Assembly (NCBI GenBank): GCA_041653595.1
Contig: JBAZFB010000003.1
Location: 64,346-128,345 of the forward strand
Source: Candidatus Omnitrophota bacterium
GTDB lineage: Bacteria > Omnitrophota > Gorgyraeia > Pluralincolimonadales > Pluralincolimonadaceae
DNA: 64,000 bases
Reading direction: 5' to 3'
In this document: positions 1 to 64,000 of the stretch, piece after piece
Position numbering within the stretch: the first letter of the stretch is position 1
How the letters are laid out: every line of letters begins with the position of its first letter
Made by a program: the position numbers and the translations under genes
The notes under the pieces: model-generated
What the model was told of the DNA's origin: nothing
Databases searched by the model: none
What the model saw: only the letters and a program-made list of their open reading frames with translations

Positions 1-792
1 GCGGAACGCCCGTCGAGCAACCCCGTATTCCGCCTGACGCTTATCCGCAGGATCCCGGCCATCCCGGCGCCGCCGGCTCCGAAACCCCCGGTTATCCCGG
101 CGCCCCCTGAAGTAAAACCGTCCCCGGTAACTCCGCGTCCGAAGCTGGCTATAGTGCTGGACGACTGGGGATACAACACGAAAAATCTCGACGCTCTCCT
201 GCAGTTGGACATGCCTCTGACGGTTTCGGTCCTGCCCGACCTGCCGTATTCGACGCTCATCGCGCAAAAAGCGGAAGAGCGCGGTTTTGAGGTGATCCTG
301 CACATGCCCATGGAACCTAAGGCCAAGATGAGGCTTGAGCTGACGACGCTTCGCACCGACATGAGCGAAAAAGAGATCCAGGCCGGGTTTTCCAAGGCCC
401 TGCAGACAGTCCCCGGCGCGGCCGGGGTCAATAATCACGAGGGATCCAAGGCTACCGAGGACCGCAGGTTCATGAGGGTAGTGTTCGGCGAACTGAAGAA
501 GAATAACATGTTTTTCCTCGACAGCCTCGTCACGAACTATTCCGCTTGCGAGCGGGTCGCGAGAGAGACCGGCGTTAGGTTCGTCAAGAGGTCGGTATTC
601 CTCGATAATGAGAGCGATCCCGCCTACATAAAAAAGCAGTTCGAAAAGGCGATGGCCCTCGCGATAAAGAGCGGCGGCGCGGTAGCGATCGGGCACGACC
701 GCCCTAACACCATAGCCGTTCTGAAAGAGATGGTCCCGATCATCGCGAGCAAGGGCATAGAGATGGTATACGTATCGAATTTGGCGAGGTAA
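1..792 (+). CDS. Divergent polysaccharide deacetylase family protein (YibQ-like), 5'-truncated by window edge
   Basis: Frame 1 is open from nt 1 with no stop; Pro-rich linker then 'KLAIVLDDWGYN' and 'HMPMEP' motifs typical of the divergent polysaccharide deacetylase (DUF610) family. Confidence 0.7.
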   Translation, partial: AERPSSNPVFRLTLIRRIPAIPAPPAPKPPVIPAPPEVKPSPVTPRPKLAIVLDDWGYNTKNLDALLQLDMPLTVSVLPDLPYSTLIAQKAEERGFEVILHMPMEPKAKMRLELTTLRTDMSEKEIQAGFSKALQTVPGAAGVNNHEGSKATEDRRFMRVVFGELKKNNMFFLDSLVTNYSACERVARETGVRFVKRSVFLDNESDPAYIKKQFEKAMALAIKSGGAVAIGHDRPNTIAVLKEMVPIIASKGIEMVYVSNLAR

Positions 793-797
793 GGATA

Positions 798-1793
798 ATG
801 CTTGTCCTCGGCATCGAGACATCTTGCGATGAGACGGGTGCCGGCGTGGTAAAGGACGGCAACGAAGTGCTCTCCGACGCGGTAGCTTCTTCTCTCGAAT
901 TCCATAAGAGATACGGCGGTGTAGTCCCGGAGATAGCCACGCGCTACCATCTGGAAGTCATTGATTATGTGGTGAAGGATTCGCTCAGATCGGCCGGAAA
1001 AACGTTAAATGATATCGATCTCGTCGCGGTGACGCAGGGACCGGGACTGGTGGGCGCGCTCCTTGTCGGGATATCGTTCGCCAAATCCCTCGGTTATTCC
1101 CTCGGCATACCGGTCGTGGGCGTAAACCATCTCTGGGCGCATATCTACTCAGGGCTCATCGGCCGTACCAAGGTCAAATTTCCGATCATGGGCCTTGTCG
1201 TTTCCGGAGGCCATACCAGCCTCGTCCTTTGCGAAGATATAGGAAAATTCAGGTTGCTCGGCCAGACGAGGGACGACGCGGTAGGCGAGGCGTTCGACAA
1301 GGTCGCAAAGATACTCGGGCTTGGTTATCCGGGCGGGCCGGCGATCGAAAAGGCGGCGCTCCGCGGCGACCCGGACGCGGTCAGGTTTACTTACCCATAT
1401 ATGGGCGATGATTCATACGATTTTAGTTTCAGCGGGATGAAAACTGCGGTATTATATCATGTGAAGGGCCGGAAGCTTACCGCTGCAATGAAAGCGGATA
1501 TCGCGGCGAGTTTCCAGAAGGCCGCTGTCGGAGCGATCGTCGAAAAAGCCGTATCGGCCTGCGCGGCAAAAAAGATAGGCTGCCTGGTCGTAGGCGGAGG
1601 CGTGAGCGCCAACAGGATATTAAGGGACGAGCTTACCGGCGCCGGCGAAAGGAACGGGATAGAAGTCATATTCCCGCCGATGCGGCTTTCGCTCGATAAC
1701 GGCGCGATGATCGCCTCAACGGGTTACCTTTTATTCAAGAACGGGAAGAGGTCGGGACTGTCCCTGACCGCCGAACCGGATCTCGGCATCTAG
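798..1793 (+). CDS. tsaD: tRNA N6-adenosine threonylcarbamoyltransferase TsaD (Kae1/YgjD family)
   Basis: N-terminus 'LGIETSCDETGAGVV', 'GVNHL', 'VSGGHT', 'GGGVSAN' signature blocks of TsaD. Confidence 0.95.
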   Translation: MLVLGIETSCDETGAGVVKDGNEVLSDAVASSLEFHKRYGGVVPEIATRYHLEVIDYVVKDSLRSAGKTLNDIDLVAVTQGPGLVGALLVGISFAKSLGYSLGIPVVGVNHLWAHIYSGLIGRTKVKFPIMGLVVSGGHTSLVLCEDIGKFRLLGQTRDDAVGEAFDKVAKILGLGYPGGPAIEKAALRGDPDAVRFTYPYMGDDSYDFSFSGMKTAVLYHVKGRKLTAAMKADIAASFQKAAVGAIVEKAVSACAAKKIGCLVVGGGVSANRILRDELTGAGERNGIEVIFPPMRLSLDNGAMIASTGYLLFKNGKRSGLSLTAEPDLGI

Positions 1794-1805
1794 AAGGAGA
1801 GAGCG

Positions 1806-2489
1806 ATGGGACTCAGCGAATACGACATGATAATCAGGCTGTGCCTGGCCGCGATATTAAGCGGGTTTATAGGATACGAGCGCGAGGTCCACGGGAGGTT
1901 GGCCGGCCTGAGGACACATATCCTCGTAGGTATCGGCTCGACCCTCATAATGCTTACCTCGATGCATATATTCGATATATACAGGGGAGTGGCGACCCCT
2001 GACCCTGCCCGCATCGCGGCGCAGGTCGTTAGCGGTATAGGTTTTCTCGGAGCCGGCACGATAATAAGGTTCAAGGCCTCGGTCCGCGGCCTTACTACCG
2101 CGGCAAGCCTCTGGACCGTCGCGGGCCTCGGCCTCGCGGTCGGCGCAGGCTTATTTATAGCGGCTACCGTTACGACGATCCTGGCGTTATCGGCCCTTTT
2201 CTTCCTCAACAGGCTGGAGAGGGTAATGATAAGGAGGGATTGGTATAAGTCCCTCGAGATAGACACAAAGGCCGGCGCCTCGCAGCTCCAGGAGATACGG
2301 TCGGTCCTTTCCGAGTATGACGCGGAGATAAAAGATTTCGACGTGAAAAGATCCTCGTCTTCCGAGGACCTCATCATAAAGATCAATGTCAAGCTTTTGA
2401 CCAACGAATTCGATAGCGAGATATTGTCCAAGATCCGCGAACTGGACGGGGTCAAGAGAGCGGGTTGGTCGTCGTCGGTCGATTCATAA
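1806..2489 (+). CDS. MgtC/SapB family membrane protein
   Basis: 'ILSGFIGYEREVHGRLAGLRTHILVGIGSTLIM' MgtC N-terminal membrane domain, followed by a C-terminal soluble domain. Confidence 0.85.
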   Translation: MGLSEYDMIIRLCLAAILSGFIGYEREVHGRLAGLRTHILVGIGSTLIMLTSMHIFDIYRGVATPDPARIAAQVVSGIGFLGAGTIIRFKASVRGLTTAASLWTVAGLGLAVGAGLFIAATVTTILALSALFFLNRLERVMIRRDWYKSLEIDTKAGASQLQEIRSVLSEYDAEIKDFDVKRSSSSEDLIIKINVKLLTNEFDSEILSKIRELDGVKRAGWSSSVDS

Positions 2490-2513
2490 AAGCACGAGAG
2501 GGGGTGTGTCAAG

Positions 2514-3047
2514 ATGCTCGGCAAAGGAAGGAAAGTGGAAGAGAAGGTATTGGATGTCGATGCCAGCATGCAGGGAACGATGTCTTTCAAGGACCCGGTG
2601 AATCTGCAGATAAACGGGAGGTTTGAAGGCACGCTTGACACCAAGGGGACGCTTACTATAGGGGAGAAGGCGTTCGTGAGCGCGAACATCGTCGGAGACG
2701 AAATAACTATTGCGGGAAAAGTGACCGGCGAAGTGGTCGCGAAAAAATCCCTGAAGCTCATCTCCCCGGCGCGCGTCGACGGGAACATAAAGACGCCGCT
2801 GCTGGAGATAAGCAAGGGGGCCGTCCTGAACGGGAATTGCCAGATGGTCTCCGGAGGAAGGGCCTCGTCGCAGGCCGCGGCCGAACTGATGGAAGTGGAA
2901 GAGGTCGCCAGGTATCTCGAGGTCGATTCATCGGTGGTCAGGGATTGGGCGGTCAGCGGGAAGCTGCCCGCGATAAGGGAAGGTGACAGGCTGCATTTTG
3001 ATAAAGCCAAGATAGATGAGTGGATCGCATCGGAACGAATTAAATAA
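2514..3047 (+). CDS. Bactofilin-family protein with C-terminal excisionase-type helix-turn-helix (HTH_17) domain
   Basis: Beta-helical bactofilin repeats ('GTLTIGEKAFVSANIVGDEITIAGKVTGEVVAKKSLKL..VDGNIKTPLLEISKGAVLNG') then 'MEVEEVARYLEVDSSVVRDWAVSGKLPAIREGDRLHFDKAKIDEWI', which matches the Xis/MerR-like HTH_17 pattern. Confidence 0.7.
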   Translation: MLGKGRKVEEKVLDVDASMQGTMSFKDPVNLQINGRFEGTLDTKGTLTIGEKAFVSANIVGDEITIAGKVTGEVVAKKSLKLISPARVDGNIKTPLLEISKGAVLNGNCQMVSGGRASSQAAAELMEVEEVARYLEVDSSVVRDWAVSGKLPAIREGDRLHFDKAKIDEWIASERIK

Positions 3048-3411
3048 GGCATTCGACGCTCCGGCCGAAAAGGAGAAGCTTATAAGCCTCCATGACGCCG
3101 CGGATATCCTCGAGTTGAGCGAGGAGGAGCTGCGGCGTTTCGTCGCCGAAGGGAAGATCCCCGCTTACAGGATCGGCGGCGAATACCTGAGGTTCAGGAA
3201 GAGCCAGGTCGAGGCCTTGCGCAGCAGGATACGCATACTGAAGCACCAGTCGGTCCCGATACTCGACATCAGGCCGGCGCAGAGGGAAGAGAAGAAGGCC
3301 GGGTACTCGATATTCGACAGGATAAGGGATTTCGTATATTTTAACGATTTCTATATCCTCGCGTTCATTTTGATCGTCCTTTTAGTGGCGTTCATTCTCC
3401 TGAGAAGATAG
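3016..3411 (+). CDS. Excisionase-family HTH (HTH_17) DNA-binding protein with C-terminal transmembrane anchor
   Basis: 'ISLHDAADILELSEEELRRFVAEGKIPAYRIGGEYLRFRKSQVEAL' HTH_17 pattern; C-terminal hydrophobic helix 'FYILAFILIVLLVAFILL'; overlaps upstream gene by 32 nt; AAGGAG Shine-Dalgarno inside. Confidence 0.55.
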   Translation: MSGSHRNELNKAFDAPAEKEKLISLHDAADILELSEEELRRFVAEGKIPAYRIGGEYLRFRKSQVEALRSRIRILKHQSVPILDIRPAQREEKKAGYSIFDRIRDFVYFNDFYILAFILIVLLVAFILLRR

Positions 3412-3416
3412 ACATC

Positions 3417-4166
3417 ATGGATTATTCCAGGCGTTCGATAAAAAAAGTACTCTCTCATCTTAAGGACGGCAGGATCTCCCAGGGGGCGGCTTTCAAGAAG
3501 TTCGAGCATTTTCCTTTCCACGACATGGGTTTTGCCAAGATAGATTTCCACCGCGCCATCCGCAAGGGTTTCCCCGAAGTCATATTCGCGCCCGGCAAGA
3601 AAGACCGCGATATCGCCGAGATAGCGAAGCGCATCATCGCCAGCGGGAATACGCTCCTTATCACCAAGGCCTCACCGGAATTATACGGGTATCTTCGTAT
3701 CTCCATACCCGTCCTGAAGTTCAACGAGGACGCGAGGATGATATATTTTGCGAAAAAAAAGCCGCGGCTCAAAAAGAGCGAGGTGCTTATCGTGACCGCC
3801 GGCACATCGGATATTCCTGTCGCCGAGGAGGCGGCGTTGACGCTTGAACTCCTCGGGAACCGCGTTGGAAGGCTTTACGATGTCGGGGTCGCGGGCATAC
3901 ACAGGGTGGTCGGCAACATCCCGCTCCTGAAGAAGGCGAAGGTCATAATAGTCGTAGCCGGGATGGAGGGGGCGCTGGCCTCGATAGTCGGCGGGCTTGT
4001 CGCCTGCCCGGTCATAGCCGTGCCGACGTCGGTGGGATACGGCGCTTCGTTCGGAGGGCTCTCGCCGCTTTTGACAATGCTTAACTCATGCGCGCCGGGG
4101 GTGTGCGTAATGAACATAGATAACGGTTTCGGCGCCGGATATTTCGCGGGGCTTATAAATAAATGA
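3417..4166 (+). CDS. larB: LarB, pyridinium-3,5-biscarboxylic acid mononucleotide synthase (PurE-like) for nickel-pincer nucleotide cofactor
   Basis: N-terminal 'GFAKIDFHRAIRKGFPEVIFAPGK' LarB motif plus PurE-like C-terminal domain 'LIVTAGTSDIPVAEEAA...VIAVPTSVGYG'. Confidence 0.85.
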   Translation: MDYSRRSIKKVLSHLKDGRISQGAAFKKFEHFPFHDMGFAKIDFHRAIRKGFPEVIFAPGKKDRDIAEIAKRIIASGNTLLITKASPELYGYLRISIPVLKFNEDARMIYFAKKKPRLKKSEVLIVTAGTSDIPVAEEAALTLELLGNRVGRLYDVGVAGIHRVVGNIPLLKKAKVIIVVAGMEGALASIVGGLVACPVIAVPTSVGYGASFGGLSPLLTMLNSCAPGVCVMNIDNGFGAGYFAGLINK

Positions 4167-5350
4167 CCCATCCCAAAAAAATATTATACCTTGATTGCCC
4201 GAGCGGGATAAGCGGCGATATGTTCCTGGGATCGCTCATAGATTGCGGCCTCGATATCAGGCGCCTCGCCTCGCAGCTGCGCAAGATGAAGATAGGCGTA
4301 TATAAATTGGCCGCGCGCAAAGTCTCGCGCGCCGGCGTATCAGGCGTCAAATTCGACGTCATATATAAAAAGCACCACGGGCACGAGCATACCGACGACA
4401 AGACATTCAAGGGCATCGTGAAGGCGATAAGGTCATCGGGCCTGTCGACCCGGGTCAAGGAAATGTCAGCCGCCGTTTTCACCAACCTCGCGAAAGCGGA
4501 GAGCAGGGCCCACGGGATCCCGGTTGAGAAAGTGCATTTCCACGAGGTCGGAGATATAGATTCCGTCGTGGATATAGTCGGCGCCTGCGTCGCTCTGGAG
4601 GAGATGGAAATAGATGAGGTCTATTCTTCACGCCTCACTATCGCCGCTCCCGCTCCCGCGACCGCTTACCTGTTGCAGGGGATAGATATCTCCGTCGCCG
4701 GCGCGCCTTTTGAATTGGCCACACCCACAGGCGCCGCGCTCCTTAAGACATTTTCAAGATCGCAGATCGATATACCGGCAATGAAAGTCCTCCGGGCCGG
4801 GTTCGGCGCCGGAAGCCGTGAGATCCCGGACAGGCCGAACCTGCTCAAGGCGATAATAGGCGAGAGAAGGACAAACGGCGACGCGGATGTCGTCACGGTA
4901 TTGGAGACCAACATCGATGATATGAACCCCCAGGTCTACGGGCATCTTATCGACAGGCTCTTTGAGGCGGGGGCGCTGGATGTTTATATCACGCCCGCGA
5001 TAATGAAAAAATCGCGGCCCGCCTGCGTATTGACGGTCCTCTCCGGGCCCTCGACGGCCGGGGATCTCTCAGGGATCATCTTCGAAGAGACGTCCACATT
5101 CGGCATCAGGCGGCATAACGCCGAACGGCTGAAACTTGAACGTAAAATAGTTGAAGTAAAGACAAAATATGGTAATATAAAGGTGAAGGCGGGCTTCTAC
5201 AAGAACTCGCTTAATATCTGTTCTCCGGAATACGAAGATTGCAAAAGGATCGCGCGGCTCAAAAAGGTTCCTTTTTCGGCCGTCAGGCGCGAGGCCGAGG
5301 CCGCAGCGAGCAGGAAGATAAAAGGGGAGAAGCGGGGATTTGCTAAATAA
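4163..5350 (+). CDS. larC: LarC, nickel-pincer nucleotide cofactor nickel insertion protein (DUF111)
   Basis: 'ILYLDCPSGISGDMFLGSLIDCGLD' N-terminus diagnostic of LarC; C-terminal LarC2-like domain present. Confidence 0.85.
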   Translation: MTHPKKILYLDCPSGISGDMFLGSLIDCGLDIRRLASQLRKMKIGVYKLAARKVSRAGVSGVKFDVIYKKHHGHEHTDDKTFKGIVKAIRSSGLSTRVKEMSAAVFTNLAKAESRAHGIPVEKVHFHEVGDIDSVVDIVGACVALEEMEIDEVYSSRLTIAAPAPATAYLLQGIDISVAGAPFELATPTGAALLKTFSRSQIDIPAMKVLRAGFGAGSREIPDRPNLLKAIIGERRTNGDADVVTVLETNIDDMNPQVYGHLIDRLFEAGALDVYITPAIMKKSRPACVLTVLSGPSTAGDLSGIIFEETSTFGIRRHNAERLKLERKIVEVKTKYGNIKVKAGFYKNSLNICSPEYEDCKRIARLKKVPFSAVRREAEAAASRKIKGEKRGFAK

Positions 5351-7049
5351 GAGCAGGCTCATAGCCGAATACGTCAGGTCCATAGGGATCCTGGAAGAAT
5401 CCCAGGTCAAGAACGTCCTTAAGTCACAGGTCGAATCTGGCGGCCGTCTCTCCGACATCCTCACCGGAATAGGTTTTTTAAAGATAGAACAGCTCAGGGA
5501 CCTCATCGTGCAGGAATTCTCCCTCGCCCGTTCCCCGATCTTCGACATGGAGATACCGTTCGACGTGCTCCAGAAGGTAAAACCGAACATCGCCTACCGG
5601 CATAGGATGGTGCCTATTAAATACGCGGACGACGTGCTTACCGTCGCCACCGATGATCCCATAAATCTCCTCGGGCAGGATAATCTCGAAGACTTGACCG
5701 GATGTAAATTAAATTTTGTCCTGACCTCGGAGACCAACCTCTCGATCGCGCTCGAAAAACATTACGGGGGCAGCAAGAATATCCTCGATGCGGTCGCGCA
5801 GAAAAAGGATTCGGAGATAGCGGTATCTTTCAAGGGAGCGGCCGGAGAGGTCGCCAAGGAAGAGGAGAAAGAGGAAGCCCCGATAATAAAACTGGTCACG
5901 CAGATAATCGCCGAGGCCGTAAAGAACCGCGCCTCGGATATCCATGTCGAGCCGCTCGAGGACAAATTCCGGATAAGATACAGGATAGACGGTGTTTTGC
6001 ACGAAGTGCCGGGCCCGCCCAAACAGCTGCAGCCGTCTATTATAAGCCGCCTGAAGATCATGGCGGGCATGAATATCGCGGAGAAGAGGCTGCCCCAGGA
6101 CGGCAGGATAAGGATCCATGGCGCGGGAAAGGACCTCGACCTGCGCGTCTCCACGCTCCCCGCTCTTTATGGTGAAAGCGTGGTCATGAGGATCCTAGAT
6201 AAATCGAGTTTCATGCTGGGCCTTAAGGAATTGGGATTTCTCCACGGGGACGCGGACACGTTTGAAAGGCTGATACATCTCCCTTACGGGATGTTGCTTA
6301 TAACCGGTCCCACCGGCAGCGGCAAGACGACGACGTTATACGCCTCGCTCAGTTATATCAATAAGCCGAACAAAAAATTAATAACGATCGAGGACCCGGT
6401 CGAATACCAGATCTCAGGGATAAACCAGGTCCACGTCAAGCCTTCGATCGGCCTGACTTTCGCTTCCGGCCTCAGGACGATGCTGAGGCAGGCGCCCGAC
6501 GTCATAATGGTCGGCGAGATACGCGATTTCGAGACGGCGTCTATCGCGATACAGGCGGCCCTGACCGGGCATCTCCTCTTCAGCACGCTCCATACCAACG
6601 ACGCTGCCGGCGCTTTTACGCGCCTGATAGATATGGGCGTAAAGTCGTATCTGGTGAGCTCTACGGTGCAGGCCGTCATGGCCCAGCGCCTCGTCCGGAA
6701 GATATGCGACAACTGCAGGGAAAACTATCAACCGAGCCTCGAGGAATTATATGTGCTAGGCTACAAACAGGACGATCCGAAAGCAAGCGAGATAAAATTA
6801 TGGCGCGGGCACGGCTGCAAGAACTGCAATTATACGGGCTACCGGGGAAGGATAGGCATTTTCGAGCTTCTTATCAATACCGACGAAATAAGGGAGATGA
6901 TCATAAAGAGGCTGCCTTCTCCCGAGATCCGGGACGCGGCCCGGAGGCACGGCATGAAACTCCTGCGCGAGGACGGCCTCTCGAAAGCGCTGGAGGGCAT
7001 AACCACTATATCTGAGGTCGTGCGCATAACGCACGGTTACGAGGAATAA
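5340..7049 (+). CDS. gspE: Type II secretion/type IV pilus assembly ATPase, GspE/PilB family (paralog 1)
   Basis: GspE N-terminal domain, Walker A 'GPTGSGKTTT', Asp/His boxes, C-terminal tetracysteine 'CDNC...CKNC' zinc motif. Confidence 0.9.
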   Translation: MLNKSRLIAEYVRSIGILEESQVKNVLKSQVESGGRLSDILTGIGFLKIEQLRDLIVQEFSLARSPIFDMEIPFDVLQKVKPNIAYRHRMVPIKYADDVLTVATDDPINLLGQDNLEDLTGCKLNFVLTSETNLSIALEKHYGGSKNILDAVAQKKDSEIAVSFKGAAGEVAKEEEKEEAPIIKLVTQIIAEAVKNRASDIHVEPLEDKFRIRYRIDGVLHEVPGPPKQLQPSIISRLKIMAGMNIAEKRLPQDGRIRIHGAGKDLDLRVSTLPALYGESVVMRILDKSSFMLGLKELGFLHGDADTFERLIHLPYGMLLITGPTGSGKTTTLYASLSYINKPNKKLITIEDPVEYQISGINQVHVKPSIGLTFASGLRTMLRQAPDVIMVGEIRDFETASIAIQAALTGHLLFSTLHTNDAAGAFTRLIDMGVKSYLVSSTVQAVMAQRLVRKICDNCRENYQPSLEELYVLGYKQDDPKASEIKLWRGHGCKNCNYTGYRGRIGIFELLINTDEIREMIIKRLPSPEIRDAARRHGMKLLREDGLSKALEGITTISEVVRITHGYEE

Positions 7050-7050
7050 A

Positions 7051-8787
7051 ATGGCCCCGGAAAAAGAACAACAGTCTAAACAGGAAAAATTCAAGAAGAT
7101 AGGCCAGATGCTTCTCGAGAAAGGCCTTATAAATGACCATCAATTGGAACAGGCCCTCGAGGAACAGAAACTGACCGGTAAACTCCTGGGCCGGATCTTG
7201 ATCGATATGGGGCTGGTCAAAGAGGAGGATATCCTCCAGGTCCTCGGCGCGCGCTCAGGCTTCTCGGTAGCGAGGCTTAAGGGTACGAAGATCCCGAAGG
7301 AGGTCATCGACAAGGTCCCGGCCTCGGTCGCCAAGATATATACTATCATTCCCGTCGCCATCGACGGTAACCAGCTAACCGTCGCTATTGCCGATCCTCT
7401 GAATGTGGCTGCCTTCGACGACCTGCGGTTTACCCTCGGGATGAACATCAAGGGCGTCGTAGCCAGCGATGAGGAGATAAAAGAAGAGATACAGAAATAT
7501 TACGGATCCGAGGGAGAGACTATACAGGACGTCCTCGGCGTGTTCGGCGAAAAGATGGAACTCCTCCCGGTCGGCGAAGAAGCGACGGATATCTCCACGC
7601 TGCAGGAGCTCGCTTCCCGCGCCCCGGTCATAAAATTATTGAACATGATATTACTGCAGGGGGTCAAAGAGAAGGCCTCGGACATACATTTTGAGCCGTT
7701 CGAATCGGATTACAGGATAAGGTACAGGGTAGACGGCGTCCTCTATGAGGTGGCGCGGCCCCCGAAGAACTTGAGCCTCGGACTTTCGTCGAGGATAAAG
7801 GTCATGGCGAACCTCGATATAGCCGAACGCAGGCTTCCCCAGGACGGGCGCATCATGGTCACGATAGAAGGAAAGAGCGTCGACCTCAGGATTTCGACAT
7901 TGCCGACGATATTCGGAGAGAGCGTCGTCATGAGGGTGCTCGACAGGACGACTGTCAGCCTTTCGATCGACGATGTGGGGATGCTCGAGGATACAAAGAA
8001 GAGGATACGCACCCTGATCATCAAGCCCAACGGGATACTCCTCGCTACCGGCCCGACCGGTTGCGGCAAGACGACCACTTTGTACGGCTGCATGAAGGAG
8101 ATAAACAAGATAGAATATAAGGTCATCACGACCGAGGACCCTGTCGAGTACGACCTTAAAGGCGTAATACAGGTGCCGATAAACGCCAAGATCGGCCTTA
8201 CCTTCGCGACGTCGCTTCGCCACATCTTAAGGCAGGACCCGGATATAATCATGGTCGGCGAGATCCGCGACGCCGAGACCGCCCAGATAGCCATCCAGGC
8301 CTCGCTCACCGGACATCTCGTCTTCTCGACCATACATACCAATGACGCGGCAGGGACGATAACCAGGCTTATAGATATGGGCGTCGAGCCGTTCCTCGTG
8401 ACCTCGACGCTCGAGGCCGTACTTGCCCAACGCCTCGTCAGGAAGATATGCCAGTTCTGCAAAGAGGAATATACGCCCGAGCCGGAGATGCTATCCGACC
8501 TGGGGATAAAGCCTGAAGTCGCGAAGGGGAAGAAGTTCTACAGGGGAGCCGGCTGCGTAAAATGCAATAATTCCGGATATAAAGGAAGGACCGGCATATT
8601 TGAGCTCCTTATCCTTAACGACAAGCTCAGGGCCCTGATAATAGAGAAGGCCCATACCGCGTTGATAAAAGAGGCCGCCATAGAGGCCGGCATGAAGACC
8701 CTTCTTAACGACGGCCTTGAAAAGGTATTCCTCGGCGCCACTACGCTCGAGGAGGTCCTTAAAGAAGCCCAGACCGCGATCCTTTGA
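7051..8787 (+). CDS. gspE: Type II secretion/type IV pilus assembly ATPase, GspE/PilB family (paralog 2)
   Basis: Same architecture as upstream paralog: GspE_N domain, Walker A 'GPTGCGKTTT', 'CQFC...CVKC' zinc motif. Confidence 0.9.
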   Translation: MAPEKEQQSKQEKFKKIGQMLLEKGLINDHQLEQALEEQKLTGKLLGRILIDMGLVKEEDILQVLGARSGFSVARLKGTKIPKEVIDKVPASVAKIYTIIPVAIDGNQLTVAIADPLNVAAFDDLRFTLGMNIKGVVASDEEIKEEIQKYYGSEGETIQDVLGVFGEKMELLPVGEEATDISTLQELASRAPVIKLLNMILLQGVKEKASDIHFEPFESDYRIRYRVDGVLYEVARPPKNLSLGLSSRIKVMANLDIAERRLPQDGRIMVTIEGKSVDLRISTLPTIFGESVVMRVLDRTTVSLSIDDVGMLEDTKKRIRTLIIKPNGILLATGPTGCGKTTTLYGCMKEINKIEYKVITTEDPVEYDLKGVIQVPINAKIGLTFATSLRHILRQDPDIIMVGEIRDAETAQIAIQASLTGHLVFSTIHTNDAAGTITRLIDMGVEPFLVTSTLEAVLAQRLVRKICQFCKEEYTPEPEMLSDLGIKPEVAKGKKFYRGAGCVKCNNSGYKGRTGIFELLILNDKLRALIIEKAHTALIKEAAIEAGMKTLLNDGLEKVFLGATTLEEVLKEAQTAIL

Positions 8788-8842
8788 CTTTCGGTAACTT
8801 ATAGGGTATATTTATACTATAGACGAGAGAGGAACTACAACT

Positions 8843-10111
8843 ATGGCAATATTCAATTACGTGGCTATCGACAAGGACGGGAAAGAGATAAAAGGCAGGC
8901 TCGAGGTCAACTCTAATGATGAGGTAGTGACCCAGCTCCGCCAAAAAGGGCTCTATCCGGTAAGCGTAAGCGAGGAGAAGTCGAAAACGCCCGCTGCCGG
9001 CGCGGCTAAAGACCTGCGTGAGGGCCCTGCCCCGGCTAATAAAGGATCTATACTGAATCTCTCGCTGGGAGGGGTCAGCCAGAAGCAGGTGACCGTTTTT
9101 ACGCGGCAGCTGGCTACACTTATCGGGTCAGGCCTTCCTCTTGTGCGCGCGCTTTACGTCCTTGAGCGCCAGGAGAAAGGGGCCCTGAAAACGACCATCC
9201 GCGGCCTGGCCGAACAGGTAGAAGGCGGCAGTTCTTTTTCCGAAGCGCTCTCGAAATATCCGAAGGCTTTTCCCCCGCTTTATGTAAACACGGTCAAGGC
9301 CGGCGAGACCGGCGGCGTCCTTGAAGTCGTCCTGACGCGCCTGGCTGAATTCGCCGAGAAGTCGCAGAAGCTGAACAGCAGGATAAAGGCCGCCCTTATC
9401 TATCCCGCCCTTGTCCTGACGTTGGCGCTTTCGGTCTTATTTTTCCTGATAACTTTCATTGTCCCGAAATTCATGCAGATATTCAAAGAGATGAACGTCG
9501 AACTGCCGGGTCCGACAAAGGTGCTCCTCTTCGTCAGCAGTTTGATGAAAGACAGATGGTTTGTCGGGCTAGGGATCATCATCTTTGTCATCGTGGTCTA
9601 TACGATATTGTCCAGGGTAGCGGCGACGAGGCTGGTGATCGACAGGATAAAATTGGAGCTTCCGGTAATGGGGCCGTTGATCCGCAGGATAGCCATCGCG
9701 CGTTTCTCGAGGACGCTGGGCACTTTGCTTTCGAGCGGCGTCCCCATCCTGCAGTCGCTTATGGTCGCAAAAGATACGACCGGTAACGAGGTCATGGCGC
9801 GCTCGATAGTCCATGTCCACGACAGCGTACGCGAGGGAGAGACTGTGGCCAAGCCGCTCTTAAAGGCCGGTTTGTTCCCGGCGATGGCCGTCAATATGAT
9901 ATCTGTCGGCGAAGAGACCGGCGCCCTCGACCAGATGCTCCTCAAGATCGCGGACGTCTATGATGAAGAGGTGGATGTCACGGTAACGGGCCTTATGTCG
10001 TTATTGGAACCTTTCTTGATTATCGGCATGGGCCTGATCGTCGGCTTTATAGTAGTTTCGATGTTCATGCCGCTCTTCAACCTCATAACCGCATTGGGAG
10101 GGAATGGTTAA
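8843..10111 (+). CDS. gspF: GspF/PilC-family inner-membrane platform protein
   Basis: Two T2SSF-type repeats with three TM segments; 'LATLIGSGLPLVRAL' and 'LGTLLSSGVPILQSL' paired motifs. Confidence 0.9.
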   Translation: MAIFNYVAIDKDGKEIKGRLEVNSNDEVVTQLRQKGLYPVSVSEEKSKTPAAGAAKDLREGPAPANKGSILNLSLGGVSQKQVTVFTRQLATLIGSGLPLVRALYVLERQEKGALKTTIRGLAEQVEGGSSFSEALSKYPKAFPPLYVNTVKAGETGGVLEVVLTRLAEFAEKSQKLNSRIKAALIYPALVLTLALSVLFFLITFIVPKFMQIFKEMNVELPGPTKVLLFVSSLMKDRWFVGLGIIIFVIVVYTILSRVAATRLVIDRIKLELPVMGPLIRRIAIARFSRTLGTLLSSGVPILQSLMVAKDTTGNEVMARSIVHVHDSVREGETVAKPLLKAGLFPAMAVNMISVGEETGALDQMLLKIADVYDEEVDVTVTGLMSLLEPFLIIGMGLIVGFIVVSMFMPLFNLITALGGNG

Positions 10112-10583
10112 AATGGAAAAACGCAAAAGCGGGTTTACGATAATAGAGTTGATAGTCGTCATGACGATCATCCTTATATTGGCGGGCCTCATAACCGGCG
10201 CCGCGCAGAAGGCGAAGCAGCAGGCTATGATAGCCAAAGCCAGGTCGATGATAGCAGGCATCGAAACCGCGCTGGGGATGTTCCAGGCGGATACCGGGAT
10301 CTATCCCGCTTCCGCTAATTTGTATACGAACCTTGTCAGTTCCGCGACCGGCCTTACGACCGTCCAGGCGCAGAATTGGTCCGGGCCTTACATGAATTTC
10401 CAGACGAATGAAATAAATACCACCGCCGGCACTATACTCGACCCCTGGAACAGCGCCTACCATTATACTAACACCGGTTCGGCCTCGCACGGTTACGATC
10501 ATTACATTGATATCTGGTCCAACGGCCCTAATAAAGTGGACAATAGCGGCGCGGGCGACGATATAACCAACTGGAAAAGATAG
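10104..10583 (+). CDS. gspG: Major pseudopilin/type IV pilin-like protein (GspG-like), prepilin-type N-terminal methylation domain
   Basis: 'KSGFTIIELIVVMTIILILAGL' class III signal with G-1/F+1/E+5. Confidence 0.8.
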   Translation: MVKMEKRKSGFTIIELIVVMTIILILAGLITGAAQKAKQQAMIAKARSMIAGIETALGMFQADTGIYPASANLYTNLVSSATGLTTVQAQNWSGPYMNFQTNEINTTAGTILDPWNSAYHYTNTGSASHGYDHYIDIWSNGPNKVDNSGAGDDITNWKR

Positions 10584-10595
10584 CTCCTTAATATT

Positions 10596-10949
10596 ATGAG
10601 AAAAGGTTTCACGTTAATAGAGATAGTCATATCGCTCGCGATACTCGCCATAGGGCTGGTGGGCATATTGTCTCTTTTCCCGATAGGCTTTGACTCGGCG
10701 AGGCGCTCGGTGAATTCCACGCAGGTAGCGGTCTTTGCCAATAAGCACCTCGAAGAGCTGCGGAACACCGGATTTCCTTCTTTAGGCGTCACGAGCGGGG
10801 ACTTCTCCGACCCGTCTTATACGTGGACGCAGAGCGTCTCAACCGTAGACGCGATCGACGCATTAAGGCAGGTAGACCTGACGGTAAGCTGGCAATATAG
10901 GAACAGGGGTTATCAACAGGTATTCACGACCTATGTGGCGACCAGATAG
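10596..10949 (+). CDS. Minor pseudopilin (GspI-like), prepilin-type N-terminal domain
   Basis: 'KGFTLIEIVISLAILAIGL' prepilin motif with E+5; ~117 aa size typical of GspI. Confidence 0.6.
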   Translation: MRKGFTLIEIVISLAILAIGLVGILSLFPIGFDSARRSVNSTQVAVFANKHLEELRNTGFPSLGVTSGDFSDPSYTWTQSVSTVDAIDALRQVDLTVSWQYRNRGYQQVFTTYVATR

Positions 10950-11697
10950 ATATATAAGAAGGAATAGCTCCGGCCTGACCTTGGTCGAGATCCTCGTCGT
11001 GGCCGTCATCTTCTCCATCCTCGTCACCTCCCTGTTTACGGTCTTCAGGGGCGGGCTCGATTCCTGGCGCAAGGCCGAGACGATCCTCGATATGTACCAG
11101 AACGCGAGGTTCGCGCTCGACATAATGGAGCGCGAAATATCCTCCGCCTATCTTTACCAGGAGAGCGCCAACACCGCCTATTGGACTAAATTTGAAGGTT
11201 ATCTCTCCGCGTCAGGCCTAAAGACCGGCTCCGCAGGCGGCGAGATATTTTTCGTCGCGCCGATAGCGAATAATCCGGGCAATAAGCAGGACCTCTGCGA
11301 AGTCGGATATTGGCTCAGGAACGATAACCGCCTCATGCACCATTTCGAGTATTTCGACGGAAGCGTAGTGCCGGTCGCCTATGATTTTTCGAAGAAAGCC
11401 GACGGCTCCGGCGATACGGGCGCCTCGGATGCCGCCATCGCAAGTAACGTCACGGCGCTTACCTTTACCTATTATTACAGGGGTACCGCCGGCGCCGCGC
11501 CGGCCGCGACCGTTACCAGTTGGAATTCGGGCCTTGACGCGCTTACCGGCGCCACCGAGAATTACGATTCCGGCGGCAACAAACTGATACCCGACGGCCT
11601 GCCCGACGCGGTGGGGATATCCATAACGCTGCAGAGCAGGGACGGCACGCAGACAAAGACCTTCACGGATTTCATAAGGGTCGTAGGTGCGAGATGA
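10933..11697 (+). CDS. Minor pseudopilin (GspJ-like), prepilin-type N-terminal domain
   Basis: 'SGLTLVEILVVAVIFSIL' prepilin motif with E+5; long leader, start codon uncertain. Confidence 0.55.
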   Translation: MWRPDRYIRRNSSGLTLVEILVVAVIFSILVTSLFTVFRGGLDSWRKAETILDMYQNARFALDIMEREISSAYLYQESANTAYWTKFEGYLSASGLKTGSAGGEIFFVAPIANNPGNKQDLCEVGYWLRNDNRLMHHFEYFDGSVVPVAYDFSKKADGSGDTGASDAAIASNVTALTFTYYYRGTAGAAPAATVTSWNSGLDALTGATENYDSGGNKLIPDGLPDAVGISITLQSRDGTQTKTFTDFIRVVGAR

Positions 11698-14672
11698 AAG
11701 AGACTAGCCCTAAATACAAAAAGAAGAGAGGCGTAGCCCTCATAATCTCGGTGGGCATCCTGGCGCTCATCGCGATGATAGCCACGAGCTTCGCCATAAA
11801 CATGCAGCTCGAGTATAGGGCCGCGGCGAATTTTATGTATTACACCGTAGCCAAAGAGCTGTCCGGCGCGGGCCTTGATAAGACGATCGCCGATATCCGA
11901 GCTTTGGCGGCAAACAACAGTTACGACGACGTCATGGCTGTCATAAATGCGTCTCCTTACGCCAACCCTGGGACCGAGGTAAATTTCGCGGGAGGGAGCT
12001 ATCAGGTCTATGTGGAGAGGGAGGACCAGAAGATAAACATAAACACCCTCGATGAGACCGATTATCCGTGGATAGATGAGTTGAAAAGCAAGGGCCTTTC
12101 ATACGATGACATCGCGAAGATGATCAATTATCGCGTTCCGGAGACGGAGTATAGCAGTATCACCTCTGTATTGACCGCCACCGGCCCGCAGTCCTGTAAC
12201 AGCGGCACCGTCCAGAAGCACGGGCCTTACGCAACAGTCGAAGAATTGCGACTTGTCCTTAACGACGACATCAAATATAATGCAATAAAAAACTTCGTTA
12301 CCGTCTATGCCCCGGTGATACCGGGAGGGCTTACCGGTAAGTATTACTCCCAACCCGATAATACGGTGTGGGATAAAAACTCGATCCTGGGCCTTGGTAA
12401 TTTTTGCGGAAAAGTCGTGGAATTTCGCGCCCTTAAAGAGGCGAAGGACTCCGGTTCAGCTCCCTGGCCTCCTTCCAATACATTCCCGGGCGCCGACGGA
12501 GATTGGAACGGATGGAGCGAGGCGCACGACGCGGAATTTGCCGGGGGCTATATAGCCGCTGACTGGACGTGGCGGTCAGGATTGGATTATTTCGGCGCGG
12601 TATTCACCGGATATATATACATACCTCAGGACAAGGTGAACCAGGATATAACCTTCAAGATGCGCAGCGAGAACGGCTGCAGGCTTTTTATAGACGGGAC
12701 GAAATTGATCGAGGATTGGACCGACAGGAACATGGGCGGCTGGCCGTCAGATAATGTCCTCGTCTCTCCGGCTGTTACCTTCAGCCGCGCCGGCTGGCAC
12801 CCAATAAGGATCGAATACTACAACAAAGACAACCAGAACACGGTCCAGCTTAAATGGGACGCCTACGGTTCTGACGATTACGTTCCGGCCGAATACTTCG
12901 GATATTATCCTTCTTCTTATTACGGGGATATCGCGGTCGACTCGAACCCGGTGACGACGCCTAAGACATACAGGGCCGCCTCCAGGCTCGGGACGGATTA
13001 TAACTCGGCCGGTATCCTGAAGATAGTCTCTACAGGGAAGACGAAAAAGAACGGAGTCGTCGTCGCCGAAAAGAAGACGACCTCGGTCATACAGGTATTT
13101 AATACCCTTACCCAATCTACCCGGGCCGAGTTTTGGGCACCCTGGTTCTCTCTCTACAACAATTTCAGCGACGGGGAGGTAAGGAACGTGACTTGGCTCG
13201 ATTCGTGTCCGACCAGCCAGGACGGTTTCGACGGCAGCAAGATGAATTGGGAGGGAAGTTATCAGAAAACCCCCGATTCCGTCAAGCTTGGATACTGGGA
13301 CAACTTCAACGATGATATTGCCTACACCGCGATAATATTGAAGGGGGGATATGTAACGAAGTTATTCGGTATAGCGTGGTGGGATTGGGATGTTCACACA
13401 TTTCCCAGCACCCATGAACACTGGCTTCCTAGAGGAAGAATAGACGGTGAAGATGCAACTGCTATAAATTGGGACGGCGATTATGTGTGGCCCTGCACTT
13501 TCGGCGATTTTTCCGTCCCGGAAGGGTTCAAGGAAGATGGCATTAATGGCACCTATTGCCTCAGAATGGATGTACCGGGATATTATTACGATGGATGCAC
13601 GGCTGAGGAAAGGCAAGCCGAATTAAACAGTTATTACTACAAAGCAGACTCGCCATTGGGCTACGATATCTTCGCCAGGTCTTATGTCTATGACAACGGA
13701 CAGAAGCAGACATGGGACAGCAACTGGCAACGGCCTCCAAGCCAGCGCTTGGCTAATCCGGGATATCCCGACCATATTCCATCATTTTTGACGGGGTATC
13801 TCATCCTCAAGACCGATCCGCCGTATACAGCTGACCATCAGACAAAACCCGGGGACGTTTATTATACTTTTGTCCAAAACGGTACCGACTGGTTCGGTTC
13901 CTCCGACCTGGATGCGAGCGTATTATATTGTCCGGGCAAGACAGACTCGTCAAGCGGCGCCTATTATTCCTGGGATGAGGATGCGCAACAGACGCAGTAC
14001 TACATATTAGCGGCGATAGGGGTGGGAACCACCTATCAGGCTTATTATTCCTATACTACCGAGAGTGGTTCCGGTTGGGTCACCACGGGAGCATCCGGAA
14101 CCGGCAGCGCGTCCAAAGCAGGTGTCGTAGCGTTTAGGGCAAACAATATATATTATGTCGATCTCGACTTATTCTGGCAGGGGACCCCCCCCTACACCAA
14201 TGAAGCATTCGTCGATATGGTATACGACAGGACCGACGGGATAACCGATAATAACCCCAGATATATAGGCAGCACCAGCGAATGCGTGACCGACTTCGAC
14301 AATGTCAGGGTCATATATCCAAAGGGCTATATCGTATCTGCGTCGCTTATAGCTAAACCTCCTTTGGACAACTCCAATATAATATGGGATACGATAACGT
14401 GGAATGACGCGAATCCGAATCCGGCCGGTACCTCGATAACGATGTATGCCAGGGCGGCAGACAGCCTTTCCACAACCGATGACTTCTCGACTGAATATGC
14501 GAAGGGGGACTCGATATCATCCCTTTCAGGAGGCAGGTTCCAGTATAAGGCTTTATTGATCACGTCCGCGTTGAACCCTAATGACTATTCGGCCAGCAGC
14601 TCCACGCCTGTCCTGAAGGGCGTCACCGTGATGTACCACCGGCCGAAAGCCCGGGTATTCTACCAGCAGTAG
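11694..14672 (+). CDS. Giant GspK-like pseudopilin (992 aa) with internal PA14 domain
   Basis: N-terminal 'KRGVALIISVGILALIAMIATSF' hydrophobic segment lacking E+5 (GspK hallmark), 'KININTL' and HhH-like 'GPYATVEELRLVLN' GspK motifs; PA14-like block 'FTGYIYIPQ...FKMRSENGCRLFIDG...WHPIRIEYYN...VQLKW' around nt 12470-12880. Confidence 0.6.
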   Translation: MKETSPKYKKKRGVALIISVGILALIAMIATSFAINMQLEYRAAANFMYYTVAKELSGAGLDKTIADIRALAANNSYDDVMAVINASPYANPGTEVNFAGGSYQVYVEREDQKININTLDETDYPWIDELKSKGLSYDDIAKMINYRVPETEYSSITSVLTATGPQSCNSGTVQKHGPYATVEELRLVLNDDIKYNAIKNFVTVYAPVIPGGLTGKYYSQPDNTVWDKNSILGLGNFCGKVVEFRALKEAKDSGSAPWPPSNTFPGADGDWNGWSEAHDAEFAGGYIAADWTWRSGLDYFGAVFTGYIYIPQDKVNQDITFKMRSENGCRLFIDGTKLIEDWTDRNMGGWPSDNVLVSPAVTFSRAGWHPIRIEYYNKDNQNTVQLKWDAYGSDDYVPAEYFGYYPSSYYGDIAVDSNPVTTPKTYRAASRLGTDYNSAGILKIVSTGKTKKNGVVVAEKKTTSVIQVFNTLTQSTRAEFWAPWFSLYNNFSDGEVRNVTWLDSCPTSQDGFDGSKMNWEGSYQKTPDSVKLGYWDNFNDDIAYTAIILKGGYVTKLFGIAWWDWDVHTFPSTHEHWLPRGRIDGEDATAINWDGDYVWPCTFGDFSVPEGFKEDGINGTYCLRMDVPGYYYDGCTAEERQAELNSYYYKADSPLGYDIFARSYVYDNGQKQTWDSNWQRPPSQRLANPGYPDHIPSFLTGYLILKTDPPYTADHQTKPGDVYYTFVQNGTDWFGSSDLDASVLYCPGKTDSSSGAYYSWDEDAQQTQYYILAAIGVGTTYQAYYSYTTESGSGWVTTGASGTGSASKAGVVAFRANNIYYVDLDLFWQGTPPYTNEAFVDMVYDRTDGITDNNPRYIGSTSECVTDFDNVRVIYPKGYIVSASLIAKPPLDNSNIIWDTITWNDANPNPAGTSITMYARAADSLSTTDDFSTEYAKGDSISSLSGGRFQYKALLITSALNPNDYSASSSTPVLKGVTVMYHRPKARVFYQQ

Positions 14673-14682
14673 GGATAACAAT

Positions 14683-15555
14683 ATGAAAAAAATAATCGCG
14701 TTCTCCGTCATCCTGTTTTTAAGCTTATGCCTGCGGGCCTCTGCCGCTCCCGGGGATAAATACGCGATAAGGGTGCCGGGGGACTGTAAGACCATCAGGG
14801 AAGCGTGCGAAAAGTCCTTTCCGGGAGATACCATATACATAGGCGCAGGCGAATACACGGAGAAAGAGGGATTTACCGTTAAGAGTAATATCAAGCTTGT
14901 CGGGCAGGGCGCAGACAAGACCCTTATTAAACTGGGGAAGAGCGGATTATCCATAATCTCGACGCGCGGTAGCGTGAATAATGTCGCCATAAAAGACCTC
15001 TCCATTGAGGTGAACGGGCAGCCCTTAAGAGTGGGCGGCGTCGACAGTTTTCTTTTAAAGGACTGTGTCTTAATAAGCAGGAACCTGTCTACCTGCATAG
15101 AGGTCAGCGGCGTAAAGAACGCGCAGATATTGAACTGCAATATAGTGAACGCAAGTTACGGCCTGATGCTTTGGGGCGGGCCGATCGAGCTTGCCGTAAG
15201 GAATTCGGTCTTTTACAACAATAAGGTCGGTATCTGCTCCGCCAAACTTCCGCCGCAGGGGAATCCCCGGGACCTGCCTAAAGAATATCTGGAAGAATAT
15301 TATAATAAGCCGCGCGAGGACATCAACCTTACGCTTGCCTATAACCTTTTTTATAACGTAAAGGATTTTATTGATTGCCGGAAAGGGGAGAAGGACGTAT
15401 TGCTTGATCCCAGGTTCGCGAATGCCGCGAAAGACGATTTTCACCTTAGGGGAGATTCCCCTTGTGTTGATGGCGGCGACCCGGACGCCAAGTATAACGA
15501 CCCAGACGGCTCAAGAAACGACATCGGGGCTCTTCCATTTGCCGGAAAGAAATAA
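14683..15555 (+). CDS. Secreted right-handed parallel beta-helix repeat protein (pectin-lyase-fold)
   Basis: Signal peptide 'MKKIIAFSVILFLSLCLRASA'; repetitive 'N..I.D..I' beta-helix rungs; C-terminal 'DFHLRGDSPCVDGGDP' region common in beta-helix secreted proteins. Confidence 0.6.
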   Translation: MKKIIAFSVILFLSLCLRASAAPGDKYAIRVPGDCKTIREACEKSFPGDTIYIGAGEYTEKEGFTVKSNIKLVGQGADKTLIKLGKSGLSIISTRGSVNNVAIKDLSIEVNGQPLRVGGVDSFLLKDCVLISRNLSTCIEVSGVKNAQILNCNIVNASYGLMLWGGPIELAVRNSVFYNNKVGICSAKLPPQGNPRDLPKEYLEEYYNKPREDINLTLAYNLFYNVKDFIDCRKGEKDVLLDPRFANAAKDDFHLRGDSPCVDGGDPDAKYNDPDGSRNDIGALPFAGKK

Positions 15556-15557
15556 AA

Positions 15558-15584
15558 TTGCCGGAAGAATTATTTTTTTATAAT
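15558..15584 (+). promoter_or_regulatory. Candidate promoter upstream of second GspK-like gene (TTGCCG-15-TATAAT)
   Basis: -35-like TTGCCG 15558-15563 and TATAAT 15579-15584 within AT-rich 55-bp gap; spacer 15 nt is suboptimal. Confidence 0.3.
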
Positions 15585-15610
15585 AGCTACCCTCGCGGGC
15601 ATACGAGAAA

Positions 15611-18097
15611 ATGAAAATAAGAATAAGAAAAAATAACAAGGGTATCGCTCTCATAGTGACGGTCGGCGTCCTCGCGATGATGCTGATAATCGGGACGTCT
15701 TTCACCATCAATATGATGGCCGATCGCAGGTCGTCGGTGAATATGGCGATGGCGGCGCAGGCCAGGGCCGCGGCAGAAGCGGGATTGAATATCGCTATCG
15801 TCTCGGCGAGGAACCTGGCCGTCAGCGATTTCAACGGCGTGCCTGCCGCTACCATGAGCGGCTCTCTCGGGAACGTGGGGAGAGGGAATACCGCCGCCTA
15901 TTCCGTCAATATAACCGATACCGCGAGCCAGCTCAACGTAAACGACACAAATCCCGGGCTGGAAGATATGCTCGAAAGCCTTGTTGCCATACTGGGAAGC
16001 CCTCTTCAGGCCGGCGACGGGACCGCGATCATTTCATACCGCGCGACCCTCACTGACGGAGTTTATATCACGAAGGAACAGGTTATCAACGCGTTTTCCG
16101 GCGCAACCTCCGTAAAACAGGGCAAGTTCAACAAGATAGCGGAATATATAACGGTAAATGGTTATATTGACGAGAACAGCGAGGATCCTACGGCCTCGTC
16201 TTTAACCGGCCTGGATAATCCTGATTCGACTTACCAGCGCAAGGCGCCGGTAAATATAAATATCACCGACGCTAAAATTCTGAGGGCTGTTTTAGCATCT
16301 GTAATTACGCCGACGGATCCTGCCACGTTAGCCGGTGATATTATTACAAGAAGGAACGCGAATTTCTTTACCAGTTGGAATGATTTTGACGGTTTTATAG
16401 ACGGGCTTGGTTACCTGACCGCCGCTGAAAAAATAAAGATAAAAAATAACGCGAACCCGAACAAAGTAAAAGTCGATAACGCGGGAGCCTCTCTCTCTTA
16501 TACAACCGATTTCTGCTTCCATCCCGGCGGCGTTTACGAGATAACATCTACCGGGACGGCCGGGGCGGCACAGAAACGGATAACCGCTCCGGTGCGGATA
16601 TACGATGTCATAAATTACACGACGAAAGAACAATTCAGGGGGAATACTTACACAACCGCTTACGTAAACGACGGCACTATGCCGGCTTTTAAGAACGTGA
16701 ACTGGCTTAACAGCTGTCCGGTTATCTCAAGTTACGACCCTGGATTGACGGTCGCTACGCCCGACTATAGCGCTAACGCCGTCGCCAATTCCCTTAAACT
16801 GGGTTTCTGGGATAACTTCGACGAAGATAATGATAATGTCAATAAAGTGGGCTGGAGCTGGTCTAATTGGGCAGATTCCCTGGCCAACGATATAGCCATC
16901 ACCGATGTCAATCCAGTAGATCCCAGCCGTAGTAATCAGCCTGACTTAAGGGACGGTGATAATGAATTAAGCGATACCGCATACGTTGGAGAGACAGCAT
17001 TAGCTCATATAGACCTGCAGGGCAGTCAAAGCGGCCAATGGCATTGCGGGCAGGAATTTTCCTTCAGGGTCTATTGTAACATACTTAAAAATCCTCCAAG
17101 TCAGGTATACTACCCTCCTTTTGAAAATTTTTATAGCGCTACTGACCGGTGGGAAGGTTATGAGGATACAGAGCAGATCGACTTTGTTTCCGCGGGGCCT
17201 ACGGGCAAGTTGTATATCAATAATTTCCGCTGTATGTACTATGGGTCCTACGGGTATCAACAAAGCATTGACGGAATTTCCGGCATGGCTCCGCCCGACG
17301 ATTTTGCGGATTCCTTGCTGAGATTAACTTTCCCCGGCGGAGGCGGAGACCATTATATGCATTTAAACGGTTTGTATAATGGGATAGGAGGGTTGTCTGC
17401 GCCCGGTACGTTAAAACCGGCGGATGCGAACAGGGTCGTTCCTGTTAATGCTGCTTTCAAATTAATTGTGCGCGGGTCGGGGGCCAATAATTATCAGGTT
17501 CATACGGCAATCTCTCCTACCGGGATAGCTTATCACGAATGGGATTCAGGCGACGGAGGGAACTGGGGCTCGTGGTGGTGGCAGATCCATTATCTTACCT
17601 ACTACGCCTATGATGGATTCTATCATCAACTTGTAGATACGGGGGAAACTGATAGATATAATTATGTGCGGCACGACGCGGGGAATCAATTTATCTACAC
17701 CGACTGGTTTTTGAGGTTGATAAATCATCCGTCGACTACGATGGGACGTTACGCTCTGTTTGACGATGTCCGCCTCATCCCCGACCAGGGCTATTACATC
17801 TCTCCCGCGTCCGCCACGGCCGGCCCCGCTCGCTTCGGTACCGCGTCGTGGACGTTGACCATTCCGCCGGGCGCAGCCACGAACGAAAGGGCCACGGTGG
17901 AAATTTCCGGGGACGGGGGGACCAACTATAGTCCCGTCGGTATTAACAGTGGGGTGAGTATCACCCCTTCGACGAGCATACGCTTCAAAGTCACTTTATT
18001 GTCGGACGACCCGCAGCATTTACAGACGCCTGTCCTTGAGGACATTACCCTTACCCGTTTGCCAAAGGCGGCGGTCTTATATTGCAAATATGAGTAA
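15611..18097 (+). CDS. Giant GspK-like pseudopilin paralog (828 aa)
   Basis: N-terminus 'NKGIALIVTVGVLAMMLIIGTSF' without E+5, 'QLNVNDT' motif; shares 'NV.WL.SCP...KLG.WDNF.DD' and C-terminal 'TPVL' blocks with the 11694-14672 protein. Confidence 0.55.
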   Translation: MKIRIRKNNKGIALIVTVGVLAMMLIIGTSFTINMMADRRSSVNMAMAAQARAAAEAGLNIAIVSARNLAVSDFNGVPAATMSGSLGNVGRGNTAAYSVNITDTASQLNVNDTNPGLEDMLESLVAILGSPLQAGDGTAIISYRATLTDGVYITKEQVINAFSGATSVKQGKFNKIAEYITVNGYIDENSEDPTASSLTGLDNPDSTYQRKAPVNINITDAKILRAVLASVITPTDPATLAGDIITRRNANFFTSWNDFDGFIDGLGYLTAAEKIKIKNNANPNKVKVDNAGASLSYTTDFCFHPGGVYEITSTGTAGAAQKRITAPVRIYDVINYTTKEQFRGNTYTTAYVNDGTMPAFKNVNWLNSCPVISSYDPGLTVATPDYSANAVANSLKLGFWDNFDEDNDNVNKVGWSWSNWADSLANDIAITDVNPVDPSRSNQPDLRDGDNELSDTAYVGETALAHIDLQGSQSGQWHCGQEFSFRVYCNILKNPPSQVYYPPFENFYSATDRWEGYEDTEQIDFVSAGPTGKLYINNFRCMYYGSYGYQQSIDGISGMAPPDDFADSLLRLTFPGGGGDHYMHLNGLYNGIGGLSAPGTLKPADANRVVPVNAAFKLIVRGSGANNYQVHTAISPTGIAYHEWDSGDGGNWGSWWWQIHYLTYYAYDGFYHQLVDTGETDRYNYVRHDAGNQFIYTDWFLRLINHPSTTMGRYALFDDVRLIPDQGYYISPASATAGPARFGTASWTLTIPPGAATNERATVEISGDGGTNYSPVGINSGVSITPSTSIRFKVTLLSDDPQHLQTPVLEDITLTRLPKAAVLYCKYE

Positions 18098-18116
18098 AAG
18101 GAGAAAAAAGAATAAA

Positions 18117-19196
18117 ATGAGACAGGTGTTTCCCGTATTTTTTTTGATGTTCTTTTTGGCCGCGGCTTTTCCGGCCACGGCAGCCGATGTTAACCGGACG
18201 GAAGCGGCCAATGAACCCGCAGGCCATGCGGACGCCTTCGCCGAATTCAGTAAAAGATTTTCGGAGATAAAGGCAGGCGATGCCGAGGCTTATTATAATT
18301 TGGCGGTGTTCTGTATCGATAACGATCTCCCTGGACAGGCGGAATACCTGCTCGGGGAAGCGGCAAAAACCCCCGACTTTGAAAAAAAGGCGAAAAGGCT
18401 TCTGGAAGTGCTTACCGGCGAACCGGACAAAGTTTTGTATGAAGCCGCGTTCAAACATTATGAATCGGGATATCTCGCGGAGGCCAAAACAGAAGTCGAA
18501 ATGCTGAAAATCGTTTATCCCCAAAGCAATTATACTCGTAAAGCCAGGTTACTTTTGAGAAATATAAACAGTGAGGTGGTTGATAAACCCTATCTTTTGG
18601 TGAACTCCGCTGATCCCAGTAAAATTATCGCTTCCTTGAGTCAGAGGGCGGAAAAAGAGAAACGTAATGTGGAGGATCTGAAAAAAGAGTATTTTACGGA
18701 TATCCTCAAGAAGGCGGAGTATTTCGCTGACACCCTGGTGGCCAAAGCACCTTCCGATGAGAAAAAGGAAGAATATTTGTTCTATGCGATAAAATGCGCG
18801 GAAGAAGTATACAGATTGTCGGATGATGCGGAACTTAAGAGCAAGGCCGAAGACATGAGAAGCAAGATCACTAAACGGGTATTTACCGAGCGACCGGTAT
18901 CTGCAAATTTGAAAAATATAGACATGCATTATGAGAATTTATATCTGGTCAAAGACAGCGGCCTTATCGAGGATACTTGCGGTAAATATATTAAGGAAGG
19001 CGAGGCATATTTAAAGAAAGCCCGGGAGGCCTCGGGCGACGGGAAAATAAGCGATCTCGTCAGCGCTTATAAATGTTTTTCGTTTGCTAATGCCTATACC
19101 AAGTCCGAGAAGCTGAAAGAGGAGACTTTTAGAAAGATGAAGCTTATTAGCCTCGAAAAAAGGAAGGAGATAAGCAAGAAGAAAACGTCAAATTAG
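18117..19196 (+). CDS. Secreted hypothetical protein, helical/TPR-like
   Basis: Signal peptide 'MRQVFPVFFLMFFLAAAFPATAA' after AAAGGAG RBS; Lys/Glu-rich helical repeats; ORF-track start 18036 would overlap upstream gene so 18117 preferred. Confidence 0.5.
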   Translation: MRQVFPVFFLMFFLAAAFPATAADVNRTEAANEPAGHADAFAEFSKRFSEIKAGDAEAYYNLAVFCIDNDLPGQAEYLLGEAAKTPDFEKKAKRLLEVLTGEPDKVLYEAAFKHYESGYLAEAKTEVEMLKIVYPQSNYTRKARLLLRNINSEVVDKPYLLVNSADPSKIIASLSQRAEKEKRNVEDLKKEYFTDILKKAEYFADTLVAKAPSDEKKEEYLFYAIKCAEEVYRLSDDAELKSKAEDMRSKITKRVFTERPVSANLKNIDMHYENLYLVKDSGLIEDTCGKYIKEGEAYLKKAREASGDGKISDLVSAYKCFSFANAYTKSEKLKEETFRKMKLISLEKRKEISKKKTSN

Positions 19197-19233
19197 GCGC
19201 CTTTCGAATTTTTTGCTTTTTGAAAAGAAATAA

Positions 19234-19262
19234 TTGACAACTTTTGCTTAATCCTATAAAAT
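19234..19262 (+). promoter_or_regulatory. Sigma70-type promoter upstream of the pilM-like gene (TTGACA-17-TAAAAT)
   Basis: Consensus -35 TTGACA at 19234-19239, 17-nt spacer, -10 TAAAAT at 19257-19262, in the largest intergenic gap of the cluster; ATG at 19275 implies very short leader. Confidence 0.6.
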
Positions 19263-19274
19263 ATACGCAACCAT

Positions 19275-20924
19275 ATGGGAAAACGTGCTCTAGGGATCGA
19301 TATAGGCGCGGGCTCGGTAAAACTCGTAGAGCTGGAAAAGACGGCCGAAGGTATTCAGCTCATCCGGGCGAAATTTTTTGACTTGACCCAATATGCCGAC
19401 CAGGAAAAAAGGGACACCCTTATAAGGGAAGGCATAGAGGGGTTGTTGAGAACAGAAAAGATAAAGAGCGGCAGGCTCGCGCTCTCCCTCTCGGGCCAGT
19501 CGGTATTCATCCGCTTCCTCAAGCTCCCCAAGATCCAGCAAGGCAAGATAGACAAGATAATAAAATACGAAGCGCAGCAGCAGATCCCTTTCCCCCTCGA
19601 TAAGATAAGCTGGGACCACCAGATCTTCCGCTCCGGCGCGGGCCCGGAAGAGGACGTCCTTTTCGTCGCCGCGAAAAAAGAGATTGTCGAAACTACGCTT
19701 TCGCACGTAGCGAGGACCAACCTGGACATAGAGTTCGTCGATGTCAGCCCTCTGGCCCTCCTTAATTCCATAACTTATAATGAGCCCCTCGGCAAGGGGC
19801 TGATCCTTGATATCGGCGCCAAGGCGACCAATCTTATCGTCATATCGGACAAGGGGTTCTGGGTCCGTTCAATACTTATCGCCGGCGACGAGATGACCCA
19901 TGCGATCGCCTCAAAGTTAAATATACCTTTCGACAAGGCGGAGGAGCTTAAGCGCAAAGAGGGGATGGTGGTCGCGTCAGACAGCCTTGTTCCCTCGAAC
20001 ATCACCCCGGAGGGCAAAGACCTCGTTAATGCCCTGAACCCGGTCGTCTCCGACCTGATATCTTCGATCGTCCAGTCGATGGAATTTTACAAGACCAAAC
20101 ATGCCCGCGATACCGCCTTCAACGAGATCATATTATCGGGCGGCGGCTCAAAGCTCAAGGGCATAGAGGATTTCCTGGCGAAGGGGCTTGGCATGCAGAT
20201 AAGGCGCGCCAACCTGGGCCAGAAGATAAAATGCCCGTCCAACCTCAGGGTCGATATAGATTTTCAGACGCGCTTCGGCTCTTCGATCGGCCTGGCCCTG
20301 CGCCTGCTCCAGAGGTGCCCGACCAATATAGACCTGTTGCCGGCCGAGAGGAAAGAGGAAAGGGATTTCAAAAAAGAAAAATTCTGGATAATCTCCGCGG
20401 GCCTCCTTATTGCCGTAATACCGCTCACGATAGGGTATAATATCTGGTTCCAGACGTCGACCCTGAGGAAGGAAGTGGCCTTCCTGGATTCGCTTTTGTC
20501 GGATTACGAGAACATCAACAAGGGAATAGCCAAGCTTAAGGAAGATATCAAGAACAGCGAGGCCAGGCTGGAACCCTTTGAAAATCTGGCCATAAAGAAA
20601 AGCCTCTCTCTTGAGGCCATATTGGAGATAAGGAAGCTCCTGCCCGAAGAGACCTGGCTGACGTCGGTGGCCAAGGACAAGGACCTTTTCTCGGTTGAGG
20701 GCAGGACGACCTCGAGCCTCCTGACCATCAACGTTTTCAAGAACAGGCTCGCATCCTCGCCGTTATTCGATTCGGTAGAGATAATATACGCGAGCCTGCC
20801 CCGCCAGACCGAAGAGGGCGCGGGACAATTCAGGGATTTTTCCATAAAGTTCAGGTTCAAGGGGACCGGCGCGGCTGCGGCGGCCCCGAAGGGCGAGAAG
20901 GACGAAACGAAAGGCAAGAAATAG
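19275..20924 (+). CDS. PilM-like actin-fold ATPase fused to a PilN/GspL-like membrane/periplasmic segment
   Basis: 'LGIDIGAGSVKLVELEK' PilM N-terminus with actin-like fold, then TM 'FWIISAGLLIAVIPLTIGYNIWF' and coiled-coil/periplasmic tail; 549 aa (PilM alone is ~350). Confidence 0.7.
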   Translation: MGKRALGIDIGAGSVKLVELEKTAEGIQLIRAKFFDLTQYADQEKRDTLIREGIEGLLRTEKIKSGRLALSLSGQSVFIRFLKLPKIQQGKIDKIIKYEAQQQIPFPLDKISWDHQIFRSGAGPEEDVLFVAAKKEIVETTLSHVARTNLDIEFVDVSPLALLNSITYNEPLGKGLILDIGAKATNLIVISDKGFWVRSILIAGDEMTHAIASKLNIPFDKAEELKRKEGMVVASDSLVPSNITPEGKDLVNALNPVVSDLISSIVQSMEFYKTKHARDTAFNEIILSGGGSKLKGIEDFLAKGLGMQIRRANLGQKIKCPSNLRVDIDFQTRFGSSIGLALRLLQRCPTNIDLLPAERKEERDFKKEKFWIISAGLLIAVIPLTIGYNIWFQTSTLRKEVAFLDSLLSDYENINKGIAKLKEDIKNSEARLEPFENLAIKKSLSLEAILEIRKLLPEETWLTSVAKDKDLFSVEGRTTSSLLTINVFKNRLASSPLFDSVEIIYASLPRQTEEGAGQFRDFSIKFRFKGTGAAAAAPKGEKDETKGKK

Positions 20925-20927
20925 AAG

Positions 20928-21689
20928 ATGCCAAAAGGCATGAACGAGTCATTGACGACTAAGATATCCCTGGGAGCGGTCATACTGGTTTCATTTCTTT
21001 TTTTAGGGATAACCGTGTATGACAGGTTGAGGATCGAAGGGGCTGTCGTGCAGAAGCAGGAGCAGCTCAAGGTCTATAAAAACCAGGGCCTCGGTTTACT
21101 GAGCAGCGAAAAGAACCGCCTTGAGAGGCAGCTCAAGGCCATGCGGGAAGCCGACAAGGAGATAAGCGGCATGCTCTTCTCTAAACCGTCCTCCCGGATG
21201 GTGAAGGAGGTCGGGGATCCCCTTAAATTCAAGGAGGAGTTATACAAGGTCCAGAATAAGATAAAAGAGGACGGCGCTTCCATAAATTTCCAATTCCCGT
21301 TCTGGCTGGGTTTCGAGAGGTACGAGCACGATATACCGAATCCGGCGGACCTTCCGTTCAGGGTAAAGCAGCTCGACATAATAAACGAGATCGGCAGCCT
21401 TGCCCTGGCTTCGAAGGTGCCGGAGATCTCGACGATCGAATTCCTCGAGATCAAGAAAATAATGGCCGACAACAAGGAAATCCTTTTCATGGAATTTCCT
21501 GTCAGGGTGGTCCTTAAGTGCGGTAACGAGAGCCTGGTCAATTTTATGTATAAGCTGAGCGTCGCGGATGTGCCTTTGAGGATCGATTCGTTTAAAATAA
21601 AAGTTTCCGCAGACGAGAGCGCGGCCGAGGGCGACATGACCGGAGAGTTGGTCATAGTCGCTGCCGTATTGCCCGCGGAGAAGATATGA
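20928..21689 (+). CDS. PilO/GspM-like bitopic membrane protein
   Basis: N-terminal TM helix, coiled-coil, then ferredoxin-like periplasmic domain pattern; position after PilM/N-like gene. Confidence 0.45.
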   Translation: MPKGMNESLTTKISLGAVILVSFLFLGITVYDRLRIEGAVVQKQEQLKVYKNQGLGLLSSEKNRLERQLKAMREADKEISGMLFSKPSSRMVKEVGDPLKFKEELYKVQNKIKEDGASINFQFPFWLGFERYEHDIPNPADLPFRVKQLDIINEIGSLALASKVPEISTIEFLEIKKIMADNKEILFMEFPVRVVLKCGNESLVNFMYKLSVADVPLRIDSFKIKVSADESAAEGDMTGELVIVAAVLPAEKI

Positions 21690-22366
21690 AAGGCGCATCC
21701 CGAATAATAGCCGCAGCAGCATTCATTCTATGGATATTGGCGATGTGGAAATCGTCTTCGGTTTTTGAATCAAAGCAAGTCCCGTTCCGGCAGGAGGAGG
21801 AAGGCGGGGGAGACGTCGTGCCCGGTAAGGAGGGGACCGCCGCCCTGCCAAACTCTTTTTCGCATGTGGAAGTATTGCTCAAATCCCCTTATGCCGTCTC
21901 GAGATACAAGCCCCTTCTCGATGAGAACATGTTCATAAAGCCCGAACCCCCGGTCAAGGTCTTATCGCCTGTAGACCTGACGTTAGTGTCCGTCACGGCC
22001 GTACCCCTGCCTTTTATGTATAAAGGTTTTATCGAGGTGTCGGACGGGACCATAATAGGCCAGATCAACTGGTCCGGTAAGACGTATTTCGTAAAGAGGG
22101 GGCAAAAGGTCAAAGACTACAAAGTAACGGAGATCAACAGCAAGATTGTCAAGATGGAAAACAAGGATGGCCAGGTTACCCTCGAGTTCAAGAAGCCCGG
22201 GAAGAGCAAGGAATTGGTCGCAAAACTGCACGATTCAATGAATAATAAGGATATCGAGGCAAAGAAGGGGGACACGATCGGAGAGTATAAAGTTCTTGAC
22301 ATAAAAACTGATTCTGTGATATTATATGGCCAAAATAAAGAGTGGGTTATAACAAAGGGGAGATGA
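21686..22366 (+). CDS. PilP/GspC-like periplasmic protein with duplicated beta-domain
   Basis: N-terminal TM/signal; two similar beta-rich segments ('KTYFVKRGQKVKDYKVTEINSKIVKME' / 'KKGDTIGEYKVLDIKTDSVILYG') resembling the PilP HR domain; gene order. Confidence 0.4.
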   Translation: MKGASRIIAAAAFILWILAMWKSSSVFESKQVPFRQEEEGGGDVVPGKEGTAALPNSFSHVEVLLKSPYAVSRYKPLLDENMFIKPEPPVKVLSPVDLTLVSVTAVPLPFMYKGFIEVSDGTIIGQINWSGKTYFVKRGQKVKDYKVTEINSKIVKMENKDGQVTLEFKKPGKSKELVAKLHDSMNNKDIEAKKGDTIGEYKVLDIKTDSVILYGQNKEWVITKGR

Positions 22367-22371
22367 TATAA

Positions 22372-23499
22372 ATGAGTATGACCAATGAGGTTAAAAGAAC
22401 AGCAGGTAAGTTCTTTGTTTGCATCTTTTTGGCTTTTGATTCGTTCTTTATTATCTCATTAGGAAATGCTTTTTGCGCCAGGGTTTACGCCGCCTCCGAT
22501 GCTGATATAGCCAACGACTCGGTCGAGGCGAGGATAATAGCCCAGGACCTGGCCAAAGAGAAAAAAGTCGAACAAAAATACCTCATTAAAGACCTCTTCG
22601 ATCAAGCCAAGAGGGAATACGACGCTAAGAATTACGAAACGGCGCAGCATATCTTCGAGAGGATAGTCCAGCTGGACCCCAAGAATAAACAGGCCGTCCA
22701 TTATGTCGAGTTGTGCAAAGACGGCATAGTCAAGACCGTCCCCGATACGATAACCGGCTCTATGATAAAGCGCGGCAAAGCGAATTACGCGAGCAAAGAA
22801 TATTCCGCCGCGGTAGGTGATTTTGAGAGCGCGCTCGCCGCGAACCCCAATGATGCCGAAGCCCGGGATTGGCTGATCAAGGCGAGGCAGGCCGAGGGGT
22901 TGGACGCGAGGGAAAAGACTACCAAGGAAGAGCGCAAGTATGTCGTAAAGGACAGGCACGTAACGAACGAGGAGAAGGATACATCCGAGCAGAAGGCCTT
23001 GCTCGACGTGGATAGAGGATGGCTGCCCCCGGAGAAGACCGGCCGGGAAGAGTTGCAGGTCGAAGAGGTGATCCCGGAGTCGGAGAGGATCGAAGCGGCC
23101 GCAAGGGCGGCGCTCGAGGAGAAGATGGCGAAGGTTGTCGTTCCGGCCATATCGGTTACCGACGCCGACGTCCAGGACCTTATCCGCCAGTTGACCGAGA
23201 TGACGGGAGTAACTATCGTCATCGACGAGAAGGCGCTGGCCGCCCTCACCAGAGAGCAGCCGCTGAAGATCACGATCAGCACCGCTGCCCCTATGCCGTT
23301 GCTCGATATCCTGGGTATCGCGTTCAAGACTACGCAACTCGCTTATAAGGTCGAGACGAATTACGTTTATGTATCAAGCAGAGAGAATATAATGAGAGAA
23401 GGCCTTGTCACGAGGACTTACAAACTCAAATACGGCGAACGCAAGACTCGCGCGGTCAAATTAACAGAGTTTGAAAACAAGGCGGCAGACGCGAAATGA
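22372..23499 (+). CDS. TPR-repeat protein with C-terminal secretin-N (N0/STN-like) domain
   Basis: TPR-like 'AKNYETAQHIFERIVQLDPKNKQA', 'SKEYSAAVGDFESALAANPNDAEA'; C-terminal 'VTDADVQDLIRQLTEMTGVTIVIDE...LDILGIAFKTTQLAYKVETNYVYVS' resembles secretin N0/STN domain. Confidence 0.5.
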   Translation: MSMTNEVKRTAGKFFVCIFLAFDSFFIISLGNAFCARVYAASDADIANDSVEARIIAQDLAKEKKVEQKYLIKDLFDQAKREYDAKNYETAQHIFERIVQLDPKNKQAVHYVELCKDGIVKTVPDTITGSMIKRGKANYASKEYSAAVGDFESALAANPNDAEARDWLIKARQAEGLDAREKTTKEERKYVVKDRHVTNEEKDTSEQKALLDVDRGWLPPEKTGREELQVEEVIPESERIEAAARAALEEKMAKVVVPAISVTDADVQDLIRQLTEMTGVTIVIDEKALAALTREQPLKITISTAAPMPLLDILGIAFKTTQLAYKVETNYVYVSSRENIMREGLVTRTYKLKYGERKTRAVKLTEFENKAADAK

Positions 23500-24617
23500 A
23501 GAAAAAGTTTATCGCGGGGGCGGTAATAATTTGTTTGGCGATCCCCCAGATCGCGCTCTTTGCGGCCGATGACGGCAGCCTCAATATCAAAGATTATCTC
23601 GAGCAAAGCCTGCCTGCCCAGGATGGGAGAAAGATAACCTATAATGATGGCACGAGGCTCCTGACCGTTACCGATACGAAAGACAACCAGGAACTCATCA
23701 GGAGTTTAATAAAGGGGTATGAGGTCGGTCCCAAGCAGGTGATGATCGAGACCAGGTTCGTGGAAGTGGCCGTCACCGACCTGGACGAGCTGGGTATAGA
23801 ATGGGATTTCTTCCATCCCGGCAACGCCAACGACAAAAACAGCGGATTTACCATAGGCGCTCCTGTGGGTACACCGTATCAGGGCCTGCGCTGGAATAAT
23901 GATCTGACCTCGACGTTCCCCGTCGTGGGGAATTTCGCCGGCCAGGTCATGATGTTCAAAGTTTTGGCCAACGGTGAGGCCTATATAGCGAATCTCAGAT
24001 TTTTAGAGCAACAGGGGAAGGCCAATCTCCTTTCCGCTCCCAAGGTTACCGCGATCTCCGGCCAGATGGCGAACATCCAGGTGGTAAGGACATATCCTTA
24101 CGTATCTGATTTTACGCTCGAGAACATAGGGACGGCTGAGTTCCCTATCTGGAGTTACAAATTGTCCCTTGCCGAAAAACCGGTAGGCATATTCCTTGAA
24201 GCGACCCCTTATGTCACCGAAGGGTCGAATACCATAACTTTAGACCTGCATCCGGAGGTGAGCGTCCTGCGGTCGCAAGTGGCCATCTCTAACCTAAGTA
24301 CGAGCGGCGAGACGGGGCAGCTGGGTAATGTAACCTCCGCGACCAACGTAAAACTCATACCGGCTGACCTCGGTTGGCCTGTTGTGGACGTGAGGACCAC
24401 CCAGACGAGCGTTTCGGTAGACAGCGGGGCGACGATAGTGCTGGGCGGGCTTATCAAGGACAGCGAGACGATAACGCACAGGAAGATCCCGGTCCTCGGA
24501 GACATACCTTTGTTAGGGCAGGCTTTCCGGTATGATTACAAAAGCCAGACCAAGACGAACCTGCTTATATTTATTACGGCGAGCATTATCGACGCGAAAG
24601 GCGAGGTCATAAGATGA
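23496..24617 (+). CDS. Minimal secretin (GspD/PilQ family; N3-like + secretin domain), paralog 1
   Basis: Signal peptide; N3-like 'QVMIETRFVEVAVTDLDELGIEW'; secretin core 'RTTQTSVSVDSGATIVLGGLI...KIPVLGDIPLLGQAFR...KTNLLIFITASII'. Confidence 0.85.
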   Translation: MKKKFIAGAVIICLAIPQIALFAADDGSLNIKDYLEQSLPAQDGRKITYNDGTRLLTVTDTKDNQELIRSLIKGYEVGPKQVMIETRFVEVAVTDLDELGIEWDFFHPGNANDKNSGFTIGAPVGTPYQGLRWNNDLTSTFPVVGNFAGQVMMFKVLANGEAYIANLRFLEQQGKANLLSAPKVTAISGQMANIQVVRTYPYVSDFTLENIGTAEFPIWSYKLSLAEKPVGIFLEATPYVTEGSNTITLDLHPEVSVLRSQVAISNLSTSGETGQLGNVTSATNVKLIPADLGWPVVDVRTTQTSVSVDSGATIVLGGLIKDSETITHRKIPVLGDIPLLGQAFRYDYKSQTKTNLLIFITASIIDAKGEVIR

Positions 24618-25732
24618 AGAATAAATACGGCGTTTCTTTGCCGCAGGTGATCTTGTTCTCGGCGGCGATCCTCCTTTCGTTGGCGTCCGGGCGGGTTTTT
24701 GCGGCGGATGCGCCTGCCGCGGAGATGTCAGCCGGCGGAGAGGCGGCAGGCATCGAGCAATATCTGCAGGACGCCCTTCCTGAGAACCCGGAAAGGAAGG
24801 TCGTTTATGACTCATTGACCGGCGTTCTTACCGTTACCGATACCCCGACTAACCAGGCGATGGCCAAGGACCTGATAAGGTTATGGGATACCGGGTCCAC
24901 GCAGGTAAGGATACAGGCGAGGTTTGTGGAGATCCAGGTCACTGATATAGAGGAGTTGGGGATCGAATGGCAGGTCTTTAAGGCGCAAAGATATCCCATG
25001 GATAAGAACGGCCACTGGAGCAATTTCGGGACCAGCCTTTCCAGCGGGTCGCTGAGCGAAGACCAGACTGCTGCCGGTTTCTTCGGAACGGCAAACGAGA
25101 CTTCGGGTCTGGGTTTGACTATCGGAAAGTTCACGAACGCGGGGGATATATATAGGGCGTATATAAAGGCGCTTATCGAGCAGGGGAAAGCCAGTCTCTT
25201 GTCTTCTCCTTCGGTGACCACTATCTCCGGCCAGATGGCGAACATCCAGGTGGCTAACATAGTCCCTTACGCCTCGGATTTCACGAGGACTAACATCGGC
25301 ACTGCCGATTTCCCGGTCATGGTCGAGATATACAAAGTGGCGGAAAAGGTGACCGGCATATCGCTTGAGGTGACGCCCTCGGTAGGAGGCGACAGTAAGG
25401 TGGTCACGATGGATATACATCCCGAGGTCAGCATCCTGGTCGACCAGATCCCGATCTCTTCTTCGGACGATTTCCCGGCAAACTTAGGATACCCGGTCAT
25501 CGACACGAGGACCACGCAGACATCGGTGGTCGTCAAGAGCGGAGAGACGGTCGTACTGGGCGGATTAATAAGGGAAGATGAAAGAACGACGAAAAGGAAG
25601 ATTCCTGTCCTGGGAGATATACCTCTCCTTGGCCATCTCTTCACGACCGACCACACCGACAAGTCAAAGAAGAACCTGTTGATTTTCCTGACAGCCACGA
25701 TATTAGACTCAAGAGGAGAACCGGTGCTATGA
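24614..25732 (+). CDS. Minimal secretin (GspD/PilQ family), paralog 2
   Basis: Same architecture: 'QVRIQARFVEIQVTDIEELGIEW', 'RTTQTSVVVKSGETVVLGGLI...KIPVLGDIPLLGHLF...KKNLLIFLTATIL'. Confidence 0.85.
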   Translation: MKNKYGVSLPQVILFSAAILLSLASGRVFAADAPAAEMSAGGEAAGIEQYLQDALPENPERKVVYDSLTGVLTVTDTPTNQAMAKDLIRLWDTGSTQVRIQARFVEIQVTDIEELGIEWQVFKAQRYPMDKNGHWSNFGTSLSSGSLSEDQTAAGFFGTANETSGLGLTIGKFTNAGDIYRAYIKALIEQGKASLLSSPSVTTISGQMANIQVANIVPYASDFTRTNIGTADFPVMVEIYKVAEKVTGISLEVTPSVGGDSKVVTMDIHPEVSILVDQIPISSSDDFPANLGYPVIDTRTTQTSVVVKSGETVVLGGLIREDERTTKRKIPVLGDIPLLGHLFTTDHTDKSKKNLLIFLTATILDSRGEPVL

Positions 25733-26061
25733 AACGCGGAATATTGTTGATATCCGTTCTTTTATGCGCTATTATCTTGTCGTCAGCTGCGATGGCCCAG
25801 TACCTTCCCGCTACTTCTTCTGCGACTGCAAAGAGCGCCAAACAGAAGGACATTGTCCTCACTACCGCGGACATAAAAGATTCCTATAAGGTCATAGGGA
25901 TCGTCTCTATCCGCGGCGGCGAAGTGAACCTCGACGCCTTAAACAGCAAGCTTAAGGACGCGGGAAAGGAATTGGGGGCCGATGCCGTGATAGGCATACA
26001 GTATTTCACCTACAGCGGCTACGTATATGCCTATGGGACGGCCGTAAAGATCAAGGAATAG
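25729..26061 (+). CDS. Small secreted/lipoprotein-like protein, possibly secretin-associated (pilotin-like?)
   Basis: Signal peptide 'MKRGILLISVLLCAIILSSAAMA'; 110 aa; last gene of the secretion cluster; weak resemblance to YbjQ-like beta-domain ('ELGADAVIGIQY...YAYGTAVKI'). Confidence 0.4.
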   Translation: MKRGILLISVLLCAIILSSAAMAQYLPATSSATAKSAKQKDIVLTTADIKDSYKVIGIVSIRGGEVNLDALNSKLKDAGKELGADAVIGIQYFTYSGYVYAYGTAVKIKE

Positions 26062-26119
26062 GAAGAACAATCCGGAAAGACCACGCCTTTTTCATTTTTC
26101 CCCGTAAAAAACTATACTA

Positions 26120-28789
26120 ATGACGGAAAACCCAGATCGTCTTTTCTTAATAGACGGTAATTCATTCTGCTATAGGGCATTCTACGCTATCCGCAGCCTC
26201 ACGAACTCAAAAGGCCAGCCGACGAACGCGATATACGGGTTCATAACCATGATCAAGAAGTTGATCGAGGACGAGAAGCCCGGATACCTGGCTATAGCGT
26301 TCGACCTCAAAGGGCCGACGTTCAGGCATAAGAAGTTCGAGGAATACAAGATCCACAGGAAGCCGATGCCGGATGAGCTGGTCGACCAGATGCCTCTGAT
26401 CAAGGAAGTTGTCAGAGGCTATAATATCCCGATCTTCGAGATGCAGGGTTATGAGGCAGACGACGTCCTGGCGACGCTGGCGGTAAAGGCGGCGGAGAAG
26501 GGATACGAGGTCTACATAGTGACCGGCGATAAGGATATGCTCCAACTCGTCGGGCCGCGCATAAAAGTATATAACGTACACAAGGAAGGGCTCATCTACG
26601 ACAAAGATAAAGTGAAAGAGCGCTACGGCGTCCCGCCGGAAGGGATAGTCGACCTGATCGCGCTCATGGGAGATTCCTCGGACAATATACCCGGCGTCAC
26701 CGGTATAGGCGAGGTTACCGCGAAGAAGCTGATGGAGGATTTCGGCAGCCTCGATAAGGTACTTTCGGCCGGGGATAAGATAAAATCCGAGAACCTGCGG
26801 AAAAAGCTGGCCGAATACAGGGACCAGGCGATATTAAGCAAGGAGCTCGCGACCGTGGACAGGGATGTCCCGGTAAAGATAGATTTCGACGAACTTAAGG
26901 TAAAGGAGCCGGATAGCGCCAGGCTCTACGAGCTGTTCAGCGAGCTTGAGTTCAAGCGCCTGCTTAAGGACCTTTCCGCGCCGGGGAAACAGCTTACCGG
27001 TAAGTACCGCCTCATAGAGGATGAGGGCGCGCTTGACGGCCTTGTGGAAAAATTGGCCGGCAGCAAAGGATTCGCGCTGGATTTTGAGACTACAGGGACA
27101 GACCCTCTTTCATGCGAGCCGGTAGGTATATCTTTCTGCCGGGAAGAAGGCTCGGCTGATTACGTGCCGATAGGGGACGTTAAAGGGGGTTTCGGCAAAG
27201 AAGCCCTCTTTAAGAAGCTCAAGCCTGTCTTGGAAGACAAGAAGAAGCTAAAGATAGGGCAGAACATTAAATATGAACAGCTCCTGCTCGCGGTGAACGG
27301 CGTCAATATGGAAGGGCCGGTCTTCGATACGATGGTCGCTTCGTACCTGCTCAACCCGTCGAAACTGAACCATAACCTGGAAGACATAACCCTGGAATAC
27401 CTGAACCTCAAAAAGACGCCGATAACCGACCTCATAGGCGAGGGCAAGAAGAAGATAACGATGAAGGAAGTGGAGATAGAAAAGATAAAGGATTATTGCT
27501 GCCAGGACTCGGATGCGGCCTTCAGGTTAAAGAACGTCCTCGAAGCCCAGCTCGAAGAGAAGAACCTGTACAAGCTTTTCCACGAGGTCGAGATGCCGCT
27601 GCTCGGTTGCCTCGCAGCGATGGAGCTGACCGGCGTCGCGATAGACGTCGATTACCTGGCTAAGATGTCGAAAGAGATGGAGAAACAGCTAGAGAAGACG
27701 ACGGCCGAGATCTACGAGATCGCCGGGACCGAGTTCAACATAAATTCGCCGAAACAATTATCGGAGATATTGTTCGTTAAGATGAAACTTCCGACCGTCA
27801 AAAAGACCAAGACCGGGCATTCGACCGATGTCGAGGTCCTCGAGGCGCTTTCGGCGGTCCATGCCCTGCCGGCCCTGCTGCTGAAATACAGGGAGATCTC
27901 GAAATTGAAATCGACGTATGTGGACGCCCTGCCCCAGCTCGTAAACCCGAGGACGGGCCGGGTGCATACTTCGTTCAACCAGACTGTCACGGCGACCGGA
28001 AGGCTGAGTTCGTCAGACCCGAATTTCCAGAACATACCGATAAAGACCGAGACGGGCAGGCAGATAAGGCGCGCGTTTGTCCCGGGGACGAAGGGATGGG
28101 TGATCGTGTCGGCCGATTATTCCCAGATAGAGCTGAGGATACTCGCGCATTTTTCGCAGGACAAAGAGCTCCTCGAGGCATTCGATAATGGCCGCGATAT
28201 CCACACCCATACGGCCTCGCTCATATTCGGCATCAAGGAAAGCGAAGTCACCACGGAGATGCGATCGATAGCCAAGACGGTCAACTTCGGGATCATCTAC
28301 GGCATGAGCCCGTTCGGCCTTTCCAAGGAATTAAAGATCGAGGTCTCGAAGGCGAAGGAGTTCATAGACGCCTATTTCGAAAAATACGGACGGGTAAAAA
28401 CGTTCCTCGATGACCTCGTGGACGAGGCTAGGGAGAACGGCTACGTGACGACCATATTGAACCGCAGGAGATACCTGCCGGAGATAAACAGCCAGAACAA
28501 TTCCGTAAGGCAATTCGCCGAGAGGGCGGCCATAAACGCCCCGATACAGGGTTCGGCGGCCGACCTCATTAAAATAGCTATGATAAACATACATAATATT
28601 TTGAAGGAAAAGAAACTCGCCTCGAAGATGATACTCCAGGTGCACGATGAGCTGGTCTTCGAGGTCCCCGGCGATGAGGTGGAGGAGATGAAGAAGATAG
28701 TCAAAGACAGGATGGAGGAGGTCGTAAAGCTCACCGTCCCGGTCAGGGTCCAGGTGAAAGCCGGCAAGAACTGGCTGGAGGCGGCCTGA
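26120..28789 (+). CDS. polA: DNA polymerase I
   Basis: 5'-3' exonuclease domain at the N-terminus, 3'-5' exonuclease domain, polymerase motifs 'DYSQIELR', 'QVHDELVFE'. Confidence 0.95.
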   Translation: MTENPDRLFLIDGNSFCYRAFYAIRSLTNSKGQPTNAIYGFITMIKKLIEDEKPGYLAIAFDLKGPTFRHKKFEEYKIHRKPMPDELVDQMPLIKEVVRGYNIPIFEMQGYEADDVLATLAVKAAEKGYEVYIVTGDKDMLQLVGPRIKVYNVHKEGLIYDKDKVKERYGVPPEGIVDLIALMGDSSDNIPGVTGIGEVTAKKLMEDFGSLDKVLSAGDKIKSENLRKKLAEYRDQAILSKELATVDRDVPVKIDFDELKVKEPDSARLYELFSELEFKRLLKDLSAPGKQLTGKYRLIEDEGALDGLVEKLAGSKGFALDFETTGTDPLSCEPVGISFCREEGSADYVPIGDVKGGFGKEALFKKLKPVLEDKKKLKIGQNIKYEQLLLAVNGVNMEGPVFDTMVASYLLNPSKLNHNLEDITLEYLNLKKTPITDLIGEGKKKITMKEVEIEKIKDYCCQDSDAAFRLKNVLEAQLEEKNLYKLFHEVEMPLLGCLAAMELTGVAIDVDYLAKMSKEMEKQLEKTTAEIYEIAGTEFNINSPKQLSEILFVKMKLPTVKKTKTGHSTDVEVLEALSAVHALPALLLKYREISKLKSTYVDALPQLVNPRTGRVHTSFNQTVTATGRLSSSDPNFQNIPIKTETGRQIRRAFVPGTKGWVIVSADYSQIELRILAHFSQDKELLEAFDNGRDIHTHTASLIFGIKESEVTTEMRSIAKTVNFGIIYGMSPFGLSKELKIEVSKAKEFIDAYFEKYGRVKTFLDDLVDEARENGYVTTILNRRRYLPEINSQNNSVRQFAERAAINAPIQGSAADLIKIAMINIHNILKEKKLASKMILQVHDELVFEVPGDEVEEMKKIVKDRMEEVVKLTVPVRVQVKAGKNWLEAA

Positions 28790-30183
28790 TGCCTAAAGTT
28801 AATAAATTAAAAGTGCTCTTCGCGTCAAGCGAGGTAGACCCTTTCTCCAAGACCGGCGGCCTTGCCGATGTGGCGGGGAGCCTTCCCGTGGCCCTGGACA
28901 AGGCCGGGGTGGAGGTCAGGGTGATAACGCCGCGTTACAAATGCGTAAGGGCCTTCGGCAACGAGGCGATGCTGGCCGATAAGGTGCCGGTCTATTTCGT
29001 GAAGAACGACAAATTTTTTATGAGGGACAACCTCTACGCGGATAAGAAGGGCGACTACGCCGATAACCTCGATAGGTTCTCGTTCTTCTCAAGGAGCGTG
29101 ATCGAGCAGTTGAGGGACTTGGATTTCAAGCCGGATGTGATCCATTGCAACGACTGGCAGACGGCCTTGGTCCCGGTCTATTTAAAGGAGATATACGGCA
29201 AGAAAGATAAGTTTTACCAAAAGATGAAGACCGTGCTCACGGTCCACAACCTGGGGTATCAGGGGGTATTCCCGAAACAGGAATTGCCGAAGACCGGCCT
29301 CGGTTGGGAATATTTCACGATGAACAAGCTCGAATTTTACGACAAAGTGAATATCCTGAAAGGCGGGCTCGTCTTCACCGACGCGATAACGACGGTCTCT
29401 CCGACTTACGCGAAGGAGATACAGACGGCCGAATTCGGATGGGGCCTCAACGGGCTGCTATCGGAGAGGAAGAAGGACCTTTTCGGGATCCTGAACGGTA
29501 TCGATTACGATGAGTGGAACCCTTTGAAAGATAAAGAGCTTAAATACCATTTTTCGCCGTCGAAATCGGAGGGAAAATATAAGAATAAAGCCCTGCTCCA
29601 AAAGGAAGCCGGCCTGGACGAGAGGCAGGACGTGCCCATTATCGGGATGATATCAAGGCTTGCCGACCAGAAAGGCCTTGACCTTATCGCCAGGATAATC
29701 GGCCCGCTCCTGGACCACGACGTCCAATTCCTTTTGTTGGGCACCGGTGAGGAGAAGTATCACAGGCTGTTCGAGGAGATAAAAAAGAAGTTTCCCCGTA
29801 AGGCGTCGATAAACCTTAAATTCGACGAGATCCTGGCGAAGAAGATATACGCCGGCGCGGATATATTCCTGGCGCCGTCGAGATATGAGCCGTGCGGCCT
29901 CAGCCAGATGATATCGCTCAGGTACGGTACCATCCCGGTCGTCCGGAGGACAGGCGGCCTTGCCGATACGATAACCGAATACGACCCCGGGACGACGCGC
30001 GGCAACGGATTTGTTTTCGATACATATGACGCGTGGGAGCTTTTGGATGCCATAAAGAGGGCGATATCCCTTCATAAGCAGAAGGGCTTGTGGTCGAAGC
30101 TCGTCTCGAACGCGATGAAATGCGATTTCTCGTGGGATAAATCCGCGGAAAAATATCTTGAAGTATACAAGAAACTGGTGTGA
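28789..30183 (+). CDS. glgA: Glycogen synthase (ADP-glucose type)
   Basis: 'KTGGLADVAGSLP' N-terminal signature; GT5 fold. Confidence 0.9.
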   Translation: MPKVNKLKVLFASSEVDPFSKTGGLADVAGSLPVALDKAGVEVRVITPRYKCVRAFGNEAMLADKVPVYFVKNDKFFMRDNLYADKKGDYADNLDRFSFFSRSVIEQLRDLDFKPDVIHCNDWQTALVPVYLKEIYGKKDKFYQKMKTVLTVHNLGYQGVFPKQELPKTGLGWEYFTMNKLEFYDKVNILKGGLVFTDAITTVSPTYAKEIQTAEFGWGLNGLLSERKKDLFGILNGIDYDEWNPLKDKELKYHFSPSKSEGKYKNKALLQKEAGLDERQDVPIIGMISRLADQKGLDLIARIIGPLLDHDVQFLLLGTGEEKYHRLFEEIKKKFPRKASINLKFDEILAKKIYAGADIFLAPSRYEPCGLSQMISLRYGTIPVVRRTGGLADTITEYDPGTTRGNGFVFDTYDAWELLDAIKRAISLHKQKGLWSKLVSNAMKCDFSWDKSAEKYLEVYKKLV

Positions 30184-30785
30184 CGATGGTCATAATCGGG
30201 GTAACGGGAAGCATAGGCACGGGTAAGACGACCGTCTCGGGGATGTTCAGGAGGATGGGAGCGGTGGTGATCGACGCGGACGAGATCTCCCACAGGCTTA
30301 TTTATCCCGGAAAGCCCGCATGGAAAAAAGTCGTTTCAATTTTCGGAAAAAAGATCCTGAGGCGCGACCATTTCATAGACAGGAAAGCCCTGGGCCGGAA
30401 GGTCTTTTCCGACGGCCGGCTCCTTAAGAAATTAGGCGGTATTATCCACCCGCTTGTGTATAAGGAGATCCGCGGGAGGATCGCCAAGATAAAAAGGTCC
30501 GATCCCTCGGCGATAGTAGTCGTCGATGTCCCTCTCTTGCTGGAAAGCGGCGGGCAAAAACAGGTGGACAAAGTGGTGGTAGTAGCCGCGCCTCGAAGCG
30601 TGCAATTCGCCAGGGCCGGCGGGAAATTCGGGCTCGGCAGGTCCGAAATATTGCGGCGCATAAAGATGCAGATGCCGCTTAAGGAGAAGATAAAGGCCGC
30701 TGATTTCGTGATCGACAACGGCGGCAGCCTCGTCTCTACGGCAAAACAGTCAAGGGTTATATGGAAGAAGCTAGTGGGAGCGTAA
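30180..30785 (+). CDS. coaE: Dephospho-CoA kinase
   Basis: 'IGVTGSIGTGKTTVS' P-loop, ~200 aa. Confidence 0.9.
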   Translation: MTMVIIGVTGSIGTGKTTVSGMFRRMGAVVIDADEISHRLIYPGKPAWKKVVSIFGKKILRRDHFIDRKALGRKVFSDGRLLKKLGGIIHPLVYKEIRGRIAKIKRSDPSAIVVVDVPLLLESGGQKQVDKVVVVAAPRSVQFARAGGKFGLGRSEILRRIKMQMPLKEKIKAADFVIDNGGSLVSTAKQSRVIWKKLVGA

Positions 30786-31279
30786 ACTGTCCTCACAGGA
30801 TAGAAGATGTCCTCGATGTCCTTAACAGTGAGATATCGGGGTCAAAGAACAAGAGGATACTTCCGCCTATCGCGCTTCTTTTGGTCGATGTAGATAATTT
30901 AGAGAGGGTCAACCGGTGGTACGGCAGGAGCACCGGTAATGAGGTGCTGTCGGCTACGGCTAAGATCCTGCACCGTACGATCGGGGAGGACGACCTTCTC
31001 GCCAGGTTCGGCGGGGACGAATTCCTTCTGCTCTTTCGCGGGATCACCCTGAAGGAAGCGAAGGAGAAGGCGTCAAAGATAATAGAGTCTTTAAAGAACC
31101 ACGATTTCGCCTCGGACAGGCTGAAGATCTCGGCTTCGATCGGGATAGCGCATTATTTCTCTTTCGCTTTCTCGGGTGATGAACTGCTGGGATGCGCCGT
31201 GGAGGCTTTAGCGTTGGCACAAAAAGAGGGAGGAACATTTAAGGTGTTTATGGAAGAGGAGGAATGGAATGAAGACTAA
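30761..31279 (+). CDS. Stand-alone GGDEF-domain protein (putative diguanylate cyclase)
   Basis: '[17 protein letters not shown]...GNEVL' and intact '[10 protein letters not shown]' GGDEF motif; no sensor domain; overlaps coaE 3' end. Confidence 0.7.
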
Positions 31280-32600
31280 TAACGAAGAACCAAACGGGAA
31301 ACAGGCGGGTAAGGAGACGACCGAGGCAAAGGAGCCGTCCGGCACGGGCTTCAACATAACGAAGCTCAAGAAGATGACTATCCAGGAGCTTACGAAGGCC
31401 GCTAAGGACCTCAACGTAAATTCGATAAGCGGCTTGAAGAAGCAGGACCTCATCTTCAAGATACTCCAGGCGCAGGCCGAGAAGGAAGGCTTTATGTTCG
31501 GCGAGGGCGTCCTCGAGATACTTCCTGACGGGTTCGGCTTCCTGCGTTCGTCGAACTACAATTACCTGCCGTCGCCGGACGACATTTACGTCTCGCCGAG
31601 CCAGATAAGAAGGTTCGACCTGCGCACCGGCGACACTGTCAGCGGCCAGATACGCCCGCCGAAAGAGGGCGAACGTTATTTCGCGCTGCTCAAAGTGGAA
31701 GTCGTGAATATGGAGCATCCTGAATCGATGAAAGAACGCACTTTATTTGATAACCTGACGCCGCTCTACGCCAACCAAAGGTATGTCCTCGAGACCGACA
31801 CGGAAGAGATCTCGATGAGGATCATGGACCTTTTGACCCCGATCGGAAAAGGCCAGAGGGGCCTTATCGTCGCGCAGCCGTACAGCGGCAAGACGATACT
31901 GCTTCAAAAGATCGCGAACTCCATCATGAATAACTATCCGGAAGTCGTCCTCATAGTGCTGTTGATCGACGAGCGTCCCGAAGAGGTCACCGATATGCAG
32001 CGTTCGGTCAAGGGCGAGGTCGTGAGCTCGACTTTTGATGAGCCGGCCGAGAGGCACATACAGGTCGCCGAGATAGTCCTCGAGAAGGCGAAGAGGCTTG
32101 TCGAGAACAAGAGGGATGTCGTGGTCCTCCTCGACTCGATAACGCGCCTCGCGCGCGCCTATAACACGGTAGCCCCACATAGCGGAAAGATATTGTCGGG
32201 TGGGGTCGATTCGAGCGCGCTGCACAAGCCGAAGAGGTTCTTCGGCGCCGCCCGCGCCGTAGAGGAGGGCGGGTCGCTTACGATCATCGCGACCGCGCTC
32301 GTAGATACGGGCAGCCGCATGGACGAGGTCATCTTCGAGGAGTTCAAGGGAACGGGCAACATGGAATTACAGCTCGACAGGAACATGTTCCAGAAGAGGA
32401 TCTACCCGGCCATAGACATCAAGCGTTCCAACACGAGGAAAGAGGACCTGCTTTTCAAGGAGGATGAGCTCAAGCGCATCTGGATAATGAGGAAGGTCCT
32501 CAACGAGATGAATTCGGACGAGGCGATGGAGCTGCTCGTAGACAGGTTAGGCAAGACCAAGACCAACGCCGAATTTCTGTTGAATATGCAGGCAAAATAA
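31269..32600 (+). CDS. rho: Transcription termination factor Rho
   Basis: Rho N-terminal domain, OB-fold 'FGFLR', Walker A 'AQPYSGKT', 'MELQLDR' C-terminal block. Confidence 0.95.
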
Positions 32601-32618
32601 CAAAAAGGAGAAACCGGA

Positions 32619-32819
32619 ATGAAAGACAAGATCCATCCGAAGTATGAAGCCGCGACGATCACCTGCGCGTGCGGAGAGGTGATCCATACCCGCTCTACCA
32701 AACCGAGCATAAAGGTCGAGATCTGCTCGAAATGCCATCCGTTCTTTACCGGCCTTACAAAGCTGATGGATGTCGCGGGCAGGGTCGAGAAATTCAAGAA
32801 GAAATACAACAAAAAGTAA
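32619..32819 (+). CDS. rpmE: 50S ribosomal protein L31
   Basis: 'MKDKIHPKY...CACGEV...[10 protein letters not shown]' zinc-ribbon L31 signature. Confidence 0.9.
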
Positions 32820-32834
32820 AAGGGCTTATACAGG

Positions 32835-33905
32835 ATGTTTGAGGCTTTAGAGACAAGGGTCAGGCGCTATGAGGAGCTCGAGAAACTGATCACCGATCCG
32901 AAGGTGATAGGGGATTCGTCCGCCTACCAGCGATATACTAAGGAATTGGCTTCGCTCAGGCGCATAGTCTCCAAGTATAAGGAGTACAAGAAAATAGACT
33001 CCGAGATAACCGAGCTCGAGGACCTCCTGGAGAAGAAGTCATCCGACGCGGAATTCGCCGAGATGGCCAAGGAGGAATTATCCGGCCTCAGGAAGAAAAG
33101 GCCGGGCCTTGAGAAAGAGGTCGAGGAGATGCTCCTCGAGAACGACCCGGATGCGGATAAGAATATAATCGTCGAGATCCGCGCAGGCACCGGAGGGCAG
33201 GAGGCGTCGCTTTTCGCCTCCGACCTCTTCAGGATGTATTCCAGGTACGCCGCGAGCCAGGGCTGGAAGGTCGAGATGCTGAGTTCGAGCTTATCCGAAG
33301 CCGGCGGGTTCAAGGAAGTCGTCTTCGGCGTGGATGGCACCGGCGTATACCGGAAGATGAAATTCGAGTCGGGCGTCCACAGGGTGCAGAGGGTCCCGGC
33401 CACTGAAGCGTCGGGCAGGATACATACCTCGACTGTCTCGGTAGCGGTGCTCCCGGAGGCCGAGGACGTGGACATAAAAATCGACGCGAAAGACCTGAAG
33501 GTGGATGTGTTCAGGTCGTCAGGCGCCGGAGGCCAATCCGTAAATACCGCGGACTCGGCTGTCAGGATCACGCACATCCCGACCGGGATAGTGGTCCAAT
33601 GCCAGGACGAGCGTTCCCAGTTGAAGAATAAGAATAAGGCGATGAAGGTCCTGCGCGCGAGGATAATGGATAAGGCGGTGACCGAGCAGCAGCAGAAGAT
33701 AGCCAATGAGCGCAAGACGCAGATAGGAACGGGCGAGCGCAGCGAGAAGATACGGACTTATAATTACCCGGACAGGCGCATCACCGACCACAGGATAGGT
33801 TTTACTGTCCATAACCTCGAGAACGTCCTTGAAGGCGACCTCGAGGAGGTCGTAATGGCGCTTTTAAAGCAGGAGAAAGACCTCAAGCTCAAGGAGGCAA
33901 AATAA
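32835..33905 (+). CDS. prfA: Peptide chain release factor 1
   Basis: 'GAGGQSVN' GGQ motif, 'PAT' tripeptide (RF1 type), conserved synteny with prmC. Confidence 0.95.
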   Translation: MFEALETRVRRYEELEKLITDPKVIGDSSAYQRYTKELASLRRIVSKYKEYKKIDSEITELEDLLEKKSSDAEFAEMAKEELSGLRKKRPGLEKEVEEMLLENDPDADKNIIVEIRAGTGGQEASLFASDLFRMYSRYAASQGWKVEMLSSSLSEAGGFKEVVFGVDGTGVYRKMKFESGVHRVQRVPATEASGRIHTSTVSVAVLPEAEDVDIKIDAKDLKVDVFRSSGAGGQSVNTADSAVRITHIPTGIVVQCQDERSQLKNKNKAMKVLRARIMDKAVTEQQQKIANERKTQIGTGERSEKIRTYNYPDRRITDHRIGFTVHNLENVLEGDLEEVVMALLKQEKDLKLKEAK

Positions 33906-33907
33906 AT

Positions 33908-34693
33908 ATGGATTCACTGGAACAGCTTGCGTGCTGGGCGTTCAATTGCGACCGCGCGCAATTATATACAGGCGATTACGAGGCGGACGAGGAGAACATA
34001 AAACTCTTCCATGAGGCGCTGGACTCATACGCCCGCGGCATTCCGGTCCAATACATCACCGGCGAGGCGGAGTTCATGGGTTTCGATTTCGACGTCAACC
34101 CGTCCGTCCTCATACCGAGGCCCGAGACGGAGATACTCGTCGAGAGGGTCCTGACGCTTATGGAGAGGGAAGGCATCACGGAACCGTCCATCCTCGACCT
34201 CGGGACCGGTTCAGGGGCGATAGCCGTCAGTTTGACAAAACTGAGCCCGTCCTGTAAAATAGTAGCCTCCGACGTTTCCGAAGAGGCCCTGGAAGTCGGC
34301 AGGGAGAACGCCGCGGCAAACGGCGTAGGCGACAGGATAAAATTCGTCCTCTCCGATCTGTTTGAGCGCATTCCCGGCAGGAGGAAGTTCGACCTGGTCA
34401 TCTCGAACCCGCCCTATATACCGAGCGAGGATTACGATTCCCTGCCTCCGGAGGTGAGGAGCGAGCCGAGGATCGCCCTGGACGGCGGGTTGAAAGGCCT
34501 GGAGTTTTATAAAAGGATAATCCCTGACGCCGCAAAGAGGTTGAACCGCGGCGGGTATCTTGTGCTGGAGATAGGATACGGCCAGGCGCGGGAGATAAAC
34601 GATCTTCTCGCGTCCTCGGGATCGTACGCTGATGTCGAGATATTGAAAGATTATAACGATATAGACAGGATAGTTTTCGCGAAGAGGCGTTGA
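33908..34693 (+). CDS. prmC: Release factor glutamine N5-methyltransferase PrmC (HemK)
   Basis: 'ILDLGTGSGAIAV' SAM-binding motif and 'ISNPPYIP' motif. Confidence 0.9.
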   Translation: MDSLEQLACWAFNCDRAQLYTGDYEADEENIKLFHEALDSYARGIPVQYITGEAEFMGFDFDVNPSVLIPRPETEILVERVLTLMEREGITEPSILDLGTGSGAIAVSLTKLSPSCKIVASDVSEEALEVGRENAAANGVGDRIKFVLSDLFERIPGRRKFDLVISNPPYIPSEDYDSLPPEVRSEPRIALDGGLKGLEFYKRIIPDAAKRLNRGGYLVLEIGYGQAREINDLLASSGSYADVEILKDYNDIDRIVFAKRR

Positions 34694-35958
34694 TGGATAA
34701 GATAGTAATAGAAGGCCCGACGAGATTAAGGGGGACGGTCGAGGTAAGCGGGGCGAAGAATTCGGCGCTGCCGATAATGGCAGCCACGCTCCTTACCGAC
34801 GAGAAGTGCGTATTAAAACGCGTCCCTCCCTTGCGCGACGTAAACACCATGATAAAGATCCTGCGCAACCTGGGCGTGAAAGTGCAGGTGGAACCCGGGC
34901 GGCTGGTGATAGAACCCAGGGGATATAAAAATTATATTGCGCCGTATAAATACGTCAAGGAGATGCGCGCCTCATTCTGCGTCCTCGGGCCGATCCTCGC
35001 GAAGCACAGGAAGGCCCAGGTATCGTATCCGGGAGGCTGCGCCATCGGGAACCGTCCGGTGGACCTCCACCTTAAAGGCATAAGGGCGCTCGGCGCGGAC
35101 CTGAAGATAGAGCATGGTTACGTCGTGGGCGAGACGAGGCAGTTGAAGGGCGCGCACGTATATTTGGGCGGCGCGTTCGGCTCGTCGGTCCTCGCGACCG
35201 ATAACGTAATGATGGCCGCGACCCTGGCAAAGGGCAGGACGGTGATAGAGAACGCCGCCTGCGAGCCGGAAGTCGTAGACCTCGCGGATTTCCTGAATAA
35301 GATGGGCGCGAAGATAAGAGGGGCAGGGACGCATTTTATAGAGATAGAGGGCGTAAAGAAATTGGGAGGGGCCGAGGCCGAGGTGATACCCGACAGGATA
35401 GAGGCCGGCACTTTCATGGTCGCGGCCGCGATAACCGGAGGCGATATCACCGTAAAAGGGGCGAGGTTCGACCATCTCGGCGCGCTGGTGGATAAATTAC
35501 AGGATTCCGGCGTCACTATTACGCGCCACGGGAAAGATATACGCGTCCGGGTCCAGAGGCAGTTGAGGCCGGTCGATATAACGACCCTGCCTTATCCGGG
35601 GTTCCCTACCGACCTGCAGGCGCAGATGATGGCACTGATGACTACAATAAACGGGATAAGCGTCATAACAGAAAAGATATATCCCGACAGGTATATGCAT
35701 GTCAGCGAATTGGCAAGGATGGGAGCGCAGATAAAACTCGAGGGCGACTCGGCTATCGTAAAGGGAATAAAACAGCTGAGCGGCGCCCCGGTGATGGCGT
35801 CGGATCTGCGCGCTTCGGCCGCGCTGGTATTGGCCGGCATGGCCGCGAGAGGCAGGACCGACGTCTCAAGGGTCTACCATTTGGACAGGGGTTATGATAA
35901 GATAGAGAAGAAATTGTCGCAATTGGGAGCGAATATACACAGAGAAAGGGAGGAGTAA
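34690..35958 (+). CDS. murA: UDP-N-acetylglucosamine 1-carboxyvinyltransferase
   Basis: 'VSGAKNSALPIM' N-terminus and EPT fold conserved blocks; Cys 'GGCAIG'. Confidence 0.95.
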   Translation: MMDKIVIEGPTRLRGTVEVSGAKNSALPIMAATLLTDEKCVLKRVPPLRDVNTMIKILRNLGVKVQVEPGRLVIEPRGYKNYIAPYKYVKEMRASFCVLGPILAKHRKAQVSYPGGCAIGNRPVDLHLKGIRALGADLKIEHGYVVGETRQLKGAHVYLGGAFGSSVLATDNVMMAATLAKGRTVIENAACEPEVVDLADFLNKMGAKIRGAGTHFIEIEGVKKLGGAEAEVIPDRIEAGTFMVAAAITGGDITVKGARFDHLGALVDKLQDSGVTITRHGKDIRVRVQRQLRPVDITTLPYPGFPTDLQAQMMALMTTINGISVITEKIYPDRYMHVSELARMGAQIKLEGDSAIVKGIKQLSGAPVMASDLRASAALVLAGMAARGRTDVSRVYHLDRGYDKIEKKLSQLGANIHREREE

Positions 35959-35961
35959 TCA

Positions 35962-36204
35962 ATGGCAGCAGTGATCAGGTTGAAGAGGCTGGGGACAAAG
36001 AAGACGCCCCATCAGAGGATAATCGTCATAGATGGCCACAAGGGGCGCGATATGAAGGCGATCGAAGAGCTTGGCTATTACGATCCGACGAAGAAGCCGG
36101 CGTTCGGCAACCTCAAGAAGGAGAGGATACTGCACTGGATCAAGCTCGGCGCGAAGCCTTCTCCGGCCGTATCCAACATATTCAGGAAATCCGGCATAAT
36201 ATAA
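35962..36204 (+). CDS. rpsP: 30S ribosomal protein S16
   Basis: '[20 protein letters not shown]' S16 N-terminal signature; upstream of trmD. Confidence 0.9.
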
Positions 36205-36205
36205 T

Positions 36206-36940
36206 TTGATGCGGATAGATATTCTTACGCTCTTCCCGAAGATGTTCGAAGGCGTGTTCGGCGAATCAATAATCAAACGGGCGCGCAAGGCCGGGAAGGT
36301 TGATATACGGGTACACAACCTGCGCGACTGGACCGACGACAAACATAAGAAAGTCGACGACAAGCCGTTCGGTGGAGGTCCCGGGATGGTAATAAAGCCG
36401 CAGCCGCTCTTTGATGCCGTAGAGGACCTGAAGACGAGGTCATCGCGGGTCGTTCTTATGACGCCGCAAGGCAAGACCTTCGACCAGCCGGCCGCAAAAA
36501 AGATGTCGGGATATAAGCACATCATAATAGTCTGCGGGCATTACGAAGGGATCGACGAACGGTTCCGGAAGAAGTTCGTTACAGATGAGATATCGCTCGG
36601 AGATTTCGTCCTGACCGGCGGAGAGATACCGGCGATGGCGCTGGTCGACAGCGTGGTAAGGCTTGTGCCGGGAGTCGTCGGGGATAAAGGTTCGCTTGAG
36701 CACGAGTCGTTCGAGTCGGGCCTGCTTGAATATCCCCAGTACACGAGGCCGGCCGAGTTCAGGGGCCTTAAGGTGCCGGATGTTCTTTTATCCGGTGACC
36801 ATAATAAAATAGATGTTTGGAGAAGGAAGATGGCATTAAGCAGGACGGGGTCAAGGCGTCCCGATATGTACAGAAAATTGAGCCTCCGCATCGGCGGGGC
36901 GAAATCCCGCCTCGGCGGGATAAATAAGGAGAAGAAGTGA
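36206..36940 (+). CDS. trmD: tRNA (guanine37-N1)-methyltransferase
   Basis: '[15 protein letters not shown]', 'FGGGPGMV', 'HYEGIDER' TrmD blocks. Confidence 0.95.
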
Positions 36941-37275
36941 TGAATAAATGCGCTGCAGCGGAAAAGGATTACCTGAAGAAAGAGATACCGGTGTTCAAGG
37001 TCGGCGATACGGTCAAGATCTTCGTAAAGATCAGGGAAGAGGATAAGTTCCGCCTCCAGTCGTTTGAGGGCGTCGTGATAAAAAAGAGGGGAAGCGGCAT
37101 CTCGTCGAGTTTCACGGTCCGCCGCGTCTCTTACGGCGAGGGCGTGGAGAGGACTTTCCCGCTCCATTCGCCTTCGGTCGATAAGGTCGAGGTGATAAAA
37201 TCCTCGAAGCCGAAGAGGGCCAAGCTCTATTACATGCGTAAAAATGTCGGCAAAAAGGCTGATGTTGTATCATGA
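36937..37275 (+). CDS. rplS: 50S ribosomal protein L19
   Basis: '[12 protein letters not shown]...[14 protein letters not shown]...[21 protein letters not shown]' L19 signature. Confidence 0.9.
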
Positions 37276-37846
37276 GCGTAAATTAAGCAGGCAAGGCAAA
37301 AGACAGGTCGCGGGGATAGATGAGGCAGGGCGCGGCCCGCTGGCCGGCCCGGTCGTCGCCGCCGCGGTCATATTAAGGGATTTCAGGTTCAAGAACAGGA
37401 TAGCCGATTCCAAGGTCCTCACAAGGCTTGCGCGCGAGAGGGCCTACGAGGAGATACTCAGGAAAGCGGATATCGGGATCGGCATCGTAGGCGAAAAAGA
37501 TATAGACAGGATAAATATCCTGCGGGCGAGCCTCCACGCCATGGAGTTGGCGGTCTACGACCTCGGCATAAGGCCTGACCACCTCCTTATAGACGGCAAC
37601 ATCCAACCGGAATTACCCCATCCAAAGACGACATTAATAGGCGGAGAATCGCGTTCCATCTCTATCGCCTGCGCTTCTATCGTCGCTAAGGTCACGAGGG
37701 ATTTTATAATGACTTATTATGATGCCTTATACCCCGAATACGGGTTCGCCAGGCACAAGGGCTACGGGACGCGTTTGCATTTCATCGCGATAAGGAGGTT
37801 CGGCCCGTCGCCGATCCACAGGCGGAGTTTCACCCTTATAAAATGA
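37244..37846 (+). CDS. rnhB: Ribonuclease HII
   Basis: 'AGIDEAGRGPLAGPVV' catalytic N-terminus; start codon ambiguous (37244 or 37262), overlaps rplS end. Confidence 0.85.
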   Translation: MSAKRLMLYHERKLSRQGKRQVAGIDEAGRGPLAGPVVAAAVILRDFRFKNRIADSKVLTRLARERAYEEILRKADIGIGIVGEKDIDRINILRASLHAMELAVYDLGIRPDHLLIDGNIQPELPHPKTTLIGGESRSISIACASIVAKVTRDFIMTYYDALYPEYGFARHKGYGTRLHFIAIRRFGPSPIHRRSFTLIK

Positions 37847-38448
37847 ACTTATTCATATTAAGGCACGGCGAATCGGTTTGGAACAGGGAAAACAGGGTCC
37901 AGGGAAGCAAGGATCCCGGTTTAAGCGAAAAAGGAAAACGGCAGGCGGAGCGCGCCGGCAGCCGGCTTAAGAATAAAAAGATAGATATAATTTATTCCAG
38001 CCCGCTTAAGCGCTGCGCGCAGACCGCGCGCATCATCTCGCGTAAGACCGGGGCGAAGATTAGGTTCGTCCCCGGCATACAGGAGATAATCCTAGGCGTC
38101 TGGCAGGGGAAGACGATAGACGAGGTAAAGAAACTTTATCCCAAGTCATACGCGATGTGGCTTAAGGACCCTTCGAAGGCCGCTATCCCGGGATGGGAAG
38201 GCGTGCCAAAATTCCGCAAGAGGGTGAACCGCGCATTCAGGTCGATACTGGAAATAGACACGGCGGCGAATGTATGCGTTGTGACGCACTGGGGCGTGAT
38301 AGCGTCGCACCTGGCGAAGACGCTCGACGCGGATTTCGACCGGATCTTCCAGGGGGTAAGGGTGGATAATTGCGGCATAAGCGAAATTTCGTACATGAAC
38401 GGAAAGGCGATAATACAATGCATAAACGATACGCGTCTGCTCTCCTGA
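37843..38448 (+). CDS. Histidine phosphatase family protein (phosphoglycerate mutase-like)
   Basis: 'LFILRHGESVWN' RHG motif N-terminus; 'VTHWGVI' second His. Confidence 0.8.
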   Translation: MNLFILRHGESVWNRENRVQGSKDPGLSEKGKRQAERAGSRLKNKKIDIIYSSPLKRCAQTARIISRKTGAKIRFVPGIQEIILGVWQGKTIDEVKKLYPKSYAMWLKDPSKAAIPGWEGVPKFRKRVNRAFRSILEIDTAANVCVVTHWGVIASHLAKTLDADFDRIFQGVRVDNCGISEISYMNGKAIIQCINDTRLLS

Positions 38449-39734
38449 AACGATGCGCGTCTTCTCTTTCGATCGTTTTTTTCCTGTTTTTCTTTGCCGC
38501 GCCGTGTTTCGGCGATGATGCGGCAAGCGTGGTCAAGGTCACGGGCAAGAAAGGCAGTTGGAGCCTTGAAGTCAACGGCAAGCCGTTCTATATCAAAGGC
38601 GTCGGCGTCGGGAAGATGACCGGCCTCGGCGGCGCCGATTACCTCAAAATGGCGCAGGAACTTGGAGCCAACGCGGTCCGCACATGGGGCACAGACCAGG
38701 GCACGCAGGAATATTTCGATACCGCGCTGAAGTACGGCCTTATGGTAGACGCCGGTATATGGCTCAATTACGCCAAAAAAGGCACGGAATACAGCTATCT
38801 TGGAGATAACGAATACAAAAAGAAGAAGACTCAGGAGATAACGGATTACGTCAACAAATTCAAGGGACATCCGGCGTTGTTGATGTGGAACATAGGCAAC
38901 GAGGCGATCTTTTTCACGAAGGACGAGGAAGAGCGCGTAGCATTGGCGAAATTCCTTGAGGAGACGGTGCAGATGGTCCATAAGCTGGACCCCAACCATC
39001 CGGTCATCTATACCTCGGCCGATACGACCGCGTTACCGTATATACAGCAATACGCCCCGAGCCTCGATATATTCGGCATGAATATATACGGCAGTGTTAG
39101 GATATCGCACACCAAATGGGACAAATCCGGGCTGGAAATGCCGTATTGCGTTACCGAATACGGGCCGCACGGGCCGTGGGACGTCAAGAAGGACCAGAAC
39201 GGCGCCTCGCAGGAGGAACCCGAGCAGGCGAAAGCGGCCATATACAGGAATATGACGCGCGAGATAATGAACTTCAAGGGATATGATATCGGAGGCTTCG
39301 CGTTCCACCTCGGGGAGACTTCACAGGAATCGCTTACGTGGTGGAACATAAACCAAAAGCTGTTAAAGAAGGCTTCATATTGGGAATTATACAAGATCTA
39401 TACCGGAGGCAGGCCGCTCAATCTTCCTCCGCGGATAACAATATTGAAACTGGGCAAGACAAAAGGTATCGGCCCCGGGGAGATCATTGATATCACGGTA
39501 GAGGCAGCCGACTCCGACAGCAACCCGCTCGATTACTCCTTCATCGTATCGACGGCGCAGGAAGGGATACTGCAGTATTATGTCAACGAGGAGGTCCCGG
39601 TGAAGTTCGAGAACGTCGGCGCAAGATTCAGGATGACCGCTCCCGCCGCCAAAGGGCTCTACAGGCTATATCTCATCGTAAACGACGGGAACGGGAACGC
39701 AGCCGCCGCTAACAGATCGTTCAAGGTCGAATAA
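38418..39734 (+). CDS. Secreted TIM-barrel glycoside hydrolase-like protein (clan GH-A/GH5-like) with C-terminal Ig-like domain
   Basis: Signal/TM 'SIVFFLFFFAAPCFG'; 'LMWNIGNEA' (acid/base Glu) and 'CVTEYGP' (nucleophile Glu) spacing typical of GH-A enzymes; start chosen at 38418 (ORF track 38370). Confidence 0.55.
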   Translation: MHKRYASALLKRCASSLSIVFFLFFFAAPCFGDDAASVVKVTGKKGSWSLEVNGKPFYIKGVGVGKMTGLGGADYLKMAQELGANAVRTWGTDQGTQEYFDTALKYGLMVDAGIWLNYAKKGTEYSYLGDNEYKKKKTQEITDYVNKFKGHPALLMWNIGNEAIFFTKDEEERVALAKFLEETVQMVHKLDPNHPVIYTSADTTALPYIQQYAPSLDIFGMNIYGSVRISHTKWDKSGLEMPYCVTEYGPHGPWDVKKDQNGASQEEPEQAKAAIYRNMTREIMNFKGYDIGGFAFHLGETSQESLTWWNINQKLLKKASYWELYKIYTGGRPLNLPPRITILKLGKTKGIGPGEIIDITVEAADSDSNPLDYSFIVSTAQEGILQYYVNEEVPVKFENVGARFRMTAPAAKGLYRLYLIVNDGNGNAAAANRSFKVE

Positions 39735-39741
39735 AAGGCAT

Positions 39742-40833
39742 ATGCCCGAAAAAAAAGAGGATATAAAGGACCTCTCGCTCGTCGAGCTTACGGCACGCAT
39801 TAAAAGCCTTAATGAGCCGCCTTACAGGGCGGAACAGGTCTTCGAGTGGATATATAAAAAAGAGGCCAGGTCATTCGGGTTGATGACCGACCTGCCATCC
39901 AAACTCCGCGACTATCTCACCAATAAATTCTTCGTTACCGGCTCGGAGACAATAAAAAAACAGGTCTCTAAATCAGACGGGACGCGGAAATATCTCTTCA
40001 AATTAAATGACGGCGAGGAGGTTGAGGGCGTCTATATCCCGGCCAAAGACAGACAGACTATATGCCTCTCGTTGCAGGCGGGATGCGGCTTCGGTTGTTA
40101 TTTCTGCGCGAGCGGGCTGCTCGGGCTCAAGAGGGACCTGCGCTGCGGCGAGATACTCGACCAAGCGCTCGCCATACAGGATGATATTGGTGCCGCCAAG
40201 GGCCCTGTGGGGTCCAAGGGCCCTGCGGGGACCAAGCGCATAACCAATGTGGTGATGATGGGCACCGGAGAGCCGCTCGCCAATTATGACAACGTCATCA
40301 AGGCCGTCGGGATAATGAATTCCCCGCTGGGGCTGGGTATCGGCGCGAGGAAGATAACCGTCTCGACCGCCGGATACATCCCCGGGATGAAACGGTTCAT
40401 GCAGGAGAAAGAACAGTTCGAGCTTTCAGTCTCGCTGCACGCCGCCGACGACATAAAACGCTCAAGGCTCATGCCGATTAACAAAAAATATCCCCTCTCC
40501 GAACTGATGGAAGTCTGCCGCGAATACACAAAAGGTAAGGGCAGGATAATCACTTTCGAATATATCCTTATCAGGGATGTCAACTCTTCACCTACCGACG
40601 CGCAAAATCTTGTCAGGCTGCTGAAGGCGCTTAACTGCAAAGTGAACCTTATCCCGTTCAATGCGGTCCCTGATTTTAAATTTGCCCCGCCGTCTAATAA
40701 GGATGTCGGAAATTTCCAGGAGATATTGGAGAAAGGCGGGATAAACTCGACCATAAGGGCGCAGAGGGGCGCCGACATCGACGCCGCCTGCGGGCAATTG
40801 CGCCTGCGCGAGGCGGAAGGGAAGAAATGCTGA
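39742..40833 (+). CDS. rlmN: 23S rRNA/tRNA (adenine-C2)-methyltransferase RlmN (radical SAM)
   Basis: 'GCGFGCYFCASG' CxxxCxxC radical-SAM motif, 'ITNVVMMGTGEPL', 'STAGY' blocks. Confidence 0.9.
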   Translation: MPEKKEDIKDLSLVELTARIKSLNEPPYRAEQVFEWIYKKEARSFGLMTDLPSKLRDYLTNKFFVTGSETIKKQVSKSDGTRKYLFKLNDGEEVEGVYIPAKDRQTICLSLQAGCGFGCYFCASGLLGLKRDLRCGEILDQALAIQDDIGAAKGPVGSKGPAGTKRITNVVMMGTGEPLANYDNVIKAVGIMNSPLGLGIGARKITVSTAGYIPGMKRFMQEKEQFELSVSLHAADDIKRSRLMPINKKYPLSELMEVCREYTKGKGRIITFEYILIRDVNSSPTDAQNLVRLLKALNCKVNLIPFNAVPDFKFAPPSNKDVGNFQEILEKGGINSTIRAQRGADIDAACGQLRLREAEGKKC

Positions 40834-42854
40834 ATAGGAATAAGACCATAGCCTTCTTCGCCTTTATCCTGCTTGTTACGCAAGGCCTTTGTTCCTCCGA
40901 AGAAGAGAAGGGCTGGGTGCCGTATTATTTCGGCCCGGCTACGGCCGGTGGGCTCGTCTCGGAAAATGACGAGGGCATCATCCTCTCTCTCGATAAGGCC
41001 GGCGCGTTCGGAGTATATAATCCCAGCAAGTTCGGCGGGAATTTTGACGCGCGGACCGAGATAAAGACCGGGAAGGGCATCTGCGGGATGATGTTGTTCA
41101 AGGACAACGGCGGCAAACCCGACCCGTCAAATTTCGTCGGCATAGAGAGGCGGGAGGACGAGGCCGGCAACAAGACGGTGAGGGTCTTCGCGATAAAAGA
41201 CGGGCAGGATTTCACTCAGCAGGGCGCCCAGTGGAACCCGCGTTTCGAGGCGGTCCTGAATAACGAGTCGTTCGGCTTCGAGGCGAAGGCGTTCAGGATA
41301 CTCGAGGACGAGAAGGCGAAGTGCCTTCATTTTTATTACAAATACGAGAGGAAGATCGACGGGGAGAAGAAGGAAGGATGGCTGGAGTTCTCGACGCTTC
41401 CCGATTGGGACGGGAAACCGTTCTATTTCTATCCGTATGTGAAAAGCAACGGCGATTTTACCGCGAAAGCGGTCTTTATGAAACCGATGGTAATGCTTAC
41501 GCCGTCCGATGACAGGTCCGACAAGGATACGGGGTTTAAGGCGACGAGGCGCGATTACACTTTTTCGGGATCCTCCGGGGACGCGGTCGTCGTCACCTTC
41601 GACAGGGAATTCCCGTTTTACGATAAGGCCAAATTCGTCTTCTGGAGCGAGGCGGAATATATACCCTGGTGGCATATCGACGACAAATGCGCGGCATATT
41701 ATGAATTCTGCGAGATATGGGGCGGCGGGACCGAGGGCTGCGATGAGCCTATGGGCGACCGGCTGCTGCGCTGGACCAAGGCGGATATAGTAGAGTCGAA
41801 CAAGGCGCGCGTCATAGTCCATTGGCGTTATGTGTTGGCGGACCCCGAATACAAGTGGTGGAGCATGGACCCGGTCGAAAAGCCTTATGCGGACGAGTGG
41901 TACTGTTTTTATCCCGACGGGACCGGGGTTAGGAAAGTCACATATACGCCGGTCACCACTTCTAAATACGAGACCGATTGGAACGAAATATCGGAGTTGA
42001 CCGTCATAAAGCGCGGCGGCGTGAAACCGTCCGAGGTCATAGACAAAAAGGCTGTCTCGATATTCAATCTCGACGGGAAGAAGGTAGATTACCTGTGGGA
42101 CCTCTCCAAGAAAGGGACGCCGGCTAAGAGGGACGACGAGACCAGGAACTGGCCCGAGGCGATATGCCGCTTGAACCTCAAGGACAGGCCTGCCGTATTC
42201 GAGGTGTTCGCGCAGGGCGGGGAGGCGTATAAAAAGACTTTCCCCGAGCCGTTCAAGAACTGGTGGGGGCATTACGGCGAGGATTGGGCGTTTGAGATGC
42301 GGGGCCAGAAGGAATACGAGGGCGATTTCGGTGTATTCTCGCACTGGCCGATAAGCAAAATGCCGTATGAAGAACCCGATAAGACATTCGGCAGGTACCT
42401 GCGCGAGCCGGGACATATATCGCTATTGCCGATCGCCGGCCATCCCAAAGTCAAGGGCCCGACGACGTGGGCGATGCTTGTGGGTATGAGCAAGCCTTGG
42501 GACGACCAGGATGCCCGCGACAGGGCCTCGTCCTGGCTTTATCCCGGCGACATCAGCATGATAGACGAGAACGCGAAATTCATCGGGAACGACTATTACC
42601 AGCGCGCGCTCGTATTTGAGACGGATAAACTTAACCGCGCCTGCCAGTTCACTATGTATCCTAAGATCGTCTCTTCCGTCGTCGTAAACCCCGTATTCAT
42701 CATAAAGAACTGGGGCAATAACCCGGTCTCGGTCACGATGAACGGCAAGCCGCTCAAAGAAGGCCTCGACTACCGCTGCGCCATTGAAGGCGACTCGGCC
42801 GTCATCTGGGTCAAGGCCAAATTCTCCGGTCAAACCGCGTTCTTGATAAAGTAA
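40827..42854 (+). CDS. Large secreted hypothetical protein (675 aa)
   Basis: Signal peptide 'MLNRNKTIAFFAFILLVTQGLCSS'; Trp/Tyr-rich, no recognised catalytic motif. Confidence 0.4.
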   Translation: MLNRNKTIAFFAFILLVTQGLCSSEEEKGWVPYYFGPATAGGLVSENDEGIILSLDKAGAFGVYNPSKFGGNFDARTEIKTGKGICGMMLFKDNGGKPDPSNFVGIERREDEAGNKTVRVFAIKDGQDFTQQGAQWNPRFEAVLNNESFGFEAKAFRILEDEKAKCLHFYYKYERKIDGEKKEGWLEFSTLPDWDGKPFYFYPYVKSNGDFTAKAVFMKPMVMLTPSDDRSDKDTGFKATRRDYTFSGSSGDAVVVTFDREFPFYDKAKFVFWSEAEYIPWWHIDDKCAAYYEFCEIWGGGTEGCDEPMGDRLLRWTKADIVESNKARVIVHWRYVLADPEYKWWSMDPVEKPYADEWYCFYPDGTGVRKVTYTPVTTSKYETDWNEISELTVIKRGGVKPSEVIDKKAVSIFNLDGKKVDYLWDLSKKGTPAKRDDETRNWPEAICRLNLKDRPAVFEVFAQGGEAYKKTFPEPFKNWWGHYGEDWAFEMRGQKEYEGDFGVFSHWPISKMPYEEPDKTFGRYLREPGHISLLPIAGHPKVKGPTTWAMLVGMSKPWDDQDARDRASSWLYPGDISMIDENAKFIGNDYYQRALVFETDKLNRACQFTMYPKIVSSVVVNPVFIIKNWGNNPVSVTMNGKPLKEGLDYRCAIEGDSAVIWVKAKFSGQTAFLIK

Positions 42855-42860
42855 TATGCC

Positions 42861-42889
42861 TTGACGCAAATCGTTTGTTTGCCTATAAT
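42861..42889 (+). promoter_or_regulatory. Sigma70-type promoter of the fhs/one-carbon operon (TTGACG-17-TATAAT)
   Basis: -35 TTGACG 42861-42866, 17-nt spacer, perfect -10 TATAAT 42884-42889; fhs ATG at 42901 with no Shine-Dalgarno implies (near-)leaderless transcript. Confidence 0.6.
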
Positions 42890-42900
42890 AAAGATTCACT

Positions 42901-44580
42901 ATGTTCGCTAAAAAACCGCATTCCACATCAGAGATCGCGAGACTCACGCATCCCAAGCAGATCGTTGGGGTTGCGACAAAAGCCGGCTTAAACGCCGACG
43001 AGCTCGAGCTTTACGGAAATTTCAAGGCCAAGATCACGCTTGCCGTCCTGCAGAGGCTGAAACAGCGCCCTGACGGGAAACTTATCCTGGTCACGGCAAT
43101 GACCCCGACCAAGCACGGCGAAGGCAAGACATGCATTTCGATAGGCCTTACCCAGGCGCTCGGACGCCTGAAAAAACGCGTCATTCTATGCCTTCGCGAA
43201 CCGTCGCTGGGCCCTGCATTAGGGCTTAAGGGCGGCGGCTGCGGCGGAGGATACGCGCAGGTCCTGCCGATGGAGGATATAAATCTCCATTTCACGGGCG
43301 ATATACACGCGATAACTGCGGCGCACAACCTTTTGGCCGCCATCATAGATAACCACCTGGCGAAAGGGAACGAGTTAAAACTCGACCCGAAAAGGATAAT
43401 CTGGCGCAGGACGATTGACCTTTGCGACAGGAGCCTGCGCGAGGTGCAGGTCGGCATTGCCGAAGGCGCGGTAAAGAGGCGCGAAAGTTTCGATATCACG
43501 GCCGCCTCGGAGATAATGGCGTGCCTGGCGCTCACTACAGGCTACAAGGACCTGAAAGAGAGGCTCGGGAAGATAATAATCGGTTTTACGAATAAGGGCA
43601 GGCCCGTCACCGCGTCCGAGATGAAGGTCGTCGGCGCGATGGCCGCCATTTTAAAGGACGCGATAAAGCCCAATATGGCGCAGACGCTCGAAGGCCAGCC
43701 GGCATTAATACACATGGGCCCGTTCGGGAATATCGCCCACGGCACGAACAGCATCCTCGCGACGCAGATGGCGTTAAAGCTTGCCGATTACGCGGTAGTC
43801 GAAACCGGTTTCGGCACCGACCTGGGCTTCGAGAAATTTTGCGATGTAGTGACGCGGCAGGGGAAATTCAGGCCCGACTGCGCCGTAGTGGTCGCGAGCG
43901 CAAGGGCGTTGAAGTCCCACGGCGGCGCGGCTGACGCTGACCTCGAGAAGGAAGACCAGGAAGCGCTTAATAAAGGCCTGCCGAACCTCGAACGGCACAT
44001 CGAGAACGTAAAGAAATTCGGGATCTGGCCGGTCGTGGCGATAAACAGGTTCCCGGGGGATTCGGAGAACGAATTGAACAGGGTAAAGGAATTTTGCAGG
44101 AGCAAAGGGGTCCTCGCCGAGATAGCGGAGGTGGTCGCCAAGGGCGGGGAGGGCGGCGAGAAACTCGCGCAGGCAGTCATCGCGACTATGCAGGAGCATC
44201 CCTCGAAATTCAAGCCGCTTTATGATCCGGAGCTTTCGATAAAAGAGAAGATAGATAAGATCGCCACCGAGGTGTACGGCGCCGAGGGCGTCGTATACGT
44301 CGGGACATCAGAAGATGATATAAATTTCCTTACTGAAAATAACTACGATGAGCTTCCGGTGAATATGGCCAGGACGCACCTGTCGTTTACCGACGATCCG
44401 AAGGTGAAGGGCGCCCCGGCTGGATGGCGGCTCAAGGTCAAAGAGGTGAAGGTCTCGGCAGGCGCGGGTTTCCTGGTCGCGTTGACCGGGGAGATGAACC
44501 TGATGCCCGGGATGCCGAAAGTCCCGCTCGCCGAGCGGGTCGACGTGGATAACGACGGTAATATAACGGGGTTATTCTAA
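42901..44580 (+). CDS. fhs: Formate--tetrahydrofolate ligase
   Basis: 'MTPTKHGEGKTCISIGL' and overall FTHFS length/blocks. Confidence 0.95.
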   Translation: MFAKKPHSTSEIARLTHPKQIVGVATKAGLNADELELYGNFKAKITLAVLQRLKQRPDGKLILVTAMTPTKHGEGKTCISIGLTQALGRLKKRVILCLREPSLGPALGLKGGGCGGGYAQVLPMEDINLHFTGDIHAITAAHNLLAAIIDNHLAKGNELKLDPKRIIWRRTIDLCDRSLREVQVGIAEGAVKRRESFDITAASEIMACLALTTGYKDLKERLGKIIIGFTNKGRPVTASEMKVVGAMAAILKDAIKPNMAQTLEGQPALIHMGPFGNIAHGTNSILATQMALKLADYAVVETGFGTDLGFEKFCDVVTRQGKFRPDCAVVVASARALKSHGGAADADLEKEDQEALNKGLPNLERHIENVKKFGIWPVVAINRFPGDSENELNRVKEFCRSKGVLAEIAEVVAKGGEGGEKLAQAVIATMQEHPSKFKPLYDPELSIKEKIDKIATEVYGAEGVVYVGTSEDDINFLTENNYDELPVNMARTHLSFTDDPKVKGAPAGWRLKVKEVKVSAGAGFLVALTGEMNLMPGMPKVPLAERVDVDNDGNITGLF

Positions 44581-44582
44581 CG

Positions 44583-45068
44583 ATGAAGATAAGCGCGAAG
44601 AACAGGATCGATCTTTTTGTAAAAGAGCTGGGAGAGAGGAAGCCCTCGCCCGGCGGCGGCGCGGCAGCTGCTTTAGCCGGCGCCCTCGGGGCCGCGCTAA
44701 TAATAAAAGTCGCGAATTTTACGATCGGCAAAAAGAAATACAAAAGATACGATAATGAAGCCAGGTCTATGGCAAAGAAGGCCGAGGCGTTGAGGAATAA
44801 ATTGGGCGCCTGCATAGAAAAGGACGCCAGGAGATATAACGAATACGCGAGGACCAGGAGCAAGTCCTCGATGCAAAAGGCCTCGGATTGCGCGGCGGAG
44901 ATATCGAAACTTTCCGGGCAAGGCGTGAAGATATGCATGAGGCTAAAGAAGATAGGGAATAAGAACCTGAAGGGAGACATAACCGCCGCGGAATTATTTT
45001 TGCGGGCGGCGGCCAAGGCGTCGGGGAACCTGATAAAGCAGAAAAAGAAGAGGTGGATCGTCAGATGA
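44583..45068 (+). CDS. fchA: Methenyltetrahydrofolate cyclohydrolase (FTCD cyclodeaminase-domain family)
   Basis: 'SPGGGAAAALAGALGAAL' signature of formiminotransferase-cyclodeaminase C-domain/FchA. Confidence 0.8.
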   Translation: MKISAKNRIDLFVKELGERKPSPGGGAAAALAGALGAALIIKVANFTIGKKKYKRYDNEARSMAKKAEALRNKLGACIEKDARRYNEYARTRSKSSMQKASDCAAEISKLSGQGVKICMRLKKIGNKNLKGDITAAELFLRAAAKASGNLIKQKKKRWIVR

Positions 45069-45880
45069 CGGCCAAGATACTGAACGGAAAAGAGCTCGCC
45101 TCTAAATTAAAAGCGCAGTTGAAGCGCGAGGTGGCTGCCATAAAGAAAAAATACGGCAGGACGCCCATGCTCTCGGTCATACAGGTGGGCGTGCACAAGC
45201 CGGCGACCATCTACATAAATTCGCAGGAGAAACTGGCCAGGGAACTCGGCATAAAATACAGGAAGGTCTGTTTAGGCGCTTCGGTCTCGCAGGACGAGCT
45301 TATCCGCGCGATCAAGAAATTGAACAGGGATAAGGCGACGACCGCCGTAATGCTCGGCCTGCCACTGCCGAAGACGATAAACCTCAAACAGACGATATTC
45401 TATATAGACCCGTCCAAGAACGTCGAAAGGGTCAACCCCACGGCGTCGGCGGTGATGGAGATAATAAGATCGACGGGGATAAGCCTCTTCGGCAGGGAAG
45501 CTGTTGTTGTGGGGCATGGCGAATTGGTCGGCAAACCCATAGCGATGTCTTTGCTTGATAAACTGGCTACCGTGACTGTCTGCCACATCGGCACGGCCGC
45601 GCGCGGGGACCTTAAGGGACATATATCGCGCGCCGAGGTGCTGGTCGTCGCGGTCGGAAAACCGAATCTCGTAAAAGGCGGCTGGATAAAGAAGGGCGCC
45701 ATCGTTGTCGATGTCGGCATAACCAAAGTCGGCGGCAGGATAGTCGGCGATGTGGAATTCGATACGGCGAAGAAGCGCGCGGGGTTCATAACCCCTGTCC
45801 CCGGAGGGGTCGGGCCGCTCACCGTGATAATGTCGATGTGCAATTGCATAGCGCTCTTTAAGGAGCAGGTGAAAAGATGA
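45053..45880 (+). CDS. folD: Bifunctional methylene-THF dehydrogenase/methenyl-THF cyclohydrolase
   Basis: 'KILNGKELA', 'VQVG', 'VVVGHGELVGKP' FolD blocks. Confidence 0.95.
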   Translation: MDRQMTAKILNGKELASKLKAQLKREVAAIKKKYGRTPMLSVIQVGVHKPATIYINSQEKLARELGIKYRKVCLGASVSQDELIRAIKKLNRDKATTAVMLGLPLPKTINLKQTIFYIDPSKNVERVNPTASAVMEIIRSTGISLFGREAVVVGHGELVGKPIAMSLLDKLATVTVCHIGTAARGDLKGHISRAEVLVVAVGKPNLVKGGWIKKGAIVVDVGITKVGGRIVGDVEFDTAKKRAGFITPVPGGVGPLTVIMSMCNCIALFKEQVKR

Positions 45881-46539
45881 TAATCACGAAACAGAAACCC
45901 ATAGACGATATCCTTAAATACCTGGAAAAAGCGAACAAGGTATTTATAGTGGGATGCACCCAGTGCGCCACGGTCTGCAAGACAGGCGGCGAGGAAGAAG
46001 TAAAGAAGATGAAGGAATTCCTGGAATCGAAGGGAAAGAAGGTCATAGCGGCCGAGGTCTGGGATACCCCGTGTAATCTTCTTGAAGTCAAGAAACGCGC
46101 GCGCGACAGGAAAAACGAACTCGAGACTTCAGAGACCCTGCTTTTGATGAGTTGTGGAGACGGCGCGCATACGGTTGTTATCGGGACAGGTATGCCGGTG
46201 GTCCCGGGAAATGACACGCTCTTTTTGGGCCAGTCAGAGAGGACCGGGCGTTTTAACGAAGTATGCGCGTTGTGCGGCGATTGTACGCTTTTTATTACCG
46301 GCGGTTACTGTCCCAACGCGTTATGCCCCAAAGGGCTCCAGAACGGGCCGTGCGGAGGGGTCAAGGACGGTAAATGCGAGGTCAGCCCCGATATAGACTG
46401 CGGCTGGCTTCTGATATATAACAGGCTCAAAGATACGGGCAACCTTGATAACATGAAAAAAGTCCTTCCTCCGAAGGACCACTCTAAATCGATAAGGCCT
46501 CGCAAGGTCGTGGTGGACGCGACGAAGAAAAGGATATAG
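45877..46539 (+). CDS. metV: MetV-like Cys-rich small subunit associated with methylene-THF reductase
   Basis: Cys clusters 'GCTQCATVCK', 'LCGDCTLF...CPNALCPKGLQNGPCGG' matching the MTHFR-associated zinc-ribbon/FeS protein; directly upstream of metF. Confidence 0.7.
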   Translation: MIITKQKPIDDILKYLEKANKVFIVGCTQCATVCKTGGEEEVKKMKEFLESKGKKVIAAEVWDTPCNLLEVKKRARDRKNELETSETLLLMSCGDGAHTVVIGTGMPVVPGNDTLFLGQSERTGRFNEVCALCGDCTLFITGGYCPNALCPKGLQNGPCGGVKDGKCEVSPDIDCGWLLIYNRLKDTGNLDNMKKVLPPKDHSKSIRPRKVVVDATKKRI

Positions 46540-47406
46540 ATGACCTTAAAAGAAAAAATTAAAAATAAGAAGTTCATAATAACGAGCGAGATAGGCCCGC
46601 CCAAAGGGATCGACGTCAAAACTATCCTCGAGGAGGCGCGCCTTCTTAAGGGCAGGGTCGACGCGGTCAACGTGACCGATTCGCAGAGCGCGGTGATGAG
46701 GCTCGGTTCGCTAGCCGTGAGCCGGCTTCTGAAGGAAGAAGGCGTGGAGCCCGTATACCAGCTGACCTGCCGCGACAGGAACAGGATAGCGCTGCAGTCC
46801 GACGCTTTGTCCGCGGCCGTCCTGGGCATAGAGAATATCCTGGTGCTGACCGGCGACCACCCGTCGCGCGGCGACCATCCGGAAGCGAAGCCTGTCTTCG
46901 ACCTCGACTCGGTCCAGTTGATCGAGACCTTAAGGAAGCTCGAGAGCGGGAAGGACCTTTCCGGGAAGGAACTTAAGGGCGTCCCGAAATTCTGCGTCGG
47001 CGCGGTCGTAAACCCGGGCGCGGACCCGGTTGAACCGGAACTGATAAAATTCGAGAAGAAGTTAAAGGCGGGCGCCGAGTTCTTCCAGACGCAGGGCGTC
47101 TATGACGTTAAGACATTCGCGAAATTCATCGATAAGGTCAAGCAATATAATACCTGTATAATCGCGGGCATCATACTTATTAAATCCCCTGACATGGCGA
47201 GGTTCATGAACAAGAACGTCGCCGGGATATTCATACCTGACAGCCTGATAAAAGAAGTCGAAGGCGCCGCCGATAAGCAGGATAAGGCCTTTGAGATCGC
47301 GGCGCGCACCATAACAGGGTTGAAAGGCCTGGCGCAGGGCGTCCATTTAATGTCGTTGGGCTGGAACAAGCTCGTTCCCCGCATCCTGGATGCCGCGGGC
47401 CTTTAG
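46540..47406 (+). CDS. metF: 5,10-methylenetetrahydrofolate reductase
   Basis: 'FIITSEIGPPKG', 'VNVTDSQSAVMRL', 'LTGDHP' MetF TIM-barrel blocks. Confidence 0.85.
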   Translation: MTLKEKIKNKKFIITSEIGPPKGIDVKTILEEARLLKGRVDAVNVTDSQSAVMRLGSLAVSRLLKEEGVEPVYQLTCRDRNRIALQSDALSAAVLGIENILVLTGDHPSRGDHPEAKPVFDLDSVQLIETLRKLESGKDLSGKELKGVPKFCVGAVVNPGADPVEPELIKFEKKLKAGAEFFQTQGVYDVKTFAKFIDKVKQYNTCIIAGIILIKSPDMARFMNKNVAGIFIPDSLIKEVEGAADKQDKAFEIAARTITGLKGLAQGVHLMSLGWNKLVPRILDAAGL

Positions 47407-47412
47407 GAGATA

Positions 47413-48081
47413 ATGATCGTCTTTCTGAAGAATATCCCTATAAAGATACCGGCGGACCTCGTCCTCTCACGCCTCAAATTCGCTAAATATAAGACAAAGG
47501 CGGACAAGAAGATATTCGCGTTCATCTCCTGCGTGATCGAGGAAGGCCATTCGCTCGCGGAGCCGAAAGCTGTCTACGGGATATTTGATGTCGCGATAGA
47601 GGGCGATGCGGTAAAATTCCCGGAAGCGAAGTTCGCCGTAAAAAGCAACGCCCTGGCGAAACGGCTTAAGGGAGCCGGTAAGGCGGCGCTCTTTGTATGC
47701 ACGATCGGTAAAGATCTCACCGATGCGGTGAACGGATACGTGACCAAAGGCGAGATCGCTCGCGCGACGGTCCTGGACGCGGCCGGCTCAGAAGCCGTCG
47801 AGGCGCTCGCCGGGCATATAGACAATGTGATAAAGGCGAAAGCCAAGGCCGAGGGTTACGCGGTAACGGCGCGGTTCAGCCCGGGATACGGGGACTGGAC
47901 GATATTCGACCAGCCTAAAATATTGAAAGTCCTGATGTCGGACAAGATCGGCGTAAAGGCGGTAAAGAGCTGCATCATGGTGCCGGAGAAATCTGTCACG
48001 GCATGCATCGGCCTTATAAAGAAAGGCCAAAGGCCCATAAGAAAGGTCTATGAAAAAAATATCAGCCCGCTTAAAAAATGA
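47413..48081 (+). CDS. Stand-alone methionine synthase reactivation (AdoMet-binding activation) domain protein
   Basis: 'RFSPGYGDW' matches the RxxPGY AdoMet-binding motif of the MetH activation domain; located immediately upstream of, and overlapping, metH core. Confidence 0.65.
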   Translation: MIVFLKNIPIKIPADLVLSRLKFAKYKTKADKKIFAFISCVIEEGHSLAEPKAVYGIFDVAIEGDAVKFPEAKFAVKSNALAKRLKGAGKAALFVCTIGKDLTDAVNGYVTKGEIARATVLDAAGSEAVEALAGHIDNVIKAKAKAEGYAVTARFSPGYGDWTIFDQPKILKVLMSDKIGVKAVKSCIMVPEKSVTACIGLIKKGQRPIRKVYEKNISPLKK

Positions 48082-50467
48082 GATACTGATATACGACGGG
48101 GCGCTGGGCACTGTCCTGCAGGAGACAGGGGCGCTGAAGGCCGGGGCCTGCCCCGAGGAATTAAATCTCCTGGAGCCCGATATTATAAAGTCCATCCATC
48201 TTGATTACATAAAAGCCGGCGCCGATATCATCGAAACGAATTCGTTCGGCGGCAGCAAATTAAAACTCGCGGCATACGGGCTTGAGAAAGAAGCCGACAG
48301 GATAAATTATGAGGCGGCGCGCATCGCCAGGTCCGCGGCCGCGGGTAAGGCGTATGTCGCGGGCTCTGTCGGGCCGCTTGACAGGCAGTTGACGCCTCTG
48401 GGCGACCTCTCTTTTGATGAGGCGGTAAAGCTATTCGAAGACCAGATACGGGCCCTTAAGGAAGGCGGATGCGACCTGATAATACTGGAGACCTTCGCCG
48501 ATATAAAGGAGCTGAAGGCGGCATTCATCGCGGCCCGCCAGGCAGGCGGCCGGATCCCGGTGCAGGCGCAGATGACGTTTGAAGGCGGCGAGCGCAGCAC
48601 ATACGGCACTCCGCCGTCGGCGTTCGCGGTCTTGTTCCAGTCGCTCGGCGCGGATATCATCGGGACGAACTGCTCTACCGGCCCGAAGGAATTAATAAAA
48701 GTAGTCAAAGAGATCATCCCATATACCGATAGATACGTCTCATGCCTTCCGAACGCGGGACTTCCGGAATTACGCGCCGGCAGGACATATTTTCCCGAGA
48801 GCCCGAAGTCCTTCGCGAGATACGCCGCGGAGTTCGCCGGGTTGGGCGCGAGCCTGATCGGCGGATGCTGCGGTACCACTCCGGAACATATAAATGAACT
48901 GAAAAAGATCTTAAAAAACAGGCGTCCGGCAAAGAGGAAGTATTCCCCCGCGTTCAGGCTATCCTCTAGGACAAAGGTCGTGGAGCTTAACGCGAAGACG
49001 CGCCCGCTGATCATAGGCGAGCGTATCAACCCGACCGGTAAGAAAGGCCTCCAGGAAGAGATAAAGGCCGGCAAGTCCGTCACTATCAGGCGCGAGGCGA
49101 TAGAGGAGACCAAAAAAGGCGCGGACATCCTGGATGTTAATGTCGGTGTGCCGGGGACGCGCGAGCAGGAGACGATCGTCCCGGCCATAGAGGCTGTCCA
49201 GGCGGTCAGCGAGGCGCCGGTGTCGATAGACAGCGCGAATCCCGCGGCCGTCGAAGCGGCGCTGAAGGAAGTCTCCGGAAAGCCGCTGATCAATTCGGTC
49301 AACGGCGAGAATGATAAGATAAATTCCATCCTGCCGCTCGCGAAGAAATACGGGGCGGCGATACTCGTCCTGGCCCTGGATAAGTGCGGTATCCCGAAAG
49401 ATTCAAAAGCCCGCGTTAAGATCGCAACAAGCGTCATAAATAAGGCGCTGGCGTTTGGCATACGAAAAGAAGATATAATCGTAGACCCGCTCACGCTGGC
49501 CATATCGGCTGAGCCTGAGCAGGTGAAAGAGACGCTCAAGGCGATCAAGGAACTGAAGAAGAAAGGATTCTCCTCCTCGTTAGGCGTAAGCAATGTGTCG
49601 TTCGGGCTGCCGAACAGGAGGAAGATAAACGCGGATTTCTTCTCGCTGGCGCTCGCTTCCGGCCTAGACCTCGCGATAATAAACCCGAGCGACGACAATA
49701 TGTTCTGGGTCGCGAAACAAAAGAAGAAGCGCGCTGCGGACGAAGCCGGAATAAAGAAATTCCTTAAGGCCGCGCTCAGCCCTATCGAAGAGGTTTCGAG
49801 GAAAAAGCTGGAAGTAAAGCCGGGCGAGCATAAAGACGTGAAGACGCGGCTCAAAGAAGCGGTCCTCTACGGCGACAAGGAAAATATCACCGCGTATGTC
49901 GAAGAGGCGCTTTCCCAAGGCATCGCTCCGCTTGAGATAAACAGCAAGATACTTATTCCCGCCCTGGAGGTAGTCGGCGAGAAATTCGGCAAGAGGGAAT
50001 ATTTCCTCCCGCAGGTGATATTATCGGCGGAGGCAGTCCAGCGGGCGTTTGGGCGGCTCAAGAAAGAGATAAAGCCCGGCGAAGAGGAAGATAAGGGCAC
50101 TATCGTGATCGCGACCGTCGAGGGCGATATACATGATATCGGGAAGAATATCGTCATATCGGTCCTGGAAAACCACGGCTATAAGATAGTCGATCTCGGC
50201 CGCGGCGTGCCGGCCGATACGATAATAAAAGAAGCGGTAAAGAACAAAGCCGATATAATCGGCTTGAGCTCCCTGATGACGACGACGATGATACAGATGG
50301 AGCGCGTCATAAAGGAATTGAAGAAGAAGGGCCTTAATTTCAAGACGATCGTGGGCGGCGCGGTAGTGACCGAGGCGTTCGCCAAAGAAATAGGCGCCTC
50401 AGCCTACGCGCGCGACGCGATCGAGGCGGTCAATATCGTAAAATCGCTCATGAAAGAGAGAAGGTGA
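48050..50467 (+). CDS. metH: Cobalamin-dependent methionine synthase core (Hcy-binding + pterin-binding + B12-binding domains; lacks activation domain)
   Basis: 'ILIYDGALGTVLQE' Hcy-methyltransferase domain, pterin-binding 'GERINPTGKK', B12 cap plus 'DIHDIGKNIV' DxHxxG motif at C-terminus. Confidence 0.85.
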   Translation: MKKISARLKNEILIYDGALGTVLQETGALKAGACPEELNLLEPDIIKSIHLDYIKAGADIIETNSFGGSKLKLAAYGLEKEADRINYEAARIARSAAAGKAYVAGSVGPLDRQLTPLGDLSFDEAVKLFEDQIRALKEGGCDLIILETFADIKELKAAFIAARQAGGRIPVQAQMTFEGGERSTYGTPPSAFAVLFQSLGADIIGTNCSTGPKELIKVVKEIIPYTDRYVSCLPNAGLPELRAGRTYFPESPKSFARYAAEFAGLGASLIGGCCGTTPEHINELKKILKNRRPAKRKYSPAFRLSSRTKVVELNAKTRPLIIGERINPTGKKGLQEEIKAGKSVTIRREAIEETKKGADILDVNVGVPGTREQETIVPAIEAVQAVSEAPVSIDSANPAAVEAALKEVSGKPLINSVNGENDKINSILPLAKKYGAAILVLALDKCGIPKDSKARVKIATSVINKALAFGIRKEDIIVDPLTLAISAEPEQVKETLKAIKELKKKGFSSSLGVSNVSFGLPNRRKINADFFSLALASGLDLAIINPSDDNMFWVAKQKKKRAADEAGIKKFLKAALSPIEEVSRKKLEVKPGEHKDVKTRLKEAVLYGDKENITAYVEEALSQGIAPLEINSKILIPALEVVGEKFGKREYFLPQVILSAEAVQRAFGRLKKEIKPGEEEDKGTIVIATVEGDIHDIGKNIVISVLENHGYKIVDLGRGVPADTIIKEAVKNKADIIGLSSLMTTTMIQMERVIKELKKKGLNFKTIVGGAVVTEAFAKEIGASAYARDAIEAVNIVKSLMKERR

Positions 50468-51330
50468 CGGCAATGGAGCGGAAGAAGATAACTATCCCGG
50501 ATATCCAGAAGAAGAAACAGGAAGGCAGGAAGATAACGCTCCTTACCGCCTACGATTACCCGTCGGGGCGGCTAATCGATGAAGCGGGCGTTGATATCAT
50601 ACTTATAGGCGATTCGCTGGCGATGACCGTGCTGGGGTATGAGTCGACCGTCCCCATAACTATGGATGAGATGATCCATCACGCCAAAGCCGTAAAACGC
50701 GGCGCCAAATACGGGCTTATGATAGGCGACATGCCTTTTATGACATATAACATAGGCGAGAAAGAGACCATAAGAAATGCAGGCAGGTTCATAAAAGAGG
50801 GCGGGTGCGGCGCTGTAAAGATCGAAGGCGGCACCGAGATGACAGGTGTCGTAAAAGCATTGGTAAAAGCGGGAATTCCGGTCCTGGGACACATAGGACT
50901 TACGCCTCAGACCGCTACGCAACTCGGCGGGTTCAAGGTACAGGGCAAGGATGCCGCGAGCGCGCAAAAGCTGCTCGATTCCGCGCTTTCACTGGAGAAA
51001 GCCGGCTGTTTCGCGATCATCCTCGAGTGCGTCCCGGATAAACTCGCGAAATTGATCACCGAAAAACTTGGGATCCCGACGATAGGGATAGGCGCCGGCG
51101 CGTATTGTGACGGCCAGGCGCTCGTCACGAACGATATGATAGGTTTATTCGACCGCTTTACGCCGAAGTTCGTGAAAAAATACGCCGACCTCTGGCCGTT
51201 ACTGCTGAACGCGTTCAAGAGATACAAGGATGAAGTGGAAGGCGGCAAGTTCCCCAGCGAAGAGCACAGCTTTACGATGAACGAATCGGAACTGAAAAAG
51301 ATAAAAACCAACAAGAGGAGAGGTAAATGA
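50464..51330 (+). CDS. panB: 3-methyl-2-oxobutanoate hydroxymethyltransferase
   Basis: 'ITLLTAYDYPSGRL...ILIGDSLAMTVLGY' PanB signature. Confidence 0.9.
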   Translation: MTAMERKKITIPDIQKKKQEGRKITLLTAYDYPSGRLIDEAGVDIILIGDSLAMTVLGYESTVPITMDEMIHHAKAVKRGAKYGLMIGDMPFMTYNIGEKETIRNAGRFIKEGGCGAVKIEGGTEMTGVVKALVKAGIPVLGHIGLTPQTATQLGGFKVQGKDAASAQKLLDSALSLEKAGCFAIILECVPDKLAKLITEKLGIPTIGIGAGAYCDGQALVTNDMIGLFDRFTPKFVKKYADLWPLLLNAFKRYKDEVEGGKFPSEEHSFTMNESELKKIKTNKRRGK

Positions 51331-51361
51331 AAATAAGAGTCCCGACAACCGGAGTGATAGC

Positions 51362-52171
51362 ATGCACAAGATAGTCGAGAAGAAACAACTGGCAGATACG
51401 ATAACTTTATTGAAGGTCGAGGCGCCGATGGTCGTGCGCGAAGCGAAGCCCGGGCAGTTCGTGATAGTCCGGCTCGATGAGTTCGGTGAGAGGATACCGC
51501 TTACGATATGCGACGCTGACAGGGCGCGCGGCGTCCTGACTCTCATAATACAACAGCTCGGCAGGTCGACAAAAGACCTCTGCGCGTTAAAAGCCGGGGA
51601 CCAGATAAGGGACATACTCGGGCCGCTCGGCAACCCCACTGAGATAGAGAAATTCGGCACGGTCGTGATAATCGGCGGCGGCGTCGGCGCTGCGGAATTA
51701 TATACCGCGGCAAAGGCCCTGAAAGAAAAAGGCAATAAGGTCATCACCATAATCGGCGCCCGCAACAAGAGCCTTATAATTCTCGAGGATGAATTCAAGC
51801 CGATCGCCGACGAGGTGCTTATCACCACAGACGACGGAAGCTACGGCATCAAGGGTTTCGTGACCGACGCCCTTAAAAAGGTCATCTCGGAACAGAAAGT
51901 CGACCGCATCATATGTTGCGGCCCGATACCGATGATGAAAGCGGTCACCACGACGGCGAAGCCGCATAATATCCCCGCGATAGTGAGCCTGAACGCGATA
52001 CTTTTGGACGCGACAGGGATGTGCGGGAGCTGCCGCTGCACCATAGAGGGCAAGACGAAGTTCTCGTGCGTCGACGGGCCGGAATTCGATGGTTACAAAG
52101 TGGATTTTGACGAACTCATGGCGAGGAACAAGAGGTTCCTGGACGAAGAAAGGAGAGCGCTCGAGGTATAA
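51362..52171 (+). CDS. nfnA: NfnA/SudB-like ferredoxin-NADP reductase-like small subunit (FAD, [2Fe-2S])
   Basis: PyrK/FNR-like fold; C-terminal 'MCGSCRCTIEGKTKFSCVDGP' [2Fe-2S] motif. Confidence 0.75.
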   Translation: MHKIVEKKQLADTITLLKVEAPMVVREAKPGQFVIVRLDEFGERIPLTICDADRARGVLTLIIQQLGRSTKDLCALKAGDQIRDILGPLGNPTEIEKFGTVVIIGGGVGAAELYTAAKALKEKGNKVITIIGARNKSLIILEDEFKPIADEVLITTDDGSYGIKGFVTDALKKVISEQKVDRIICCGPIPMMKAVTTTAKPHNIPAIVSLNAILLDATGMCGSCRCTIEGKTKFSCVDGPEFDGYKVDFDELMARNKRFLDEERRALEV

Positions 52172-53568
52172 TGGCTACCAATAAGACACCCAGGCAAGAG
52201 ATACCGGCCCGCAATCCGGAGGAGAGGAACAAGGATTTCAAGGAAGTATCATTGGGTTTCACCGAAGAGCAGGCGGTTCTCGAGGCGCAGCGCTGCATAG
52301 CGTGCAAGAAGAAGCCTTGCTGCAACGGATGCCCGGTCGAGATAGACATACCCGAATTCATAAAACTCGTCGCCAAGAAAGACTATAAAGGCGCCATACA
52401 AAAGATAAAAGAGAAGAATAATCTCCCGGCCATATGCGGCCGCGTCTGCCCGCAGGAGACGCAATGCGAATCGCTTTGCACCTTGGTGGCAAAAGGGCAG
52501 CCGGTGGCGGTCGGCGCTCTGGAGAGGTTCGTTGCCGACCGGGAAGCGGAGCACCCGGGATCGAAAGAACCGCCTGTCATAAAAGAGAAAAAGGATATCA
52601 AAGTCGCCGTGGTCGGCGCCGGGCCGGCCGGGTTGACAGCTGCCGCAGACCTCGCCAGGTACGGTTATAAGGTAACGCTCTTCGAATCGTTGAGCGCGAG
52701 CGGCGGCGTCTTAAGATACGGCATTCCCGAGTTCAGGCTTCCCAAGGCGATCCTCGACCGCGAGACCGAATATATAAAGTCTCTCGGCGTGGAGATAAAA
52801 TATAACATCCTTATAGGCAGGACATTCTCGATAGCCGACCTTTTCAAGGACGGATACAAGGCGATATTCCTCGGGACAGGCGCCGGGCTGCCGTATTTCC
52901 TGGGCATCCCTGGTGAGAACTTAAACGGCGTCTATTCCGCCAACGAGTTCCTGACGCGGGTCAACCTCATGCACGCGTATGAATTCCCGAAATATAAGAC
53001 GCCGGTGAAGATCGGCGAACGTGTGGCTGTAGTCGGCGCGGGTAACACAGCCATGGACTGCGTGCGAGTGGCCAAGCGCCTGGGCGCCAAGGACGCGATG
53101 ATCATCTACAGGAGGAGCGAGGCCGAGGCCCCGGCAAGGCGCGCGGAACTCGAGCACGCGAAAGAAGAACGTATAGAATTCCGGTTCCTTACGGCTCCTA
53201 TCAAAATAGAGGGGAATGAAAAGGGCGAGGTAAAGAGCATGACCTGCCTGAAGATGGAGCTTGGCGAACCGGACGCGAGCGGCAGGAGGCGTCCGGTCCC
53301 GATAAAGGGTTCCGAATACGAGATGCCGGTCGATACAGTGATAATCGCGGTCGGGCAGGGGCCGAACCCCCTGATAGCGCATACGACAAAAGAGCTCGCG
53401 GTCGACGAAAAATCCGGCGAGCTTAAGATAGACGAAAACTGCATGACCTCGATAAAAGGCATATTCGCCGGCGGAGATATCACTACCGGGGAAGGCACGG
53501 TCATCGCTGCTATGGGCGCGGGCAAGAAAGCCGCCGCGGCGATAGACAAGTTCTTTAAGGAAAAATAG
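52171..53568 (+). CDS. nfnB: NfnB/SudA/GltD-like NAD(P)H-dependent FAD oxidoreductase with 2x[4Fe-4S]
   Basis: N-terminal 'CIACKKKPCCNGCPV' and 'CGRVCPQETQCESLC' clusters; 'VAVVGAGPAGLTAA' and 'VAVVGAGNTAMD' dinucleotide folds. Confidence 0.8.
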   Translation: MATNKTPRQEIPARNPEERNKDFKEVSLGFTEEQAVLEAQRCIACKKKPCCNGCPVEIDIPEFIKLVAKKDYKGAIQKIKEKNNLPAICGRVCPQETQCESLCTLVAKGQPVAVGALERFVADREAEHPGSKEPPVIKEKKDIKVAVVGAGPAGLTAAADLARYGYKVTLFESLSASGGVLRYGIPEFRLPKAILDRETEYIKSLGVEIKYNILIGRTFSIADLFKDGYKAIFLGTGAGLPYFLGIPGENLNGVYSANEFLTRVNLMHAYEFPKYKTPVKIGERVAVVGAGNTAMDCVRVAKRLGAKDAMIIYRRSEAEAPARRAELEHAKEERIEFRFLTAPIKIEGNEKGEVKSMTCLKMELGEPDASGRRRPVPIKGSEYEMPVDTVIIAVGQGPNPLIAHTTKELAVDEKSGELKIDENCMTSIKGIFAGGDITTGEGTVIAAMGAGKKAAAAIDKFFKEK

Positions 53569-54645
53569 ATGAAGAAGCCCCTCTTTTTAGCGCTCTTGCC
53601 GCTCGTCGCCCTTTGCGCCAGCGGTTGTTTCATAAATATGGCCGCTACGACGAAGATAAACGACGACGGTTCGGGTTTCCGCATAACCACCTATTCCGCT
53701 GACGGCGCGTCCGAGAAAGAGGAAGTGCTCAAGAATTATCTCCTGCCTCCGGGCGGCGAATGGAGGCTCAACCAGTATGTAAAAGATTCCCCGCCCCAGC
53801 ATATCTACGAGGCAAAGCAGGTATTTATCGACCTCAACAAACTGGCGCCCGACTATTACAGGAAAGGCGCGAAGCCCGGAGATGTTTCGGCCAATAAATT
53901 CTCCCTCAAGATCAACAGGGGCATATTATTTACGACTTACGAATACGGGGAGACGTATAAGGACTGCACCGACAGCGCCAGGATCAGGAAATTATGCGAT
54001 AGCTGGTATGAGCACTCCATAGAGACGGCCGCCACGGAAGTGGCGCGGGCTTTCCCGAAGGCGATAAAAAAGGAGAAAGCCAGGGAGCTGCTGGAAGCCG
54101 TATATCGCCCGTATTTTGATTATATGACCGCGGAATTTACCAGCGCCGGCCGGCAGGCGTTCGATGAGAAGAATGTGCAGTTCAAGGCGAAGATGGATGA
54201 GTTCGAGAAGAAATTCACCGCCGAGGGGTTCTCCGCGATCTTCGCCGGTTACATAATATCCGCGGATAAGGCGTCTGGCAAGGAAGCCATCTTGGAAAAA
54301 TTGATGGCGGTGCACGCGAGCATAGACAAACAGCTTTCGGATTACGGGACCGCGATGAATGAGGCGAATTACGACGACGCTTTCGGTGTGTACGGCTGGC
54401 CGATATTCATGGGCTATTCGTTCGATATATCGGTCGTCATGCCCGGGCGTATGATCGAGGCCAATGCCGGTAAGATGACTTTGAATTCGGCGAAATGGGA
54501 ATTCAAGAACGACGATTTTCTCCTCAAGGAATTTACCCTCCGGGCGAAGTCGCGTAAACTCAACCTGGCCGGCATCGGTATCATAGTAGCGATCCTGGCG
54601 GCGGCATTACTGGTAGCGTATAAGAGGGAACGGAAGAATAAGTGA
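53569..54645 (+). CDS. Hypothetical lipoprotein with C-terminal transmembrane anchor
   Basis: Lipobox 'ALCASGC'; C-terminal 'LAGIGIIVAILAAALLVAY' helix; no recognised domain. Confidence 0.4.
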   Translation: MKKPLFLALLPLVALCASGCFINMAATTKINDDGSGFRITTYSADGASEKEEVLKNYLLPPGGEWRLNQYVKDSPPQHIYEAKQVFIDLNKLAPDYYRKGAKPGDVSANKFSLKINRGILFTTYEYGETYKDCTDSARIRKLCDSWYEHSIETAATEVARAFPKAIKKEKARELLEAVYRPYFDYMTAEFTSAGRQAFDEKNVQFKAKMDEFEKKFTAEGFSAIFAGYIISADKASGKEAILEKLMAVHASIDKQLSDYGTAMNEANYDDAFGVYGWPIFMGYSFDISVVMPGRMIEANAGKMTLNSAKWEFKNDDFLLKEFTLRAKSRKLNLAGIGIIVAILAAALLVAYKRERKNK

Positions 54646-55709
54646 AAAAAGCCGTTGTCGCTATGAGCGGCGGCGTCGATTCATCGGTCGCCGCTTTTTT
54701 ATTGAAAAAAGAGGGTTACGAGGTCATCGGTATCACTATGCAGCTTTGGTCTAAGGACCTCTGCGGAAAGCACGGCGGGAAGAGCTGTTGCTCGCTAGAG
54801 GCGATAGAGGACGCCAGGAAGGTCGCCTCGCTCCTCGATATCCCGCATTACGTAATGAACCTCGAGAAGGATTTCAGCGATTTCGTCATTAAGTATTTCT
54901 GCTCCGAGTATGAGAAAGGGCGGACGCCTAATCCCTGCGTCGTCTGCAACAGCAGGATGAAGTTCGGAAAACTATTGGAGAGGGCGAAGGTCCTCGGCGC
55001 GGAACATGTCGCGACCGGCCATTACGCGAGGCTCGGCCGCGGCGAGAGCAACGGCCGGTATTACATAAACGAGGCCGCGGACAAGACTAAGGACCAGTCG
55101 TATTTTCTCTTCGATCTGTCCCAGGAGCAGCTTGAACATGCGCTCTTTCCGCTCGGCGGGTTATCGAAGAAAGAGGTCAGGGAGATTGCCAGGTCGAACG
55201 GCCTGAAGGTCCATGATAAGCCCGAGAGCCAGGATATCTGTTTTGTGATAAAAGGCGATTATCGCGATTTTATAAAGGACAAGATAAAGGGAGTGAAGCC
55301 CGGCAGGATAGTCGATACCGGAGGAAAGGTTTTGGGCGAGCATAAGGGCATTGCGTTCTATACGATAGGGCAAAGGGAAGGCCTGGGCGTCGCGGCCGGT
55401 AAGCCGGTATATGTCGTAAAGATCGACGCAGCAAAGAATGAGATCGTATTGGGCGACGCCGGAGAGGCGAAGGGCAGGGAATTGACGGCGAGCGCAATCT
55501 CATGGATGGCTGTAGAAGGGCTGGATTCCGGCATCCGCGCTGAGGCGAAGATAAGGTATAACCACCCTAAGGCTGCCTGCGAGGTCATACCGGTCTCCGG
55601 CAATAAAGTGAAAGCCGTATTCGATGAGCCGCAGTACGCGATAACCCCGGGCCAGGCATTCGTATTTTATGAAGGCGAAAAGATATTAGGCGGCGGATGG
55701 ATAGATTAA
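54642..55709 (+). CDS. mnmA: tRNA-specific 2-thiouridylase
   Basis: 'VVAMSGGVDSSVAA' PP-loop, 'CNSRMKF', 'GHYAR' MnmA blocks. Confidence 0.9.
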   Translation: MKKAVVAMSGGVDSSVAAFLLKKEGYEVIGITMQLWSKDLCGKHGGKSCCSLEAIEDARKVASLLDIPHYVMNLEKDFSDFVIKYFCSEYEKGRTPNPCVVCNSRMKFGKLLERAKVLGAEHVATGHYARLGRGESNGRYYINEAADKTKDQSYFLFDLSQEQLEHALFPLGGLSKKEVREIARSNGLKVHDKPESQDICFVIKGDYRDFIKDKIKGVKPGRIVDTGGKVLGEHKGIAFYTIGQREGLGVAAGKPVYVVKIDAAKNEIVLGDAGEAKGRELTASAISWMAVEGLDSGIRAEAKIRYNHPKAACEVIPVSGNKVKAVFDEPQYAITPGQAFVFYEGEKILGGGWID

Positions 55710-56497
55710 AAAAGATCTTAATGAGGCTGGGCAAGGTGGTGATCGCTTTTTCCGGCGGGGTGGATTCGACGTTCCTGCTCAAAGTAGCTAAAGATACTCT
55801 AGGCAGAAATAACGTCCTAGCTATCACCGCGACATCCGAGACCTACCCGTCTTCGGAACTCAGGGATGCCAAGAGGCTCGCGAAAATAATAGGCGTCAGG
55901 CAGGTGGTGATCAGGACCGCTGAATTCGACGATCCCAAATTCAGGGATAATCCTCCGCAGAGATGTTATTACTGCAAAAAAGAGCTCTTCAAGGAGATCG
56001 GCAAGATCGCCCGGCGCGAAGGGTTCAGGCATATCGCCGACGCCTCCAATTATGACGACAGGAAAGATTTCAGGCCGGGCAGCCGCGCCGCGAAAGAGAG
56101 CGGCGTATCAAGCCCGTTAAAAGAGGCGCGCCTGACCAAGGACGCGATACGCAGGCTGTCAAAAAAGCTTGGGTTGCAGACCTGGAATAAGCCTTCTTAT
56201 GCCTGCCTCGCGTCGCGCATACCTTATTACGATACGATAACCAGGCGGAAGCTGGAGATGATAGAAAAAGCAGAGGATATCTTGCGGAATAATTACAGTT
56301 TCAGTCAGGTGCGCGTCCGTTGCCATGGTGATATCGCGAGGATCGAAGTGGCTCCGCGCGAGATACGGAAGTTCTTCAAAGGGGAAGCGGCTTCCGGGGC
56401 GGCGAAGCGTCTTCAAAAACTGGGTTTTAAATATGTCACCGTGGACATATTGGGTTACCGGACGGGAAGCATGAACGAAACTTTAAGGAAACGCTGA
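55697..56497 (+). CDS. larE: LarE, ATP-dependent sacrificial sulfur transferase for nickel-pincer cofactor (PP-loop ATPase)
   Basis: 'VVIAFSGGVDSTFLL' PP-loop, 'CYYCKKELF' Cys motif, 'YACLASRIPY' block characteristic of LarE/TIGR00268 family. Confidence 0.8.
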   Translation: MDRLKKILMRLGKVVIAFSGGVDSTFLLKVAKDTLGRNNVLAITATSETYPSSELRDAKRLAKIIGVRQVVIRTAEFDDPKFRDNPPQRCYYCKKELFKEIGKIARREGFRHIADASNYDDRKDFRPGSRAAKESGVSSPLKEARLTKDAIRRLSKKLGLQTWNKPSYACLASRIPYYDTITRRKLEMIEKAEDILRNNYSFSQVRVRCHGDIARIEVAPREIRKFFKGEAASGAAKRLQKLGFKYVTVDILGYRTGSMNETLRKR

Positions 56498-57201
56498 TGA
56501 AAGAGAAAGTGATCTTTTCCTGGAGCGGCGGCAAGGATAGCGCCCTTGCCCTTTACGAATTAAAAGAAAGCGGAAAATACGAGATTACGGCACTGCTTAC
56601 GACCATCACGAAGGATTACGACAGGGTAAGCATGCACGGGGTAAGGACTGCGCTGCTGGAGGCGCAGGCGGTATCTCTCGGCATAAAACTTGAAAAGGCG
56701 TGGATGACAAAAGGCGCCGCTATCGAAGAGAACGAGTCGAAAATAGGCGAGATCATGCGAAGGTATTTTGCCGAGGGGGTGCTTTTGGCCGGCGCGGGAG
56801 ATATCTGGCTGGAGGATGTGAAAAAATACAAAGATGACAATCTCGCGCGCATCGGAATGAAAGGCATCTATCCGCTATGGAAGCGCGACAGCGGCCAATT
56901 GGCCCGCAAGTTCATAGATTTGGGATTTAAGTCGGTCATCGTATGCGTCGATTCGACGCTGCTTGCCAAAGAGTTTATAGGAAGGGAGTTTGACGAGTCG
57001 TTCCTGGCCGACCTGCCTGCCGGCGTCGACCCGTGCGGAGAGAACGGCGAATTCCATTCGTTCGTATACGCGGGCCCGGTATTCCGCCATGAGATACCGT
57101 TTGTAAAAGGCGAGATCGTGCTCAGGGATAACCGCTATTATTTCTGCGACCTCTTGCCCGCGAATGCCGCCGTGGCGGCGCAGGAAACTGTTGATTTTTG
57201 A
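56497..57201 (+). CDS. Dph6-related ATP pyrophosphatase (MJ0570/DUF71 family PP-loop protein)
   Basis: 'VIFSWSGGKDSALALYEL' N-terminus and 'ENGEFHSFVY' C-terminal block of the diphthine-ammonia ligase-like family. Confidence 0.7.
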   Translation: MKEKVIFSWSGGKDSALALYELKESGKYEITALLTTITKDYDRVSMHGVRTALLEAQAVSLGIKLEKAWMTKGAAIEENESKIGEIMRRYFAEGVLLAGAGDIWLEDVKKYKDDNLARIGMKGIYPLWKRDSGQLARKFIDLGFKSVIVCVDSTLLAKEFIGREFDESFLADLPAGVDPCGENGEFHSFVYAGPVFRHEIPFVKGEIVLRDNRYYFCDLLPANAAVAAQETVDF

Positions 57202-57241
57202 CGTTTTTGTGATAACATAGGAAACCTAAACCAAAAAATTT

Positions 57242-57318
57242 GGCGGCGTAGCTCAGATGGTTAGAGCGAGCGGCTCATACCCGCTATGTCATCCGTTCGA
57301 TCCGGATCGCCGCCACCA
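57242..57318 (+). tRNA. tRNA with CAT anticodon (elongator Met or lysidine-modified Ile2), CCA-encoded
   Basis: Cloverleaf: acceptor GGCGGCG/CGCCGCC, D-arm 'TAGCTCAGATGGTTAGAGC', anticodon loop CTCATAC, T-arm 'GTTCGATCC'; G1:C72 paired so not initiator. Confidence 0.8.
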
Positions 57319-57371
57319 TCCTATTTCGCGGAAAACAGAGGAAAAGGCATATGGATATGCCGCCATTCGAG

Positions 57372-57405
57372 AACAACCCGTTATAATTAAGGGTTGTTTC
57401 TTGTT
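57372..57405 (+). terminator. Hairpin plus T-rich tail downstream of tRNA (candidate intrinsic terminator)
   Basis: Inverted repeat AACAACCC (57372-57379) / GGGTTGTT (57391-57398) with 11-nt loop, then TCTTGTT. Confidence 0.35.
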
Positions 57406-57421
57406 ATGAGGAGGGAAATCG

Positions 57422-58021
57422 ATGAAAAAGCTGGTCGTGTTTGTTTTGGCGTTTTCTTTCTTAGGCGTCTTGGGCCATGCCCAGATATTGAAGCGTCCCG
57501 GCTCCGGCTCGGTCAAGACCGTCCAGAAGGTCGCGGTATATGATGAAGGGAAAGGTATTTTTATCCCTAGCGGATGGATGGGCGATGTGGGCGCGATAAA
57601 AGTCGAGCCCAAGTGCGCCGAAAAGCCGAAGAAGGGCAAATATTGCATGAAATGGACATATGATATTTCCAAGGACGCCAAGAACGGTTGGGCCGGCGTT
57701 TATTGGCAATATCCGGCGAACAATTGGGGTACCAAGAGCGGGCTCGATCTCACCGGCCACAAAAAACTTACTCTTTGGGCGAGGGGAGAAACGGGTAAAG
57801 AGGTCATAAATATAATAGCCGGAGGCATAAAAGGACAAGTTCCCGATTCGTTCATCAAAGAACTGAAAGGCACTAAACTCTCCTCTGAATGGAAGCAGTA
57901 TACTATAGACCTTTCAGGCAGGGACCTTTCCAATGTCTCGGGGGGTTTTTGCTGGACGGCGGACAGCAAGCTAAATAAAGGGGCCGTAACTTTTTATTTT
58001 GACGATATACTCTATGAATGA
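57422..58021 (+). CDS. Secreted hypothetical protein (beta-sandwich-like)
   Basis: Signal peptide 'MKKLVVFVLAFSFLGVLGHA'; GAGGAGGG Shine-Dalgarno upstream; Trp/Gly-rich, no catalytic motif recognised. Confidence 0.4.
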   Translation: MKKLVVFVLAFSFLGVLGHAQILKRPGSGSVKTVQKVAVYDEGKGIFIPSGWMGDVGAIKVEPKCAEKPKKGKYCMKWTYDISKDAKNGWAGVYWQYPANNWGTKSGLDLTGHKKLTLWARGETGKEVINIIAGGIKGQVPDSFIKELKGTKLSSEWKQYTIDLSGRDLSNVSGGFCWTADSKLNKGAVTFYFDDILYE

Positions 58022-59414
58022 TCACATGCTCATCGATACGATAAAAAAGACAATTAAAAAGTACGGGTTGATAGAGAAGGGCGACAGGGTGATAGTCGCC
58101 GTCTCCGGTGGCCCGGACTCTACCGCGCTCCTGCTCGCGCTCAACGGTTTGAAACGCGAGTACGGCCTTAGGCTCCGCATAGCGCATCTCGACCACATGT
58201 TCCGCGCGGCCGGGGAGACGAAGAAGGACCGCGAATACGTATCGTCGCTTTCCAGGAGGCTTGGCATCCCCCTTATTTTTGAGCGGATCGATGTCCCCGC
58301 GTACGCCGAAGAGAGCGGGCTTTCGCTTGAGGAGGCGGCGCGCGAGAAGAGGTACGGATTTTTGCTCAAAGCCGCAAAGGACGCCGGCGCGAAAAAGATC
58401 GCTCTCGGCCATACCATGGACGACCAGGCCGAGACCGTCCTGATGAGGCTTATCCGCGGTTCCGGTTTGGGAGGCCTGCGCGGCATACCGCCGAAGCGGC
58501 CCCTCGACGGCGTATTAATAGTGCGGCCGCTTATAGAGGCCTGGAGAAAAGAGGTCGAGGAATATCTGAAGGGGAAGGGCGTAAAACCGCGCCTGGATGC
58601 CACTAATTTTATGCGTAAGTTCCTGCGGAACAGGATCAGGCATGAACTGATCGCCGTCCTCAAGAAATATAACCCGAACATCAAAGAGGTCCTTGCCAGG
58701 AGCGCGCAGAATTTCAGCTATGACTACGAGGCCCTTTCTGGCGCCGTAGACAAATCGTGCAAGGGATGCCTCAAGGCCAAGGGCGGTTCCGCGGCAGTGG
58801 ACCTGCGGAGATTAAAAGGCAAACAAACAGGCATACGCCGCGGCATCCTGCGGAAGGCCATAGAGATATCAAAAGGGGACCTTCGCGGCATAGATTATTC
58901 CCATATCGAGGATATAGAGGACCTCATAAAAACGGGAAAAGGCGCTATGGATCTTCCCGGAAAGATGAGGGTCGTGAGGACAAAAGATGCCCTGATATTC
59001 GGCAAGACGGAAGCCGGGGCTGTTTTTCCCAAGGTGTTGAAACGGATATCCGTGCCCGGATCGACGTTTATCCCCGGGCTGAAATTGACCTTCGTTACGA
59101 AGTTCGCGGGGTCAAATGTGAAGCTGGGCGGATCGAAGTCCGCCGAATATGTCGATTTTGCGAAGATAAAAGGGCCCCTCTATGTAAGGACCTGGGAGAA
59201 GGGCGACAGGTTCAGGCCGCTCGGGATGGCGAAGGAGAAGAAATTGCAGGATTTCTTCATGGATTTGAAAGTCCCCCGCGGCAAAAGGGAGAGGGTGCCT
59301 TTGCTCGTCTCCGGCAGGGATATAATCTGGGTCTGCGGCATGCGGCTTTCCGACGCGGTGAAGATCGGTAACGTCACGGAACGCGTCCTCAAGATCTCAT
59401 ACAAGACAGCCTAA
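57999..59414 (+). CDS. tilS: tRNA(Ile)-lysidine synthetase
   Basis: 'RVIVAVSGGPDSTALL' PP-loop, 'RIAHLDHMFR', 'LGHTMDDQAETVLMRLIRGSG' TilS blocks; ~470 aa. Confidence 0.85.
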   Translation: MTIYSMNDHMLIDTIKKTIKKYGLIEKGDRVIVAVSGGPDSTALLLALNGLKREYGLRLRIAHLDHMFRAAGETKKDREYVSSLSRRLGIPLIFERIDVPAYAEESGLSLEEAAREKRYGFLLKAAKDAGAKKIALGHTMDDQAETVLMRLIRGSGLGGLRGIPPKRPLDGVLIVRPLIEAWRKEVEEYLKGKGVKPRLDATNFMRKFLRNRIRHELIAVLKKYNPNIKEVLARSAQNFSYDYEALSGAVDKSCKGCLKAKGGSAAVDLRRLKGKQTGIRRGILRKAIEISKGDLRGIDYSHIEDIEDLIKTGKGAMDLPGKMRVVRTKDALIFGKTEAGAVFPKVLKRISVPGSTFIPGLKLTFVTKFAGSNVKLGGSKSAEYVDFAKIKGPLYVRTWEKGDRFRPLGMAKEKKLQDFFMDLKVPRGKRERVPLLVSGRDIIWVCGMRLSDAVKIGNVTERVLKISYKTA

Positions 59415-59419
59415 TTCTC

Positions 59420-59449
59420 TTGCCTTTTACGGCGGCTTTCTGTTATAAT
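59420..59449 (+). promoter_or_regulatory. Candidate sigma70 promoter of ftsH (TTGCCT-18-TATAAT)
   Basis: -35-like TTGCCT 59420-59425, 18-nt spacer, TATAAT 59444-59449; followed by AAAGGAAG Shine-Dalgarno and ATG 59475. Confidence 0.45.
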
Positions 59450-59474
59450 CAAAACCTCTAAAGGAAGATCCCCG

Positions 59475-61307
59475 ATGGCAAACGGAAATAAGAAGAAAAA
59501 AAAGAACAATCAAACCTTTTTTATAATACAACGGCTGGTTATGGCTTTGCTGTTCGTTGTGATTTTGATGTATGTCTTCCGCGAGCCGATGAACCTGCAG
59601 CAGCAGTCCGAGGAGATAAGCCTCTCCGACTTCACCAAATTACTCGTCGCCAAAAGAGTCGCGACCGCCGTAAAGAAAGACTATTCCATCACCGGGAAAC
59701 TTGTCGGCGAAAAACCCTATAAAGTCTTCGTCCCGGATTTCTATCCCGAACTCAATACTCTCTTGACGCAGAATACCGATTTTAAGGTAAGCGTAAACAA
59801 CGCGTTCTTGGCGAATTTCTTCTGGACCTTCGTGCCTGTCCTGCTGCTCATAGGGTTCTGGCTATACCTTTCCAGGAACGCTCAGGCGGCCGGCGGCAGG
59901 ATATGGTCCTTTGGAAAGAGCCGCGCGCGCCAGTTCGCCGGCGGGGCGGTGAAGATCACGTTCCAGGATGTCGCGGGCGTAGATGAGGCGAAGGAAGAGC
60001 TCCAGGAGGTAATAGAATTTTTGAAGGACCCGCGCAAATTCACTCGCCTCGGCGGAAAGATACCGAAGGGCGTCTTGCTTATCGGCCCGCCGGGAACAGG
60101 GAAGACGCTCCTCGCCAAGGCGGTCGCAGGCGAGGCTGATGTCCCGTTCTTCTCCATAAGCGGATCGGATTTTGTCGAGATGTTCGTCGGAGTCGGCGCA
60201 TCGAGGGTGCGCGACCTCTTTGAGGAGGCGAAACGCGCCGCGAAGTTAGGCGGCAAGGGCTGCATAATTTTCGTCGATGAGATCGACGCGGTCGGAAGAC
60301 AGCGGTTCGCCGGCGTCGGCGGCGGCAACGACGAGCGCGAACAGACGCTGAACGCCCTTCTCGTCGAGATGGACGGTTTCGGCACCCAGGAAGGCGTCAT
60401 AGTCATCGCCGCGACCAACAGGCCGGATGTCCTTGACAGCGCTCTCCTGCGTCCGGGTAGGTTCGACAGGGTAATTTACGTTACAGAGCCCGACATCATA
60501 GGAAGAGAGGCGATACTGAAAGTCCACGCGAAGAACGTGAAACTGGCGCCCGAAGTAGACCTGAAACTTGTGGCCCAGAGGACCGTCGGATTTTCAGGCG
60601 CAGACCTGGCCAATCTCGTAAATGAGGCGGCATTACTCGCTTCACGCAGGAATAAAGATGCCGTTACGATGGAGGAGTTGGGTGAATCGATAGAGAGGGT
60701 CATTGCCGGGCCGGCGAGAAAGAGCCGCGTAATGTCGGCGCACGAGAAGGAGATAACCGCCTACCACGAATCCGGGCATGCCCTGCTTTCGCTCTTGATC
60801 GCGAAGGCCGAGCCGCTGCATAAGGTAACCATACTTCCGAGGGGCATGGCAGGCGGGTATACGCTAACCGCCCCGACCGAAGACAGATATTATAAATCCA
60901 AGAATGAGCTCTTAGCCGAGATAACCGTGTCATTAGGCGGCCGCGCGTCCGAAGAAATTTTGTTCAACGATGTGACTACGGGCGCCAGAAGCGATATCAA
61001 AGTTGCGACCAAAATAGCGAGGCGCATGGTGACTGAATTCGGGATGAGCGACAAGCTTGGAAATCTTACTCTCGGGTATAGGCCGGACCAGATATTCCTG
61101 GGAAGGGACATCTATGAGGAAAAAAATTACAGCGACCAGACCGCATTGATCATAGACGAGGAAGTGAAGCGTATCGTTGATGAATGCTACATCCGCGCTA
61201 GACAGACGCTCATTGATAACAAGGACAAGTTGACCTCGCTGGCTATGAAGCTGTTGGATAAAGAGGTCCTCGACGTCAAGGAAGTAAAAGAACTCCTGGG
61301 GCTTTAA
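59475..61307 (+). CDS. ftsH: ATP-dependent zinc metalloprotease FtsH
   Basis: Two N-terminal TM segments, Walker A 'GPPGTGKT', SRH, 'HESGHAL' HExxH zinc site. Confidence 0.95.
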
Positions 61308-61308
61308 T

Positions 61309-62526
61309 ATGGACCTCCGCGTCATCGAGATAAAAGCCTTGGAGGAAGCGGCGGAGGAACTTGCCGCGCTCAATGTCCATAAGGGCGGCGTCGCGATAAT
61401 GGCGCCCAAAGCGGTCACGAGGATAATAAAGATCGGCGGGATCGATTCCGTGGCGCTGAATATCCTCAAACAGGAGATGCTCTCGGCCGGAGGCGACTGC
61501 GCCGTCTCGTGGGACGCCTTCATAAGAAGGAACAAGGATTCCGAAGGTATACTGATCGGCACTATAGCGCAGATAAGCGAGGTCTGCGAGAAACTTGAAA
61601 AGCAGCCTTTCGGGCTTTCCGCGCTGGCGCAAAAGATACGGGCGCTTGAGGCGGGTTATTGCAGGAAAGATATTGTGCTGCGCGCCGGCAGATATAAGTT
61701 GAACCTGGGAAAGCGCGCGCATATAATGGGCGTATTGAATGTAACGCCCGATTCGTTCTCTGACGGCGGGATGTTTTTTGACAGGGAATACGCGGTCGGC
61801 CGCGGACTTAAGATGGAATCGGACGGCGCCGACATAATAGATATCGGAGGGGAATCGACGCGGCCCGGCGCCAAGCCGGTCCCGGCAAGGGAAGAATGCA
61901 GGCGGATCATCCCGGTGGTCAAGGCCCTGGTAAAGCGGCTTCGAACACCTGTTTCGGTCGATACCTCAAAATCTGAAGTCGCGGAAGCGGCGCTGGACGC
62001 CGGCGCGGCGATGATAAATGACGTCACCGGATTAAGAAGAGACCGGCGAATAGCAAAACTTGCCGGCAGGTATAAGGCCGCGTTAGTCCTGATGCACATG
62101 AAGGGCTCTCCGCGGACGATGCAGAAGGACCCGCGTTATAAAGACCTGATGTCGGAGATAGCGGACAGCCTGCGCAAAAGCGCCGCAGTAGCAGCGGAGG
62201 CGGGCGTATCAGGCGACAGGATCGTCGTCGACCCGGGCATAGGCTTCGGCAAGACGCTTGAGCATAACCTGAAAATATTGAATAAACTGGGCGAATTGAG
62301 GTCACTCGGTTACCCGGTCATGGTCGGGCCGTCGCGTAAGGCTTTCATCGGGAAGGTATCCGGCGCCGGGACAGGCGGCAAGGTCCCGCCGGAGCGGGGC
62401 AGGGCATTCGGTACCGCGGCGGCGGTGGCTTTGGCCATAAATGCCGGCGCGGATATCGTAAGGGTCCATGACGTGAAAGAGATGCGGCAGGTCGCGCAAA
62501 TAACGGAAGCTATCTTAAATGTTTGA
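61309..62526 (+). CDS. folP: Dihydropteroate synthase with ~135-aa N-terminal extension domain
   Basis: DHPS core from 'HIMGVLNVTPDSFSDGG' through 'VDPGIGFGK'; preceded by an extra domain of unknown function. Confidence 0.85.
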   Translation: MDLRVIEIKALEEAAEELAALNVHKGGVAIMAPKAVTRIIKIGGIDSVALNILKQEMLSAGGDCAVSWDAFIRRNKDSEGILIGTIAQISEVCEKLEKQPFGLSALAQKIRALEAGYCRKDIVLRAGRYKLNLGKRAHIMGVLNVTPDSFSDGGMFFDREYAVGRGLKMESDGADIIDIGGESTRPGAKPVPAREECRRIIPVVKALVKRLRTPVSVDTSKSEVAEAALDAGAAMINDVTGLRRDRRIAKLAGRYKAALVLMHMKGSPRTMQKDPRYKDLMSEIADSLRKSAAVAAEAGVSGDRIVVDPGIGFGKTLEHNLKILNKLGELRSLGYPVMVGPSRKAFIGKVSGAGTGGKVPPERGRAFGTAAAVALAINAGADIVRVHDVKEMRQVAQITEAILNV

Positions 62527-63364
62527 AGAAATTTTCGATCTATCGCAGGCGAAGACGCCCACCGAGCTCATCATAAAAGTCTGGAAACCGCTTATAGAGA
62601 TCGGGACGATCTGGTATATGATCTATAAGCTGCTTGAATTCATAAAGGGCACGCGGGCCGTCCAGGTATTGCGCGGGATAATAGTAATAGCGGTCATATT
62701 CTTTCTTACCCAGCAGCTCCGTTTCGACGTCATAAACTGGATATTCACCAAACTCTTCGCGCTTTCGGTCATCGCCTTCCTGATCGTCTTCCAGCCTGAA
62801 ATGAGGAGCGGCCTCGCCAGGATAGGCAGGGAGAAGGTATTCGGGAATATAATAACCGAAGAGAGGACCATAGAAGAGATCGCGAAATCGGTATCGATAC
62901 TCGCCAGGAAAAAGATAGGCGCGATAATAGCGATACAGAGGGAGGTTAACCTCGAGCCGTATACGGAGAGCGGCGTCCAGTTGGACAGTACCATCACCAG
63001 CGAATTATTGAATACTATATTCATGCCCAATACGCCGCTCCATGACGGCGGGGTCATCGTCCACGGCGACAGGGTGGTCGCGGCCGGCTGCCTCTTCCCG
63101 CTGTCGCAGAACCCGGATATAAGCAAGCTGCTCGGCACAAGGCACAGGGCCGCAATAGGGTTGACCGAGGAGACGGATTCGGTATGCGTGCTCGTCTCCG
63201 AAGAGACAGGGATAATATCTATCGCGAACGCAGGAAAGCTCACGCGCGACCTGGACAGGGACCGTCTCATAAACCATCTGCGTTCCCTGCTCTACAGGCC
63301 AAAGAAAGAAAAGAAGTCGCACGTGAAATTGTCCATGGACCATTTTTTCAGGAAGAAGACATGA
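62519..63364 (+). CDS. cdaA: Diadenylate cyclase CdaA (DisA_N/DAC domain, membrane-anchored)
   Basis: Three N-terminal TM helices; DAC motifs 'DGGVIVHGDRVVAAGCLFPLS', 'TRHRAAIGLTEETDSVCVLVSEETG'. Confidence 0.9.
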   Translation: MFEEIFDLSQAKTPTELIIKVWKPLIEIGTIWYMIYKLLEFIKGTRAVQVLRGIIVIAVIFFLTQQLRFDVINWIFTKLFALSVIAFLIVFQPEMRSGLARIGREKVFGNIITEERTIEEIAKSVSILARKKIGAIIAIQREVNLEPYTESGVQLDSTITSELLNTIFMPNTPLHDGGVIVHGDRVVAAGCLFPLSQNPDISKLLGTRHRAAIGLTEETDSVCVLVSEETGIISIANAGKLTRDLDRDRLINHLRSLLYRPKKEKKSHVKLSMDHFFRKKT

Positions 63365-63522
63365 GCGATTGGTTCTCGAAAAATTTCTGGCTTAAGCTGG
63401 TCGCTTTTATTTTGGCGATCATAGTCTGGTCTTACGCCCGCCAGGAGTTGAAGAGCAACCCGGGCTATAAGGCCGAGAAGGCCCCGTATATCGAAGCCCC
63501 CGCAGTCGTCCCGCAAAAATAA
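63361..63522 (+). CDS. Small single-pass membrane protein resembling only the N-terminal anchor of CdaR/YbbR (53 aa)
   Basis: ATGA start/stop overlap with cdaA; 'FWLKLVAFILAIIVWSY' helix similar to the CdaR N-terminal TM; no YbbR repeats follow. Confidence 0.35.
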   Translation: MSDWFSKNFWLKLVAFILAIIVWSYARQELKSNPGYKAEKAPYIEAPAVVPQK

Positions 63523-63534
63523 TAATCCAAAAAT

Positions 63535-64000
63535 ATGGCTAAATTAGGCGTCAACATAGACCACGTCGCTACTTTAAGGCAGGCAAGGGGAGGCATCGAG
63601 CCCGATCCTGTCCTGGCCGCCCGCGTATGCGAGGCCGCCGGTTGCGATTCCATCGTCGCGCATTTAAGGGAAGACAGGCGGCATATGCAGGACCGCGACC
63701 TTTATATATTGAGGAAGACGGTGAGGACACGGCTCAACATGGAGATGTCTATCGCGAGCGGGATCGTAAAAGCCGCGTTGGACCTGATGCCGGACCAGGC
63801 GACGCTCGTCCCTGAAAGGCGGCTGGAGGTCACCACCGAAGGCGGGCTCGATTGCATAAAATACGGAAAGCGCATCGCTTCGGCGGTCGATAAGCTCAGA
63901 GGCAGAGGGATAGCGGTGAGCCTGTTCATCGATCCCGCGCAGAAGCAGATAAAAGCGGCGCAGGCGACAGGCTGCGGATTTATCGAGCTCCATACCGGCG
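63535..64000 (+). CDS. pdxJ: Pyridoxine 5'-phosphate synthase, 3'-truncated by window edge
   Basis: 'KLGVNIDHVATLRQARGG..PDP' PdxJ N-terminus; frame open to end of window. Confidence 0.85.
   Translation, partial: MAKLGVNIDHVATLRQARGGIEPDPVLAARVCEAAGCDSIVAHLREDRRHMQDRDLYILRKTVRTRLNMEMSIASGIVKAALDLMPDQATLVPERRLEVTTEGGLDCIKYGKRIASAVDKLRGRGIAVSLFIDPAQKQIKAAQATGCGFIELHTG

Follow-up and report, generated by a model that had tools for sequence, protein, structure and literature searches.

A secretin N-domain divided between a TPR-N0 protein and two paralogous pore proteins in a type IV pilus-like operon of Candidatus Omnitrophota

Can a secretin be built from separately encoded parts, and if so, how would the parts find each other? 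To our knowledge, every secretin studied so far is a one-chain homo-oligomer with an N0 domain of its own. Bacteria of the Omnitrophota are ultrasmall and may depend on a host, and surface filaments are believed to matter to them. The window analysed here, 64,000 nucleotides from a Candidatus Omnitrophota metagenome-assembled genome (MAG), contains a type IV pilus/T2SS-like operon that is closed by three genes on the forward strand: T (22372-23499, 375 aa), A (23496-24617, 373 aa), and B (24614-25732, 372 aa), as the initial annotation had delimited them. Annotations of such Omnitrophota genes read 'hypothetical', 'TPR protein' or 'GspD'; under these labels the Omnitrophota pilus machine seems to be without an N0-bearing secretin.

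A and B both belong to the secretin superfamily by their core domain (Pfam Secretin, PF00263: E = 4.8e-39 and 134.1 bits for A, E = 3.3e-43 and 147.6 bits for B; cut-off 27.5), and both keep the VLGGLI and IPxLGDIPLLG motifs. A consists of a signal peptide, a truncated N-domain of the order alpha1-beta2-beta3-alpha2 (~residues 29-80) and the secretin core (169-366). In B, an old paralog of A, the signal peptide is followed by an acidic/Gly-rich linker, a truncated N-domain (~residues 47-97) and the core (186-364). Each protein gave one partial Secretin_N match, covering profile positions 14-68/69 at 23.3 and 24.7 bits (cut-off 28.2), and a complete Secretin_N preceding the core in the same chain is found in neither. 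Searches of Pfam, NCBIfam and PDB sequences detected no STN/N0 or further N-domain in A or B, and the N0/STN domain that a classical secretin has at its own N-terminus is lacking from both. PDB sequence matches to GspD and PilQ were confined to N3 and the secretin part, with the GspD alignments beginning at GspD residues about 280-295, i.e., at N3. The two proteins are minimal secretins, as originally described: signal peptide, one N-domain, core, no N0, and nothing resembling a full N0-N2 set. The single N3-like domain that had been assigned to each is present but incomplete, as its first beta strand is missing.

T is predicted, from the ORF call, profile searches, AlphaFold and ortholog comparison, to be an exported adaptor. 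Its long hydrophobic N-terminus, a signal or an anchor, leads into TPR helices and a long helix; these are followed by a disordered linker, the N0 fold and, at the C-terminus, a beta1 strand. The TPR region (residues ~50-157; 22519-22842, forward strand) matched Pfam TPR_2, TPR_19 and TPR_14, of which TPR_2 exceeded its cut-off at 31.3 bits; the same residues are helical in the AlphaFold model and found TPR structures with Foldseek. The N0/STN-like domain (residues ~255-336; 23134-23379, forward strand) matched Pfam STN with E = 1e-3 for the whole protein and 5e-5 for the domain alone, and the STN and type_II_gspD_N0 profiles matched 16 of 16 T orthologs, every one below cut-off. A T-ortholog profile run against the PDB retrieved the N0 of XcpQ/GspD (E = 8e-4). 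Residues 261-336 were modelled with a pLDDT of about 80, and the N0 of N. meningitidis PilQ (4ar0, E = 9.7e-4) was the only non-TPR match among the four Foldseek hits below E = 1e-3. The evidence for N0 is weak for each method, being sub-threshold or near E = 1e-3, yet consistent across methods, and the proposal that the N0-like domain of this system sits on a separate upstream TPR protein is upheld, with the sought-for similarity in 22372-23499 present at sub-threshold scores. Stand-alone T homologues of ~345-378 aa form about 60 clusters at 90% identity and extend down to 30% identity to the query. A protein of a Candidatus Omnitrophota MAG at NCBI shares 100% identity with T.

The TPR part had also been called pilotin-like. 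T has the TPR repeats of the TPR-lipoprotein pilotins (PilF/PilW/Tgl, TadD) but not their lipobox: by eye, a 35-sequence alignment shows no conserved lipobox cysteine and has a conserved A-Y-A signal-peptidase-I-like site instead, and a cysteine near the end of the hydrophobic segment is neither conserved nor in lipobox context. Relatives carry the TPR within the secretin polypeptide, and the pilotin-like reading is unsupported. Cleavage of the signal peptide of T was judged by eye; conservation of this N-terminus is unusually high, and it might serve as a membrane anchor.

The gene break that separates T from the secretins cuts through the Secretin_N domain. The tail of T holds a strand, LVTRTYKLKYG (residues 345-355; 23404-23436, forward strand), that corresponds to beta1 of Secretin_N; the remainder of the domain is in A and B. 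The tail motif [LM][VI]T[RK]TY[KR]LK[YF][GP] is nearly invariant in T orthologs that are otherwise 30-55% identical. The mature N-termini of A and B all start at a conserved I-K-D-Y-L-E helix, and a beta1 of their own was never present in the A and B sequences aligned. When the T strand was joined in silico to A or B, Pfam Secretin_N matched over positions 1-69 with 33.4 and 33.9 bits, respectively, whereas the controls gave 26.9 and 27.4 bits without the strand and 26.2 and 26.8 bits with a shuffled strand. With the T strand joined on, the match exceeded the gathering cut-off in A and B as well as in two distant loci; with the shuffled control it did not. In the AlphaFold model of T alone the tail is a low-confidence helix; in a chimera of T residues 236-375 and A it becomes a strand (pLDDT about 90) followed by alpha-beta-beta-alpha, a complete N-domain that is partly homology transfer, as the chimera alignment included single-chain homologs. 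The chimera matched PilQ/GspD over about 500 columns in Foldseek (E = 3e-19 to 1e-16), as well as N0-N1 crystal structures. Single-chain relatives have the same elements in colinear order: N0, LxTRxYxLxxG, a linker of about 3-90 aa, then tIkDvLe. Among the 150 best representative clusters, 29 have N0 and this secretin in one chain and 31 are stand-alone N0 proteins in which the N0/beta1 match ends <30 residues from the C-terminus, most of the latter with a beta1-type motif 10-30 residues from the end. A break at this position, inside a domain, argues for physical re-assembly, and the split parts probably have to snap back together.

The single-chain TPR-N0-N-secretin relatives are 650-1045 aa long and include proteins of other Omnitrophota at the same syntenic slot; in L026 (an Omnitrophota MAG) and L028, the single-chain secretin lies between the PilM/N genes and polA-coaE. 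Most of ten single chains scanned with Pfam have TPR, STN/N0 and a Secretin_N match that starts at profile position ~10-15. A and B together form one clade nested among the single-chain forms (100/100 bootstraps), and gene fission with duplication of the pore half appears, from these sequence comparisons, to be the most likely origin of the locus. A PolA tree with midpoint rooting did not place the fused locus L026 clearly outside the split loci. Tandem secretin paralogs also occur within a single-chain lineage (L027), each with its own TPR and N0, and this duplication is independent of that of A and B. TPR, N0, N-domain and secretin do not occur in one polypeptide in the window or in the 20 related loci. 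The order T-A-B-Y was kept in 20 of 20 loci with a complete module, with T identity down to 30-35%; T, A and B are adjacent in all of these, and A and B never occur apart there. The three genes thus behave as one module, as had been proposed, and the secretin pair is conserved in relatives.

In the window, ATGA overlaps at the T/A, A/B and B/Y junctions translationally couple T, A, B and Y. Y (25729-26061, forward strand) encodes a 110-aa exported protein with a weak YbjQ/YdgH-like domain; absent after single-chain secretins in the loci examined, it directly follows B in 20 of 20 split loci examined. The operon is related to the Akkermansia Amuc_1098-1101 cluster. By profile matches, its upstream part (5340-19196, forward strand) encodes a pair of GspE/PilB-type ATPases that carry MshEN domains, a platform protein of the PilC/GspF kind, a major pilin resembling GspG together with minor pilins, and giant PA14 and GspK/PilX-like proteins. 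It is followed, on the same strand, by an Amuc_1101-like PilM-PilN fusion (19275-20924; PilM_2 E = 2.6e-34, PilN E = 6e-7; Amuc_1101_fam E = 3.4e-80 and 270 bits, under the cut-off of 650) and by a 253-aa Amuc_1100-like/PilO-GspM-like protein (20928-21689). The latter gave a weak NCBIfam match to Amuc_1100_fam in the window itself, and its orthologs have the Pfam Amuc_1100 family on record. The PilM-N fusion with an Amuc_1100-like gene makes this an Amuc_1098-type neighbourhood, and profile searches found Amuc_1101, Amuc_1100 and Amuc_1098 family signals in the operon. Next to T lies a gene for a 226-aa bitopic protein with beta-rich repeats (21686-22366, forward strand), whose position is conserved in related loci. 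It had no match in the PDB by sequence; its matches to NCBIfam pilP_fam and GspC_delta (E about 1e-3 to 1e-4, far under cut-off) suggest a candidate PilP/GspC-HR-like partner of N0.

The closest known arrangement is that of the Akkermansia muciniphila pilus cluster, from the PVC superphylum (NCBIfam models NF042912, NF045709 and NF038287), in which a PilM-N fusion, an Amuc_1100-like protein, a small protein and a secretin follow each other in the same order as here. Amuc_1098, like T plus A or B, has an N-terminal TPR, N0, one N-domain and the secretin core; it is one polypeptide of 907 residues, and its TPR has been described as BamD/pilotin-like (Ottman et al, 2016; PMC4960237). The Omnitrophota locus differs from Amuc_1098 in that T and the secretin share this set between them, in that the secretin half is present twice and in that a small fourth gene has been added. 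On the 805-position Amuc_1098 model, the C-terminal N0 part of T aligned at 210-370 and A and B at the C-terminal secretin part. Scores of 34.3 (T), 155.9 (A) and 130.8 (B) bits, against the 750-bit cut-off of the NF042912 equivalog, mark the three proteins as related to Amuc_1098 but not its equivalogs. As T and A (or B) together give the exact Amuc_1098 domain set, the earlier statement that the secretins lack N0-N2 needs a PVC-type comparator: the absence of N0 from A and B stands, but GspD is the wrong yardstick and PVC-type PilQ (Amuc_1098) the appropriate one.

PilQ (N. meningitidis 4ar0/4av2, P. aeruginosa 6ve2, V. cholerae 6w6m) shares with this system an N0, a single N-domain, the core and the lack of an S-domain, and it provided the best structural matches, 4ar0 for the N0 of T and 6w6m for the chimera. 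Unlike in T4aP PilQ, there are no AMIN domains here, a TPR is present instead and N0 is on another polypeptide; A and B scored 134.5 and 158.2 bits against the PilQ model TIGR02515 (cut-off 284). GspD (3oss, 6hcg, 5wq7) likewise has the secretin core and gate motifs and an N0 that docks on an inner-membrane HR-domain protein, but it differs in having all of N0-N1-N2-N3 on the same chain and, as a rule, an S-domain and a pilotin. The GspD model TIGR02517 is the best NCBIfam model for both secretins, yet their 161.4 (A) and 177.1 (B) bits are under its cut-off of 351. Unlike in the T2SS, a PilM-PilN fusion replaces recognisable GspL/GspM, with a weak GspM-like hint in the 253-aa protein, and the GspC similarity is weak. 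Tad RcpA with TadD (8odn; PMC10499894) and phage pIV (7ofh) resemble A and B in being ~400-aa secretins with one or no N3, and the Tad system needs a separate TPR protein for secretin assembly (PMC10499894). Unlike T, TadD is a lipoprotein pilotin that binds the barrel from outside and lacks an N0 (PMC10499894), and unlike A and B, RcpA has its own VirB9-like N-domain. PDB similarity of A/B was higher to GspD (1e-24) than to RcpA (E = 2e-10) or pIV (E = 4e-9). The operon contains no Tad genes (TadA/B/C, Flp pilin, TadD), and A and B are not assigned to RcpA/Tad.

We consider it probable that fission and duplication gave rise to a PVC-type type IV pilus/T2SS-like outer-membrane module in which the T strand completes the N-domain of A and B. 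T, A and B would be exported separately, A and B each by its own signal peptide, and A and/or B would multimerise into a gated outer-membrane barrel. The C-terminal strand of T would then pair in trans with the secretin N-domain, extending its incomplete sheet of three strands, and so hang a ring of N0 (and TPR) domains beneath the pore. Coupling of N0 to GspC-HR/PilP is established (PMC10499894); here N0 would dock on a PilP/GspC-like protein of the PilM/N/O inner-membrane platform, aligning pilus assembly with the pore. A and B may be non-redundant, most simply as co-subunits of one ring, otherwise as two pores with one adaptor. We infer strand complementation, N0-PilP docking, the stoichiometry and the mixed A/B ring; as the locus supplies a single T strand and two secretin paralogs, complementation at 1:1:1 could not serve both of these. 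The break in a beta-alpha-beta-beta-alpha domain predicts a defined and testable protein-protein lock. The natural split separates the pore from the platform-coupling domain, a ready-made dissection that could address the recruitment and ordering of N0 rings and the question of whether barrel assembly needs the N-domains.

How the two secretins share one adaptor allows more than one reading. The strictly kept pair raises the possibility of mixed secretin rings, as does the independent tandem duplication of single-chain forms, and a hetero-oligomeric A/B ring is possible. We put forward only tentatively the stronger version, an obligately hetero-oligomeric split secretin in which the paralogs share a ring, the N0 ring is held in trans by strand complementation and Y is a fourth structural or assembly subunit; if true, this would be the first multi-polypeptide secretin, with pore and platform-coupling ring naturally separable. 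A and B might instead form two homo-oligomeric pores with different jobs (e.g., one extruding pili and the other secreting proteins or taking up DNA, or each suited to other growth conditions) that share T and one inner-membrane platform, a reading to which we give similarly limited credence. Every PDB match to A, B or the chimera is a single-species ring, and we know of no solved secretin ring that is not a homo-oligomer. The two PilB/GspE-type ATPases of the operon could pair with two pores, the indels between N-domain and core distinguish the paralogs, as do 18 residues inserted ahead of the LGWP motif in A, and the L027 copies each come with TPR and N0. However, the ATGA overlaps point to production in equimolar amounts, A and B are inseparable in the 20 complete loci, a single N0 adaptor gene serves both and the operon has no second set of platform genes. 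It is rather unlikely, in our judgement, that no re-assembly takes place at all, i.e., that A and B are self-sufficient, the beta1-like tail is vestigial and T acts independently in the periplasm, as an accessory or assembly factor with transient contact, if any, via its TPR or N0. Phage pIV and RcpA are working short secretins, TPR proteins do help secretins to assemble in T4P and Tad systems (PMC10499894; PMC4960237), and the tail was of low confidence when T was modelled alone. Against this, the tail motif is nearly invariant, where a vestige would drift; the stand-alone N0 proteins among the best clusters end just past the N0/beta1 match, A and B never have their own beta1, and T has no conserved lipobox.

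That the layout is an artefact or decay, either a frameshift, assembly error or pseudogenised long secretin or a recent second copy maintained by conversion, is extremely improbable, and the conservation of the layout rules it out. The data derive from MAGs, and stretches of exact identity join the paralogs, but the same three-gene layout recurs in 20 independent assemblies and about 60 protein clusters, with an own start codon and signal peptide on every secretin. A and B share 55% DNA identity and 43-48% protein identity overall. They are reciprocally monophyletic, with the A|B bipartition in 195 of 200 bootstraps, and the branching order largely matches between the two halves of the tree. 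These patterns point to old, retained paralogs and not a recent copy, and mean within-clade identities of 60% (A) and 57% (B) suggest purifying selection on both. The initial annotation had read a 31-nt exact repeat encoding ISGQMANIQV (24054-24084 in A, 25223-25253 in B, forward strand) as a sign of duplication or gene conversion. The identity is exact; recent duplication is contradicted by the bipartition, and what is left is at most a micro-conversion tract. In a permutation that left the amino-acid alignment unchanged, along with the codon-identity rate of each residue, 10 consecutive identical codons between A and B had P of about 0.007. Eight other loci have 14-24 identical nt in the same GQMANIQ motif, and the L002 paralogs share 48 nt of exact identity.

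The split-secretin module consists of consecutive genes on the + strand: T (22372–23499, 375 aa), a protein with TPR repeats and an N0-like domain, the two tandem short secretins A (23496–24617, 373 aa) and B (24614–25732, 372 aa), and, directly after B, a small gene Y (25729–26061, 110 aa) whose product is exported. Each of the three junctions in the window (T/A, A/B and B/Y) is a 4-nt ATGA overlap. Pfam detected the secretin core in A (E = 4.8e-39) and in B (E = 3.3e-43) and, in each of them, a single sub-threshold Secretin_N match that starts only at profile position 14; no N0/STN and no additional N-domains were found in either protein with Pfam. The description of A and B in the initial annotation as minimal secretins without N0–N2 thus holds, the N-terminal complement being one partial N-domain. 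In a PDB sequence search, the alignments of GspD and PilQ to A and B begin at the last N-domain of GspD and PilQ. Both secretins fell below the curated NCBIfam cut-offs of the GspD, PilQ, MshL and Amuc_1098 models.

The same annotation had placed a C-terminal N0/STN-like domain on T, and three approaches agree with it. Pfam placed the TPR repeats above threshold and gave a weak STN match, and sub-threshold STN and GspD-N0 matches recurred in 16 of 16 T orthologs. A profile built from T orthologs matched the N0 domain of P. aeruginosa XcpQ in the PDB (E = 8e-4). The AlphaFold model of T has a pLDDT of 71 overall and ~80 across residues 261–336, and Foldseek aligned this segment with the N0 domain of N. 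meningitidis PilQ (4ar0, E = 9.7e-4), the sole non-TPR entry among the four matches with E < 1e-3. The TPR part had also been called pilotin-like; this label was not upheld, and a role of T as a lipoprotein pilotin was rejected. A database protein 100% identical to T, from a Candidatus Omnitrophota MAG, is labelled hypothetical protein.

The gene break falls within the Secretin_N domain, which is a beta-alpha-beta-beta-alpha unit as known from GspD N1–N3. At the C-terminus of T, the N0 domain is followed by a short linker, the nearly invariant LVTRTYKLKYG and a charged tail of ~20 residues. All 40 of the A and B proteins carry the helix (I/V)-K-(D/E)-Y-L-E-x-x-L-P directly after the signal peptide, and in none of the 40 is there a strand ahead of it. 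The two pieces are contiguous in compact single-chain relatives, for example LVTETFSLSGGVSDMEEILKSVIP in the homolog P0259. We re-joined them and scored the constructs against Pfam Secretin_N (gathering cut-off 28.2 bits). The N-domains of A and B alone covered profile positions 14–69 and 16–69 and scored 26.9 and 27.4 bits; with a 16-residue T tail in front, both covered positions 1–69 and the scores rose to 33.4 and 33.9 bits, whereas a shuffled tail left the covered positions at 14–69 and 16–69, with 26.2 and 26.8 bits. The same gain was obtained at two distant loci (29.2 to 34.4 and 28.9 to 33.6 bits).

When T was modelled alone, AlphaFold gave the tail as a low-confidence helix. In a chimera of T(236–375) and A(25–373) modelled as one chain (pLDDT 83.9, pTM 0.64), the tail is a strand with a pLDDT of ~90, followed by a low-confidence linker, an alpha-beta-beta-alpha unit and the barrel. 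Foldseek matched the chimera to V. cholerae PilQ (E = 3e-19) and GspD, and the N-terminal half of the chimera to N0–N1 crystal structures. The alignment used for this model was unpaired, comprised whole T proteins, secretins and single-chain homologs, and carried no inter-chain covariation. Because it contained single-chain homologs, we regard the pairing of the T strand with the sheet of the secretin N-domain as inferred.

Searching exhaustively with a profile of the N0 segment of T, we obtained 244 representative clusters (E ≤ 1e-3). Among the best 150 of the 244, 29 combine N0 and secretin in one chain of 645–1045 aa (plus one partial sequence of 479 aa), 31 are stand-alone proteins in which the N0/beta1 match ends at most 30 residues from the C-terminus, and 39 have several N0-like repeats. 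The multi-repeat group (P0197, P0213, P0208, P0201 and others) has at least two N0/STN-like repeats and lacks a secretin domain; some of its members reach 1,400–1,700 aa with at least four such repeats. Ten single-chain members were scanned with Pfam, and most contain TPR, STN/N0, Secretin_N from about profile position 10–15, and Secretin, with AMIN in addition in one of the ten. They share the element order of T plus A: N0, LxTRxYxLxxG, a linker of variable length (~3–90 residues), tIkDvLe..., N-domain and core.

Single-chain forms also occupy the syntenic slot of T-A-B. At locus L026, from an Omnitrophota MAG, one 707-aa secretin chain lies in the order PilM/N, Amuc_1100-like, secretin, polA, glgA, coaE, and at L028 the slot holds a single 893-aa chain with the order AMIN-TPR-N0-N-secretin. 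A phylogeny of the secretin cores groups A and B into a single clade (100/100 bootstraps), which is nested among single-chain forms. Splitting of a single-chain ancestor, with subsequent duplication of the pore half, is the parsimonious reading; at the level of organisms, a midpoint-rooted PolA tree did not confirm the polarity of the fission. An origin of the split by frameshift or as a pseudogene was rejected, and the split secretin is a real feature. In L028, polA (9763–12333), which adjoins the pilus locus, is itself present as two genes, for a 287-aa 5′-3′ exonuclease and a 531-aa polymerase, a further gene split.

Conservation of the secretin pair, which the initial annotation had left to be checked, extends to all 20 independent complete T-A-B loci; these keep the order PilM/N, Amuc_1100-like, a protein of ~225–250 aa, T, A, B and Y, with T identity down to 30–35%. 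Secretin homologs recovered by searching number more than 2300. A and B of one genome are 43–48% identical; among orthologs, A proteins share 60% identity on average and B proteins 57%. In 195 of 200 bootstraps the A|B bipartition was recovered, with a mostly similar branching order in both halves, and the motifs VLGGLI and IPxLGDIPLLG are retained in both proteins. These identities, the bipartition and the shared motifs indicate that the duplication is old and that both copies are needed. A and B differ by indels between N-domain and core; in addition, A carries an insertion of 18 residues ahead of the LGWP motif.

The 31-nt stretch reported as shared by A and B is indeed exact and lies at the GQMANIQ motif. 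Of the two origins proposed for it, duplication or gene conversion, a recent duplication is excluded by the 195/200 split. Within the same motif, 14–24 identical nt occur in eight other loci, and an identical run of 10 codons has P ~0.007 given the A/B alignment; gene conversion has probably affected the tandem paralogs now and then, in short tracts and at varying sites. At the distant locus L002 (11061–13402), the paralogs share 48 nt of exact identity in the N-domain (TGLLTITDTPSNHKLI, a 15-codon run, P ~1e-4). A second, independent secretin duplication is found in a single-chain lineage: L027 (4996–9163) encodes two tandem full-length TPR-N0-N-secretins of 671 and 720 aa, each with its own N0, that are 52% identical, sister to each other (88/100 bootstraps) and directly upstream of polA-coaE-rho.

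Y follows B in 20 of 20 split loci, and no Y-like gene was found after the single-chain secretins of L026, L027 and L028. Its similarities in PDB and Pfam searches (YbjQ, YdgH, selenium-binding-like) are weak throughout; it is possibly a fourth subunit or an assembly factor. We take the translational coupling and strict co-occurrence as an argument that T, A, B and Y belong to one assembly, as its subunits or partners. The four proteins would be exported separately and the secretins would form a gated barrel. The C-terminal strand of T would join the open sheet of a secretin N-domain, so that N0 and the TPR repeats would be tethered under the pore. Either A or B may be the acceptor of this strand, and the two secretins may share one ring or form two. 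By analogy with the GspD-N0/GspC and PilQ-N0/PilP contacts (PMC10499894), the N0 domain of T would in turn contact the 226-aa bitopic protein, a component of the PilM/N/O platform, at its HR-like domain.

The components (TPR, N0, Secretin_N and secretin core) are already known, and their arrangement in a single chain corresponds to the PVC-type PilQ described earlier. Amuc_1098, the Akkermansia PilQ, was described as an N-terminal BamD/pilotin-like TPR domain with a C-terminal secretin domain, and immuno-EM placed it in the outer membrane (PMC4960237). On the 805-position Amuc_1098 model, the C-terminal part of T that contains N0 aligns to positions 210–370, and A and B align to the C-terminal secretin part of the model (best stretches 661–803 and 725–803). 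What is new is a secretin divided naturally between two exported polypeptides and cut within a domain, an ancient and obligate secretin pair, and the appended Y gene. In the literature on Omnitrophota secretins and type IV pili, heteromeric secretins, or N0 with TPR in Planctomycetes, we found neither split nor tandem secretins described for this group. A and B should be filed as members of the secretin superfamily that form a distinct split subtype.

Upstream of T lie genes for two ATPases of the GspE/PilB type, both with MshEN domains, and for a PilC/GspF protein; the pilins encoded there are a GspG-like one and minor pilins, together with giant proteins (PA14 and GspK/PilX-like), a PilM-PilN fusion and proteins of 253 and 226 aa; the housekeeping genes polA, glgA, coaE and rho lie downstream of the module. 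The fusion matches Amuc_1101_fam (E = 3e-80) and the 253-aa protein weakly matches Amuc_1100_fam, and by NCBIfam matches the T-A-B module is tied to the Akkermansia pilus cluster. A PDB profile search with the 226-aa protein gave no match; NCBIfam hints weakly suggest that it is PilP/GspC-like. A Tad-type system was rejected. The two ATPases (569 and 578 aa) adjoin each other at 5340–8787, each with MshEN, a domain of a c-di-GMP-binding type, at its N-terminus. The window operon has no PilT-like ATPase; L002 has one of 358 aa between its two ATPases. Among the pilin genes at 11694–18097 are those for a 992-aa PA14-domain protein, a 290-aa beta-helix protein and an 828-aa protein whose N-terminus is GspK/PilX-like; these large proteins may be tip adhesins or giant minor pilins.

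The window is coded throughout on the + strand, with every credible gene of the 64 kb on that one strand. GC skew is above 0 in each 2-kb bin, so cumulative skew climbs monotonically, which fits a long stretch of leading strand whose genes show an extreme strand bias. At 2514–3411, one 177-aa protein combines a bactofilin with an HTH_17 DNA-binding domain, an unusual pairing, and the ORF that comes next, overlapping its gene, has HTH_17/MerR.
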